DNA from: Malacoraja senta
Taxonomy: Eukaryota
Direction of reading: 5' to 3'
NCBI GenBank assembly: GCA_038087875.1
Contig: CM075996.1
Coordinates: 5,024,001-5,088,000 of the forward strand
Length of the DNA stretch: 64,000 nt
Shown piece by piece: positions 1 through 64,000 of the stretch (the first letter of the stretch is position 1; each line of letters opens with the position of its first letter). A program made the position numbers and the translations under genes. The notes under the pieces are model-generated. The model did not search any database and had not been told where the DNA came from. It worked only from the letters and a program-made list of their open reading frames with translations.

Positions 1-1088
1 TATGATGGCATGGATATGATAGGACTCTCATTATAGTGAGTGACACCAGGGATTCAAATGGGTGGGCTTTGTCTCAGACAACAGCAAGGAACAAGGGGTG
101 GTCAATGGTAAGAGAACAACCATAGCAATAACTTAAAGTAGCATCTGCAGGCTTCCAAATATATAGTTCAGCACAAGTCATAGAGACAATGAATATTTAC
201 ATTGGAAATGGAAGTCTCTTCGCTCTGCTGCTTCGGTAATGACCATATAATAAAATTTAACAATGAGATTTATACCACGTTTCTCTCCCCAATGCCTTCA
301 CCTCAAACTGACTTTTCCTCCGAAATGCCATAATTTCCAAAAACACCAAGCATCAGCACAATTAAGAAATAATCAGCTAACATTACCACACATAATACAA
401 AGATGGCATAACTCTGGAACTATGTCCTGACATTTTCTAAAAAGGAGGAAATAAGAGAAAGCAGAGAGAAAAATATTTTCAACCTAGCATGAAATCAAAT
501 GGAAGTCACAAAGTGTAACATTCACCAAGTAATGGAGGACCTAATGCTGAGGCAGTTCACTTAAAAACAAACACGTTCCTTTAAATGAAACATGGATTGT
601 ATGCCCAAGGTGATGCGTGCTGTAAGAAAAAGGAAACTGAAGGAAAAAAAACACTTTACAGATAACTTTCAGCTAAATCCAGGACAATAACAGCAAGAAC
701 AGGAGGGAAATTAAAGTAAATAAGGAACTGAAAAGGCATTATTAAACTGAGCCCCCAAATATACTGGGCCAAAATCCTGCCCAATAAATACCAGCCGGTC
801 CAGGCTTAAATTGCTTGAATTTATCCATACATATCACACGTTCCAAATGCAATAACAAATTCACATGCAGCCCAGTAACAGAGCACAAACTTTCAGATTC
901 CCCAGCATGTATTACTGATAATCTGGATTGGGTTAGATCTAGCAAAGAGGCATTAATTTCAATGGAGATTTTACTGCAGTAAGAAGAGGCAAGGGGTCTC
1001 TAACTGAAATGTCACCCATTCCTTCTCTCCAGAGATGCTACCTGTCCCGCTGAGTTACTCCAGCACTTTGTATCTATATGCAAGGTGT

Positions 1089-1792
1089 ATAAGCGAGTTC
1101 GGTATTCCGACTGCACAGGTCACAAGCAAAAAACACTCTCAGCAGCCGTGCCGCGGCATGGACACAGACCTGCGCCTCATCCGCAGCCAGGATCGATCTC
1201 GGGTCTCCAGCACCGCAATCGCTGAAGAACTGCCACTGAACCACCCCCCCGGGCGGCCAGAGACGGCGGGAGTCAGACGGGAACGGCGCCCCCAGGCCCA
1301 CAGCCAGCGTGGAGAAGCAGCGTTAAATCAAGCTCAACTCTGCCTGTCTCGCCGGGTTAACCTACCAGCCCTGCCTGGACTTACGGGAACAACGGCCCAG
1401 CCTTACAGCTAGCGCGGAGAAGCAGCGCTAACTCCACGGCTCCAGGCTGCTGTCCCGTCATTCCAGGCAAGGCTGGTAGGTTAACCCGGTGAGACAGGCA
1501 GAGTTGAGCTGGATATAGCGTTGCTTACCTGCGCTGGCTGTGTGCCTGGGGGGCGCCGCTCCCATCTGACTACCGACGTCTCTGGCCGCCCCCCGGACGG
1601 ATGGGGGTGCATTCGGGAGGAGACGGGGATGGTCCGGTGGCGGTTCGGCAGCGATTGCGGCGACGGACACCCGGGTTCGGTCCTGGCTGCAGATGAGTCC
1701 ATGCCGCGGCAAGGCTGTTGAATTTTTATCGCTTGAGACCTTTGACAAATCCCATGATTCCTTGCGTTTTTTGGAATACCGAACTCGCTTAT
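1089..1792. mobile_element. GC-rich foldback (MITE-like) element, superfamily unclear
   Basis: Perfect 20-bp terminal inverted repeat ATAAGCGAGTTCGGTATTCC (1089-1108 / 1773-1792). Internal arms are also inverted copies (e.g. 1331-1379 vs 1462-1510). Confidence 0.8.
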
Positions 1793-1964
1793 TGAATTAT
1801 GTCTGAAGTGAAATTTATACATAATCTATCTTAGAATGAGGTTGTCAGACCCCACTCAGTCAAATCTGAGTCTCAATAATCACATCAGTTACTTTTGAAT
1901 AACATTGGTGTATACAAAACCCAAAGTAATTCTTTATGCAATGCTGAGAAAGACAGAACTGTAT

Positions 1965-2230
1965 ATAGATACATAGATAGATACATAGAAATTAGGTGCA
2001 GGAGTAGGCCATTCGGCCCTTCGAGCCTGCACCGCCATTCAATACGATCATGGCTGATCATCCAACTCAGTATCCCGTACCTGCCTTCTCTCCATACCCC
2101 CTGATCCCTTTAGCCACAAGGGCCACATCTAATTCCCTCTTAAATATAGCCAATGAACTGGCCTCAACTACCCTCTGTGGCAGAGAGTTCCAGAGATTCA
2201 CCACTCTCTGTGTGAAAAAGTTTTTCCTCT
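1965..2230 (-). mobile_element. CR1 (HER1-like) LINE 3' end fragment
   Basis: Encodes ...KNFFTQRVVNLWNSLPQRVVEA...[10 protein letters not shown], the CR1 ORF2 C-terminus, with a short tandem tail. Nearly identical to 53755-53995. Confidence 0.85.
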
Positions 2231-3646
2231 GGATCTTCCTCCGCAAATTTTGTGGAGGCAACAAGGCAGCACTGCTCAGTTTGAATGTTACAAGAAACAA
2301 TTAAACATGAGATACATTGCTTTTTCTGTCCACAACTTGTGCAACAAAAGACATAAATTCATACAACATAGAACAGTAAAGCACAGGAATAAGCCCTTCA
2401 GCCCACAATGTCGGTGCTGAACACGATGGCAAAATAAACTATCAGCTGCCTGCACATGATCCATATCCCACCATTCATGCATATATATGAGTATCTAGAC
2501 GCCTCTTAAACACCATAATAGTATCTGCCTCCACCACCACCCATAGCAGCACATTTGAGCACCCTCCAACTTCTGTGTAAAAACAATAACCCTGCACATA
2601 TCCTTTAAAATGCTTTATACATTCAAATCAAAATACGAAAGTGTTCATATTTTCAGTTGAAACCCATTAATATTCAGAGTCGGAGCATGGAAATAGGCCC
2701 TTCAGCCAAACTCGTCCATGTCAACCAAAATGCCCCATCTAAGCTGGTCCCACCAGCCCATATAGCTAGCCTCTCAAGCCCGGGGTACATCTTCTCTACA
2801 CTATTTCCAGCTTAACGACATCCTCCTATAGCAAGGTGTGCAAAATCGAACATAGTACTCCACATGTCGATTCAAAAACATCATGTACAACTAACATAAC
2901 ATCCCTACTTCTATTACCAATACCCTGACTGATGAAGACCAATATATCAAACACCTTCTTGGCCACCCTATCTACCTGTGACACTACTTTAAGGGAACTA
3001 TGTGCTTTAACTCCTAGATCCCTTGCTATATAACATGCCCCAAGGCCCTACCATTAACTGTGAAGGTCTGCTTCTACTTCCCAAAATACAACTAGTTGCA
3101 CTTATCTGTATTAAACTCCATTAGCCATTCTTCAGCCCACTTGATCTTGCCTATTGTAATTTTCCTACATAGTCCAAAGATTTCAAAAAAAAATTCAGGT
3201 TATTGGACTGTAGATTTCTGCACACTTTCCATTGTTTTTTTTAATGAAAATTAAAATGTTAATCACGTCATTAGTTCTTGATAAGATGCATAACTAACAG
3301 TTAAAACAGCTTCCAAATAATTTTGTGACAAGTGTTTCTCCTAGTTGTCAAGAAAGTGAATTTACACAGATATTTTACTGTCTTTCCACACTAAAATTAA
3401 ATTTAGAGATAACTGTTACCAAAAATCATGGAGATTAGCATTATCCAAGTAATTCTGTATGATCAAGATTGCCTCAGTACTCTTACTGAACAAATCGTGT
3501 TAAATGGTATAGCAGATTGACAGGACATGGTTAAGAAGAGGTTGAAATAAAGTTTAATTAAACCATTAAGTACTCTGCATAACAAAATATTGAACTAAAC
3601 ATTTTCACAAGGCAATCAATTGCTTCATGTTAACTAAGTACAGTGA

Positions 3647-3734
3647 AGAAGGGTTTCGGCCCGAAACGTTGCCCGTTTCCTTCGCTCCATAGATGCTGCT
3701 GCACCCGCTGAGTTTCTCCAGCATTTTTGTGTAC
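3647..3734 (+). mobile_element. ~90-bp Penelope-type terminal unit with hammerhead-like motif and 13-bp TSD
   Basis: TGAAGAAGGGTTTCGGCCCGAAACGTT core. Flanked by direct repeat CTAAGTACAGTGA (3634-3646, 3735-3747). Confidence 0.7.
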
Positions 3735-4976
3735 CTAAGTACAGTGATGTTGTTTAATATCTTTGGCATCGCAGGGTTAGGAAAATCAGACCCCAATTGT
3801 AATGCCAGTTGACTGGTGCTGCAATAATACATGTGGATTAATAATTTGACAAAAAGATTCCCTACATCGTAGGAGCTTTATTATAAAACTGGGAGATAAT
3901 GGAAAACAGGGAAGGCAGGTAGGGAAGAAAACTAGAAATAAGCTGGGCAATGTGCAACGTTTACTCTAAGGGCCACAACAATACTGTTCTGAACTAAATT
4001 AAAGAATTTCACATTTTATTACATTAAAACAGCATGTACCAGCTACTATTAAATGTATCGATTTTCATAAATTTCCCACTAAATTACCTTCATGCTGCTG
4101 AAAATTAAAGCTTTAACGTCTTTGCATCAAATCAAAGACAATTCCTTAAAATTCTATTCACCTGCATTATGCAACATTTATTGTAAAGCTACAGTAGAAT
4201 AGATTTGCCAGTTTATTGTACTGAATAAGTGGAGTCCCTCAATTGGAAAGAGTTAAATCACTGACATTATAAACCCAATGCAACAATCATGGCCTGATTA
4301 AAAGTTTCTATCTTTGTCATATATATATATGATTTATAACCTGTGTTTAACCTAACAATAGTTGGACAAATTTTAACATGCCAAGTCCTACTTAGCCATT
4401 ATGTTTGTGCTTAATGTCCCAACACCTCATCCAGCAGCACAAAAATCTTCATCCTTTCTGGTCTTTGCCTTCCTCATCTCTGCAGCTTCCTTCAGCTATT
4501 GAACCAAGAGTTTCCATTTGTAGCTCCATTTTCCTCAGCTATCCAATAAATGAAAGATAAATGGCTACTACAAAATATCTCTTACTGCAGATACAGGGCA
4601 TAAAGAATCAGATGTGGTACAGCCATGAGAGGAGTAAGTTGCAGAAGTGCAGGGAAATAAAGAAATGAGATACTAGAATTGTTTGATTGGGAACAATGTG
4701 CACCTGATGCACCAAATGGCTGTCTTGTGTACCAAGGGCAATCAAATCTCACAAATCAAGTTGCCTTTTCAATTCTACATTCTTGTGCCTTTTATTCTAT
4801 GCAAATATTCTCTGGACAAACAGCTAATATACAAGCTGCCACAACTCCCCAAATTTTCCAACTTTCTACTGTTCCCTTCCTTAAATATGCTCTTTAGAAT
4901 CTATCATTTTATAACATTCCGTGCCATCCACAATGTTATCACCCTCTGTGGCTTTGTCAATAAAAGGTTGATAATA

Positions 4977-5330
4977 CAGGTCCACCGCCTATTTTCCCCG
5001 CAACTGGTGATCCGGCACCTCCTTTAATCCAGGCAAAATTACAAGAGCGCACTTGAAATCGCCACGATGTCTCCCGTCTCCACCCCCCCCCCCCCCCCCC
5101 CCACGTGAGGCGGATCGGGACATCATCAGCACATCCGCGTCCGATCGAATTTGCCCCCTGCAGCCGGGGCCGGCAGATCTGTTCACATAGTTGATTTCCA
5201 AGGGAAGCTTTGCAGGCCGACATCTTGGTGTTATGCTACCATTCCACACCTCTCGGAAGCCATGATCTCTGTTCTTCCGGCAAAACCGATAATCCAGAAA
5301 GGCTCTGGAAAAATCAGGGGTGGACCCACA
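4977..5330. mobile_element. Non-autonomous Tc1/mariner-type MITE
   Basis: Begins TA|CAGGTCCACC and ends with degenerate inverse GGTGGACCC. Internal poly-C tract. Related copy at ~56991-57201. Confidence 0.5.
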
Positions 5331-8300
5331 TCTGTTAAGCATTTTTTAATCTTTAATTATACTCAAGGCACAAGATACAATGCTGCACACTTATCAAAAA
5401 AACAGCCAGTCTTCCCCCTCATAAAAATATAATCAAAACCTACACTAAATGCCCAACTACTCATGACAACAAGCAACTGAGCTGTGCAAACACGGAATAT
5501 TTAAAAACCTCAATTCTGCAGTTAACCGAAATGGCATAAAAGCAGTCTCAACTCCACCACCAAAAACTAATACTGGAATAAAGATGGATATAAAATTGTG
5601 TGCCTTTCACCCCCCATTAAACAAAGATGATTATGGGGCAAAAACTTCCCAAATCACAGTGCTGTGCAAAAGAAACAGACAAGCTTCAGAATGAGGGATT
5701 ATACTTGCTAAATTAAATACAGGGCAGCAAAAGAAATCTTTGTACACAGATGTGGCTGTCAAACACACTTGTACACTATATGTTCATAAAATTTCAGATT
5801 AAAATAAATACAAAAATCCACGGAAAAGGGCTGAAGGGATATGGGCTAAGTAATTACGTAATTAGAGCTATTGGCTTACCTAGGCAAAATGGCAGCATAA
5901 ACTGAATGGTGCATTTTCATAACTTCTATGTATCATTATGACAGAAGATGTAGAGAAAACACATGTAACTCTTGCCATCTCTTACTGCAACATGGGTACC
6001 CTACTAATAGCCACACCCTAGACTCACACATGAGTAACAATCAAAACACATCTAGATTCACAGAACTGTCCTTTACCCAGGAATTAATACAATTAGTGGA
6101 CAAGGGAAGAAAATTAGCAGGAAAGAGAGATTATAACTGTGTTCAAGTTGAAATGAACTTACAGATCTAAATGATTAATAATGACCCTACAACGCCATTT
6201 AGTTATTTTTATTATTCTGAATACTATCTTGCCAGGCAAATTTTTCAAAAATATATATTACTGTCTGTTGCTGATTGGAATTATTTGGAAGCATACACCA
6301 TATTTTTGGAACCCACGTCGTAGAATTATGATGGTTAAATAAGACCGAACCTCCCCCCCCCCCCTCCAAGTTTGTTGCGTCTTTAAACTAATTATCACAC
6401 CCATTTCTCCTAAAACTTCAAACTAGACCAACCACTACTCGGAAAAGGTACATACTATCAACGATTGAAAATTTAATTTTACCCTCCGTTCTATAGTATT
6501 ACAGTGCAGTACACAGAATAAAGCAAAATGAGGCCCTTGGAGTTCTTCACAACACTAAATAGAGGTTAGGTCACAATTACAGCCCTGTATGCCACTTTTG
6601 ACACTATTATAGAAGGAACATTAAAATGTCATATGCAAAAGAAATGTAGGTGAATGACGAGAGGACAGAAAATTGTTAACTGCTTGAACCGTAGCAGTTA
6701 TTCCACCAAATCCATTACCCAAATTGGATTCAGTGAAATAGCTGCCAGTCTGAAAAAGGATACTAACCCAAAACATCACCCTTCACTCACGCCAGAGATG
6801 CTGCCTGACCCTCTGGGTTACTCCAGTACTTTGTTTCACACAAGATTTCAGCATCTATAGTACCATGTGGTCAAAATACTTGTCGAGAGCTTCCTTTTAA
6901 AGAGCTTACATTGATATTTCCTCTGAAAAATCAGTGATAAGTTAAACCACCTTGGCTGGGATGGAAATCAAGGTTGAGAGGCCGGGGGTCAGCGAGGGAA
7001 GATGGAGAACAATTAAAAATTATACAGAACACTTTCCAAGGTAAAATTGTGCAGGTTTCAACCACTGTGATGGCTCAGCACCATCTTCAGTTGAGCAATC
7101 AACAATGGTCATACAGGTGCTACCCAGATAGCAAGTAGTGATTATATACATTATTTTTAATCCTTAAAGGGCAAATTGGATACATTTTTGAATGAAGAAA
7201 ATGTTCTAATTGGTAATATATTGGAATTAGATTTAATTTGGTTAAGCCAGAACTGCCTTGGATGAGATTGATTTCTCCTGCTCTGTGGTTCGTTAAATTA
7301 TTAGGATAATAATCACAGAAGACGAACATGAAACTGGTGGCTTATGAGCAATAAATTCAAAATACAGACTAATGTACCAAGAGCACACCAGGCATGTGTT
7401 AATGTACAGTAAACAATTAAACCAAGAGAACTCATGGAAAAAAACACTTGAGTTCAAATTAGTTTGCACTTTGTTTGGATAGGTTTAGATCTGACATCTT
7501 ATGCACATGGTGAAAAACTTGCAACCCAAGTCAAAATGTCATAAGCTTGGTTGTAATAGAAATCTTTTCCAATTAAAGATATAAAAAGCAACAAATAGAT
7601 AGGTCAGGTAAAATTTGTAGAAAAAGACAAAAAATTTAATTTGACAAAGGATTTTCAACCTCAAACATTTGTTGTTTCCCTTTTCAGTGCCTGACATACT
7701 GACGTTTCCGGCATTTTCGTATTTAAAGCTCTGAATTTCAACATTTGTGATTTTAAAAACATTTAGTGCATCAGCACCAGTTAACAAGAAATCTTTTTGG
7801 TAGATTTCAATTAACTTGGTAGAAGTCAAGAAATCAACTTGGTAGATTTATTTTGCATTTTCCGTGTGGCAATGTTAGAATTAAAAGGTTAATCAAATAG
7901 TATAACAAACTGATATCCAAACCAATTGTTTATGGTCATCAGTGCAAGTACCTGAATAATTATATCTAAAATTGACAACATTCAGTTGGATAAATACCAG
8001 AAAATAATTTGCGCATGTTAAAAACCTACTGTAAACATCACATTATTTTCATATTAAAATAAGTACAATAGGTATAATTCCTTTATGGGGTACATAGACT
8101 AATCCTTCAAGCATTAAGATAAAACATATCTTCAATGAACCCTTTCTCTTTTTACAATTTTCTGTTATATTTTCCCAATGCCATGCAAAGAACACCATTG
8201 GGGAGTGGAATACTTTCCATACCAGTTACTCAACACTGAGGCTCCATGTATAGGATTTTTTTTTTAAACCATTTTTTTTTCAAATATGTCAGTACCTCTG

Positions 8301-11300
8301 TTCCGCTAACTGGTCGTTTTGTAGACAATCCAAGATTACCAATGAGTGACATACTTTGAAAGTATTGCACATCTTCATTTCATCAAAGCAGCATGCTGTA
8401 GCATTCTGTGTTATTAATGTTTATGAAGAAGCTTCCTACTCAAGTTGCAAAAAGCTGCAAACAGATAACATTAGAACATACACAACATTATTTAATGGGG
8501 AAAGTGTGCTTTGGGCCCAGAAGCTATTCTGTGTTTCAGACATGAAACTACACAACACAAAACAATATATATTCTACTGAGAAACTGCTTAAATTCTAAC
8601 ATGACCAAACTGGCATAAAATGGTCAATACTGAGCCTGATCTTGAAAAAATAGTCTGAAATGAAATTCACTACAAAAAAGATCTATGCATTACATACATG
8701 CAGTTCATTAGTTTGGAATCATAGCAGTGTTGATCCATAATACATCATTGGGAAAACTATAGAACTATGTTAAATGTCTTGACAACACATTAATCCTATC
8801 TTACATTAATATGCTTAGTTAGTTACACTCAAATTAAATCACCATTACAACCAAGAAATCAATTTCCTGAGAGACCCTTTTCAATAGAACTGAAATTGGC
8901 AGTGGTGATGGTTGATGGTGATGGGAAAGGTTGTTGTTGATGCCAAACTGAAATAACCAAGATCTGACTTTCACGAATGGTGATCTATATCACCATCTCT
9001 ACAATCTCACCAAAAGCATTAGCAGGAGCCGAAGAACCACTGTCAATGCTCAAGTTCAAGGTCTCTGGTAATCAACATGCCTTTGAAGTTAGTATACCGA
9101 AACAGGCATTTGACAGATTTTTTCCAAAGTTTGTGCAGGATTGCAAGTTCAATATCCACCTACAAACATTAAATATCTGACAAACAAATACCTCGCTAAC
9201 TTTGAAACTCAGATTATGGTGCACTGATTTAAATAATTGCCACTGACAACTACCAGGGTTTAACACAAGGTTTACGATTGCTATTTCTTCAACAAATTTA
9301 ATAATTACTCAATTAAATACTACCAAGAATAGTTTTACCTAACCATAAACTTCGTTACAAAGTTGCTGTCTTACTCATATTTGCTACTTTGTTCGAAACG
9401 ATCATGAAAGAAACGCACGAAAGAATATATCTCCCATTAGGTTTCTTTTTTCACTGCACTAGATTCACATAGTACAGGTAATATCTTGAAAATGTAGAAA
9501 CAAGGAACAGAAGATGCTGGTTAAAGTACAAATGGACACAAAGTGCTGGAGTAACTCAGCAAGCATCTCTGGACGGTACACAAAAATGCTGGAGAGAGTT
9601 TCTCCAGCATTTTTGTGTACCTTCGATTTTCCAGCATCTGCAGTTCCTTCTTAAACACAAGCATCTCTGGACAACATGGATAGGTGACGTTTCGGGTCAA
9701 AATCCTTCCATCAGTCTGAAGAAGGTTCTCAACAAGAAATGTCACCTATCCACGTTCTCCAGAGATGCTGCCTTTACCAGATACATCTCTGGATTATCTA
9801 TAATTTTTTTAAATGATAAAAGGTAGTGATACTATTCATGTAGTGGAAGAGACAAATAAAAGAAATTCATATTATAAACTAGTAAAATATGATAAGATGG
9901 ATAATTTCCCCAATAATTTTTTTAAAAAGAAATCCAAGGTTGCCTAGATTAAAAGCTATTAGAGGAATTCTGAAGACTGCATTTATGAACAAAGGTAAGC
10001 ACGGTTATCTTGCATGCAACAAGTCCCATAATTGTCATTTTTGAGGAAACAAACTCCAAATAACAAATTGATTTAAAGTATACAATTACAAACCCCCAAA
10101 ACTAGTTTTATATGATAACTGAAACTTAAAGCACAGTGGAAATTAATTTTTAATTATTTTTATATAATTCTCTAAGAGAGAACCAAGTACATATAAAGTT
10201 GATGTAGTGAATCCATTTTGCCATGAAAAACTAACAGGCTAAAGTTAATGGTTTGGAACATTAAAGTTGAAGAAACGGAGTAACACCAAGCTTAGCGAAC
10301 ACCACAAGACGAAGTGGGTGGTGGACCAATACTTGAACCCACTAATACTCCACCATCGCTGACCATATACCATGAAGCAGATTGAAAAACAGTTGCCAGA
10401 AAACTCAAAAGTGATCTGACCATATCAATAGAAATTATTTTGAATTGTAATGAGGCTGTGACTACTTCATTTTCAATAAGATTTTGCTTGAAGAAAACTA
10501 TGGAATGCAAGTTCCATCTCACCTCATCTCACTAGGCTGAAATCATTTAGCTAAAACTGATGTTGGAGTTACTGTCAAGTTACTCGAGGAAATCTTTCAC
10601 TTGTGAAGTGTCCTCTATTTGGATTTTTAGTAAGCTTAAAGTAGCATTCCAATTGGCTGAAGATTACTGTAGAACAAAGTGCAGTTTCATTCACCTCACA
10701 GCACCAGCGCCACTGCTGCAAAGTGAATTATCAAAAATATAACTACATAAAAAGATGGAATCCAAAGTAACAAATGTTTTTAAATTAAAAAATAAATCAA
10801 CCATACGCTTGCACCGAATTCTCTGCACCAAAAATTGACCCAGGTTTTGCCATATATAACCTTTTCTTCACAACTGAGCTAAATTTTGCTGGTCTTTCAA
10901 TTCAATTTCAATATATTTAAGATAATGCAAGATATAACAAGAACACTGTTAGAATTATTTCCAATGACAAGAAAACAAATTACACAAATGTGTGTAAATG
11001 ATCTTGTGTTAAAGTATGAAGACAACATACCGGAACTTCTCAGTCAAAACTTTATTTCCATGAAATAGAATCAAATACATATAGATATATATACACATCG
11101 TAATCAACAGTTAATTTTGGAAATCTCTCCGAATTAGATTTGTATTCATATTCTTGTTGGGGACAAGAAATTAAGCAAAGCTTGTTGCATATTCCCAAAG
11201 TGAAAACATGCCTTCTTCAAAAGGTTTCATATCTTTTACACACAGGTGCAAATTCAGCTAAAACAGCCTAATAATATGCTGAACAATAATATTAAGCATC

Positions 11301-11989
11301 TCTTGAAGAAACGTTTAAATGACAATACCTAGAAGATTATCCTGTCATTAGACAAATATTGCCAGTTAAAAATTGAGGATACTCACTAAACGCCAATAAG
11401 CACACTACTACACTGCGTCAACATGGTGTAATTCGTTTTATCTACATTACTCAGAACATGTAAAGTTATAAAACAGCACATTTTAGAGATGCAACTGCAA
11501 GACCTACCGACCAAACCAACCACTTAAATGATCCATTAAACATACACCTAGTCAACCAAGTTAAAAACGAAAGGCATAAATACGTCCACATTATCTTCCA
11601 TTAATACTCCTGAAATTCTTGGCATAGTAGAATTATTTATTCTTTGCATAGACACCACAAGAAATGAATAAATGCATTTAAAGTCCTTTCATACAAGAGG
11701 AAGAGAAAACCACTGATTAAAATGCAACCTATGTGAAGGGAAAATGACTTATCCATCCTCCATAACAATACACTGGACAAGCACAGATCCTTTCCAATCA
11801 GAGGGAAACCATAGCCCAAGAAAATTACCAGTATTTTTTTATAAAATACTTCCTCCAAAACGTGCAATTAAAATGAATCATCAATTTTAACAAACATTTA
11901 AATGAAAAAAACTGCAGTCTGAATCAAAGCCTTACATTTTCTTCCCAGAATAAAGAAAAAGCAGCACAAATACATTTCGTAGCGCACAC

Positions 11990-13230
11990 AAGCACAAACT
12001 AAGTGGCGAAAGAGAAAGGTTTACACGGTACCTGTGCCATCGCTGGTCGGAGGAGCTGGGGAGGAGATTTTAGGCCGCTTGGCTGAAGGCGGTCCGTCCA
12101 GGAGATTCTCTGCCATTTCTTCCCCAATTTTAAAATTACACGTTTCAACTTTTTTTCCCCTCCCCAAAAAAAACGTAGAGGGAGAAATTTAAAAAAAACG
12201 CACGGACCCTCGCGAATTAATCGGTGGACTTGGCTCCTTTGCTCAGCCCCCACTGCCTCTCTTCGCTGGGGCAATTTTATACCTTATCGCTAAAGTCTTG
12301 TGTGGAGAGAGAGAGAGAGAATGAGCCTAAGGCCTACGGCCAGGCCCAGGCTTTCTAGGTCGATCGTCCATGGGCACCAGAGAGAAAAAATAAGAACGGA
12401 AAGGGGAGCGAAAATAATTAAAGAAAATGAAAGACCAAGCACAACGGCGTCTCCGGCGAAAACCGCATCCTAAATCACCTCACGACCGTCTTTCCTTCCA
12501 CATTCCCGACACCAAGAGGGGGAGAAAAAAACCCTGTCAGAAAAAAAAAACCTTTAAAAAAATTCCCCCTCTCGATCCAATAAAGCGAGAACGATTCATC
12601 CACCGTCCCTCAAGAGAAAGCCTCCGCTCTTCACGGGAGCAAAAAACCCAGGAACCGTTGTTAAATCACTCGAAATGTTTCGGCATTTTCTTCTTAGTCT
12701 ATCATTTTAAATTTTTTTTAAATAACGGACGGTGGAGTCGGCAAAAAGATGAGGCTTTTTTTACAGTACTACTTTTTTTCCTCCCTGCTGTTGAATTCGT
12801 ATTGCTGATTATATATTTTGTTAGTTTTCTTTTGTTTCCCCCCCCACCCCCCCTCCCAGCCTTTTTCCTTTTCTTCTTCGTCCTTTTCTCTTCCTTCCTT
12901 TCCCCCCCACCCCCTCCCCTGCCCTCAATCCACCAAGCCGAGCGAAGGATCTCTCCTCTCTCCCTCTATCGCCCGCTTCTCGCCGTCTCCCCGTCTCCGT
13001 CTCTCTCCCACCAAACAAAATGGCGGCTTGTTGTTCTCTCGGCGAGCGCAGCGACGTAAAAAAAAAAGACCCGCCGCGCTCGGCCAAAGTCGTCGCCGGC
13101 TGCCGGAAATGGCCGATGTCTCCGCCTCACGTGACCCGCGCGGCTGCCTCCCATTCGCCGGCGGGCGGTGCATTACGTCATTTAACTCCATCGTCCCCAG
13201 GCGAAAGCTCTCTCCCTTCTGCAACGGGAG
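11990..13230 (-). promoter_or_regulatory. CpG island promoter and 5' UTR of the p300/CBP gene
   Basis: CpG-dense, non-repeat sequence. YY1 consensus CAAAATGGCGGC 13016-13027, ETS-like CCGGAAAT ~13103, E-box TCACGTGAC 13127-13135, GC box GGCGGGCGG ~13160, CRE-like TTACGTCA 13173-13180. Confidence 0.8.
12032..12116 (-). CDS. EP300: First coding exon of a p300/CBP (KAT3) histone acetyltransferase, most likely EP300
   Basis: Minus strand from ATG at 12116 reads MAENLLDGPPSAKRPKISSPAPPTSDGT plus 1 nt, then ACAG|GTACCG donor (phase 1). Resembles human EP300 (MAENVVEPGPPSAKRPKLSSP...SDGT) and CREBBP (MAENLLDGPPNPKRAKLSSP...NDST). PPSAKRPK and SDGT favour EP300. Not in the ORF track because it is short. 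Confidence 0.85.
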
Positions 13231-13938
13231 AGTGGACTGGAGGTGATTTTTTTTTATATTAAATGGGTGCGCAGACCTTTTTGCAAAAAAATAAAATCCA
13301 TTTTTTCCCCTTATTCCAGGAGGTAAAACATAATGCAATTGCGCGTTGTTTCCATCTGTTTAATAATTTTGCATTATGATAATTTTTCACTAAAGGAACT
13401 ACATTTTTTCCTCCCTACATAGCAGTACACTTAATATCTATTTTTTTCTTCTTCTGTAGAATATACTCAATTGAACTCCATCTCTGAAATAAATGTATTG
13501 GGTTGTGATTGTACTCACTAACGTCCTTTTCCAATAAGGAAAAAAACATGGATAAAGGAATGATGGAAGCAAAAAAAATCCATTAAATAGGAATTGTAGA
13601 TACTGTATCTCCAATTTAGAGTCGAGCAATAAAAATATTACAATATTATTTCAAAAGTATATTTTAATTTCCTTTTAAAACACAATGCAATGAAAACACA
13701 GAACTAAACTGACTGCCATACACAGTTTTTCTGTTGGTATGTATGTATTATTCTCACACTTATGGAGATATGGTGATAAAACCCTATCCAGGCATACCAT
13801 ACATGAATACGTCAAGGTCGTGCAAAAGAAGAAAAAAGTCCAGAATATAGTGGTGCAGCCACATAGAAAATGCAGATTAAACAAAGTGCCACGTGGTAGA
13901 TTGGAAGATCGGGAATTTATCCTTAGGATAGGAGATGG

Positions 13939-14155
13939 ACACAAAACGCTGGAGTAACTAGCAGGTCAGGCAGCATCTCTGGAGAAAAGGAATAGGTGAC
14001 GTTTCGGGTTGAGACCCTTGTTCAGAGTCTGAGGAAGCGTCTTGCCCCGAAACGTCACCTATTCCTTTTCTTCAGAGATGCTGCCTGCCCGCTGAGTTAC
14101 TCCAGCTTTTTGTGTCCATCTTCGGTTAACACCAGCATCTGCAGTTCCTTCCTAC
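13939..14155. repeat. Inverted (palindromic) pair of Penelope-type terminal units
   Basis: CTGGAGTAACT...GGTGACGTTTCGGG...TTCAGA followed by its reverse complement TCTGA...CCCGAAACGTCACC...AGTTACTCCAG. Confidence 0.75.
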
Positions 14156-14169
14156 ACACGTAGGATTTG

Positions 14170-17100
14170 AGCGATCTGTTCAAAAGTGATAACGGGACAA
14201 AGCTGTTGCTGAATCTGAGGGTACATGCTTTCAAGCTTTTATAATCTTCTGCCTGACCAGGAGAAGGGAGAAGAGAGAATGACCAGGGTGTGAGTGGTTC
14301 TTGTTATGATTATGTTGGCTGCTTTCCCAAGGTAATGTGTAGTATAGATCGGGTCAATGGAATATGGTAAAGGTAGGTTTGCACGATGGACTGAGATGTG
14401 TTTACTGCAATTTCTTGCCACCAGCTGTGATGCATCTGGATCGGATGCTTTTTATGGTGAATCCGTAGAAATTGGTAAGAGTTGTTGGAAAATATGCCAA
14501 ATTTCTTGAGCCTTATGAGGAAGAAGCATTGGCATGCTTTCTTGGCCATAGTATCAATGTGTTGGACCAGGACAAATGGTTAGTGATGTTTGCACCTAGG
14601 AACATTAAGCTCTTGACCATCTTCACTCCAGCTCCATCGATGCAGACTGGCACGTGTACTCCACTCTGCTTCCTGAAGTCAATGACCAGCTTCTTCATTT
14701 TGCTAACATTGAGGGAGAGTATGTTGTCTTGAAACCATGCGACTGAGCTATCTTCCTTCTTCCTGTACTCTTCCTCGTCATTGTTTGAGATCTGGCCCAC
14801 TACCGTTGCTGTCATCTGCAAACCTGTAAATGGAGTTAGAGCTGTATTTGGCTGCATTGTCATGAGTTTACAGGGAGAACAGTAAAGGGCTGAATACTCT
14901 GCCTTGTGGTGCACTGATGTTCTGAATTATCACAGAGGATGTTTTGTCGCCTATCCTCACTGATTGCGATCTCTAAGTTAGGAAGTCAAGGATCCAGTAC
15001 TAAAGGGAGTGCCGAGTCCTTGGTCCAAGAATTTGGAGATGAGTTTGATTAGAATTATGGTGTTGAATGTGAACCTAATGTCAATAGTCAAGAGGGTGGG
15101 TGGTGAGTTTATGGAACAAGCCAGAGGAAATAGTTCAGGCAGGTACAGTAACAGCATTTAAAATACATTTTGATAGGTGCATGGATAGGAAAGGTTATGA
15201 GCCAATCAAGTCAGGTGGGAGAAGCATAGATGGGGCATCTTGGTCAGCATGGGACATTCGATATTATATGACTAGGGTGGTATATGACTAATATTCGATA
15301 TTCGGGCGGCATGGTGGTGCAGCGGTAGAGCTACTGCCTTACAGCACCAGAGACCCGGGTTCGACTGACTACGTGTGCTATCTGTACAGAGTTTGTACGT
15401 TCTCCCTGTGACCTGCGTGGGTTTCCTCCGAGATCTTCATTTTCCTCCCACACTTCAAAGACATACTGGTTTGTATGTTAATTGGCTTGGTAAAGAGTGT
15501 AAAATTGTCTCTAGTGTGTGCGGGGTAGTGCTAATGTGAGGGGATCGCTGGTTGGTGTGGACCTGATGGGCTGAAGGGCCTGTTTCCCTGCTGTATCTCT
15601 AAACTAAACTAGACCCTGACACCAAATAGGCGTCTGACCTGGGTGTCCTTGTTATTCAAATGTTACAGGGATGAGCGCAATGCCAGGATGGCATCTGATG
15701 TGAACCTGTTGCGGGGGTAGGTGAATTGCAGTGGTTCAAAGGCAGCCTGGAGGCTGGACTTCATGCACGTTGTGACACTCCTCTCAAAGCACTTCATGAT
15801 GGTGAATGTCAGCCACCGGATTGTGGCCGTTAAGGCATGCAACTTTATTTTTCTTTAACACTGGGATGATGGCAGTGGTCTTAAAGGAGGTGAGAACCTC
15901 AGATTGGAGTAGGCAGAAGATAAAGATGGCTGCAAATACTCCTGCCAGCTGGTCCATGCAGAACCTGAGGACACGGCCAGGGACTCCGTAAAAAATTATT
16001 GATTGTTGAAATTACTTATTTTTGATGTCCCCACCCTGTTAAATTATTTTCTGTGCCAGTGTTTCCTAATAGAGTCAAAGTGGTACAGAGTGGAAACAGG
16101 CCCTTTAGCCCAACTTGCCCACACCTGCCAACATGTCCCAGTTACACTAGTCCCACCTGCCTGTTTGGTCCACATCCCTCCAAACCTGTCCTATCCATGC
16201 ACCTGTCTAACTGTTTCTTAAACGTTGAGTCCCTGCCTCAACTGCCTCCTCTGGCAGCTTGTTCCATACACCCCCCACCCTTTGTGTGAAAAAGTTACCC
16301 CTCAGATCCCTATTACATTTTTTCCCCTTCTCCTTAAACCTATGTCCTCTGGCCCTCGATTCACCTACCCTGGGCGAGAAACTCTGTGCATTTATCCAAT
16401 CTATTCTTATGATTTTAAACACCTTGCGAGCCTTCCACAATCAACATGTGTCTGTGTGGTTAGTCTGGACCTCCAGCTTGGTTTGAAATTGTCGCCTGGC
16501 ATTCTTGATGGCTTTGGGATCAGTTCAACACCCGAGATTGGGTCTTCATTAGGGAGTAAGTCTCATGGTTCATTCATGGTTCATCCACAGATTGAGCTGT
16601 CTGGCACGCAGGCCTTCGCACGCTTATCGATGAAGTCTGTCACAACAGTGGCATTCCCAATTAAGACAAAGTGCTGGAATAACTCAGTGGGTCAGGCAGC
16701 ATCGCTGGAGAACATCTCCGGAGAACGTTTTGGGATGGGACCCACCTTCAGACTGATTGTAGGAGGAGGGAGAAAACTGGAAGAGAGGTGGGGGTCAGGA
16801 TAAACCCTGGGAAGTGATAGGTGGAAACATGAGGGGGGGGGGGTATAGATGATTGGCACATGGTTGGATAATGGCCAGAGATGAAAAGACAAAAAGTGTG
16901 AGATAAGGAGATAAGGATGGAAGTGTGAAATATGAAGCCAGAGGAAGAAATACAGGTGGAAGAAGAGCAGGGAAAGAGAAAGGAAGAGATGGATGCACAT
17001 CCAGGTGGGGCACAGGGAAGAGAGGGGGGGGGGGAAGAGGGAGGAAAAAAGTAGCAAGGGGGTTGTTTATCTAAAATTGGAGAATTCAATGTTCATAACA

Positions 17101-17755
17101 TTGGGTTGAAGGCTAACCCAAGTGGAATATGAGGTGCTGTTCCTCCAGTTTGCCTGTTGAATCACTCTGGAAATGGAGGAGGCTCAGAAAAGAAAGGTCA
17201 GTATGAGAACGGGAGGGGGAGTGAGAAGGGTCCCGACTCGAAACGTCACTTATCCATGTTCTCCAGAGGTGCTGCCTGACCTGCTGAGTGACTCCAGCAC
17301 TTTGTGTCTCTTTTTGGTAAACCAGCGTTTGCAGTCCTTTTAGTTTTACGGCACGTCCGTTTAGTTTGGCCACCGAGTCCTTGAAATTGGAGCAGTCCAC
17401 CAACTCGAAGCAGTCACACGTGTTTCCCCAGAGAGTGCAAGACGACTCTCTGTACCAGATCCTCACCTTCAGTTTCTGACTGTAAGCAGGGAGTAGGAGC
17501 ACAGGCAGATGGTCAGATTATCTACCATGTGGGTGGAGGATGGAACAGTAGATGTATTTGATGGTGTGTATCAGTGGGCCTCTGGTGGGACAGGAGATGT
17601 GTTGATGGTATTTTGATCGCACACCCTTGAGGTTGGTCTGCTTGAAGTCCCGGCTTTGGTGAACAATGCCTTTGGGTACTTTGCTTCAAGGCTTACTCAT
17701 GCCCAGCTAGAGGACCAGACCAACCACACAGACACACGTCGATAGTGGAAGGCTC
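14170..17755 (-). mobile_element. Fragmented Rex1/Babar-like non-LTR retrotransposon interrupted by SINE, CR1 and Penelope pieces
   Basis: Degenerate RT peptide VVGQISNNDEEEYR...WFQDNILSLNVSKMKKLVIDFRK (14513-14914). Further collinear pieces at ~15612-15990, ~16420-16660 and ~17340-17755. Confidence 0.65.
15304..15610 (+). mobile_element. HE1-like tRNA-derived V-SINE
   Basis: tRNA-like head GGCGGCATGGTGGTGCAGCGGTAGAG...GGTTCGA, V-domain GAGTTTGTACGTTCTCCCTGTGACC, tail GGGCCTGTTTCC...TAAACTAAACT. Confidence 0.8.
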
Positions 17756-18007
17756 GTAAGGTGTATAAAATCATGAGAGGAATAGATCAGGTGGATGTTC
17801 AGAGTCTCATGCCCAGAGTAGGCAAATCGAGGACCAGAGGACATAGGTTTAAGGTGAAGGGGGAAAAAAAAATTATAGGAATCCGAGGGGTAACTTTTTC
17901 ACACAAAGGGCAGTGGGTGTATGGAACAAGCTGCCAGAGGAGGTAGTCGAGGCTGGGACTATCCCAACGTTTAAGAAACAATTGTGCACTCAGTATAAGC
18001 TTCACGC

Positions 18008-18465
18008 CCATGCAGGAGTAGGCCATTCGGCCCTTCGAGCCAGCACCGCCATTCAATGTGATCATGGCTGATCATCCCCAATCAGTACCCCGTTCCTGCC
18101 TTCTCCCCATATCCCCTGACTCCGCTATCTTTAAGAGCCCTATCTAGCTCTCTCTTGAAAGCATCCAGAGAACCTGCCTCCACTGCCCTCTGAGGCAGAG
18201 AATTCTACAGACTCACCACTCTCTGTGAGAAAAAGTGTTTCCTCGTCTCCGTTCTAAATGGCTTACTCCTTATTCTTAAACTGTGGCCCCTGGGTCTGGA
18301 CTCCCCCAACTTCGGGAACATGTTTCCTGCCTCTAGCGTGTCCAAGCCCTTAACAATCTTATATGTTTCAATGAGATTCCCTCTCATCCTTCTAAACTCC
18401 AGAGTGTACAAGCCCAGCTGCTCCATTCTCTCAGCATATGACGGCCCCGTCATCCCGGGAATTAA
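18008..18465 (-). mobile_element. CR1 LINE 3' fragment
   Basis: Peptide SYAERMEQLGLYTLEFRRMRGNLIETYKIVKGLD. Confidence 0.85.
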
Positions 18466-20257
18466 CATTGATTGGCAGAATAACATTCGCGCTGCAGGTA
18501 GTAGGACCACTTCTATATTACATATTCCAGGGAGCAGGACCTCACCAATACCACCATGTCCAAGCACCACGAGCCATTGATTATGAAGCAGTCGCCTCTG
18601 TCTCCGCAGTCTGAAGAAGCTTCCCGGCCCAAAACATCACCTATCCATGTCTCATATCCAAAAGATGCTGCCTGATCCACTGGGATACTCCAGCACTCTG
18701 TGTCCCTCTGCCTCTTACCTTGCCCGACAACACCACTGATCTGGGATTATACGAGGAATCTACATGAAACATCATGGAAAGGTGAGCCGAGTGAATAGAC
18801 AGTCTACGCAGACTTGTTTAACTCAACTCAATTAGGAGAATCAGAGATTAATTAGCCTTTGTTTGGAAAAAGATAGGCAAAAAATAGCAGCGTCGTTTCC
18901 AATCCTAGCTGGGGATGAGCAATCACTGCGGGAAGTGGACTTTGTGTGTACATCAGCCCCGGGTTCACACTAAGATGCTGTGTGCTTGACAAGCCCCTGA
19001 TATAAAAGCTGGTGGGTGAGCAATGGCCACGATGTAGATGGAATTGTCTGTCATCTCGGAAATGATGCCTTCAGGAACAATCTGGTGAGGAAAAGATTTA
19101 AAAAGGGAACATTAATCTGGAGTGGTCACCTTGGACAACAAATATTGATAGGTATTAATAGAGGTGATGATAGCGAGAGTAATAATAAATAGAAGGGCGA
19201 GTATAAACAATTAATATTATAGCATTGCATTGAATTCCCCAATTTTAGGTAACCTCTAACTAAACCCCCTCCCCCCCCATATTTTTCTGCCAAAACCCTC
19301 TCTTCCACTCTCTCTCCTCCTCCCCCCCCCCCTCCCCACCCTGCTACTCGGGCCATACCTGGACTTTGACTTATTTCTTCCCTTCCCTCCCCCCCCCCCA
19401 CTCCCCTCCCTGCTACTTTCCTCCCCTGGCTTTACAATCCCCCGCTCATCAAACCTGCCTCACACCCAATGTTCTTTCCACTGGCCTTCTGCCAGTCGAA
19501 AACCCCTTTGCCTCTGTTGAGCTACTACAGGTCATGCTGTGTCTTGTCTCCCCTCACACCTCTACAATCAGTCTGAAGAAAGATCTCGAGCGGAAACGTT
19601 ACCTATTCATGTTCTCCAGAAATGCTGCCTGATCTGCTGAGTTACTCCAGCACTTTATGTCCTTTTGTGTAGGGACCAGCATCTACAGTTCCTCGTTTCT
19701 ACATTCTAGTATTACAATTAACAGCACAGGCCCAAATGTGAAAGTAAATCTATAGACTCATGTCCCAGACTGATCCGTCCCTTCACCTCTTTCTGCCAGC
19801 TACCTCCCCTCTACTCCATCATACTGAAGAACGATCCTGATTCACAATGTCATCGGTTCTTTTCTGTCCACAGATGCTGCCTGACCCACTGTGTTCTTCC
19901 AGTAGTCTCTTGTGTCTCCTGTATGACCATGTCCATAATGGTAATAGTGGTGTTTAAATAATGTATTATCATGAGCAAAAGAATATCAAAATGTATTCTA
20001 GTTGGGAAAACTAGCATGCCCCATTACCTGCACCTAGTCCTCACTATAAGACAGGGATGCAACCATCTACCCCTAATTCAACCAGGCTATCATTATTTAC
20101 ATCCTGTACCATTGATCTCAATACAAACAGCAAGCTTCAACAGACGTTACTTGGCCTGATATTATCAAAAAAGATAAAAATTCATGTTAAAATAACATAT
20201 TCAAGATGAACCATCAAACCATATATTAGATCACAATGACAACCCTATGTCACTTTA

Positions 20258-20866
20258 AAGATAGACAAAAGTGCTGGAGAAACTCAGCGGGTGCAGCAGC
20301 ATCTATGGAGCAAAGGAAATAGGCAACGTTTTTGGCCAAAACCCTTCTTCAGACTGATTTAGAGTTGGGGGGGTGGGGAGAAGAAAGGAGAAAGGAAGAG
20401 GAGGAGCCCGAGGGCTGAGGGAGAGCTGAGAAGGGGAGGAGACAGCAAGGGCTACCGGAAATTGGAGAAGTCAATGTACAAGCCGCTAGGGTGCAGACTG
20501 CCCAAGTGGAATATGAGGTGCTGCTCCTCCAATTTCCGGTGGTGCTCACTCTGGCCATGGAGGGGGCCCAGGGCAGAGAGGTCGGATTCGGAATGGGAGG
20601 GGGAGTTGAAGTGCTGAGCCACAGGGCGATCAGGTTGGTTAATGCGGACCGAGCGGAGGTGTTCGGCAAAACGATCGCCAAGCCTACGCTTGGTCTCACT
20701 GATGTAGATCAGCTGACATCTAGAGCAGCAGATGCAATAGATGAGGTTGGAGGAGGTGCAGGTGAACCTCTGTCGCACCTGGAACGGCTGCTTGGGTCCT
20801 TGAATGGAGTCGAGGGGGGAGGTAAAGCGACAAGTGTAGCATCTCTTGCGGTTGCAAGGGAAAGTG
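20258..20866 (-). mobile_element. Penelope-like element 3' remnant: GIY-YIG endonuclease plus terminal unit
   Basis: ORF 20452-20778 FTCTSSNLIYCICCSRCQLIYISETKRRLGDRFAEH...VAQHFN...EQHLIFHLGSLHPSG is a PLE GIY-YIG domain. It is followed on the same strand by the CTGAAGA...AAACGTT unit. Confidence 0.85.
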
Positions 20867-23800
20867 CCCTATGTCATTTTAAATGGGTGCCATGTAGTTT
20901 AGAGATCAAGTTAACAACTTCTAGCACTGAGGAGTTTTTTTTTAAATACAAGGTTTAAAAACAGAAGATCCCAGTTTTCAGTTTGATCAATTTATTAATG
21001 GTGACCCAGTGAATTGGCAGATGAATATGAATCTAAAATTAGCAATAATTTTGAAAGGATTGGGCGGCATAATGGCGTAGCTGACGAGCTACTGCCTCAC
21101 AGCACCAGAGACCTGGGTTCGATCCTGACCTGGGGTGTTGTTTGTGCGGAGATTGCAAGTTCACCCTGTGACTGCTGTTAGTTTAGTTTAATTTTGAGAT
21201 ACAGCACGGAAACAGGCCCATCGGCCCATCGAGTCCATGCCAACCCACACATTATCACTATCCTACACACACGAGGGACCATTTTACACATACACTAAGT
21301 CAACATACCTGTACGTCTTTGGAGTAATTGGCCTCTATAAAATTGACTCTAGTGTGTATGGAGTGGATGAGAAAGCGAGATAAAACAGAACGCGTGTGAA
21401 CAGGTGATCGACGGTCTGCGTGGACTCGGTGCGTTGGAGGACCTATTTCCATGCTGCATCTCTAAACATGAACAAAAATAAAACATGAAATTAAATACTG
21501 GTACCCGATTCTCTTCAAACGGGTCTCAATAATAATTCATACAACCTGAGAGGAGCAAACACACGGTGAGGTTGAATGGCTATAATTAATCTAACATTTT
21601 ATTTCCAAGATTCATCAACGTACTGCTACAAGATTTCGTATTGAGATATCAAACAGTCAAATGCCAGAAACGTTTAAACTTTGAACAATCTCAGGTGAAG
21701 AAGCTTCTTAAGGGAGGCGAGAATCTGTTACTGATCCTGATCGCTATCCAGTAATTCAGCACTAGAAAATCTACTCATTGACGTGTACACAGTTCTAGAT
21801 CTGTACCGTTTGATGCACACGAAGGGAAAATAATCTTCCAAGTGTGTCACACATAAAGATCTCTGTCCATTTCTCCCGGTTCCCTTTCCCCTGATTCCCA
21901 GTCTGAAAAAGGGTCTCGACCCGAAGCCTCACCTATTCCTTTTCTCCAGAGATGCTGTCTGACCCGCTGACTTACTCCAGCCTTTTGTGTCTATCTTCAG
22001 TTTAAACCAGCATCTGCAGTTCCTTCCTACACGTAAAGAAGTGTTGTTTGGGTGAAATACCAAGAGAACACAACAGTTGCATACAGCTCTGGTAAGACCA
22101 CATCTGGAGTATTGTGTACAGTTTTGGTCTCCTTCAACCAACAGTTGACTATTATTGAAGTCAAAAGTATCTGTTTAATAATTAGTAGCTAAAATTGCGA
22201 TATATACATGATATGTTATAATGAAATATATAGGGTAGAATTGTATTATATATCTGAATGTGAGGCCCCGTTTTAATATTTTAATATGTTATGATTAACC
22301 AAGAGAGCGGAGCTATTTGTTTAACATCACAATGGAAGTCGAAACAAGGTTTTTTCCCACCTACAGGTGGGCCACTTGCTACAGTGCCGACTATATTAGA
22401 CACTGTATTTTCACTTTTTTAATTTTTTTGTTATTACCACATAAACTCACATGTTTGTGTTTTGTGTTTAGTGATAAGCGTAAAATGGATATACCAACAA
22501 AACTTAGAAATTCAAAAGTTCCCCCAATACCCAAAGACCTGGGATATGGATGCACCACAAGATTTAAAGGTACTATAATTATTCAAAATGCAAGATGCTA
22601 AACAAAAGAACCTAGGAGGAATCTTATTCTGTAGTTGGAATATAAGAGGTATTAACGAACCTATTAAAAGGGGTAAGATACTAGTTCAGCTGAAACTGTA
22701 CAACTCTGACATTATCTTCTTACAAGAAACTCATTTAAAATCTCAGGATCAAGCTAGGTTGAGGGCGAAATGGATAGGTCAAACATACCATTCTTCATTT
22801 ACTTCGAAATCTAGAGGTACGTCAATCATTATAAGAAAAGGTATACCATTTAAAGCAAAGAATATCATAACAGACATCGAAGGGAGATACTTAATAGTTA
22901 ATGGAGAAATTCATGATACTTCAATTATCTTGGTAAATATATATGCGCCTAACTTTGACAACCCTCATTTTTTAAATAAAATTTTGAACATAATTGCAGA
23001 GTCTAACTATCAAAATGTTATAATAGGAGGAGACTTTAACTGTGTTTTAGATCCGTATTTAGATAAATCAAGCCAAAAACAGAGAGGGAATATGAAATCT
23101 AAAACTGGTGAACTTCTCAATACTTACATAAACAATACTAATATAGCAGATGTTTGGAGAATTGTTAATCCAACTGGCAGGGAATACTCGTTTTATTCAA
23201 TGGTACACAAAACATACTCGCGTATAGATTATTTCCTGCTGGATACAAAATTAATCCCCCATACTTTTAACCCAACATACCATACAAATTCGAATTCAGA
23301 CCATTCTCCACTAACTTTCTTTTTAAAACTGGAAGGAATGTCTAAGAATAAATCGTTTTGGAGATTTAATTCTCAAATCCTAAAAGATCCACAAGCGAGT
23401 ATATATTTAAAAGAACAAATGGATGCCTTTTTTCAAATAAATGACACTCCAGATATATCGTCTACTGTATTATGGGAATCTTTTAAAGCATACATTAGGG
23501 GTATTATAATTTCATATCAAGCTTTTCAAAATAAAAAGAATAAGAATGAACAAAGACAGTTAGAAGAACTTATTAGACAAATGGATATAGATAATGCTAA
23601 AGATCCATCAATAGATAAACATAATAAAATAATAATTTTGAAATTTAAATTAAATAAACTATTATCAGCCAAACTTATAAGACTTTTTCAAATTACAAAA
23701 CAAGAGCACTTTGAATTTGGGGATAAACCGCATAAACCTTTGGCTCGCCAGCTAAAAAAACGAGAAAAATAACATACTATCCCAAAGATTAAATCAGATA

Positions 23801-24677
23801 AAGGGGAATTATTAACCACACCGAAGGATATTAATAAAAGATTTGCGCAATTTTATGAGAATTTGTATACATCTAAAACGACAATTGATTCCAATAAAAT
23901 CATAGAGTTTTTGGATAATTGTAATCTTCCAAAGTTAGAGTTGAAGGAACAAGAGGAATTGGGTGCACAAATCTCAATTAAGGAATTAGAAGATACAATA
24001 AACTCACTAAAGAATGGAAAAACACCAGGTCCTGATGGATGTACTAATGAATTTTATAAAAGCTTCTATGATAAAATTATACCAAGATTACAAAAAATGT
24101 ACCAATATGCTTTTAAAAAACAAATACTACCTGATACATTAGCGGAATCAACGATTACACTAATACTTAAGAAAGACAAAGATTTAGAAGAACCGGGTTC
24201 ATATAGAGCTATAGCATTGTTAAACACAGATTAAAAAATATTAGCGAAAACATTAGCTAGAAGATTAAGTAAATATATTAGTAAATTAATAAACCCAGAT
24301 CAGACGGGGTTTATCCCTAAGAGATACTCATCTAACAATATGAGACATTTACTCAACATAATGCACTCACACAAATCTGAAGAACAAGAATTATCAATTA
24401 TTTCGCTGGATGCTGAAAAAGCATTTGACCAAGTAGAATGGAATTATATGGATAAAGTATTACAAAAATTCCAACTGGGAGAGAATTTTATTCTATGGAT
24501 TAAATTATTATATAATAAACCTACAGCTAGAATATTAACTAATAACATATTATCCTCGAAATTCCAACTATCAAGGGGAAATAGACAAGGATGCTCATTA
24601 TCACCACAGTTGTTTGCTCTTATTATTGAACCGCTAGCAGAAAAAAATTAGAATACACCCTGATATCCATGGGTATA

Positions 24678-26293
24678 CAGTGGCTTGCAAAAGTATTCAT
24701 ACCCCTTGAACTTTTCCACATTTTGTCACGTTACAACCACAAACGTAAATGTATTTTATTGGGATTTTATGTGATAGACCAACACAAAGTGGCGCATAAT
24801 TGTGAAGTGGAAGGAAAATGTTACATGGTTTGCAAATTTTTTTACAAATAAAAAACTGAAAAGTGTCGCGTGCAAAAGTATTCAGCCCCCCTGAGTCAAT
24901 ACTTTGTAGAACCACCTTTCGCTGCAATTACAGCTGCAAGTCTTTTGGGGTATGTCTCTACCAGCTTTGCACATCTAGAGACTGAAATTTTTGCCCATTC
25001 TTCTTTGCAAAATAGCTCAAGCTCAGTCAGATTGGATGGAGAGTGTCTGTGAACAGCAATTTTCAAGTCTTGCCAGAGATTCTCAATTGGATTTAGGTCT
25101 GGACTTTGACTGGGCCATTCTAACACATGAATATGCTTTGATCTAAACCATTCCATTGTAGCTCTGGCTGTATGTTTAGGGTCGTTGTCCTGCTGGAAGG
25201 TGAACCTCCGCCCCAGTCTCAAGTCTTTTGCAGACTCTAACAGGTTTTCTTCCAAGATTGCCCTGTATTTGGCTCCATCCATCTTCCCATCAACTCTGAC
25301 CAGCTTCCCTGTCCCTGCTGAAGAAAAGCATCCCCACAGCATGATGCTGCCACCACCATGTTTCACAGTGGGGATGGTGTGTTCAGGGTGATGTGCAGTG
25401 TTAGGTTTCCGCCACACATAGCATTTTGCATTTAGGCCAAAAACTTCAATTTTGGTCTCATCTGACCAGAGCACCTTCTTCCACATGTTTGCTGTGTCAC
25501 CCACATGGCTTGTGGCAAACTGCAAACGGGACTTCCTATGGCTTTTTTTCAACAATGGCTTTCTTCTTGCCACTCTTCCATAAAGGCCCGATTTGTGGAG
25601 TGCACGACTAATAGTTGCCCTGTGGACAGATTCTCCCACCTGAGCTGTGGATCTCTGCAGCTCCTCCAGAGTTACTATGGGCCTCTTGGCTGCTTCTCTG
25701 ATCAATGCTCTCCTTGCCCGGCCTGTCAGTTTAGGTGGATGGCCATGTCTTGGTAGGTTTGCAGTTGTGCCATACTCTTTCTATTTTCGGATAATGGATT
25801 GAACAGTGCTCCGTGAGATGTTCAAAGCTTGGGATATTTATTATAACCTAACCATGCTTTAAACTTCTCCACAACTTTATCCCTGACCTGTCTGGTGTGT
25901 TCCTTGGGCTTCATGATGCTGTTTGTTCACTAATGTTCTCTAACAAACCTCTGAGGCCTTCACAGAACAGCTGTATTTATACTGAGATTAGATTACACAC
26001 AAGTGGACCCTATTTACTAATTAGGCGACTTCTGAAGGCAATTGGTTGCACTGGATTTTATTTAGGGGTATCAATGTAAAGGGGGCTGAATACTTTTGCA
26101 CGCGACACTTTTCAGTTTTTTATTTGTAAAAAAATTTGAAAATCATGTATCATTTTCCTTCCACTTCACAATTATGCGCCACTTTGTGTTGGTCTATCAC
26201 ATAAAATCCCAATAAAATAAATTTACGTTTGTGGTTGTAACGTGACAAAATGTGGAAAAGTTTAAGGGGTATGAATACTTTTGCAAGCCACTG
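24678..26293 (-). mobile_element. Full-length Tc1-family DNA transposon (IR/DR type)
   Basis: TA|CAGTGGCTTGCAAAAGTATTCA...TGAATACTTTTGCAAGCCACTG|TA. ~210-bp inverted repeats with an internal direct repeat GCAAAAGTATTCA. 1616 bp long. Confidence 0.97.
24896..25914 (-). pseudogene. Tc1 DD34E transposase, N-terminally disabled
   Basis: Starts MKPKEHTRQVRDKVVEKF at 25914. Frameshift near 25840 and in-frame TAG near 25782. The remainder is open, with [14 protein letters not shown] and SPDLNPIE (34 residues between D and E). Confidence 0.92.
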
Positions 26294-28336
26294 TAATACT
26301 AAAGATTCAAATAATAAAATATCTTTATACGCGGATGATATATTACTGTACATTACAAAACAGTAATCACTCAAATCACTATACCAAATATATTAAATTG
26401 AATTGAAGACTTTGGATCTTTTTCTGGATACAGATTAAATTGGAATAAAAGTGAACTTATGTCAATAAAACCGAAAGATTCAACACATCTTTTAAAATTC
26501 CCTTTTAAAATAGCTACAGAAAAATTTAAATACTTGGGAATCGAAATTACTAGAACATATCAAGGTATGTTTAAAGCAAATTTTGATCCCCTACTTAATA
26601 AATTAAACACACAAATTAAATTTTGGAAAACGCTCCCAATGTCTTTATTAGGCCGAATAAATGCAATAAAAATGATCTTTCTACCACAAATTTTATACCT
26701 ATTTCAATCGATTCCTATATACTTACCATAGAAGTTTAAAAAAAAACTGGACTCAGATATCACTAATTTTATATGGGACTATAAATCACATAGAATACAA
26801 AAAACTCACTTGAATAAACCTAAAGTATTAGGGGGTTTAGCACTACCTAATTTCATGTATTATTATTGGTCAGTAAATATTAAAAATATGATTCAACTGA
26901 TGGATAACTCTGCCCAGCAAGTGGACTGGATTGTAATGGAGAAAGAGGATTGCTCCTCTGGAAACATTGGAGCGATCCTCCTCTCACCAATGAATCTGAA
27001 TAATATAAATTATAATAAGAACCCAATTATACATAGCACAATCCGAATTTGGAAACAAATAAAACAAAATTTAAAATTAAGAAATTTATCACTTTTATCT
27101 CCCATAGTTAATAACCCTTTGTTTAATCCCTCTACTATAGATACATCTTTCACACATTGGGATAGACTAGGAATTAAAACGTTCGGTGACTTGTATGAAA
27201 CTGGAAAATTACTTTCATTTCAACAATTACAAATAAAATATAAACTCGGAAATAATCAATATTTTAAATATTTTCAAATATGCGACTATTTGAAAAAATA
27301 TACAAAAGATCATTATAATAGCCCAGCAGATGTATTGGATGATGCAATGCAGATAAAAGCTGAATCAGCAAACTTAATATCATATTTGTATAATATTATC
27401 TTAAATGTAGAAATACCATCTACGGAGGGTATCAGAAGAGACTGGGAACAAGAGTTAGCTATTAAAATTTCAAAGGAAAGGTGGAATGAACACTTATTAA
27501 ACGTGCATAAATGTTCGATTAATGTAAGACACACTTTAATACAATTTAAAATTTTACATAGATTATATTATTCCAAAACTAAAATCCATAAAATTTTCCC
27601 AAATGTATCATCCATTTGTGATAAATGTCAATCCCAAGAAGCTACTATAGCGCACTCATTTGTTTTCTGTACAAAAATCCAAAAATTCTGGATTGAAATT
27701 TTCAAAATCTTTACAAAATTATTTAAAATAAAACTGATACCCAAAGCAGAATGGATTATCTTCGGAATAACGGAAGATGGTCCAGAACTAAATGTGTTTC
27801 AAAAGAAACTAATAGACTACGGGTTAATAACTGGAAAAAAGCTAATCCTAAAATTTTGGAAGAAGGCTCCAATACCAACTATAAACATGTGGATTTCAAA
27901 TATGTTCAAACATTACACCTAGAAGAGATAAGACTCCTCCTGGCAGGTAAACCAGATCACTTCCACCTGACGTGGTCTGCATTTATAGAATTATTACAAA
28001 TATAGGGTGCAAAGGTACCTTAAAAAAAAAGTGAGGTCAGGTAAGGGGGGATGAAAGTTGGAGAGTTGGTATATCCCATTTGCGTAATGCTCATAAAAAC
28101 TATTTGTTTTTCTCTTTTCCCTCTTTCTCTTTCTCCTTCTTTTCTAGGGTCTATTTCTTAACTCTTTTTCTTTTGTTTTTAATTTTGTTCTTATAGGGTC
28201 TTCGTTCTTTCTTGTTGTCACATTTTCTACACTTTCACTTTTTCCTTCACTTTCTTCATTCTCCCAATCTCATCCTTTCCCTTTAAAAAAAATCCACAAA
28301 ATAAATTTTTAAAAAAATTAAAAAAATATAAAAAAA

Positions 28337-28865
28337 GTTTTGGTCTCCTAATTGATTGAGGCAGTGCAACGTAGGTTCACGAGATTGATCCCTGGGATGG
28401 CGGAACTGTCATATGAGGAAAGATTGAAAAGACTTGGCTTGTATTCACTGGAGTTTAGAAGGATGAGGGGGAATCTTATAGAAACATATAAAATTATAAA
28501 AGGACAGGACAAGCTAGATGCAGGAAAAAATTTCCCAATGTTGGGCGAGTCCAGAACCAGGGGCCACCGTCTTAGAATAAAGGGGAGGCCATTTAAGACT
28601 GAGGTGAAAAAAACTTTTTGTTTGAGAGTTGTGAATTTGTGGAATTTCCTGCCACAGAGGGCAGTGGAGGCCAAATCACTGGATGGATTTAAGAGAGAGT
28701 TAGATAGAGCTCTATGGGCTGGTGGAATCAAGGGATATTGGGAGAAGGCAGGCACGGGTTATTGATTGGGGACGATCAGCCATGATCACAATGAATGGCG
28801 GTGCTGGCTCGAAGGGCCAAATGGCGTCCTCCTGCACCTATTTTCTATGTTTCTATATTTCTATG
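28337..28865 (+). mobile_element. CR1 LINE 3' end, host of the L1 insertion (5' part at ~22075-22133)
   Basis: IEAVQRRFTRLIPGMAELSYEERLKRLGLYSLEFRR. The upstream piece encodes LVRPHLEYCVQFWSP. Confidence 0.9.
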
Positions 28866-29715
28866 TAACACAGAACTTTATGCCATCCCGAACCTGTTCC
28901 TTTGGAACAAAACGGAAGGTATATTTTCAAATAGAACTGCAGTCTCTGATATTCTTTCCTAATTGAGGACTTCTCAATTGACCACAGTAATTTTGCGCAG
29001 GAGCAATATCTGCATAGAGCTGAGAGACAGAAATTTCTATTTTGCTTGAGAAAGTCCAGATTTCTTTTTTTTTTAATCACTTGCAAAATGAAGATCCAAA
29101 GATTCATTTCAGTTACAGGAATCTCAACTATAGGAGACATGCATTCTTGAACTGAACCATCAGGTATAAAGAGTGAAAGTAAGAAGCTACTAAATTCTGA
29201 ATCAAAACAAGAAGTAAAAGAGAAAATTCTTGAAATGTTCAATTGGTTCCTCAGAACCCAGGAATGATTGGATTAACATCTGATGAGTGTGTGACGGCCT
29301 CTACTCGCTGGACTTTAGAAGGATGAGGGGGTACCTCATTGAAACTTACCGATGAGTGAAAGACCTGGATCGAGTGGTGAAGGAGAGGTTGTTTCCACCA
29401 GTGGGAGAGTCTTGGACCAGAGGTCCTAGCCTCAGAATTAAAGAACGTTTCTTTAGAAAGGTGATGAGGATGAATTTCTTTCGTCAGAGGGTGGTGAATC
29501 TGTGGAATTCATTGCCACCGAAGGCTGCTGAGGCAGTTAATTGATGCTTTAAAGGCAGAGACAGATAGATTATTGATTAGTACGGGTGTCAGGGATTATG
29601 GAGTGAAGGCAGGAGAATGCCAGTTGAGAGTGAAAGATAGATCACACACGATTGAATGGCAGAATAGACTTGATGGGCCAAATGGCCTAATTCTATTCCT
29701 ATCACTTATGAACTG

Positions 29716-30290
29716 ATGAAGGCTTAGGAAGTTCGGCACGTCCCCAACAACTCTCACCAACTTCCACAGATGCGCCGTAGAAAGCATTTTATCAGGATGC
29801 ATCACAGCAAGGTTTGTGACCTTGTCCATCCAAGACCGATGTGGACGCAGCCCAGATTGTGGACGCAGCCCAGATAATCACACAAACCGCAATCCCTTCC
29901 ATTGACTCCATCTACACTTCACGCTGCCCCAGCACAATCAAGGACGAGTGTCTCCCCGGCCACTCCCTCTTCTCCCCTCTCCCGTCAGCCAAGAGCTACA
30001 AAAGCATGAAAACGCACACCTCCAGATTTAGGGACAGTTTCTTCCCAGCTGTTATCAGGCAACTGAACCATCCATTCACCAACTAGAGAGCAGTCCTGAC
30101 CTACCATCTACCTCATTGGAGATCAACGGACAATCTTTAATCAGACTTTATTTTGCACTAAAAGTTATTCCCTTCATCCTGCACCGGTACATTGTGAACG
30201 GCTTGTGTGTAATCATGTACAGTCTTTCGACTGATAGGAGAGCACGCAACAAAAAAGCTTTTCACTGTGCCTCGGTACACGTCACAACAA
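29716..30290 (+). mobile_element. Rex1/Babar-like LINE 3' end
   Basis: Degenerate peptide ...GHSLFSPLPSAKSYKSMKTHTSRFRDSFFPAVIRQLN and a 3' UTR ending TTCACTGTGCCTCGGTACACGTCACAA. Confidence 0.65.
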
Positions 30291-31218
30291 ACTAAAATTA
30301 AAACTAAAATTAAAACTAATACCAACCCTAAACTGGTTAGGCAACATCTGTGAAGAGAGTAGCAAAGTTGATATTTCAAATCCACAAACATACATCAGAG
30401 CAGGTGGAAGCTTGGGAAGAGTAATATCAACTAAAATATATGCATCTTTTAAGAGGATATTTGTCTATCAATCACATACGTCGCTAGGTGGGCAATGGTC
30501 CATCATCATGGGATTGTAGCTGTGCTGTGTCTCATCTACAAGATGCACTGAAACTACTCACCAAGGTTTCCTTGACACTTGAAATGAAACAAAAAGATAC
30601 AAAGGGCTGGAATAACTCAACAGGTCAGGCAGCAAGTCTGAATAACAAGGAGAGTTTTCAATAGACAATAGACAATAGGAGTTGGCCATTCGGCCCTTCG
30701 AGCCAATGTGATCATGGCTGATCATCCCCAATCAGTACCCCGTTCCTGCCTTCTCCCCATATCCCCTGACTCCGCTATCTTTGAGAGCCCTATCAAGCTC
30801 TCTCTCTCTCTCACTCTCTCTCTCTCTTCGACCCGGATACTCTTAATATTGTAAATAGTTTTAATTATTTAGATGTTTTTCAACTGGGTGCTCAATATTT
30901 CCGATGATCGGAGATATTTTAGAAATAGTGGATGGACCACGAGCTGGCTGTTCCATGGTAGGGGCATGTGTTCTACAGCTTGTGGCCTAGTTAATGCTGG
31001 CCCACTCTTTCCCCGTACCGATGTGCACAGGTGTAACTGGGGTCTTGGACCGGAGACAGTGCTGGGTGGTCCAAGATCTTGATCTTCTTCACCTTCGTCA
31101 CCCCCAAATCTTGGCATTCCCCACCCAACTGCCCTGCGGAAAGCATCCTCAACAGAAGGAGGGCAATGGTTCGGGAAGATGCCTCACCACCGGTGTTTCA
31201 AGGACAATCAGCAATGGG

Positions 31219-31824
31219 CAGTGCCGGATTTAGATGAAGAGAGGCCCTAGGCTATTCCACTTGTGAGGCCCCTCGCAATCCCCCACCCCCACGACTAGAG
31301 GAAGATGGAAGAGTGTTTTAAATTAATTTGAGTAAAGCCAAGGATGATGACGGGTGCTTAAAATTCCACAATTCGCAATTCCTTCTCTAAAGGACATAAA
31401 ATGTTATTGTTAAATACCCCAGAGTTTTTACTTTTGAAACCTGCAAGTATCCAAAGAAGTTCCCTGCTCCCGCCATTGCTGCTTACGTGTGAAAGTTTGC
31501 CGGACCCCGGGGCCACAAGATTGACACCGATGTGCAACCGAGCGTGGCCAATGAGATAAGGGGCTGGAAAACTGTGTTTTTTAAAAATTTATTTATTGCC
31601 AGTGCTAGTGTCGAGTTATCGGCTTAAAACAGTATTATTCTGAAATGGAGGGCAATGAAAATTACTGAAGGGTTGTTTAGAGACTACAGTGCGTTGTGAC
31701 AGCATATGTCACAGCATATGTAAGAAAGGCCTATGACAGTGTCAAAAATATTATACACCTTGGCCCCCTAGATTTTGAGGCGCTAGCCTTCAGCCTATCA
31801 AGCCTATAGGTAAATCTGGCACTG
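31219..31824. mobile_element. Non-autonomous hAT element
   Basis: TIR CAGTGCCGGATTTA / TAAATCTGGCACTG. 8-bp TSD GCAATGGG / GCGATGGG. Confidence 0.8.
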
Positions 31825-31894
31825 GCGATGGGCAACAAATACCGGCCTCCATAGGGAGGTCACTTCCCGAAAATAAACAAAACATATAACTTTT

Positions 31895-32870
31895 TCCTCA
31901 AAGTCCGAAGGCTGTGGGTTCAAGTTCCTGTCCAGAAACTGGAGCAGCAAATTGGAGCAGCACAGAAGAAGCATCAGTCTGAAGAATGGTCCCAAAGCAA
32001 AACATTACCTATCCATGTTCTCCAAAGATGCTGTCTGACCCGCCGAGTTACTCCAGCACTTTGTGCCTCTTTTATAAGCATATGTTTCTGTTGGAGTTGC
32101 CATCTTTTCAAATAGGTTATTTAATCAAAGTGTCATCTTCCCAAACGATGAAAACACATGAAGATACGGCAGAGGTGACTTCGATGAGATGGCCAACATC
32201 ACAAAAAACAAGAGTAGATACAAAGAACTGCAGATGTTGGAATCTCAAGCAAAAAACCACAAAACAGTGGAGTAAAAGTGTACGAAAGAACTGCAGATGC
32301 TGGTTTAAAACGAAGGTAGACACAAAATGCTGGAGTACCTCAGCTGGTCAGGCAGCATCTCTGAAGAACATGAATAGATAACGTTTCGGGCCGGGACCCT
32401 TCTTCAGATTGAATTAAGGTTCCAATCCTAAACTCACCTTTCCATGTTCTCCAGAGATGCTGCCTGTCCCGCTGAGATACTCCAGCGCTTTGTGTTTTTT
32501 GCTTAAGATTCCAACATCTGCAGTTCTTTGTATCTACTCGTTTTTTTTGGTGATTTTTTCATATTGCATAAAAGAAATAGTTTGGTTACTTAAAATGCAA
32601 GCAGAAAATGCCAAGCATACTTGGGCCAAGTACAATTTGTGACGGGGTGGTGGATAATACCGCAGTTAACCTTTCAGGAACACGACTTTTGATAAACAAA
32701 ATCTTAAAAGATAATCTCTGCATTAAACACCCAGAGATTTCCAGTGTTTGCGGTATCTTACTTACATTTGGTCATGTGTTGCACACAAATTGGCTGCCAC
32801 GTGTCCTGTGTTACAGTGGCGATTTCACTTCAAAAGTCATTCCCTAGCTAGAAAACAAAGGTGTCCTGGG
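31895..32870 (+). mobile_element. Old, fragmented Deu-domain SINE (SacSINE1-like)
   Basis: Head GTGGGTTCAAGT...CCAGAAACTGGAGC, middle GGAGTTGCCATCTTT, Deu-like CACAAATTGGCTGCCACGTGTCC...CACTTCAAAAGT at ~32780-32836. Interrupted by Penelope-type units. Confidence 0.5.
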
Positions 32871-33132
32871 GAGACCTGGGTTCGATCCTGACTACAGGTG
32901 CTGTCTGTACGGAGTTTGTACGTTCTCCCCGTGACCTTCGTGGGTTTTCTCCGAGATCTTCGGTTTCCTCCCACACTCCAAAGTCGCACAGGTATGTAGT
33001 TTAATTGGCTTGGTAGAAATGTAAATATTGTCCCTAGTGGGTATAGGACAGTATTAACGTGCGGGGATCGCTGGTCGGCGCGGACCCGGTGGGCCGAAAG
33101 GGCCTGTTTCCGCGCTGTATCTCGTAACTAAA
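32870..33132 (+). mobile_element. HE1-like V-SINE
   Basis: B box GGTTCGATCC, V-domain and GGGCCTGTTTCC tail. Confidence 0.8.
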
Positions 33133-33992
33133 AAGTTTGCTCCCCCATTTGATCATGGCTGATCTATTTTTCCCTCTCAACCCCATTCTCCTGCCTTCAC
33201 CCCGCAATTTTTGATGGCCTTACTAATCAAGAACCTATCAACTTTGGCTTTAAAAATACCCAATGACTTCTTGGCCTCCACTGGCGTCAGTGATAATGAA
33301 TTCCACCCTCCGGCTACAGAAATTCCTCCTGATCGCCATTCTAAAGGTACAGCCTTTTATTCTGAGGATGTGCCCTCTGCCCCTAGACTTTCCCACTACT
33401 GGAAACATCTCTCTACATCCACCATATTTAGACCTTTCATTATTCTGAAGGTTTAATGAGATTCCCCTTCAGGATTTATCCCGATTAATTTATCAAGATC
33501 ACATTTCCATTTATTCTATGTTATAATGTGATGGGTCCCGACCCAAAACGTCACCTATCCTTTTTCTCCAGAGATGCTGCCTGACCTGCCGAGTTACTCC
33601 AGCACTTTGTGTCTATCTTCCATACAATGCTTTCATTTATTGCTCCATTTTATAAGAATGTGACTAGAGCGCTAATCGACGTATTACTGTACCGCAAAAG
33701 AGTCAAGAACCAAAAGTGTGAGTTTGAGATTTAAAGTAGCTAACTCATCCTATCTCAGTCTCTTTCAGCAATCAGATTTGGCTGCAATCCCTCAAAAAGT
33801 GAGAAAAATTTAAACATTCTTTCAACAGATTATAAAATTAATATAGATGATTATTTTGATAATTTTGATAATTACACCTGCAAAGCAGCATGGTTTCTAC
33901 GGGGGCAATAAACAAGCATAGACATATTATTAAGAAATGCACTTTCTTCATGGCGAGGGCCTATAGCTGCACTGACCAACTCTGAATGGGAA

Positions 33993-34505
33993 CAGACACA
34001 AAATGCATGACTCAGTGGGACAGGCAGCATCTCTGGAGAGAAGGAATGGGTGACGTTTCGGGTCGAGACCCTTCTTCAGACCAGTCAGGGGAGAGGTAAA
34101 CGAGAGATATAGACGGTGATGTAGAGAGATATAGAACAAATAAATGAAAGATATGCAAAAAAAGTAAGAATGATAAAGGAAACTGGCCATTGTTAGCTGT
34201 TTGCTAGGTGAGAACAAGAACCTGGTGCGACTTGGGTGGGGGAGGGATGGTGAGAGTGGCAATGTAGGGGTTACTTGAAGTTAGAGAAATCAATATCCAT
34301 ACCATTGGGCTGTAAGCTGCCCAAGCAAAATATTGTACGAGGTGCTGTTCGTCCAATTTGCGTTTAATCTCACTCTGACAATGGCGGAAACCTAGGACAG
34401 AAAGGTCAGTGTGGGAATAGGAAGAGGAATTAAAGTGTTTGGCAACCGGGAGATCAGGTAGGTCCAGACGGACTGAGCGAAGGTGTTCAGCGAAATTATC
34501 ACCCA
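33993..34505 (-). mobile_element. Penelope-like element 3' fragment with hammerhead-like motif
   Basis: Degenerate GIY-YIG C-terminus (same family as 20452-20778), followed by GGTCTGAAGAAGGGTCTCGACCCGAAACGTCACC on the minus strand. Confidence 0.75.
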
Positions 34506-34548
34506 GGTCTTACTTCATTGTTATTTACTGATTTTAGCAATGACTTTA

Positions 34549-34910
34549 AGGGCCTGTTCCACTTACGCGACCTTTACAGGCGACAGCCTGCACCCGTGAT
34601 AGGTCGCCGAAATTTTCAACATGTTGAAAATTCAGCGACGACCAGAAAGACCCTACCACTCTTTGGAGACCTCTCACGACCATAGGAGACCTCTCACGAC
34701 CATACATGCTGTATGGTCGTGAGAGGTCTCCTATGGTCGTGAGAGGTCACCCGCGACATGTCGCCAGGGGTCGCCTGTATGGTCGTGAGAGGTCGCCAAA
34801 GAGTCGTAGCGTCTTTCTGGTCGCCGCTGAATTTTCAACATGTTGACAATTTCGGCCACCTATCACGGGTGCCGGCAGTCTGTAAAGGTTGTGTAAGTGG
34901 GACAGGCCCT
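34549..34910. mobile_element. PIF/Harbinger-type palindromic MITE
   Basis: TTA|AGGGCCTGTTCCACTTAC...GTAAGTGGGACAGGCCCT|TTA. Almost entirely self-complementary. Confidence 0.85.
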
Positions 34911-36261
34911 TTAAACATTCCTGTCAAAAATGTTGCAGAAGCTTTAAGAACTACCATTCATTTATCTTATGGGAATGCCAGTCGATTACTAAGGCATGCT
35001 GTTGGCCTGCAAGTCTCCATTTTATGACTCTCTCCTATGCTTGCTGAACCATTGTCTCTTTAACCAAGAGGCCAGCACTGTGCAGCACATATAATAAACT
35101 TAGCAAATGCTAACATTTGCAGAAATAAATACATGGAACAACGGCTTGAGAAAGAGCTTCACCAGTAAATGGTCAGTGCTGCGCAGGTGCTAAGGACAAT
35201 GAGGATCAAGTTCTGAGAACTGTGGAAATGGAAAGAATAAGGACAGCTTGTTCTTGGCCGAGCTTCAGATCACAGCGTGCTTTGCATGGCAGAGAGTTGG
35301 CCCTATGTGGTCTATTCAAGAGCTTCTAGCGGATTGCAAGAGATAGAGTGGACTTGCCAAACTAGCTTGTGCAAGGAGACAGATATTGCAGATTGGTGCC
35401 ACATTCAAGAGATTGTCTTAAGGAGAGAATGTAAAACATATCAACTATGGAATCAACCTCTCTACTGGCAGGCAAGTTGAGTCTAATCATTATTTAACTG
35501 GTTTTACCATAGCCTCCAGTGCTGCACTACTAGTACATTATAGTTTTGGACATAAAGGGTACAATTAGCAAGCTATTATTTTACTGAGACAGTTAATTTC
35601 TGTGCCACAACTCTTTTTACTGCGTGCTGGTTTATACCACTGTATTGACTGCATCACAAGTACGCATAACTTTATGTGTAGCAAAGAACTACAGATGCTG
35701 GTTTAAATCGAAGATAGCCACAAAATGCCGGAGTAATTCAGCAGGGCAGGCAGCGTCTCTGGAGATTCAAGATTCAAGAGAGTTTGTTGTCATGTGTCCC
35801 TGATAGGACAATGAAATTCTTGCTTTGCTTCAGCACAACAGAACATAGTAGGCATTGACTACAAAACAGATCAGTGTATCCACATAACATTATACCAGTG
35901 TGCCCATATACCAGAGAAGGCGCAGACAAAATGTGTAGGAAAGAACTGCAGATGCCGGTCTGAAGAAGGGTCTCGACCCGAAACGTCACCCATTACATCT
36001 GTCCAGAGATGCTGCCTGTCCCGTTGAGTTACTCCAGCATTTTTTGTCTAAGCGTAACTTTATTCAAGTTAATCCACTCAAAACATTATTTTAAGTACTC
36101 ATCTCTCGCAGAGAAATGAACTGAACAGCAGACTAACATTATAATTGTGATAAAAGTCATGAAATTGGAAATAATGGTTGAGGAATAGAGAGGCAGAACT
36201 TTGAACCCCTATCCTTGCCCACTTCAGGATTGTAAGAAGTTGTATGGGTTTCCGGTGTTGG

Positions 36262-36417
36262 GATAACCAAAATGTATAAAAATGGCCTTTATTAAAATCT
36301 GACAATGTGCACTTTAACCACATGTGATTTTTTTTCTATTACAAATCTCAAATTGTGGAGTACAGAGGCAAATAAATAAATGATGGGTCTTTGTCCCAAA
36401 CATTATGGACAGCACTG
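36262..36417. mobile_element. Solo Tc1-like terminal repeat fragment
   Basis: Ends GTCCCAAACATTATGGACAGCACTG, the reverse of a CAGTG Tc1-type terminus, and abuts (TG)n. Confidence 0.5.
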
Positions 36418-37384
36418 TGTGTGTGTGTGTACTTGTGAGTATGTGAACTGTTTTTTTCTTTCTCGTTTATTATATTGTTTCCAGTGTACTATGTTCACAT
36501 ATTTTGTTGCACAGTAGCAAGTAAGAATTTCATTGTTCTATCTGGGACATATGACAATAAAACACTCATGACCCTTGAATTGTCCAGAAGACTGCTAACA
36601 GAGGGGCAGAATCATATTATCAAAACCTGGGTTGGCCAGTTCCCATCCTGCCAAATTTTCATCACATTAGTACACTGTGTGCCGTAATCCATCGCATAAA
36701 ACAAATGATTAAAATATTCAGTGGATATTTCCAAGATTTGTGTAACTACACAATAATTGCACATTCCCATCAATTAACTAGAGTGGCAAACAGACACAAA
36801 ATGGCGGAGTAACTCAGCGGGTCAGGCAGCATTTTGGGAGAAAAAGAATTGGTGAGGTTTCAGGTCAGAAAGATACCTGAAGGTTTCATTCATTTATTTA
36901 TTTATTTAATTATTTATTTCAAACAGAATAAAAGAATAAAAAGCAAGTGTGAAACAGCATACAAAAAAAAATATATATATATATATTTATAAAGTGTCAT
37001 AAACAATATCTATAAATAAATGAAATCGTATGTGTCCGAAAAGGAGCAGGAAGAAGCCAAAGCTTATTAATTCCCATCCCTTATTCAAATGCTTATAATT
37101 ATCTTATACAAATTTAGCAGCTATATGTACACCATATGTACACCAGCAGCTATATGTACACCAAATTATTTACATTTATACACTAATCAAATATTTACAA
37201 AGCCATACAAAATAAGAGAGAAAAAAGAAAAGAAAAACCCTTCATATACTATACAGTATCTCTTAGTCATATATACAACCCATCACCCTATAATCACCCT
37301 TCCCAATACAATCAATATAACAAATATCCCACTCACAATCACCTATCCTCATCCCAATATCCCAGAGTTCTGAAGAAGGGTTCC

Positions 37385-37798
37385 TTGGACTCTATTCCTT
37401 GCAGCGCAGGAGGATGAGGGGTGATCTAATAGAGGTGTATAAAACATGAGAGGAATAGTTCAGGTAGATGCACAGAGTCTCTTGCCCAGAGTAGGTGAAT
37501 CAAGGACCAGAGGACATAGGTTTAAGGTGAAGGGGAAAAGATCTAATAGGAATCTGAGGGGTAACTTTTTCCACACAAAGGGTGGTGGGTGTATGGAACG
37601 AGCTGCCAGGGGAGGTAGTTGGGGCAGGGACTATCCCAACATTTAAGAAACAGTTAGACAGGTACATGGATAGGACAGGTTTGGAGGGATATGGACCAAA
37701 TGTGGGCAGGTGGGACAAGTGTAGCTGGGGCATGTTGGCAAGTATGGGCAAGTTGGGCCAAAGGGCCTGTTTCCACACTGTATCACTCTATGACTCTA
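37385..37798 (+). mobile_element. CR1 LINE 3' end
   Basis: MRGIVQVDAQSLLPRVGESRTRGHRFKVKG peptide and 3' tail. Confidence 0.8.
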
Positions 37799-38772
37799 TT
37801 AGGGAACACAGGCACAGAAAATAATTTAACATGGTGTGGACATCAAAAATAAGTCATTTCAAGAGTCAATATTTTTTTTAAATTTAGGATTCCATATCCT
37901 TGAATTTACAGGACGAACGGGTGATCTAAATGCAGCGTTGAAAGTATGTGCTCACTTGCTTTCTCCCAAACCAATACATTCCTTGCAAAGACAGACACAA
38001 AAAGCTGGAGTAAAACACAGCATCTCCGGAGAAAAGGAACAGGTGACATTTCGGGTCGTGACGCTTCTTCAGAGTGAGAGTCAGGGGAGCTGTTTCAGCA
38101 GGTACTGGCAAACAACAATGTATTTGTATCAAAATGGAGCCTGATCATTTTTTTTTTGTACGCCAAGGTCAGTCATGAAGAATTATTGAACAAGGTGGGT
38201 AAAGGTCCATAAACTGGGTATAAATCAGATGTGAAGTATTTGAAAGATAAAACCAGCCAGATGGAATGAATGGCCTCCCTTTTTATGTTGTTGCTTATTT
38301 TCCTTTGATCATACAGTTTGTGTTAAACCCTCACTAATTCCATTTTAAAGGAGCTTAAGTCAATTGGCCCTGAAACCATAAGTGGATGTAACACGAGGAT
38401 TACACAACCAACATTGCAAATACCGAGCAGTTACCTAATTATTCGAATAATCCAAAATCAATAATCTCAAACATTAAGTACTTTCGCTAAATATTTACAG
38501 TGTTTCTGGAAAATCTGTCCACACGCATCGTCTGCGCAACTCAACTTGCGACATGTGGAGCATTATGTATAAGCAACTTCCTGTTAAACTGTACAAAGCA
38601 AACTCAGAAACAACAAGTGTCACACTATTCCCGTTATCATGTATCTATCTGTACACTGTGGATGGCTCCATTGTAATCTTGTATTGGCTTTCGGCTGACT
38701 GGTTAGCACGCAACAAAAGCGTTTCACTGTACCTCGGTACACGTGGCAATAAACTGAACTGTGAAAGAGTAA

Positions 38773-39662
38773 AGGGCCTGTCCCACTTGGACAACCTAAT
38801 CCACGAGTTTAGAAGACATAGAAAAACATAGAAAATAGGTGCAGGAGGAGGCCATTCGGCCCTTCGAGCCAGCACCGCCATTCATTGTGATCATGGCTGA
38901 TCGTCCCCTATCAATAACCCGTGCCTGCCTTCTCCCCATATCCCTTGACTCCACCAGCCCCTAGAGCTCTATCTAACTCTCTCTTAAATCCATCCAGTGA
39001 TTTGGCCTCCACTGCCCTCTGTGGCAGGGAATTCCATAAATTCACAACTCTCTGGGTGAAAACGTTTTTTTTTCACCTCAGTCTTAAATGACCTCCCCTT
39101 TATTCTAAGACTGTGGCCCCTGCTTCTGGACTCGCCCAACATTGACCCTAGATGAGTTGAAAAAAATGTCAAGGTCGTGTTGACTCGCCGAAGTAAAAGA
39201 CCTCCTACGACCTCCTATGAATAAGTCTACGACCTCCTACGACTATGTCTACGACCTCCTACGACCCCCCTCGACCTCAGTCTTCCACACCTAAGATCAA
39301 CTACGACTAGCTACGAGTGGAAAATGATCACATGAGAAAATGATGTCATGTTTGCCTTTTTTTCTCGGGCCTGTTACCGACCCACGACTACCATCACGAC
39401 CTACTACAACCTACCTACGAGTAAAAAGTAGCAATATTTTCCATGCCAACCTTTTTTTTTTTACTCGTGGACATTTTTTTATCAGGCTAGAAAAAACGCC
39501 GCAACCTACTTGCGGCCGCGAGTACGCGGAGACCACTCACGAGCACGAGGAAGAGTTACAAAGACCTCCTACGACCTCGTGGCGACCATGCTGCTGCGAG
39601 TATGAGTCAAGGGCAAACTCGGCAGAGGTCGCCAATTAGGTTGTGAATGTGGGACAGGGGCT
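38773..39662. mobile_element. PIF/Harbinger-type MITE with a nested CR1 fragment (~38812-39143, minus)
   Basis: TAA|AGGGCCTGTCCCACTT...ATGTGGGACAGGGGCT|TTA. Internal (CTACGACCT)-like repeats. Confidence 0.7.
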
Positions 39663-40144
39663 TTAGCAGGAGATGAGTGGAGGTTGACCCAAAGGGAAAG
39701 GCTTCGACTGGGGTCAAAGTTATTAAAATGAGAACAGATGGATGAAGGTGTTTTGAGAGAGGATCCCATAAGGAAGAATGTTGGTATTTTCTCACACTGT
39801 CCAGAGAGTTCAAGCCAGATTGTAGGTTTAGGGTTAGATTTCTTATTGTCAAGTCAAACTCAAGTCAAGAGCGTTTTATTGTCTTATGTCCCAAACAGAA
39901 CAATGAAATTCTTAGAGGAGGTCTGCAAAATGATGCCCTGGTGCTCATATGTGGGGTCATGGTCCAGGAATGAGGAGGAGATCTTCGACGGCCACCTCCT
40001 GGCATCAGTGCGGTAGAGGTCAGCTCGACCCACGACTGTCTATCAATGAAATTCTTACTTACCGCAGGCAACAGAATATGTAAACATAGTACTCTTGTAA
40101 AAAATGAGGCAGAGACAGAGGCACAGAGAGGGATAGCCAGAGAA

Positions 40145-40179
<35 letters not shown>

Positions 40180-40344
40180 AAGAGGCAGAGAGAGAGAAAG
40201 AGAAAGAAAGAGAATGATAGAAAGAGAGAGAGAGAAAGAGAAAGATACAGAATGCAGACATAGTTCTCAGCATTGTAGCGCATCAGTTCCATAGACAAAG
40301 TCCAACGTCCAGATCCCATCAATCTCATTCCCTTCTCCACTTAT

Positions 40345-40850
40345 ATTCCTGGGGACCGCCGATAAAAACATCGCGGAGCCGCGGGTCTGTGGAGCGGCCA
40401 GCTGCGGGCGGCAGCGCTGACTTTAACATCGCGGAGCCTGGGATCTCTCGCCGAGATCGCCAGTAAGTGGAGCTCCGTCCAGAGCGGCCTGTTGGCTTGG
40501 AAGCCGCGGTCTCCGGTAAGAAGGCGGCCGTTCCTGGCACCACCAAGCCGCTGAGAGGGTTCTCCCGACGCCGGAGTACCATCACCCGGCGAGAACGGCC
40601 AGGAACATCGAGCCTCCGTAGCGGCGACTGTGGAGGCCTCAATAGGCCCGACTATGGGTGGACATGGGGATGGGGACTGGACTTTGTGCCTTCCCCCACA
40701 GTGGGAACCATTGTGGGGGGATGTTTTTATGTTTTTATGTTAAACTTCTTTAATGCTATGTTGTATTTTTATTAGTGTGCTGCAAGGACCTCTGAATTTC
40801 CCCTGAATAAGGGGATTAATAAAGTAAAAATCAAATCAAATCAAATCAAT
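40345..40850 (+). mobile_element. GC-rich non-coding retroposon fragment with (AATCA)n tail
   Basis: Body shared with 63508-63860. 3' end ATTTCCCCTG...GGGGATTAATAAAGTAAA(AATCA)n. Confidence 0.6.
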
Positions 40851-40932
40851 CCATAGATTCTCCATGTCCAGGTCTCTGGCGATGTAAGGCAGCAACTCTA
40901 CCGCTGTGCCACTGTGCCGCCACTAAACTCAC

Positions 40933-41005
40933 CACCCCAGGTGAGGCTCAAACCCACAACCCCTGGCTTAGGAGGCCAGTGTCTTATCCATTAGGCCACC
41001 GGGGT
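40933..41005 (-). tRNA. tRNA-Arg(CCT), probably a pseudogene
   Basis: Minus strand ACCCCGGTGGCCTAATGGATAAGACACTGGCCTCCTAAGCCAGGGGTTGTGGGTTTGAGCCTCACCTGGGGTG (73 nt). Acceptor and anticodon stems pair, anticodon CCT. The T-loop reads GTTTGAG instead of GTTCGAG and there is a D-stem mismatch. Confidence 0.75.
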
Positions 41006-41332
41006 TGTTGGATTTAGTGGAAAGATTTTTCATTATAAACAGAGTGGCTGATGTCTGGAACTCACTGCCAGAGGAGGGGGTGGGGGGGGGGGGGGGGTGG
41101 GGGGGGAGGCAGTGCAATCACTACATTTAAGAGGCACTAGGCAGGCATTTAAATAAGCAACAAGTAGAATCATATGGACTATGGGATTAGAGTGGATGGG
41201 CAAAAAAAGGGTCAGCATGGACGAGGTGGGCTGAAGGGCCCGTTCTGTGCTCGGTTTCCAATTTGTCAAAAGAGCTAAATGGATTAATCCCTAGATCATT
41301 CCAATGTCAGCCTGTGGCAAAGTCTGATCATA

Positions 41333-41842
41333 GGACCCAGAATGCAGCCGCCCGACTCATCACCCACACCAAATCCTGGCACCACATCACCCCAGTTCTC
41401 AAAGAACTCCACTGGCTTCCCATTTCCCACCGGATCATCTACAAAATCCTGGTCCTCACCTACAAAGTCCTCAACCACTTGCCCCCCCCCCCCTTATCTC
41501 ACTGACCTCCTCTCCCCCTACCAACCCTCACGGTCCCTCAGATCCACATCAGCTGGTCTCCTCTCCACACCGAAATCAAACCTCTGCACTTTTGGAGGCA
41601 GAGACTTCTCCAGGGCAGCTCCCAGGCTCTGGAATTCCCTCCCACAACTGATCCGAAATTCTGAGTCCCTCACCATCTTCCAGTCCCGCCTCAAGACCCA
41701 TCTCTACACCTCTGCATACCCTTAGTCCCATGTTCCCCTCCCCTTTGCATCTCTGTCTTACTGCTCTATTTTGTTTTGTTTATTCTTGACTCTCAATTGT
41801 AAAGCGACTTTGAGTCCTGAAAAGCGCTATATAAATAAAATA

Positions 41843-41871
<29 letters not shown>
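41333..41871 (+). mobile_element. L2 LINE 3' end
   Basis: QNAAARLITHTKSWHHITPVLKELHWLP...APRLWNSLP, then tail TGTAAAGCGACTTTGAG...AAAGCGCTATATAAAT(ATT)n. Confidence 0.9.
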
Positions 41872-41873
<2 letters not shown>

Positions 41874-42258
41874 GGATGTTTTCTCCCCCCCAAAATTAAA
41901 GCAGACAACCACTGTACCATGGCTTCACAAATGAATGTTCTTCCCAATATGCATCAGAGCAACAGAATCTGCGAATGCACCAAATTCACTCCATTTCTGT
42001 GTGTTGAAGTGATTTCTGGCTGAGCAATAGAGGTCCTCAGTTTATTAGCTGTTTTAAAAGCATTGCCACCAGCTTTTTGGGGAATGAGGAAAATGTTTTG
42101 CAATGCTAAGTGCTATCTGCACCGGGGAATAATTCACATTGGAAAATGCACGAGTGTGAGGATTGCTGAGATACTGACTGATATTTACAGTAGTTTATAG
42201 TTTAGAGATACAGCGTGGAAACAGGCTCTTGAGCCCAGCGATCCCTGCATGGTAACAC

Positions 42259-42669
42259 CAAAGATCCTATAGTGGAGCAAGATAGACCACTCCTGCTAAA
42301 TGCAATGGGCTGACGTGTGGTACGCAACGGAGCGGAACGTGGGCCTTTTTTTCATCCATTTCAGTAACCCGACCCGATCTGACCCGACTCGCAGTGTAAT
42401 CAACGTTGCGGGGGAACAGTTTGTGTTAATAAATTATAATTCTGAAAACGAGGAGAAGATTTTTACCAAAGAACTTTTATTTTTTACGAGGATGTTTCCG
42501 TAACCGGCTTCCGTCTCCGCACTAGTTATCTTTGCTCCGCTATGGGATCTTTGGTGCGGAGATGGAAGCCGGTTACGGAAATGGGGCCGAAAATTACCCA
42601 TGAATCTGCCCATGACCGTACTACGTCTTTTTCGTCGAGTGGTCTATCTTGCTCGCTATAGGATCTTTG
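42259..42669. mobile_element. hAT-type MITE, copy 1 (inserted in an HE1-like SINE)
   Basis: ~33-bp TIR CAAAGATCCTATAG...GAGCAAGATAGACCACTC. 8-bp TSD GGTAACAC / GTTAACAC. Confidence 0.85.
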
Positions 42670-43276
42670 GTTAACACTATCCGACACAAACACACACACA
42701 CACGTGACAATTTACATTTATACAAAGCCAATTAACCTGCAAGTCTTTGGAGTGTGGGAGGAAACGGATGATCTTGGAGAAAACCCAAGCGGTCACGGGG
42801 AGAACTCTGTACAAACTCCGTACAGACAGCACCCGTAATCGGGATCGAACCCAGGTCTCTGGCGCTGAAAGTGCTGTAAAACAAAAACTCTGCCGCTGCC
42901 CCACCGTGCCGCCCGCGAATTTAATCAGAAAAAAAAGGTACACTTAGGTTAGATACACGGACTGCAAGGCAGTGTGAGCAAATACACGTGGGTAAAGGCA
43001 TGCCCACATCCCACCCTCCAGAAAGTAGCTCCTGGGTCTCTGTGTTCATGTTTCCTTCGCCAGTTTCAAGTTTATACTGCAGCGCACTCTGCCTTTGTTA
43101 CATAGTTAGTTTGATCTATTGTCAAGTGTACAGAGGTACAGTGAAAAGCTTTTTTGTTGCAAGCTACCCAGTCAGCAGAAAGACTATTCATGATTGCAAT
43201 CAAACCATCCACAGATACAGGATAAAGGGAATAACGCTTAGTGGAGGATGAAGTCCAGTAAAGTCTGATTGAAGGG

Positions 43277-43580
43277 ATGGTCACGGTGGTGCAGCGGTAG
43301 AGTTGCTGCCTTACAGCGAATGCAGCGCCGGAGACCCGGGTTCGATCCCTACTACGGGTGCTGTCTGTACGGAGTTTGTACGTTCTCCCCGTGACCTGCG
43401 TGGGTTTTCCCCCCCCCGAGATCTTCGGTTTCCACCCACACTCTAAAGTCGTACAGGTTTGTAGGTTAATTGGCTTGGTGAATGTAAAAACTGTCCCCAG
43501 TGGGTGTGGGATCGTGTTAATGTGCGGGGATCGCTGGTCGGCGCGGTCCCGGTGGGCCGAAGGGCCTGTTTCCGCGCTGT
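43277..43580 (+). mobile_element. HE1-like V-SINE
   Basis: A box CACGGTGGTGCAGCGG, B box GGTTCGATCCC, V-domain and tail. Confidence 0.8.
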
Positions 43581-44475
43581 AACAGTTTTTACATTCGCCA
43601 AGCCAATTAACCTGCACCCCTGTACGACAAAAAAAACTTTTCACTGCACCTCTGTACACTTGACAATAAATCAAACTAACTATGTAACAAAGGCAGACAA
43701 AAGTGCTGGAGAAGCTCAGCGGGTGAGTATCTCTAAACTAAAAAACTAAACTAAGATAGTTCAAACGTCTCCAATGAGGTCGATGGTAGGTCAGGACTGC
43801 ACTCTAGTTGATGGTAGGATGGGGAGTGGCTTCACTAGTGGAGGAGGTGAGAGTGGGCTGGAGGCAGCAGGTCTAAAATGGATAGTGGTGAAAGGGAAAG
43901 TGTACCGAGTGCAGTGTTGATCACATTGAGCAGTTTTATGCAGCTTTAAATCTTGTACGCCACATACAGTAACTGCACAAGCACCAAATCTCATCTAATC
44001 AAGTACTGTAATATGGCCACATCAAAAACCCTCAGCTCACCACTTCAAACAGCTTCGCAGTTGGTGTTGCATTTACAAAAGCCTTTCCACATATGCGGAG
44101 CGAATGTTTGAGTGGCACAAACTAAACCCCGATGAATACACTGCCAATTTAAAGTATGTACATCTTCAGCACAACCAGAGAGCAGTGCTGAACTACTGAA
44201 GATAGACACAAAATGCTGGAGTAACTCAGCGGGACAGGCAGCATCTATGGAGAGAGGGAATGGGTGGCGTTTCGGCCCAAGACGCTTCTTCAGACCGATG
44301 TCAGGGGAGAGGGAGATACATAGATAAGGAGGTGTAAGGTGTGAAAACAGGATGGAGGGGATGAAGTTCAAGGAAAATGTAGAATAGACCATTGTTAGCT
44401 GGAAGAAGGTAATAAGAAAGCAAACAGAGATAAAATGTAGTCTGAGACAGTCAGACTGGTCGGAGAACTGGGAAG

Positions 44476-45598
44476 GTGGAGGGATGGAGAGGGAGAGAGA
44501 GGGAGGGAGAGGGAGAGAGAGGGAGAGAGAGGGAGAGAGAGGGAGGGAGAGGGATGGAGAGGGAGGGAGAGGGAGGGAGAGGGATGGAGAGGGATGGAGA
44601 GGGAGAGAGAGAGGGAGAGAGAGGGAGAGAGAGGGAGAGAGAGGGAGAGAGAGGGAGAGAGAGGGAGAGAGAGGGAGAGAGAGGAGAGAGAGGGAGAGAG
44701 AGGGAGAGAGGGAGAGAGAGGGAGAGAGAGGGAGAGAGAGGGAGAGAGAGGGAGAGAGAGGGAGAGAGAGGGAGAGAGAGGGAGAGAGAGGGAGAGAGAG
44801 GGAGAGAGAGGGAGAGAGAGGGAGAGAGAGGGAGAGAGAGGGAGAGAGAGGGAGAGAGAGGGAGAGAGAGGGAGAGAGAGGGAGAGAGAGGGAGAGAGAG
44901 GGAGAGAGAGGGAGAGAGAGGGAGAGAGAGGGAGAGAGAGGGAGAGAGAGGGAGAGAGAGGGAGAGAGAGGGAGAGAGAGGGAGAGAGAGGGAGAGAGAG
45001 GGAGAGAGAGGGAGAGAGAGGGAGAGAGAGGGAGAGAGAGGGAGAGAGAGGGAGAGAGAGGGAGAGAGAGGGAGAGAGAGAGAGAGAGGGAGAGAGAGGG
45101 AGAGAGAGGGAGAGAGAGGGAGAGAGAGGGAGAGAGAGGGAGAGAGAGGGAGAGAGAGGGAGAGAGAGGGAGAGAGAGGGAGAGAGAGGGAGAGAGAGGG
45201 AGAGAGAGGGAGAGAGAGGGAGAGAGAGGGAGAGAGAGGGAGAGAGAGGGAGAGAGAGGGAGAGAGAGGGAGAGAGAGGGAGAGAGAGGGAGAGAGAGGG
45301 AGAGAGAGGGAGAGAGAGGGAGAGAGAGGGAGAGAGAGGGAGAGAGAGGGAGAGAGAGAGGGAGAGAGAGGGAGAGAGAGGGGGAGAGAGGGGGAGAGAG
45401 GGGGAGAGAGGGGAGAGAGGGGAGAGAGGGGGAGAGAGGGGGAGAGAGGGGGAGAGAGGGGAGAGAGGGGGAGGAGAGAGGGGGAGAGAGGGGGAGAGAG
45501 GGGGAGAGAGGGGGAGAGAGGGGGAGAGAGAGAGAGAGAGAGAGAGAGAGGAGCGAGAGAGAGAGCGGAGAGAGAGTGAGAGGTGAGAGAGAGAGAGA
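44476..45598 (+). repeat. ~1.1-kb polypurine tandem repeat, mainly (GGAGAGAGAG)n
   Basis: Directly visible. The long ERG/SL ORFs in the track are artefacts of it. It sits between Penelope-type sequences (44198-44475 and 45599-45660). Confidence 0.97.
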
Positions 45599-46068
45599 AA
45601 GCAAGGTTTTTGAAGTAGAAGCCAATGTTCATCCGCTGGGGTGTAAGCCGCCCAAGAGGAAGTAAGTTATTGGGCAAAGAGTGGAGGTTGTGAGGTGAAA
45701 GAGGTGACAAAGAGACAAGATGTGGACAAGAGAAGTGAAGACAAGGCTGGGGAGGTGATAATTGTGAATTACCAATAATATTGAAAATGTATTTAGTTTG
45801 TTTTTCTGTAACTTTTGGAAAGATAGATTATAGCAATAGAATTGCTATTGTAAAAGGCAAGCCTATCTTTTGAACTTCTGAATAGTTTGCATGCGTTTAG
45901 AGGTGAATACATTTGGCCTCTCCTGGTTTATTTGACTAAGATTTATCTTGTGATGTATCTTTTATTTAGTTAAGTTTAGTTTAGAGATACAGCGTGGCCC
46001 ACCAGGTCCATGCCGGCCAACGATTAAAGTGCACTCGTTTTATCCGACATACTAATGACAGTTCAGAG

Positions 46069-46464
46069 CAAAGACCCTATAGCGAGCAAGATAGTCCACT
46101 CGACGAAAAACACGTAGTACGGTCATGGGCAGATTCATGGGTAATTTTCGGCCCCATTTCCGTAACCGGCTTCCGTCTCCGCACCAAAGATCCCACAGGA
46201 TAATAGTGCGGAGACGGGAGACGGTTACGGAAACATCCTCGTAAAAAATAAAAGTTATTTGGTAAAAATCTTCAACTCATTTTCAAAATTTTAATTTATT
46301 AACACAAACTGTTCCCCCACAACGTTGATTACACTGAGAGTCGGGTCGGGTCGGGTTACTGAAATGGATGAAAAAAAGGCCCACGTTCCGCTCCGTTGCG
46401 TACTACACGTCATCCCATTGCATTTAGCAGGAGTGGTCTATCTTGCTCCGCTATGGAATCTTTG
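46069..46464. mobile_element. hAT-type MITE, copy 2 (opposite orientation)
   Basis: Same TIR as 42259-42669. TSD GTTCAGAG / GTTTAGAG. Confidence 0.85.
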
Positions 46465-47399
46465 GTTTAGAGAGGCCTATTAACCTACACGTCTTTGGCA
46501 TGCGGGAGGAAAACCGAGCACCTGGAGAAAACCCACAAGGTCACAGGGGGGAACGCACAAACTCCTTACAGACAACGCCCATAGTCAAGACCGAACCTGG
46601 GTCTCTGGTGCTGTCAGGCAGCAACTCCACTGCCGCGCCACCCTGCATTTTGATTATATTAATAATCACTATTTTTCAACAAAACAAAATCTGAACTGTA
46701 ATTGTTGCAAGTATATCTCTGTAAACACAGTAATAACTGCTTCTGATCTGCTATTCATCCCATGCACTGACAACACCCAAGCACGCGAATCTTATTAGAT
46801 CCTCTCCATTCTCCACGTATGAAGTTATCAAGTTGTGAATATACTGCCGTGAAATGCTGATCAACCTGCTGAATATTTGCAGCATTTTCTGTTTGACTTC
46901 AGCAATAGCACCTTGTATCTTTGTTGATCTAATATAAAAACAGACAATGCCCAGCAAGTCTGACAGCCTCTGTGGAAAGAGAAACTGTCCATACTTCAGA
47001 CTGAAACGGTTTCTCTTTCCGCAGATGCTGCCTGTCCAGCTAGGATTTTCAGACGTTTAGTTTGGAGATACGGCACTTCGGCCCACCGAGTCCACGCCGG
47101 CCATCGATCACCCATTCACGCTCGTTCTATGCTATCCCACTTTTGCATCCCGAGCTAATTTACAGAAGTCAACTAACCCACAATCCAGCACATCTTTGGA
47201 ATGCGAGTGGAAACCAGAGCGCCTGGAGAAAACCCACGTGGTCACAAACTCCGCACAGATAGCACCCGATGCGAGGATCAAACCGGGGTCTCTGGCGCTG
47301 GAAGGCACCGACTCTACCATTGCGCCATTCTGCCGCACACATGGCGGCTTGTTTTTTAAGTCTTTGAAATCTTTATTAATTTACTCCTTTAATTAAATT

Positions 47400-47588
47400 A
47401 ATTTACATCGACTCCTTTAAGTCGAGACTTAAACTCATCTTTACTCTCAAGCTTTTCTTGACGTCCTCTGAGTGAGGGCTATATGTATGTATTTATGTAT
47501 GTACTACTGACGTAAAGCACTTTGGCCAACGAGAGTTGTTTTATAAATGTGCTATATAAATAAAAGTGACTTGACTCGACTTGACTTG
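47400..47588 (+). mobile_element. L2-type 3' tail fragment
   Basis: GTAAAGCACTTTGG...TAAATGTGCTATATAAATAAAAG(TGACT)n. Confidence 0.6.
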
Positions 47589-48861
47589 ATATTCTCTTTG
47601 TACATTAATCACACTCACTACATTCCTAACCCCTATATCTCAGTAACGGAAAAATACACTACCATGGTCTGAAGAAGGGCCTCGACTTGAAACGTCGCCT
47701 ATTCCTTCTCTCCATAGATGCTGCCTCACCCGCTGAGTTTCTCCAGCATTTTTGTCTACCAACCATGGACTTGTTTTCTAAATGTGTATTTTTGCACTAA
47801 TTTCTTGCTGTTTGTTTGCACGGGCTTTTTCATTTTAATGTCTTGTAGAATATTGATTGATTACTCGATTAATTGAAAGTTACAGCATGGAAACGGGCTC
47901 TGCGGCCCACCATGTCCACGCTGATCATCAATCACTCATCCGCACTAGTTCTGTTATTTAATTTGGGTTTAATTCGTGTTTTTGTGTGTTGTCTGATTCT
48001 ATGCACCTATGATTCTGCTGAAAGCAAGATTTTCATTGCCCCTGTACCTCCAACCTTGCGTGGAAGAAGGAACTGCAGATGCTGGTTTAAACCAAAGATA
48101 GACACAAAAAGCTGGAGTAACTCAGCGGGACAGGCAGCATCTCTGGAGACAAGGAATGGGTGACGTTTCGGGTCACATATCAGGATGAGAGGATACAAGT
48201 TCCAGATAAAACAAAACAGGTTCGGTTCTTTCACTAGCCCAGTGGGACTTTGGTAGAAATTTTTAAAATTACAACAGGGTTAGTAACACGAATGAATTTA
48301 GGGTGTGTTCAAAACAAACAAAGACATTAAAAATGTCAATTACTAAGAAATGGATTAAAGAATTCTTCATTATTTCAAGAAACAACTTGACTCAGAAAGT
48401 AGAATTTCCAACCACTTGAAGAGGTGGAGGTAAAGAGCATAAATGCCCTTAAGTAACTGTGGAAAAATTGATTAGGTGGTCATATTGATAAGATCAGGTT
48501 ACGCAGGGAAAAAAAGAGGCTTGTGTCACTGCTCTGTGGACAAGGGAAGTATCAAGGTTTTAAAACAAATCATTGTACTCAACACCTTTAGCTGGGGCAG
48601 CTACAACCCAGAGGTATGAATATAGATTTATCTAACTTCAACTAACTCTTGCTTTCCCTCTCTCTCCGTCCCCTCCCCCATCCTAGTTCTCCGACTGGTT
48701 TCACTGCCCTCCTGATTAAATATTACTGATTGTGGCCTTGTTGTCACCTTCCCCAGCTAACAACGTACCATTCTACATTTCCTTGACCATCGTCCCCTTT
48801 GATCTGCGTTTTCACACCTCACCCTTACATATCTCTATGTCTCCCTCTCCCCTGGCTCTTA

Positions 48862-48978
48862 AGGGCCTGTCCCATTTGGGGATTTTGTCGGAGACTGTCG
48901 GCATCATTGAATGGTCAACGAAAAAGTCGCGACGTGATGACATCGTTTTTTTTAAATTTAAATTTTTTATTTTTCATT

Positions 48979-49059
<81 letters not shown>

Positions 49060-49534
49060 TTTTAAATTTATTAGAAGTACATTACATTACAACCACATAC
49101 ATTAGTACTCGTCACTTATGTCTTCTTACAATTAATGTACTCCATTTGTTTTTTACACTAGAAAAGGAAAAGATTGAAAGAAAGAAGAAAGTGAAGGAAA
49201 AAGTGAGAGTGTAGAAAATGTGACAACAAAAAAGGACGAAGACCCTATAAGAACAAAATTAAAAACAAAAGAAAAAGAGTTAAGAAATAGACCCTAGAAA
49301 AGAAAGAGAAAGAGAAAGAGGAAAAAGAGAGAAACAAATATTTTTATGAGCATTACGCAAATGGGACATACCAACTCGTTATGACATATTGACGCGCGGT
49401 GTTTCCTCAAGTGTCGCAACATTTGTTTTGTCGCCGCTGGATTTTGAAATGGTTAAAATCTTTCGGCGACCCCGATGCGTCAGTCAATGACGCCGGCAGT
49501 CGCCGAAATTTTGTTTCCAAGTGGGACAGGCCCT
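48862..49534. mobile_element. PIF/Harbinger-type MITE carrying an L1 3' UTR insertion (~48945-49378, minus)
   Basis: TTA|AGGGCCTGTCCCATTTGG...CCAAGTGGGACAGGCCCT|TTA. The insert matches the reverse complement of the L1 3' UTR at ~28060-28160 and has (TA)n in its tail. Confidence 0.85.
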
Positions 49535-49904
49535 TTAGTCTGAAGAAGGTTCTCGACCCAAAACATCACCCATTCCTTCTTTCCAGAGATGCTGCCTGCC
49601 CCGCCTGAGTTACTCCAGCATTTTGCGCCTATCTTCAGTGTAAACCAGCATCTGCAGATCCTTCTTACACATTGTACTCACTGAAAACTGAGATGTGAAG
49701 GCCATATGATTTAGAGAGGCCTCAGCAATGTCCACAGGCGATATTTGTTTTCTAAATGTTCAGACTTCACTCTCCAAACCTCTGCATGGTTAGATTTCGC
49801 AGACCATGCACCTTTGGCATGACTTAACAAAATGAATTACCTCACACTTGTCAGGTAATTCCATCTGCAATTCCATCTGCCATCCCTTGGTCTACTTCCC
49901 CAAG

Positions 49905-50500
49905 TAGAAACATAGGTGCAGGAGTAGGCCTTTCGGCCCTTCGAGCCAGCACCGCAATTCAATATGATCATGGCTGATCATCCAAAATCAGTACCCTGTT
50001 CCTGCTTTCTCCTCATATCCCTTGATTACATTAGCCCCAAGAGCTACATCTAACTCTCTCTTGAAAACATCCAGTGAATTGGCCTCCACTGTCTTCTGTG
50101 GCTGAGAATTCCACAGATTCACAACTCTCTGGGTGAAGAGGTTTTTCCTCATCTCAGTCCTAAGTGGCCGACCCCTTATTCTTAAAGTGTGACCCCTGGT
50201 TCTGGACTCCCCCAACATCGGGAACATCAGTTGATCCAGATGCTTTTGTAAACTTGGATATCCTTTCTCGCTGTCCACTATGCCACCTACGTTGGTGTCA
50301 CCTGCAAATTGTCTAACCACATGAACTGCACTGTCATACAAGTTGTTAATATAATTGACAAACAATAGTGGACTCAGCACAGATCCCTGTGGTCATCATC
50401 AGCCATTGGACTCCAATCAGACCAACAACTCTCCACTACCCCACGCTGACCTCTTCCAGCAAGCCAATTTTGAATCCATTTGGCGAGGTCACCATGGCTT
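49905..50500 (-). mobile_element. CR1 LINE fragments (RT piece joined to a 3' end)
   Basis: LSPLLFVNYINNL...QFAGDTNVGGIVDSE then MFPMLGESRTRGH... Confidence 0.8.
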
Positions 50501-50534
50501 TAGTTTCTAGTTTTTTTTTTGTTACAGATTCCAC

Positions 50535-50828
50535 GAGATACAGCGTGGAAACAGGCCCTTCGGCCCACCGGGCCCGCACCGACCAGCGATCCCCACACAT
50601 TAAAATTACACGACACACACTAGGGACAATTTGCATTTATACCGAGCCAATTAAGCTACAAAACTGTGCGTCTTTGGAGCGCGGGAGGAAACCGAGGATC
50701 TTGGAGAAAACCCACGCAGGTCACGGGGAGAACGTACCAACTCCCTACAGACAGCACCCATAGTCAGGATCGAACCCGGGTCTCTGGCGCTGTAAGGCAG
50801 CAACTCTACCCGCTGCGCCACCGTGCTG
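50535..50828 (-). mobile_element. HE1-like V-SINE
   Basis: Reverse complement of the SINE consensus seen at 15304 and 43277. Further partial copies at ~21062, 42680, 46470, 47060, 54340, 61005 and 63435. Confidence 0.8.
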
Positions 50829-52060
50829 CCTCATGTGATCTAACTTTCCGGATGGGCCTCCCATGTAGGAAGATAATATAGTCCACATAGACAAAGTGAC
50901 ATCGGTAAAAAATTGTAAATTGTCCCTATTGTGTAGGATAGTGCTAGTGTACGGGGTGATCGCTGGTTGGCGTGGACTCAGTGGGCCGAAAGGGCCTGTT
51001 TCTGTGCTGTATCTCCAAACTAAAACGTAACTACATTTAAACAGATAAGGAGTAACACTGGACAGGCCACTGGCATTGACTGAGGCACTGAATTTGAACA
51101 TTATAAGTCAGCTCAGTACAATCAACCTCACAAAGTCCTCCTCACAAATACCGGGCGGCTGGTGTCTAAATGGAGAGGTGCAACTCACATAGTTGAGCCA
51201 CAGCCTGACACAATCATGTGTAGGAAGGAACTGCAGATGCTGGTTTAAACCAAAGATAGACACAGAACGCTGGAGTAACCCAGCGCGACAGGCAGCACCT
51301 CTGGAGAGAAGGAATGGGTGACGTTTCGGGTCGAGACGGGTCTGTCTGTCTGAAGAAGGGTCCCGACCTGCAACGTCACCCATTCCTTCTCTCCAGAGAT
51401 GCTGCCTGTCCCGCTGAGTTACTCCAGCTTTTTGTGTCTACCTTCAGCCAAACACAATTACATGCTCTGGCTAATTCGCCCAGTTTCGGGTCGAGATCCA
51501 TGTACATTGCCCCTAATGTGTAGGATAGTATAGTGTGTGAAGTGATCGTTGATCAGCTGGGACTCGGTGGGCTGAAGGGCTTGTTTAAGCCCTTCCAATT
51601 ATGTGTTTTGTATTTTTGTGATTCTATGCATTGTAAGGTGTCCTTGGGTTTTAGAAAGGCGCCAGTAAATAAAATGAATTATTATTATTATATTATTAAG
51701 CGCTTGTTTACGTGCTGTATCTCTAAAGTCCAAAGAGTGTAAACGGGTGATAGATGGTCAGCACAGATGGGGTGAAGGGCCCTATGACTATGACGTTAGG
51801 ATCTGAAATACATTTCCTGAGTCTCTTTGCTTTTCAGTCTTTCAAGATCACCTTGTAAGCTTGCCTTTCTAGTAAAACATTTACCCTAATGTCTCTTTTA
51901 TAGCTCAGCGTCAATATTTGTTTCATTATATTCCTGTGTTTCTATTATTATTTAATGCTTTCCATACAAGGAACATAAAATCTCTGTGCAGCTGCAGTCC
52001 ACATTCTTACCATTCAGAAAATACTCTCATGTATCATTCTTGTCATTTGACATTTCCTTA

Positions 52061-52409
52061 AGGGCCAGTCCCGCTTTCCCGAGTTATTCACGAATTCTCC
52101 TGAGTTATTCACGAATTCTCCCGAGTTTTCAAACTGGAAGAATGTTCGTAACGAGTCCGCAGGAGTCCGTGGATATATCGTAGCGGCTCGTTATGCCAGA
52201 CGTAGGTACTCGGGGCATTGGGACGTTTATTCCAGCCTGATGAAAAATGTCCACGAGTAAAAAAATAGCCCCGAGTACCTACGGCTGGCATAACGAGTCG
52301 CTACGATATATCCGCTTGTTACGAACATTCTGTGAGTTTGAAAACTCGGGAGAATTCGTGAATAACCCAGCAGAATTCGTGAATAACTAGGGAAAGTGGG
52401 ACAGGCCCT
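52061..52409. mobile_element. PIF/Harbinger-type palindromic MITE
   Basis: TTA|AGGGCCAGTCCCGCTTTCCC...GGGAAAGTGGGACAGGCCCT|TTA. Long inverted arms with a duplicated GAGTTATTCACGAATTCTCC. Confidence 0.85.
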
Positions 52410-53537
52410 TTATTCTGAACCTATTTGCACACGATTTTGCCCACTTAATATACAGATACAATACTGGCATTTAAGAGGCTTTTGGAAAGGTTCATGGATA
52501 TGCAGAGAATGGAGGGATATGGATCACGTGCGTGCGGGCAGAGCAGAGCAGATCAGCTTAACTTGGCACCATGTTTGGCTCTGATATTGTGGCCTGTTCC
52601 TATGCTGGTATGGTTCTATGACTCCAAATTTCCAGAGAAGTTTCTGACTATGGAGTCATAGAGTTTTACAGTGTGGAAACAGGCCCTTTGGCCCAACGTG
52701 CCCACACCAGCCAACATGTCCCATTTGCACTAGCCCCATCTGTTTGCGTTTGTCACACATCTCTCTAAACCGGTCCTATCCACGTACCTGTCCAAATGTT
52801 TCGTAAATGTTTCCAGATGTTGATATTCAGAATATGTACAGGTTTGTGGACCCAGAACTTTTCCTATATTTATCATTTTCAGGATGCGGGTGTCACTGTG
52901 TGCGTGAGGCCGCCATTTACTGCCCTTTTCCTAAACCCAATATGATGGGCTGAAGGGCCTGTTCCTGTGCTGTATTGTTCTATGTTCTAAACTACCAACG
53001 TCACTTTGCAACATTCTCTAAAGCGATACTTAATTTAGTACCAATGCAAATTTGGATGTGGCTTTCAATTCGTCCACATTATTTACGGACTTATTCAAAT
53101 GCTGCAGCTCCGGTACAGATTGTCACCACAAGTGACACACTCCTAACGTGATCCCTGTATCTATTATCCCCTACTGTCCCAACCTTCCAACCAATTCCCA
53201 TCCCATGGAAATAGGTCGCTCCCAATTCCACGGTCTCCCATTTTTAATAAAATTATTTTGACCGAAGACTTGCTGTGTATCTCTGGCTCCACACAAACCG
53301 CATCCATAGACGTGACTCTCTAACTTCAAGTAACTCTTGCTTTCCCTCTCTCTCCGACCCCTCCCCCATCCTAGTCCTCCGACAAGGGGACTGTTGGGGA
53401 TCTCCCCAAAACCGAAGGCGGAGTTGAATTAGATTTGAAGTGAACGACTCAAATTGCTGAGTAACTTTATCGCTCTTAACTTTAGTTTAGTTTAGAGATA
53501 CAGCACGGAAACAGGCCCTTCGGCCCATCGAGTCCGC

Positions 53538-53754
<217 letters not shown>

Positions 53755-54335
53755 GATACATAGATACATAGAAAATAGGTGCAGGAGTAGGCCATTCGGC
53801 CCATTCAATATGATCATGGCTGATCATCCAACTCAGTATCCCGTACCTGCCTTCTCTCCATACCCCCTGATCCCTTTAGCCACAAGGGCCACATCTAACT
53901 CCCTCTTAAATATAGCCAATGAACTGGCGTCAACTACCCTCTGTGGCAGAGAGTTCCAGAGATTCACCACTCTCTGTGTGAAAAAGTTTTTCCTCATCTC
54001 GGTCTTAAAGGATTTCCCCTTATCCTTAAGCTGTGACCCCTTGTCCTGGACTTCCCCAACATCGGGAACAATCTTCCTGCATCTAGCCTGTCCAACCCCA
54101 TAAGAATTTTGTACGTTTCTATAAGATCCCCTCTCAATCTCCTAAATTCTAGCGAGTATAAGCCAAGTCTATCCAGTCTTTCTTCATGTGAAAGTCCTGA
54201 CATCCCAGGAATCAGTCTGGTGAACCTTCTCTGCACTCCCTCTATGGCTATAATGTCCTTCCTCAGATTTGGAGACCCAAACTGTACGCAATACTCCAGG
54301 TGTGGTCTCACCAAGACCCTGTACAACTGCAGCAG
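53755..54335 (-). mobile_element. CR1 LINE 3' fragment
   Basis: LQLYRVLVRPHLEYCVQFGSPNLRKDIIAIEGVQRRFTRLIPG. Confidence 0.9.
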
Positions 54336-56510
54336 AACACACGACAGACACACACGACAATTTTACAGTTATACCAAGCAGATTAACCTACAAACCTGTT
54401 CGTCTTTGGAGTGTGGGAGGGAACTGAAGATCTCGGAGAAACCCATGCCGGTCACGGGAAGAACGTACAAACTCCGTACACTCAGCTCCCATAGTCAGGA
54501 TTGAACCTGGGTCTCTGGGGACTGTGAGGCAGTATATCTACCGCTGCACCACCGAGCCGCCCAACTGATTTGGTAACTTTCCACAACCAATGTTAGACAG
54601 ACAGGCTCACAATTTCTGGGTTTCTCTCTCGCAACCTTTTAAAATATTATTATCAGTGGCCCAATCTGATGGGGCAATTTCTGAATCCGCTTTAGAAGAT
54701 TGCAATGCTGCTTCCATGCCTACATCAAATCTGAAGTAAGTTTGGAGCACTCTTTTCAAATGACAAAACTTTAAACCCAAGTAGTTTATTAACTAATGGT
54801 ATTAAGGTATTTGTGGCAAAGGGGTCAATCATAACTCCACTGAATGAAAGAACGAGACCGAGGGCCTTAATAGCTTATCATTGTTCATATCTTCTGTACT
54901 GCGGCTAAAAAATAGTCTGACTTGAAATGTGTTGATATTTATTTCAAATATGTTTTTAAGCTTAAAGCTGATAGTTTTTCCTGCTGATTTAGTTTTACTT
55001 TCTCTTGCGTGTTTCTGAAACTTTTTCTGCCACTTCCTTATTTGCAAGTCTGATGTCACCGATGCCTGTCCCCAGGGGTGGCCCAACATTAAACTTAAGT
55101 CACACTCTCTTTCTATTAAGACGTACTTATGGTTTTAGTATTGTCACTTGTGAGGTTTTTCTCCGTCTCACTTTTGGAAGCTCTTCCCATTTCCTTTCTA
55201 TTTCTTTGTGCTGCTGAAAGCCTCTCCTTGGCACCTTTATTTTTCCCCGACTTGGATAGTTTGTATCACTCATCCTCACCTTTCCCATAGCCAACAATGG
55301 ACCATTGTGGGCTCCACCTTTCCTTGATCATCGTAGCTGGCTTTGAGTTGCTTTTTTTTGCACATCTCTCATTCCCTTGACCTGTGCACTTGTTTCCATG
55401 AAGAAGGGTTTCGGCCCGAAACCTTGCCTATTTCCTTCGCTCCATAGATGCTGCCGCACCCGCTGAGTTTCTCCAGCAATTTTGTCTACCTTTGATTTTC
55501 CAGCATCTGCAGTTCCTTCTTGAACACTTGTTTCCCTCTCTCCCTCCCCCTATATTATAACACCCTAACTTTTGAGTTCAGTTAGTCAAAGATAAATCTT
55601 TTGCATAATTTCCACGGCAGTGTGTTTGTGCACTGCCCATTAACAATGTAGGAGTATTCTTTTGATTAAATTGTTCACTGATCAAATGGTAAGCCTGTTG
55701 AATCTAGTGTCTGGGTTGATCCTGAAGGACACAAACCAAAAAGGTCCCAGATTTGAACGTACACAAAAATGCTGGAGAAACTCAGCGGGTGCAGCAGCAT
55801 CTATGGAGCGAAGGAAATAGGTAACGTTTCGGGCCGAAACCCTTCTTCAGACTGATAGGGGGTGGGGAGAAGAAAGGAAAAAAGGAAAAAGACGGAGGAG
55901 GAGCCCGAGGGCTGGGGGAGGGGAGGAGACAACCAGATGGCTGATGAAGGGGAGGGGACAGCAAGGGCCACCAGATTTGAGTTGGTACAGTGGCTGGTAG
56001 AGCAGCTGCCTTGCATCACCAGTGGCTGGAGTACAATCCTGACCTCAGGCGCGGTCTGTGTGGAGTTTGCACGTTCTCCCTGTGACTGCATGGGTTTCCT
56101 CTGGTTGCTCTGGGTTCTTCCCGCATCTCAAAGACATATGGCTTTGTAGATTAAAGATAGGCACAAAATGCTGGAGTATCTCAGTGGGACAGGCAGCATC
56201 TCTGGAGAGAAGGAATGGGTGACGTTTCGGGTCGAGACCCTTCTTCAGACTGATGTCAGGGGAATCGGCGGCACATAGATAAAGTGTATGGATAAGGAAG
56301 TGTGAGGTGTGAAAAGGGGACAAAGGGAATGGAGATGAAGGAAAATGTAGAATAGATCATTGTTAGTTGGGAGAAGGTAACAACAAAGCAAACAAAGATA
56401 AAATGTAAGTGGCCTCTGTACGTTGTCCCCAGTGTTTAAGGAATGGCTGAGAAGGTAATGTAAAACTAATGTGAACAGGTAAACAATGGTCAGTTTAGAC
56501 TCAGTGGCTG

Positions 56511-56846
56511 ACAGATGGCGCAATGGGCTAAGTGTTCGGCTGGCAACCGGAAGGTAGCTGGTTCGAATCCCGCTTGGAGTGCATACTGTCGTTGTGTCCT
56601 TGGGCAAGACACTTCACCCACCTTTGCCTGCGTGTGAATGTGTGTGAGTGATTGGTGGTGGTCGGAGGGGCCGTAGGCGCAGATTAGCAGCCACGCTTCC
56701 GTCAGTCTGCCCCAGGGCAGCTGTGGCTACAGAAGTAGCTCACCACCACCGAGTGTGACTGAGGAGTGAATGAATAATGCGATGTAAAGCGCCTTGAGTA
56801 TTAGAAAGGCGCTATATAAATCCAATCCATTATTATTATTATTATT
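56511..56846 (+). mobile_element. tRNA-derived CORE-type SINE with L2 tail
   Basis: A box TGGCGCAATGG, B box GGTTCGAATCC, CORE-like GTGTCCTTGGGCAAGACACTT, L2 tail TGTAAAGCGCCTTGAG...AAAGGCGCTATATAAAT...(ATT)n. Confidence 0.8.
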
Positions 56847-56990
56847 AAATGGCCTGTTTCCACAATATATCTCCAAATCAGCTTCTTGGTAGATGACATA
56901 AAATTGACCAAAACTAATTTACCAACTGCAAAACATTTTGCAAACAGTACGATGGAAATCATTTTTATTTTGTTTTAGCACCATTTGGTA

Positions 56991-57074
56991 CAGGTCCACC
57001 ACCGATTTTCTGACACGCTTGGTTCCAGAGCCTTGCGTATTATCCGTTTTGCCAGACCAACAGAAGTCACGGCC

Positions 57075-57126
<52 letters not shown>

Positions 57127-57201
57127 CGAGATACCGGACAGGAAATTCGGCTTCAGAAGTCGGCTATGGGAAGAGATCTGCCAGGGTTGGCAGTGGACCC
57201 A
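56991..57201. mobile_element. Tc1/mariner-type MITE with ~50-nt poly-G
   Basis: TA|CAGGTCCACC start and GTGGACCC end. Related to 4977-5330. Confidence 0.5.
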
Positions 57202-58084
57202 AACTTCATCTCAAACATATTAAAAATATCATAAAGTTTTTTTGGTCACTGCAAATTACAGACTTACTTGTTGAGTAGATGTTGGTCATGAGGTGTTGTA
57301 GTTGTTGAAGGCACTGGATGATGAGATTAAATGGATTCAAAGCAAGAACTGGGATGAGAAGTCCATGATCCAGCTCCCACTTTGTACTGAGTTCATCGGC
57401 TCAGTTGCGGCTCAGATGGAGCGTGCGTCTAGATCAGCAGAAGGAAAGATCTGGAAACAAAAATAGAAACAGATGAAAATATGAATTTGGCACCTTGAAT
57501 ATGTATCACTTTAATAATATGTCCTTGGTTACAAACACTGGATTTAAGGACAAGGATCACGTGCAGGTAGAGGAGATTAGTTTAACTTGCCCTTTTCAGG
57601 ACAAAAAGTGCTGGAGTAACTCAATGGGAGACAAAAATGCTGGACAAACTCAGCGGGTGAGGCAGCATCTATGGAGCGAAGGAATAGGTGACGTTTCGGG
57701 TCGAGACCCTTCTTCAGACTCAATGGGTCAGGCAGCATCTCTGTAGAACATGAAGGTCCTGACCCGCAGCCTCATCTATCCATGTTCCTTTCCAGAGCTT
57801 CTCATACATACCCTTCATTCCCCAAATACATCCCACTCGCTCTCATCCAGCTTTCTTCCCACCCACTCCATCTACCATCATCCACACACTCCAACGATCA
57901 GGTCCCTTTCCCGCTCCGTGGAACTTGCTCAGTTGGATAACACTGTCGGCATGGATGAGCTGGGGCATGGGGCCTGTTCCCACAGTTTGCAGCTCTATCA
58001 TTAGATATTGTAATGGAGGGTCATCTAATTCATGCTCAGTTCTTGGAGTGGAAAGAGTCATTGCACTCGAAACCAACGGGGCCA

Positions 58085-58760
58085 ATAGACAATAGGTGCA
58101 GGAGTAGGCCATTTGGCCCTTCGAGCCAGCACCGCCATTCAATGTGATCATGGCTGATCACCCCCTATCAGTACCCCCGTTCCTGCCTTCTCCCCATATT
58201 CCCTGACTCCGCTATTTTTAAGAGCCCTATCTAGCTCTCTCTTGAAAGCATCCAGAGAACCTGCCTCCACCGTCCTCTGAGGCAGAGAATTCCACAGACT
58301 CACCACTCTCTGTGAGAAAAAGTGTCTCCTCATCTCCGTTCTAAATGGTTTACTCCTTATTCTTAAACTGTGGCCCCTGGTTCTGGACTCCCCCAACATC
58401 GGGAACATGTTTCCTGCCTCTAGTGTGTCCAAGCCCTTAACAATCTTATATGTTTCAATGAGATCCCCTCTCATCCTTCTAAACTCCAGAGTGTACAAGC
58501 CCAGCTGCTCCGTTCTCTCAGCATATGACAGTCCCGCCATCCTGGGAATTAACCTTGTAAACCTACGCTGCACTCCCTCAATAGCAAGAATGTCCTTCCT
58601 CAAATTAGGGGACCAAAACTGCACACAATACTCCAGGTGTGGTCTCACCAGGGCTCTGTACAACTGCAGAAGGACCTCTTTGCTCCTATATTCGATTCCT
58701 ATTGTTATAAAGGCCAGCATGCCATTCGCTTTCTTCACTGCCTGCTGTACCTGCATGCTT
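58085..58760 (-). mobile_element. CR1 LINE ORF2 3' fragment (open over 202 aa)
   Basis: QVQQAVKKANGMLAFI...LVRPHLEYCVQFWSP... Confidence 0.92.
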
Positions 58761-60192
58761 AGGGGAAAAACAACAACATTGGCACATCATGTCCTAGAGT
58801 GAAACACAATCAAGGAATTACTTTCGAAGGCGCGATCATACCTGGTGGGCAAACATGGCAACCAATTTATGCACAAAGGTTTGTTAAAGATAAATTAACC
58901 TGATGCGAATGGTATTACTCGAGGAAGAATGGCTTGGCTAACTCAGCTGAGATCTTCCTTTCAATAGGTTCACAGATCCTCCCATTTCAAAGCCTGGGGC
59001 ACAACTAAAAATCTAATCCAAATTACAATGAAACCATTAGAAAGACTCAGCCGGTCAGTCAGTATCTGTGGGAAGAGAAAACAGAATTAATATTTCAGGG
59101 CCAACTATCAACGTCTAATTCACATGACAATAGGCCTCTGGAGATGTAACAAAATGTCCCTCGAGGCATTACAAACACATTGTTAAAATATTATACAGTC
59201 TAAGTATGAAGTATTGACAATAAGTGCCTTGAGCAGTTTACAGATGGAAGTCCAATGCTTAAGACCAACGAAACATTGAAAATAGAAGGTCCATGTTCTT
59301 TGGAGTTTAGAAGATAGATTTTATTGAAAGATACAAAATCCTCAGGGTAGGTGGAGATACTTGCACTAGTAAGAGAATCTCAAACAAGGGAACACAGCTT
59401 CAAGGTAGACAAAAATGCTGGAGAAACTCAGCGGGTGAGACAGCACCTTCGCTCCATAGATGCTGTCTCACCCGCTGAGTTTCTCCAGCATTTTTGTCTA
59501 CCTTCGATTTTCCAGCATCTGCAGTTCCTTTTTAAACAGCTTCAAGGTTGTGTTTCATCGTGAGACACTCGGAATTTTCCTCTCGCCAAGGGTGGTGAAT
59601 CTCTGGAATTCTCTGCCATGCAGAGTTGTGAGGGCGGGAATCAGTAGAAGTTTTTAAGTGAGGTTTGATACATTTTTGAAAGGTCGGGGTTCCGTGCAAT
59701 GGTTCTTTGTCGTCACGTCTGCACACCACTGTGAAATTCTCTTGCACAACTCACAAATGCACGGTTGCCGTATTTTGAAGTCCAAAGTCCACATGTTTGG
59801 GGGGAAAATTTGGCACAGTGGAGGAGTTGAGGCCCGAGACAGATCAACCATGATATATTGAACAGTGGGCCTTGTAGACTATTCTCTTGTGCAAAACAAA
59901 AAGTGCTGGAGGAACTCGATGGGTCAGGCAGCATCTATGGAGGGAATGAACATACGACATTTAGGGGAGGTAGTATCTCTGGATAGAAGGAATGGGTGAC
60001 GTTTTGGTTCGAGACCCTTAACGTCACCCATTCCTTCTCTCCACGGATGCTGCTTGTTCCGCTGAGTTACTCCAGCGTTTTGTGTCTACCTTTGGTTTAA
60101 ACCAGCATCTGTAGTTACTTCCATCAGTACAGTGTCTTGCCATGAGGTACAGTGAAAAGCTTTTTGTTGCATGCTAACCAGTCAGCAGAAAG

Positions 60193-60427
60193 ACTTCTTC
60201 TTCTTGCGTATGGCGTGCACAGCCTAAAGTTGTAGGACAACTTGTTCTATTTGAAGGTACACAAAAATGCTGGAGAAACTCAGCGGGTGCAGCAGCATCT
60301 ATGGAGCGAAGGAAATAGGTAACGTTTCGGGCCGAAACCCTTCTTCAGATTGTTCTATTTGATCTTACTTGGTTGATTCCATTCGTCGAAACAGGGCGGA
60401 CCACGTGAAGGTTGCAATCTCCCACCC
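60193..60427 (-). mobile_element. Short retroposed fragment with (AAG)n tail, containing a nested 95-bp Penelope-type unit
   Basis: Outer TSD CAGCAGAAAG (60183-60192, 60428-60437). Inner insert 60255-60349 with TSD TTGTTCTATTTGA. Confidence 0.65.
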
Positions 60428-60746
60428 CAGCAGAAAGTCCTACAACATAAGACATTTTGGGGTGGGTCCCTTCTTCAGACTGAAAGACAACATTCCTTGT
60501 CCCTCGTTCCAGCGACCCTTCCTCCTGTCTGTCCATTTCCCACCACAGATGTTGTCCGACTCGCAGAGTTCCTCCAGCACTTTGTGTGTTTTGTTCAAGA
60601 TTCCAGCATCTGCATTTTCTTGTGCCGACTTCATTGAGCTCCTGTGAACCTCATAATTGGATGATAGCGAACAAGAGGTTAGTCAAAGATGAGGATGATA
60701 GGATGCAAATGTCACAACCGTTCTTTTCCTGGGGTGTTCTTAAGAG

Positions 60747-60981
60747 CAGGGGTCCCCAACTTTTTTTCGTCCCGTTCACCCCTGGCAACTTTAATAGCAC
60801 ATAACAATGTTATTTCACTTATTTATGAACAACTAATGATGAACAGATACCGGTATACCAGAACCAAACACAGTCAGTCAATGAGAAAACATATGTACAA
60901 ATCCAAAATCAACAAATTTACCCCCTGTGTAGGCAAAATTTACCCTCTGGGGGTATATTTACCCCAGGTTGGGAACCCTTG
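60747..60981. mobile_element. hAT-Charlie-like MITE
   Basis: TIR CAGGGGTCCCCAAC / GTTGGGAACCCTTG. TSD poorly preserved. Confidence 0.65.
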
Positions 60982-61924
60982 GTTTACGGGGTCCCACCAC
61001 TGTTTAGTTTAGTTTAGAGATACAGTGTGGTAACAGGCCCTTCGGCCCACCAGGTCCGCCCCAACCAGTGATCCCCGCTCATTAACACCATCCTACACAC
61101 ACTAGTGACAATCTTACATTTATACAAGTCAATTAATCGACAAACCTGTACGTCTTTGGAGCGTGGGGGGAAACTGAAGATCTCGGAGAAAACCCACGCA
61201 GGTCACGGGGAGAAGGTATATAAACTCCATACAGGCAGCACCCGTGGTCGGGATCGAACCCGGGTCCCTGGCGCTGTCCCTGTGCCACCGCGGTTGAATC
61301 ATTTTACAGGATTCCTAACCAACAGCAGAGACTCCATTGTCAAGTTCAGTGCCCAGTAAAAACTGACCCACAGAATGTAAATTCAATCCTGAATGTATTT
61401 TAACTTAACAGCAAGAGCTACTGTTAGGCACCTGGTTCAGAGAGATTGGGTTTCTTGTTGCTATTCCAGTGTTGAGCGGTCCAGGCATTACACAGGCATG
61501 CGCATCAGGGATACGCTTCAGTTCAGTTCAGTTTATTGTCACGTGTACAGAGGTACAGTGAAAAGCTTGTGTTACGTGCTAACCAGTCAGCAGAAAGACA
61601 ATACACGATCACACTCAATCCATTTACACATTTTATAGTGTATAGATACATGATAAGGGAATATCATTTAGTGCAAGGTAAAGCCAGCAAAGTCCGATCA
61701 AGGATAGTCCGAGGGTCACCAATGAGGTAGATAGTAGTTCAGGACTGCTCTCTGGTTGTGGTAGGATGATTCAGTTGCCTGATAACAGCTGGGAAGAAAC
61801 TGTCTCTGTGAAGAGGTTCATGTGTTGCATAAACACTCGGTTTAATATTTAAACGATACAGCTCAACAATTAGTACAAAAGGGCAAGGTGTGTGTGTTAA
61901 CGTGTTGACTGTGAAGTGAAGACC

Positions 61925-62292
61925 CAAAGATCCTATAGCGGAGCAAGATAGATCACTCCTGCTAAACGCAATGGGCTGACGTGTAGTACGCAACGGAACG
62001 GAACGTGGGCCTTTTTTTCATCCATTTCCGTAACCCGACCCGCAGTGTAATCAACGTTGCGGGGGAACAGTTTGTGTGAATAAATTAAAATTCTGAAAAT
62101 GAGAAGATTTTTAACCAAATAACTTATTTTTACGAGGATGTTTCCGTCTCCGCACTAGTATCCTATGGGATCTTTGGTGCGGAGACGGAAGCCGGTTACG
62201 GAAATGGGGCCGAAAATTACCCATGAATCTGCCCATGACCGTACTACGACTTTTTCGTCGAGTGATCTATCTTGCTTGCCATAGGGTCTTTG
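61925..62292. mobile_element. hAT-type MITE, copy 3
   Basis: Same TIR as 42259-42669. GTGAAGAC on both flanks, with one extra C on the left. Confidence 0.85.
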
Positions 62293-63507
62293 GTGAAGAC
62301 TAACTCCGTCGTCTGCTCCACCCCACCAGCTGACCACCCAGGTCGGCGTTGATTGTTCGACCAGGTCCACTCGAGTGTTTGAGCTCGACGATCGATAGTT
62401 CGAGACCAAAGGGGCTCGGCCCGGCACACCTGAATCTGATGGTGATATTTAGGTCTCCCACATAATTCACTCACCGTCTAAGAAGAGCAGTCACTCGGCT
62501 GAATTGTCAGACATTGCCGGGCAGGAGCCCAAACAAGTCCGTACCTAGAGGAGAGAAAGAAAGAAGTATATGATCTGCAACGTGCTGCCCAAAATAAGGC
62601 AATAGAAGCAGATTCAAAGGCAACTTTCCAAGAGGGAATTGGATAGATGCTCGGAAACATTTATCAGGCGTTGAGCAAGAGTAGGGGAGCGAGACCAAGT
62701 GTAAAGGCCTCCCAATGGGCTGGCAACAGCCCAATGGGCAGAAGGATCGCATTCAGTCCTGCCTACTGTTGCAGAAGAGACTGTGCCATTGTGCTAGATC
62801 TGAAACGAGTCAAAGAGGAGAAAGCATGCGTGATTTCGATGACTTCAGGAAAACATTGCATGGCTTTGTGGCACAAGAGAAGGAGCGTGAAGGCCAATGG
62901 AGTTGCTTCAATCCTTCTCTCTGCCCTCAAAGGACAGTGGCAGGAGCAATAAAGCTCCTCAGATTCATCAGTAACTATTTGACTTCCTTTGGCTAAACTT
63001 AGAATCTCTCACAGTACTCTCATTAAGCTGCCGCACATACATTTTATTTTTAGTAGTTCATCTCACTCCTCTTTCGTGACTGTTATTCTGCTTTAGTGAT
63101 CATTGCGTGGCTGAACCCAATCGATGAGAACAAGCTCTTTGTCCACTGGCAACATGACGGCCGTGATTGACAAGGTCTTCACACAATCGGCAGCTGGTTC
63201 TAATGGAAACCCAGCAGAAGTGTGAACGCTGACTGATGTCGACACTCCACTAATGACCGACTTTTAAAGATGTCCATTTGTATCCAGGCTGCTACAAAGC
63301 ATATTACCAGCTGATGATGGCCTTCTGAAAAGTAGTCACCCGTAACGTAATCGGAAAAACATGGTGGTCAAATTTGGACAACAAACAGTGGCCATCCCGC
63401 AAGCTCCCAGAAAGAGCAATGACACAATGGCCAAGGGCGGCACGGTGGCGCAGCGGTAGTGTTGCTGCCTCACAGCGCCAGAGACCCGAGCTTGATACTG
63501 ACTGCGG

Positions 63508-63938
63508 GTCTGCGGGCGGCGGCGCTGAACTTTAACAACGGGAGCCTGGGATCTCTCGCCGAGATCGCCAGTGGTGGAGCTCCATCCAGCGCGGCCTGTT
63601 GGCTTCGGAAGCCGCGGTCTCGAGTAAGGAGGCGGCCGTTCCAGGTGTCCCAAGCCGCTGAGAGGGTTCTCCCGACACCGGAGCACCATCACCCGGCGAG
63701 AACGGCCTGGAACCTCGGACCTCCGTGGAGGCGACTGTGGAGGCCTATATAGGCCCGACTATGGGTGGACATGGGATGGGGACTGGACTTTGTGCCTTCT
63801 CCCACAGTGGGAACCATTGTGGGGGGATGTTTTTATGTTTTATGTTAAATTTCTTTAATGTTGTGTCTAATTTGTGCTGCATGGCAAGACAAATTCACTA
63901 CACCATTTGGTGTATGTGACAATAAATGTCCTTTGTCC
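63508..63938 (+). mobile_element. Second copy of the GC-rich retroposon, inserted in an HE1-like SINE
   Basis: Body matches 40402-40757 but has a different tail (AAATTCACTACACC...GTGACAATAAA). SINE head at 63435-63507 resumes at ~63939. Confidence 0.65.
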
Positions 63939-64000
63939 TACGGATGCTGTCTGCACGGAATTTGCACGTTCTCCCAGTGATCAGGTGGGTTTTCTCCGGG

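Follow-up and report, generated by a model that had tools for sequence, protein, structure and literature searches.

Short insertions of a Penelope-like end piece in a skate genome share a 5′ hotspot at the front edge of a minimal hammerhead motif

Our study describes the short, hammerhead-bearing units that recur in a window of 64,000 nt from Malacoraja senta (GCA_038087875.1, CM075996.1, positions 5,024,001 to 5,088,000, forward strand), whose coordinates are used throughout. These units are insertions of 90-130 bases that derive from the end of a Penelope-like element (PLE), and not a separate ribozyme-driven element. Many of their 5′ ends gather at a hotspot which coincides with the front of the hammerhead and precedes the predicted cut site by 30 nt, and thus the ribozyme does not define the unit. 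Judging from the DNA copies and contigs, this fixed start point probably marks where the RNA of the element starts. An earlier note on this DNA had proposed a Penelope origin, a hammerhead-like motif, true insertion with TSDs and a strongly preferred end point, all of which our analysis supports; its two explanations of the end point, a retrozyme-like mini-element and a truncation set by the RNA fold, find no support.

Positions within the module are numbered on the sense strand, with +1 at the T of TCTGAAGA and 0 and -1 at the G and A just before it; C3 of the hammerhead is then +2, and the predicted cut lies between +29 and +30.

Results

Identity of the element

Sequence comparison identifies the module as the sense 3′ end of a Neptune-type PLE. 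Since a GIY-YIG remnant, the 3′ UTR and the module stand together in one TSD-bounded copy (20243..20883, Table 1), the module is read as the sense 3′ end with its CTGAAGA side as the 5′ side. The 138-codon stretch of that copy (20455-20868, minus strand) has 28 protein matches at 44-78% identity, the longest of 499 aa; among the named ones, those of skates rank first (77% and 73%), ahead of those of rays and sharks. The remnant itself matches the Pfam GIY-YIG domain weakly (E 0.087); among five relatives scanned, GIY-YIG is found in four or five (E 8.6e-5 to 1.3e-3) and RVT_1 in three. Before the endonuclease lies a Cys motif whose C5, C10 and C13 are invariant, or nearly so, in 15 aligned sequences, and the available part of one survey gives such a zinc-finger-like motif between RT and EN as a mark of Neptune and Nematis (PMC8557442). 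We assign the family provisionally to Neptune rather than Nematis on the strength of a vertebrate survey (10.64898/2026.07.22.740005, accessible portion), and not of a tree against named references. Several features of an EN+ Penelope are found here: GIY-YIG upstream of the module, Cys motif, minimal hammerhead, tail, TSD and an inverted, 5′-truncated partner. No full-length pLTR-ORF-pLTR partial tandem or tandem junction of the Neptune-type family lies within the 64-kb window, so we infer its 5′ module, promoter and ORF start. From an ATG near +50 the young subfamily keeps an open frame and the older one does not, and for this reason we claim no ORF start there.

A profile built from the window copies has 51 matches, which cover 4,541 bp (7.1% of the window); shuffled and reversed sequences gave no match. 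Besides the short inserts, the module forms the end of long TSD-bounded copies (20260-20866 and 55757-55970) and also occurs as head-to-head pairs, which the earlier note had left out. The same layout is seen in 80 metagenome loci of more distant relatives, where a relaxed hammerhead core lies at most 330 nt from the EN match in 52 of the 68 related loci with room for it, compared with 16 of 400 shuffled pieces, and where the 3′ ends fall near +90-98 and +138-151. The exact 30-nt motif has no match in the metagenome contigs, and Rfam at gathering score reports only tRNA, and no hammerhead, in the window.

Table 1. Positions of the inserts, longer copies and coding remnant of the element in the window
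Feature	Position	Strand	Remarks
Left TSD, 13 bp	3634-3646	.	Last three bases, TGA, double as start of hammerhead core (microhomology)
Minimal type I hammerhead, incomplete	3644..3672	+	Read from the sequence against the description in the accessible part of PMC4209133
Short insert, module +3/+6 to +93	3647-3734	+	No tail; young subfamily
Right TSD, 13 bp	3735-3747	.	Exact repeat of 3634-3646
Head-to-head insert	9575-9657	.	15-bp TSD 9560-9574/9658-9672
Older head-to-head pair	13931..14159	.	Both arms from 0/+1
Long 5′-truncated copy (to about -513)	20243..20883 including TSD; insertion 20260-20866	-	17-bp TSD, one mismatch
Module in long copy 20243..20883	20353-20257	-	After pyrimidine-rich 3′ UTR; sets orientation
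Cys-rich linker and GIY-YIG remnant	20455-20868	-	Upstream of module in copy 20243..20883
Older head-to-head pair	32278..32537	.	Overlap at near-palindrome -3..+5
Short insert, 0/+1 to +94	47668-47761	+	7-bp TSD 47661-47667/47762-47768; helix II weakened
Older head-to-head pair	51218..51449	.	Right arm from 0, preceded by two additional copies of the four bases with which it begins
Short insert, +3 to about +128, with tail	55398-55524	+	11-bp TSD 55387-55397/55525-55535
Long copy, young subfamily (to -119)	55757-55970; with TSD 55747..55980	-	10-bp TSD
Long copy, older subfamily	56146..56407	-	Reference for contig ends: +1 = 56249, 0 = 56250, -1 = 56251
Short insert, -1..+2 to +90	57629-57717	-	10-bp TSD 57619-57628/57718-57727
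Head-to-head insert	59407-59535	.	13-bp TSD 59394-59406/59536-59548; same two outer ends as 9575; inside LINE fragment
Short insert, +1 to +94	60255-60349	-	13-bp TSD 60242-60254/60350-60362

Seven short inserts and their target sites

The seven inserts listed by the earlier note lie where it had placed them, and an automatic search for exact repeats recovered their direct repeats, six of 10-15 bp and one of 7 bp; the repeat of the 9575 insert is present as described, though at 15 bp it is one base longer than had been given. The same search at 390 random intervals found repeats of at least 10 bp once, of at least 13 bp never and of at least 7 bp 19 times, so that the 7-bp TSD of the 47668 insert is weak when taken alone. 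One end of each of the five single inserts falls near the core, as had been noticed, with 5′ ends (in the order of Table 1) at +3..+6, 0/+1, +3, -1..+2 and +1, the ranges reflecting microhomology with the TSD. The two inverted inserts are indeed without the core, having their breakpoints at +69/+74 (9575) and +38/+50 (59407).

Several inserts can be related to long copies or to their hosts. The insert at 3647-3734 matches the long copy 55757-55970 at 96.5%, and that at 60255-60349 is identical to the same copy over +6..+90. The insert at 55398-55524 stands inside an older Penelope 3′ UTR fragment and has lost both C3 and the ACGT palindrome, while 57629-57717, nested in an older module copy, is the sole one of the five with the whole motif. 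The head-to-head insert at 9575-9657, whose left arm ends at the first 3′ site and whose right arm bears the tail, is nested in an older head-to-head pair (9491-9779). Of nine older head-to-head pairs tried for TSDs, one has such a repeat (12 bp, 35664-36063), the others being at chance level or without any.

A paralogue empty-allele test is clean for the inserts at 9575 and 57629: the host module is continuous across one copy of the TSD, and once the insert and one of its repeats are taken out, the restored host can be aligned over the junction to many other copies, as expected of a genuine TSD. For 59407 and 55398 the fit is loose, and for 3647, 47668 and 60255 the test yielded nothing. Contigs of four public runs were also aligned to 54900-60750. 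None of the 15 joints listed (of 16,064, dominated by repeat contigs) skips a short insert as an empty orthologous site would. In organisms B and C the contigs stop following the window after 59335, and the host LINE with the 59407 insert seems to be absent from both. One contig of organism C diverges beyond 55746 and runs 30 nt into the tail of the 55398 insert; the long copy 55757-55970 seems to be absent from this organism, and the 55398 insert may be shared with it. A contig of organism B over 57137-57658, spanning part of the 57629 insert, has 30 gap positions.

A hotspot of 5′ ends

A random distribution of the insert ends along the Penelope 3′ region would have spoken against the earlier note; the ends instead pile up on the 5′ side between AG and TCTGAAGA, and on the 3′ side at two sites. 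Among 43 curated arms, 19 start at -5..+7, 14 start further downstream and 10 run on upstream. These arms were set by eye from the 51 profile matches, with eight excluded (992 and 18610 as ambiguous; 46851, 46996, 57753 and 59098 as weak; and the two host halves around the 57629 insert), one merged with its other half and one arm added. Of the arms long enough to reach +7, 29 in all, 19 have their end in the 13 nt of -5..+7, where 7% would be expected from the downstream rate; the nominal P of 1e-15 is overstated, as the zone was picked post hoc and paired arms are not independent. If the count is restricted to insertions with ends defined by a TSD or by an inverted junction, 12 of 17 have an arm in this zone. 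The young subfamily alone gives a modest signal, with 5 of 10 short arms in 8 nt (scan P 0.002-0.047, depending on the range assumed).

The aligned contigs place the hotspot at single bases. Among the 24 loose-end entries listed of 13,965, the repeat is left at 0 by 851, 1078 and 1087 contigs in organisms A, B and C, respectively, and at -1 by 722, 942 and 982, counts that come with no genome-wide background curve; 12 of these 24 entries lie at -3..+1, and none forms a peak at the cut site, +29/+30. Beyond the ends at 0 and -1 the sequence is unrelated and AT-rich (agreement 0.30-0.32, median 161-255 nt). A peak at -3 was set aside, its common, short loose ends matching what lies upstream of the module in a sister subfamily. 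Contigs in which position 0 is joined to itself on the opposite strand number 13, 27, 29 and 2 in the four runs. The first loose letter beyond -1 is G (sense) in two of three DNA runs, and G stands just outside the end in four window copies, which is a weak hint of a copied cap and is also explicable by microhomology or subfamily variants.

Among the second arms of the distant relatives, 3 of 23 have their start at -7..+1 (Fisher P 0.014 in comparison with 19 of 43), and the hotspot is therefore much stronger in the Neptune-type skate family; the invertebrate relatives lack TCAGTC, yet these 3 of 23 arms start there. In the long copies of the window a pyrimidine tract is followed by TCAGTCT; the pyrimidine fraction over -40..-5 is 0.60-0.97 in ten long copies, six of which have CAG at -2..0.

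Two sites of 3′ ends

The 3′ ends of the 51 profile matches fall at model positions 92-102 in 20 cases, at 125-131 in 17 and elsewhere in 14; the model ends at 131, beyond which the copies have nothing in common. The two sites are about 35 nt apart and correspond to the known 30-40-nt tail. Each of the two inverted inserts has one outer end at each 3′ site and an internal junction, as fits the scheme of PMC11167929. This 3′ pattern is known biology: in vitro, a Poseidon element initiates reverse transcription internally, at either end of the tail, both target strands are cut and extended, a shorter template 5′ end yields a shorter product, and ribozyme mutants insert normally, cleavage being unnecessary (PMC11167929).

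The hammerhead motif and the relation of short to long copies

The motif at 3644-3672 consists of the core TGAAGA (3644-3649), a bulged A (3650), helix II (3651-3654/3659-3662), GAAA (3663-3666) and the palindrome ACGT (3666-3669), with the predicted cut after 3670; it is without C3 and without the 5′ strand of helix I. The motif is present in the long copies of the window, and cleavage is predicted. Among the five singles, C3 is absent in two, half of helix I in one and helix II is weakened in one, leaving one whole. Hammerhead pairing is 84-87%; no covariation above that of shuffles was detected, and the fold of the alignment picked another helix.

A tree of +6..+90 from 15 short and 10 long copies (25 distinct 85-nt rows, hence of low power) is interleaved, with 9 changes between short and long against a shuffled mean of 8.0; 456 of 500 shuffles were as low, and at least three changes are forced by well-supported branches. 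This interleaving, with the identity of the 60255 insert to 55757-55970, suggests that short forms arose repeatedly from the sources of the long copies. A lineage of short copies with diagnostic changes of its own, as a SINE-like PLE derivative should have, was not seen at this low power.

Discussion

Starting from the observed Penelope origin and orientation, TSDs, two 3′ sites, 5′ hotspot, distance to the cut site and lack of a separate lineage, we propose that the inserts are run-off cDNAs extending from internal priming to the RNA 5′ end and are dead-end by-products, a reading whose chances we judge to be about even. A Neptune-type PLE would act by target-primed reverse transcription, with staggered nicks by the GIY-YIG endonuclease producing TSDs of 7-17 bp. 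Reverse transcription would begin inside the RNA at +90-98, or at +127-131 with the tail, and priming from both nicked strands would give head-to-head inserts; internal priming, extension on both strands and a length set by the template end are here carried over from Poseidon in vitro (PMC11167929). The cDNA would run to the RNA 5′ end at the initiator-like TCAGTC, with a start at -1/0, a position that, like the proposal that short copies are not re-copied, is suggested by DNA contigs and copies. In a transcript from a partial tandem starting at -1/0 the priming module would lie in the first 130 nt, so that 93- or 130-nt run-off cDNAs would result; the template used in the Anolis assay also has the priming module in the first 130 nt of the transcript (PMC11167929). 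The end of the cDNA would be joined via microhomology, at times after loss of 1-6 nt, and two cDNAs ending at -1 would pair over 5 nt to form the junctions at 9709-9719 and 32404-32412. The hammerhead would be carried along, setting neither end.

The base at -1 is the A of a match to YYANWYY, which we take to be the initiator consensus, and both contig peaks (-1 and 0) are purines. Truncation set by an RNA fold, one of the two earlier explanations, does not agree with the ends, which lie at the motif's 5′ foot. Predicted folds do not exceed those of shuffles in strength (z -1.0 to +0.7), and no helix ending at 0 is common to the six long copies compared. A fold stops reverse transcriptase at its 3′ side and not at its 5′ foot. 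A stop here would accordingly fall near +33 to +49, and we reject a stall at the fold. With a fold stopping the enzyme on the wrong side, and none that is strong or shared, a template that ends at the hotspot is the simplest reading. Against the run-off proposal we count that the same bases would also serve well as a 3′ splice site (pyrimidine tract followed by CAG) and form a near-palindrome. In D. virilis transcription starts further upstream, 46 bp plus a 75-bp intron away from the position equivalent to the hotspot (PMC2377424 and PMC4209133, accessible parts).

An end made at the DNA stage, from a longer RNA whose cDNA is cut by the endonuclease, or is trimmed and joined, at the near-palindrome -3..+5 or at a hairpin foot (about +1..+49), is unlikely but credible. 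Three head-to-head junctions are centred on the palindrome, the ends are ragged (-4 to +7), a hairpin of about +1..+12 with +33..+49 is predicted in a short young copy and in the cDNA of two older copies, and Penelope endonucleases act on their own pLTR (PMC11167929). The cDNA folds, however, are of low stability (-9.6 to -12.3 kcal/mol over 140 nt), differ among six copies and show no covariation, and the five TSD-bounded singles have no partner arm for annealing.

We consider rather less likely a SINE-like mini-element, in which copies from -1 would keep an internal promoter and be self-transcribed and re-copied in trans, with no ribozyme processing. The very high density of the module and its fixed 5′ end would suit such an element, and so would the internal TATA-less promoter of D. 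virilis Penelope (PMC2377424, available sections) and the sufficiency of pLTRs for mobilisation in trans in a rotifer (PMC3846280, available sections). Yet there is no short-only clade, a short copy equals a long one over +6..+90 and short forms occur in every subfamily, negatives to which 25 distinct 85-nt rows lend little power; by analogy with Anolis, moreover, the RNA may need ORF sequence to +172, which lies past both priming sites and is absent from a short copy (PMC11167929).

A 3′ splice site at the hotspot, with the upstream 3′ UTR as an intron like that of D. virilis Penelope and the cDNA limited by a product or the machinery of splicing, seems to us improbable. It would account for the pyrimidine tract and CAG of the long copies; GT stands at the ORF stop in two subfamilies, with one long copy starting there, and in D. 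virilis the 5′ edge of helix I marks the end of the intron (PMC4209133, accessible part). The listed contig peaks nevertheless include the acceptor G and AG and run into unrelated sequence rather than a shared exon, and the TSD adjoins the module in all five singles. No spliceosomal route is known by which a second exon would be released at its 5′ end.

The retrozyme reading of the earlier note, that hammerhead self-cleavage frees a unit-length (circular) RNA which is then retrotransposed, is largely refuted already and in our view extremely unlikely: a minimal hammerhead is present and animal retrozymes derive from pLTRs (10.64898/2026.07.22.740005, accessible portion), but the 5′ ends at -4..+7 and 3′ ends at about +93 and +130 disregard the predicted cut, no curated arm starts from +30, none of 23 TRF rows in the window has a period above 38, no head-to-tail module pair occurs among the 51 matches, no short-copy lineage was seen, four of five single motifs are incomplete or broken, and helix I has 2 bp while helix III needs a second copy.

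The elements themselves belong to a known class, and the tail, inverted arms, palindromic junctions, solo minimal hammerheads and internal priming are of known kinds; the 5′ hotspot we have not found in print. Our search of the open-access literature found no paper on a 5′ hotspot at the hammerhead front or on the run-off reading. The rebuilding of PLE pseudo-LTRs, the transcript start outside Drosophila and the role of the hammerhead are open questions (PMC2377424, accessible part; PMC11167929). A base-precise 5′ hotspot over many independent insertions predicts that a capped RNA begins at the A or G directly preceding TCTGAAGA, and this, if true, would explain both the thousands of solo minimal hammerheads in vertebrate genomes and the palindromic inverted junctions. 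For repeat annotation, units that make up 7% of the window could be mis-filed as SINE or retrozyme.

More speculatively, and doubtfully, a strong-stop-like cDNA might be a normal step of the cycle, primed in the 5′ module copy and run to the capped start, by which the upstream or inverted pseudo-LTR is rebuilt; its frequent abortion in skates would strew 90-130-bp units, and those from -1, keeping the start site, the whole hammerhead and the priming site, might be transcribed and re-copied as a novel sort of Pol II mini-element and seed retrozyme arrays.

Comparison with known systems

Non-LTR retrozymes resemble the skate units in being short, non-coding and pLTR-derived, with a type I hammerhead, but they are described, in the accessible parts of the sources, as tandem repeats with a complete ribozyme per unit and monomer circles (PMC7229834; 10.64898/2026.07.22.740005), whereas the skate units are single or head-to-head and TSD-bounded, with the motif often cut off. 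The solo minimal hammerheads of truncated PLEs, as set out in the available part of PMC4209133, share the bulged base between 9 and 10.1, G10.1-C11.1 and the palindromic 15.2-16.2, and are mostly single, with some close pairs on opposite strands; the skate motif differs in a helix I of 2 bp and a helix II of 4 bp, and, unlike the solo hammerheads described there, the skate single motifs have mapped boundaries which match the 5′ edge of the motif.

Poseidon PAc of Anolis has the same two 3′ ends bounding a tail, the outer ends of inverted inserts at these sites and ends unrelated to the hammerhead cut (PMC11167929). It belongs to another clade, the skate module has no ATG in the hammerhead and its targets are not clearly AT-rich, and the main text of that paper reports no genomic 5′ hotspot. 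The 5′-truncated and inverted insertions of EN+ PLEs of the Neptune clade, in the accessible parts of PMC8557442 and PMC3846280, likewise have GIY-YIG after a Cys-rich linker, a hammerhead in the terminal module, an optional 30-40-nt tail, TSDs, an adjacent inverted copy and palindromic junctions. The 5′ truncation described there is variable, whereas in the skate module nearly half of the arms start within a few bases of one point, giving discrete 90- and 130-bp units.

The 3' UTR of the Penelope-like elements

In two Penelope subfamilies a GT is found at the stop codon of the ORF (20452-20455 and the 34270 area), and the long copy 55757-55970 begins at 55970, exactly at the GT/ORF-stop position; the entire Penelope 3' UTR could be an intron. 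In the public run X18, which is possibly RNA, 81 contigs depart from the repeat at +1 (56249), the T that follows AG at the hotspot where module 5' ends accumulate. The contig sequence beyond this point is weakly shared and matches the 3' UTR of an older subfamily (16813-16824); no canonical splice donor accounts for the X18 join at +1. The 3' UTR is also rich in pyrimidines and may have seeded the CT-rich array, which starts where the long Penelope copy 44199-44510 has its 5' end.

Positions of host, transposon and repeat features in the window
Feature	Position	Strand	Remarks
L1-like LINE, long	about 22579-27922		host of Tc1/mariner insertion
Tc1/mariner transposon	24676-26295		Pfam HTH_Tnp_Tc3_2 and DDE_3 in open stretch
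Composite insertion	35664-36063		12-bp TSD
tRNA-Arg(CCT)-like gene, single	40933-41005	minus	
Tandem array, 1.1 kb	44479-45598		10-bp CT-rich unit

Host genes and other transposons

The GC-rich stretch at about 12800-13300, noticed in the reading frames, has CpG-island character and resembles a host gene's 5' end. In the annotated gene models P0001, P0002, P0008 and P0027, from skates and sharks, this piece of the Penelope endonuclease is fused to unrelated host domains, reflecting either mis-annotation or exonisation. The Tc1/mariner copy retains an open stretch of 294 codons (24896-25780) and carries a 215-bp repeat at both ends (24676-24890 and 26081-26295). The endonuclease and RT frames of the surrounding LINE display only slight decay.

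Complex insertions and the hotspot in distant relatives

The composite insertion comprises a minus-strand arm of the module (+134 to +42), a stretch of other repeat DNA (about 165 bp), a minus-strand piece consisting only of the tail (the optional 3' stretch of the module) and a plus-strand arm from 0; it looks like the product of several template jumps within one event. In a single case, the initial four bases of an arm starting at 0 are present in three consecutive copies (51339-51352), as if the template end had been copied repeatedly by telomerase-like slippage. Among distant relatives from metagenomes, the second arms of three invertebrate-type Neptune elements start at +1 (L019:821-912), -7 (L023:1023-1102) and -4 (L067:3420-3484), a faint echo of the 5' hotspot.
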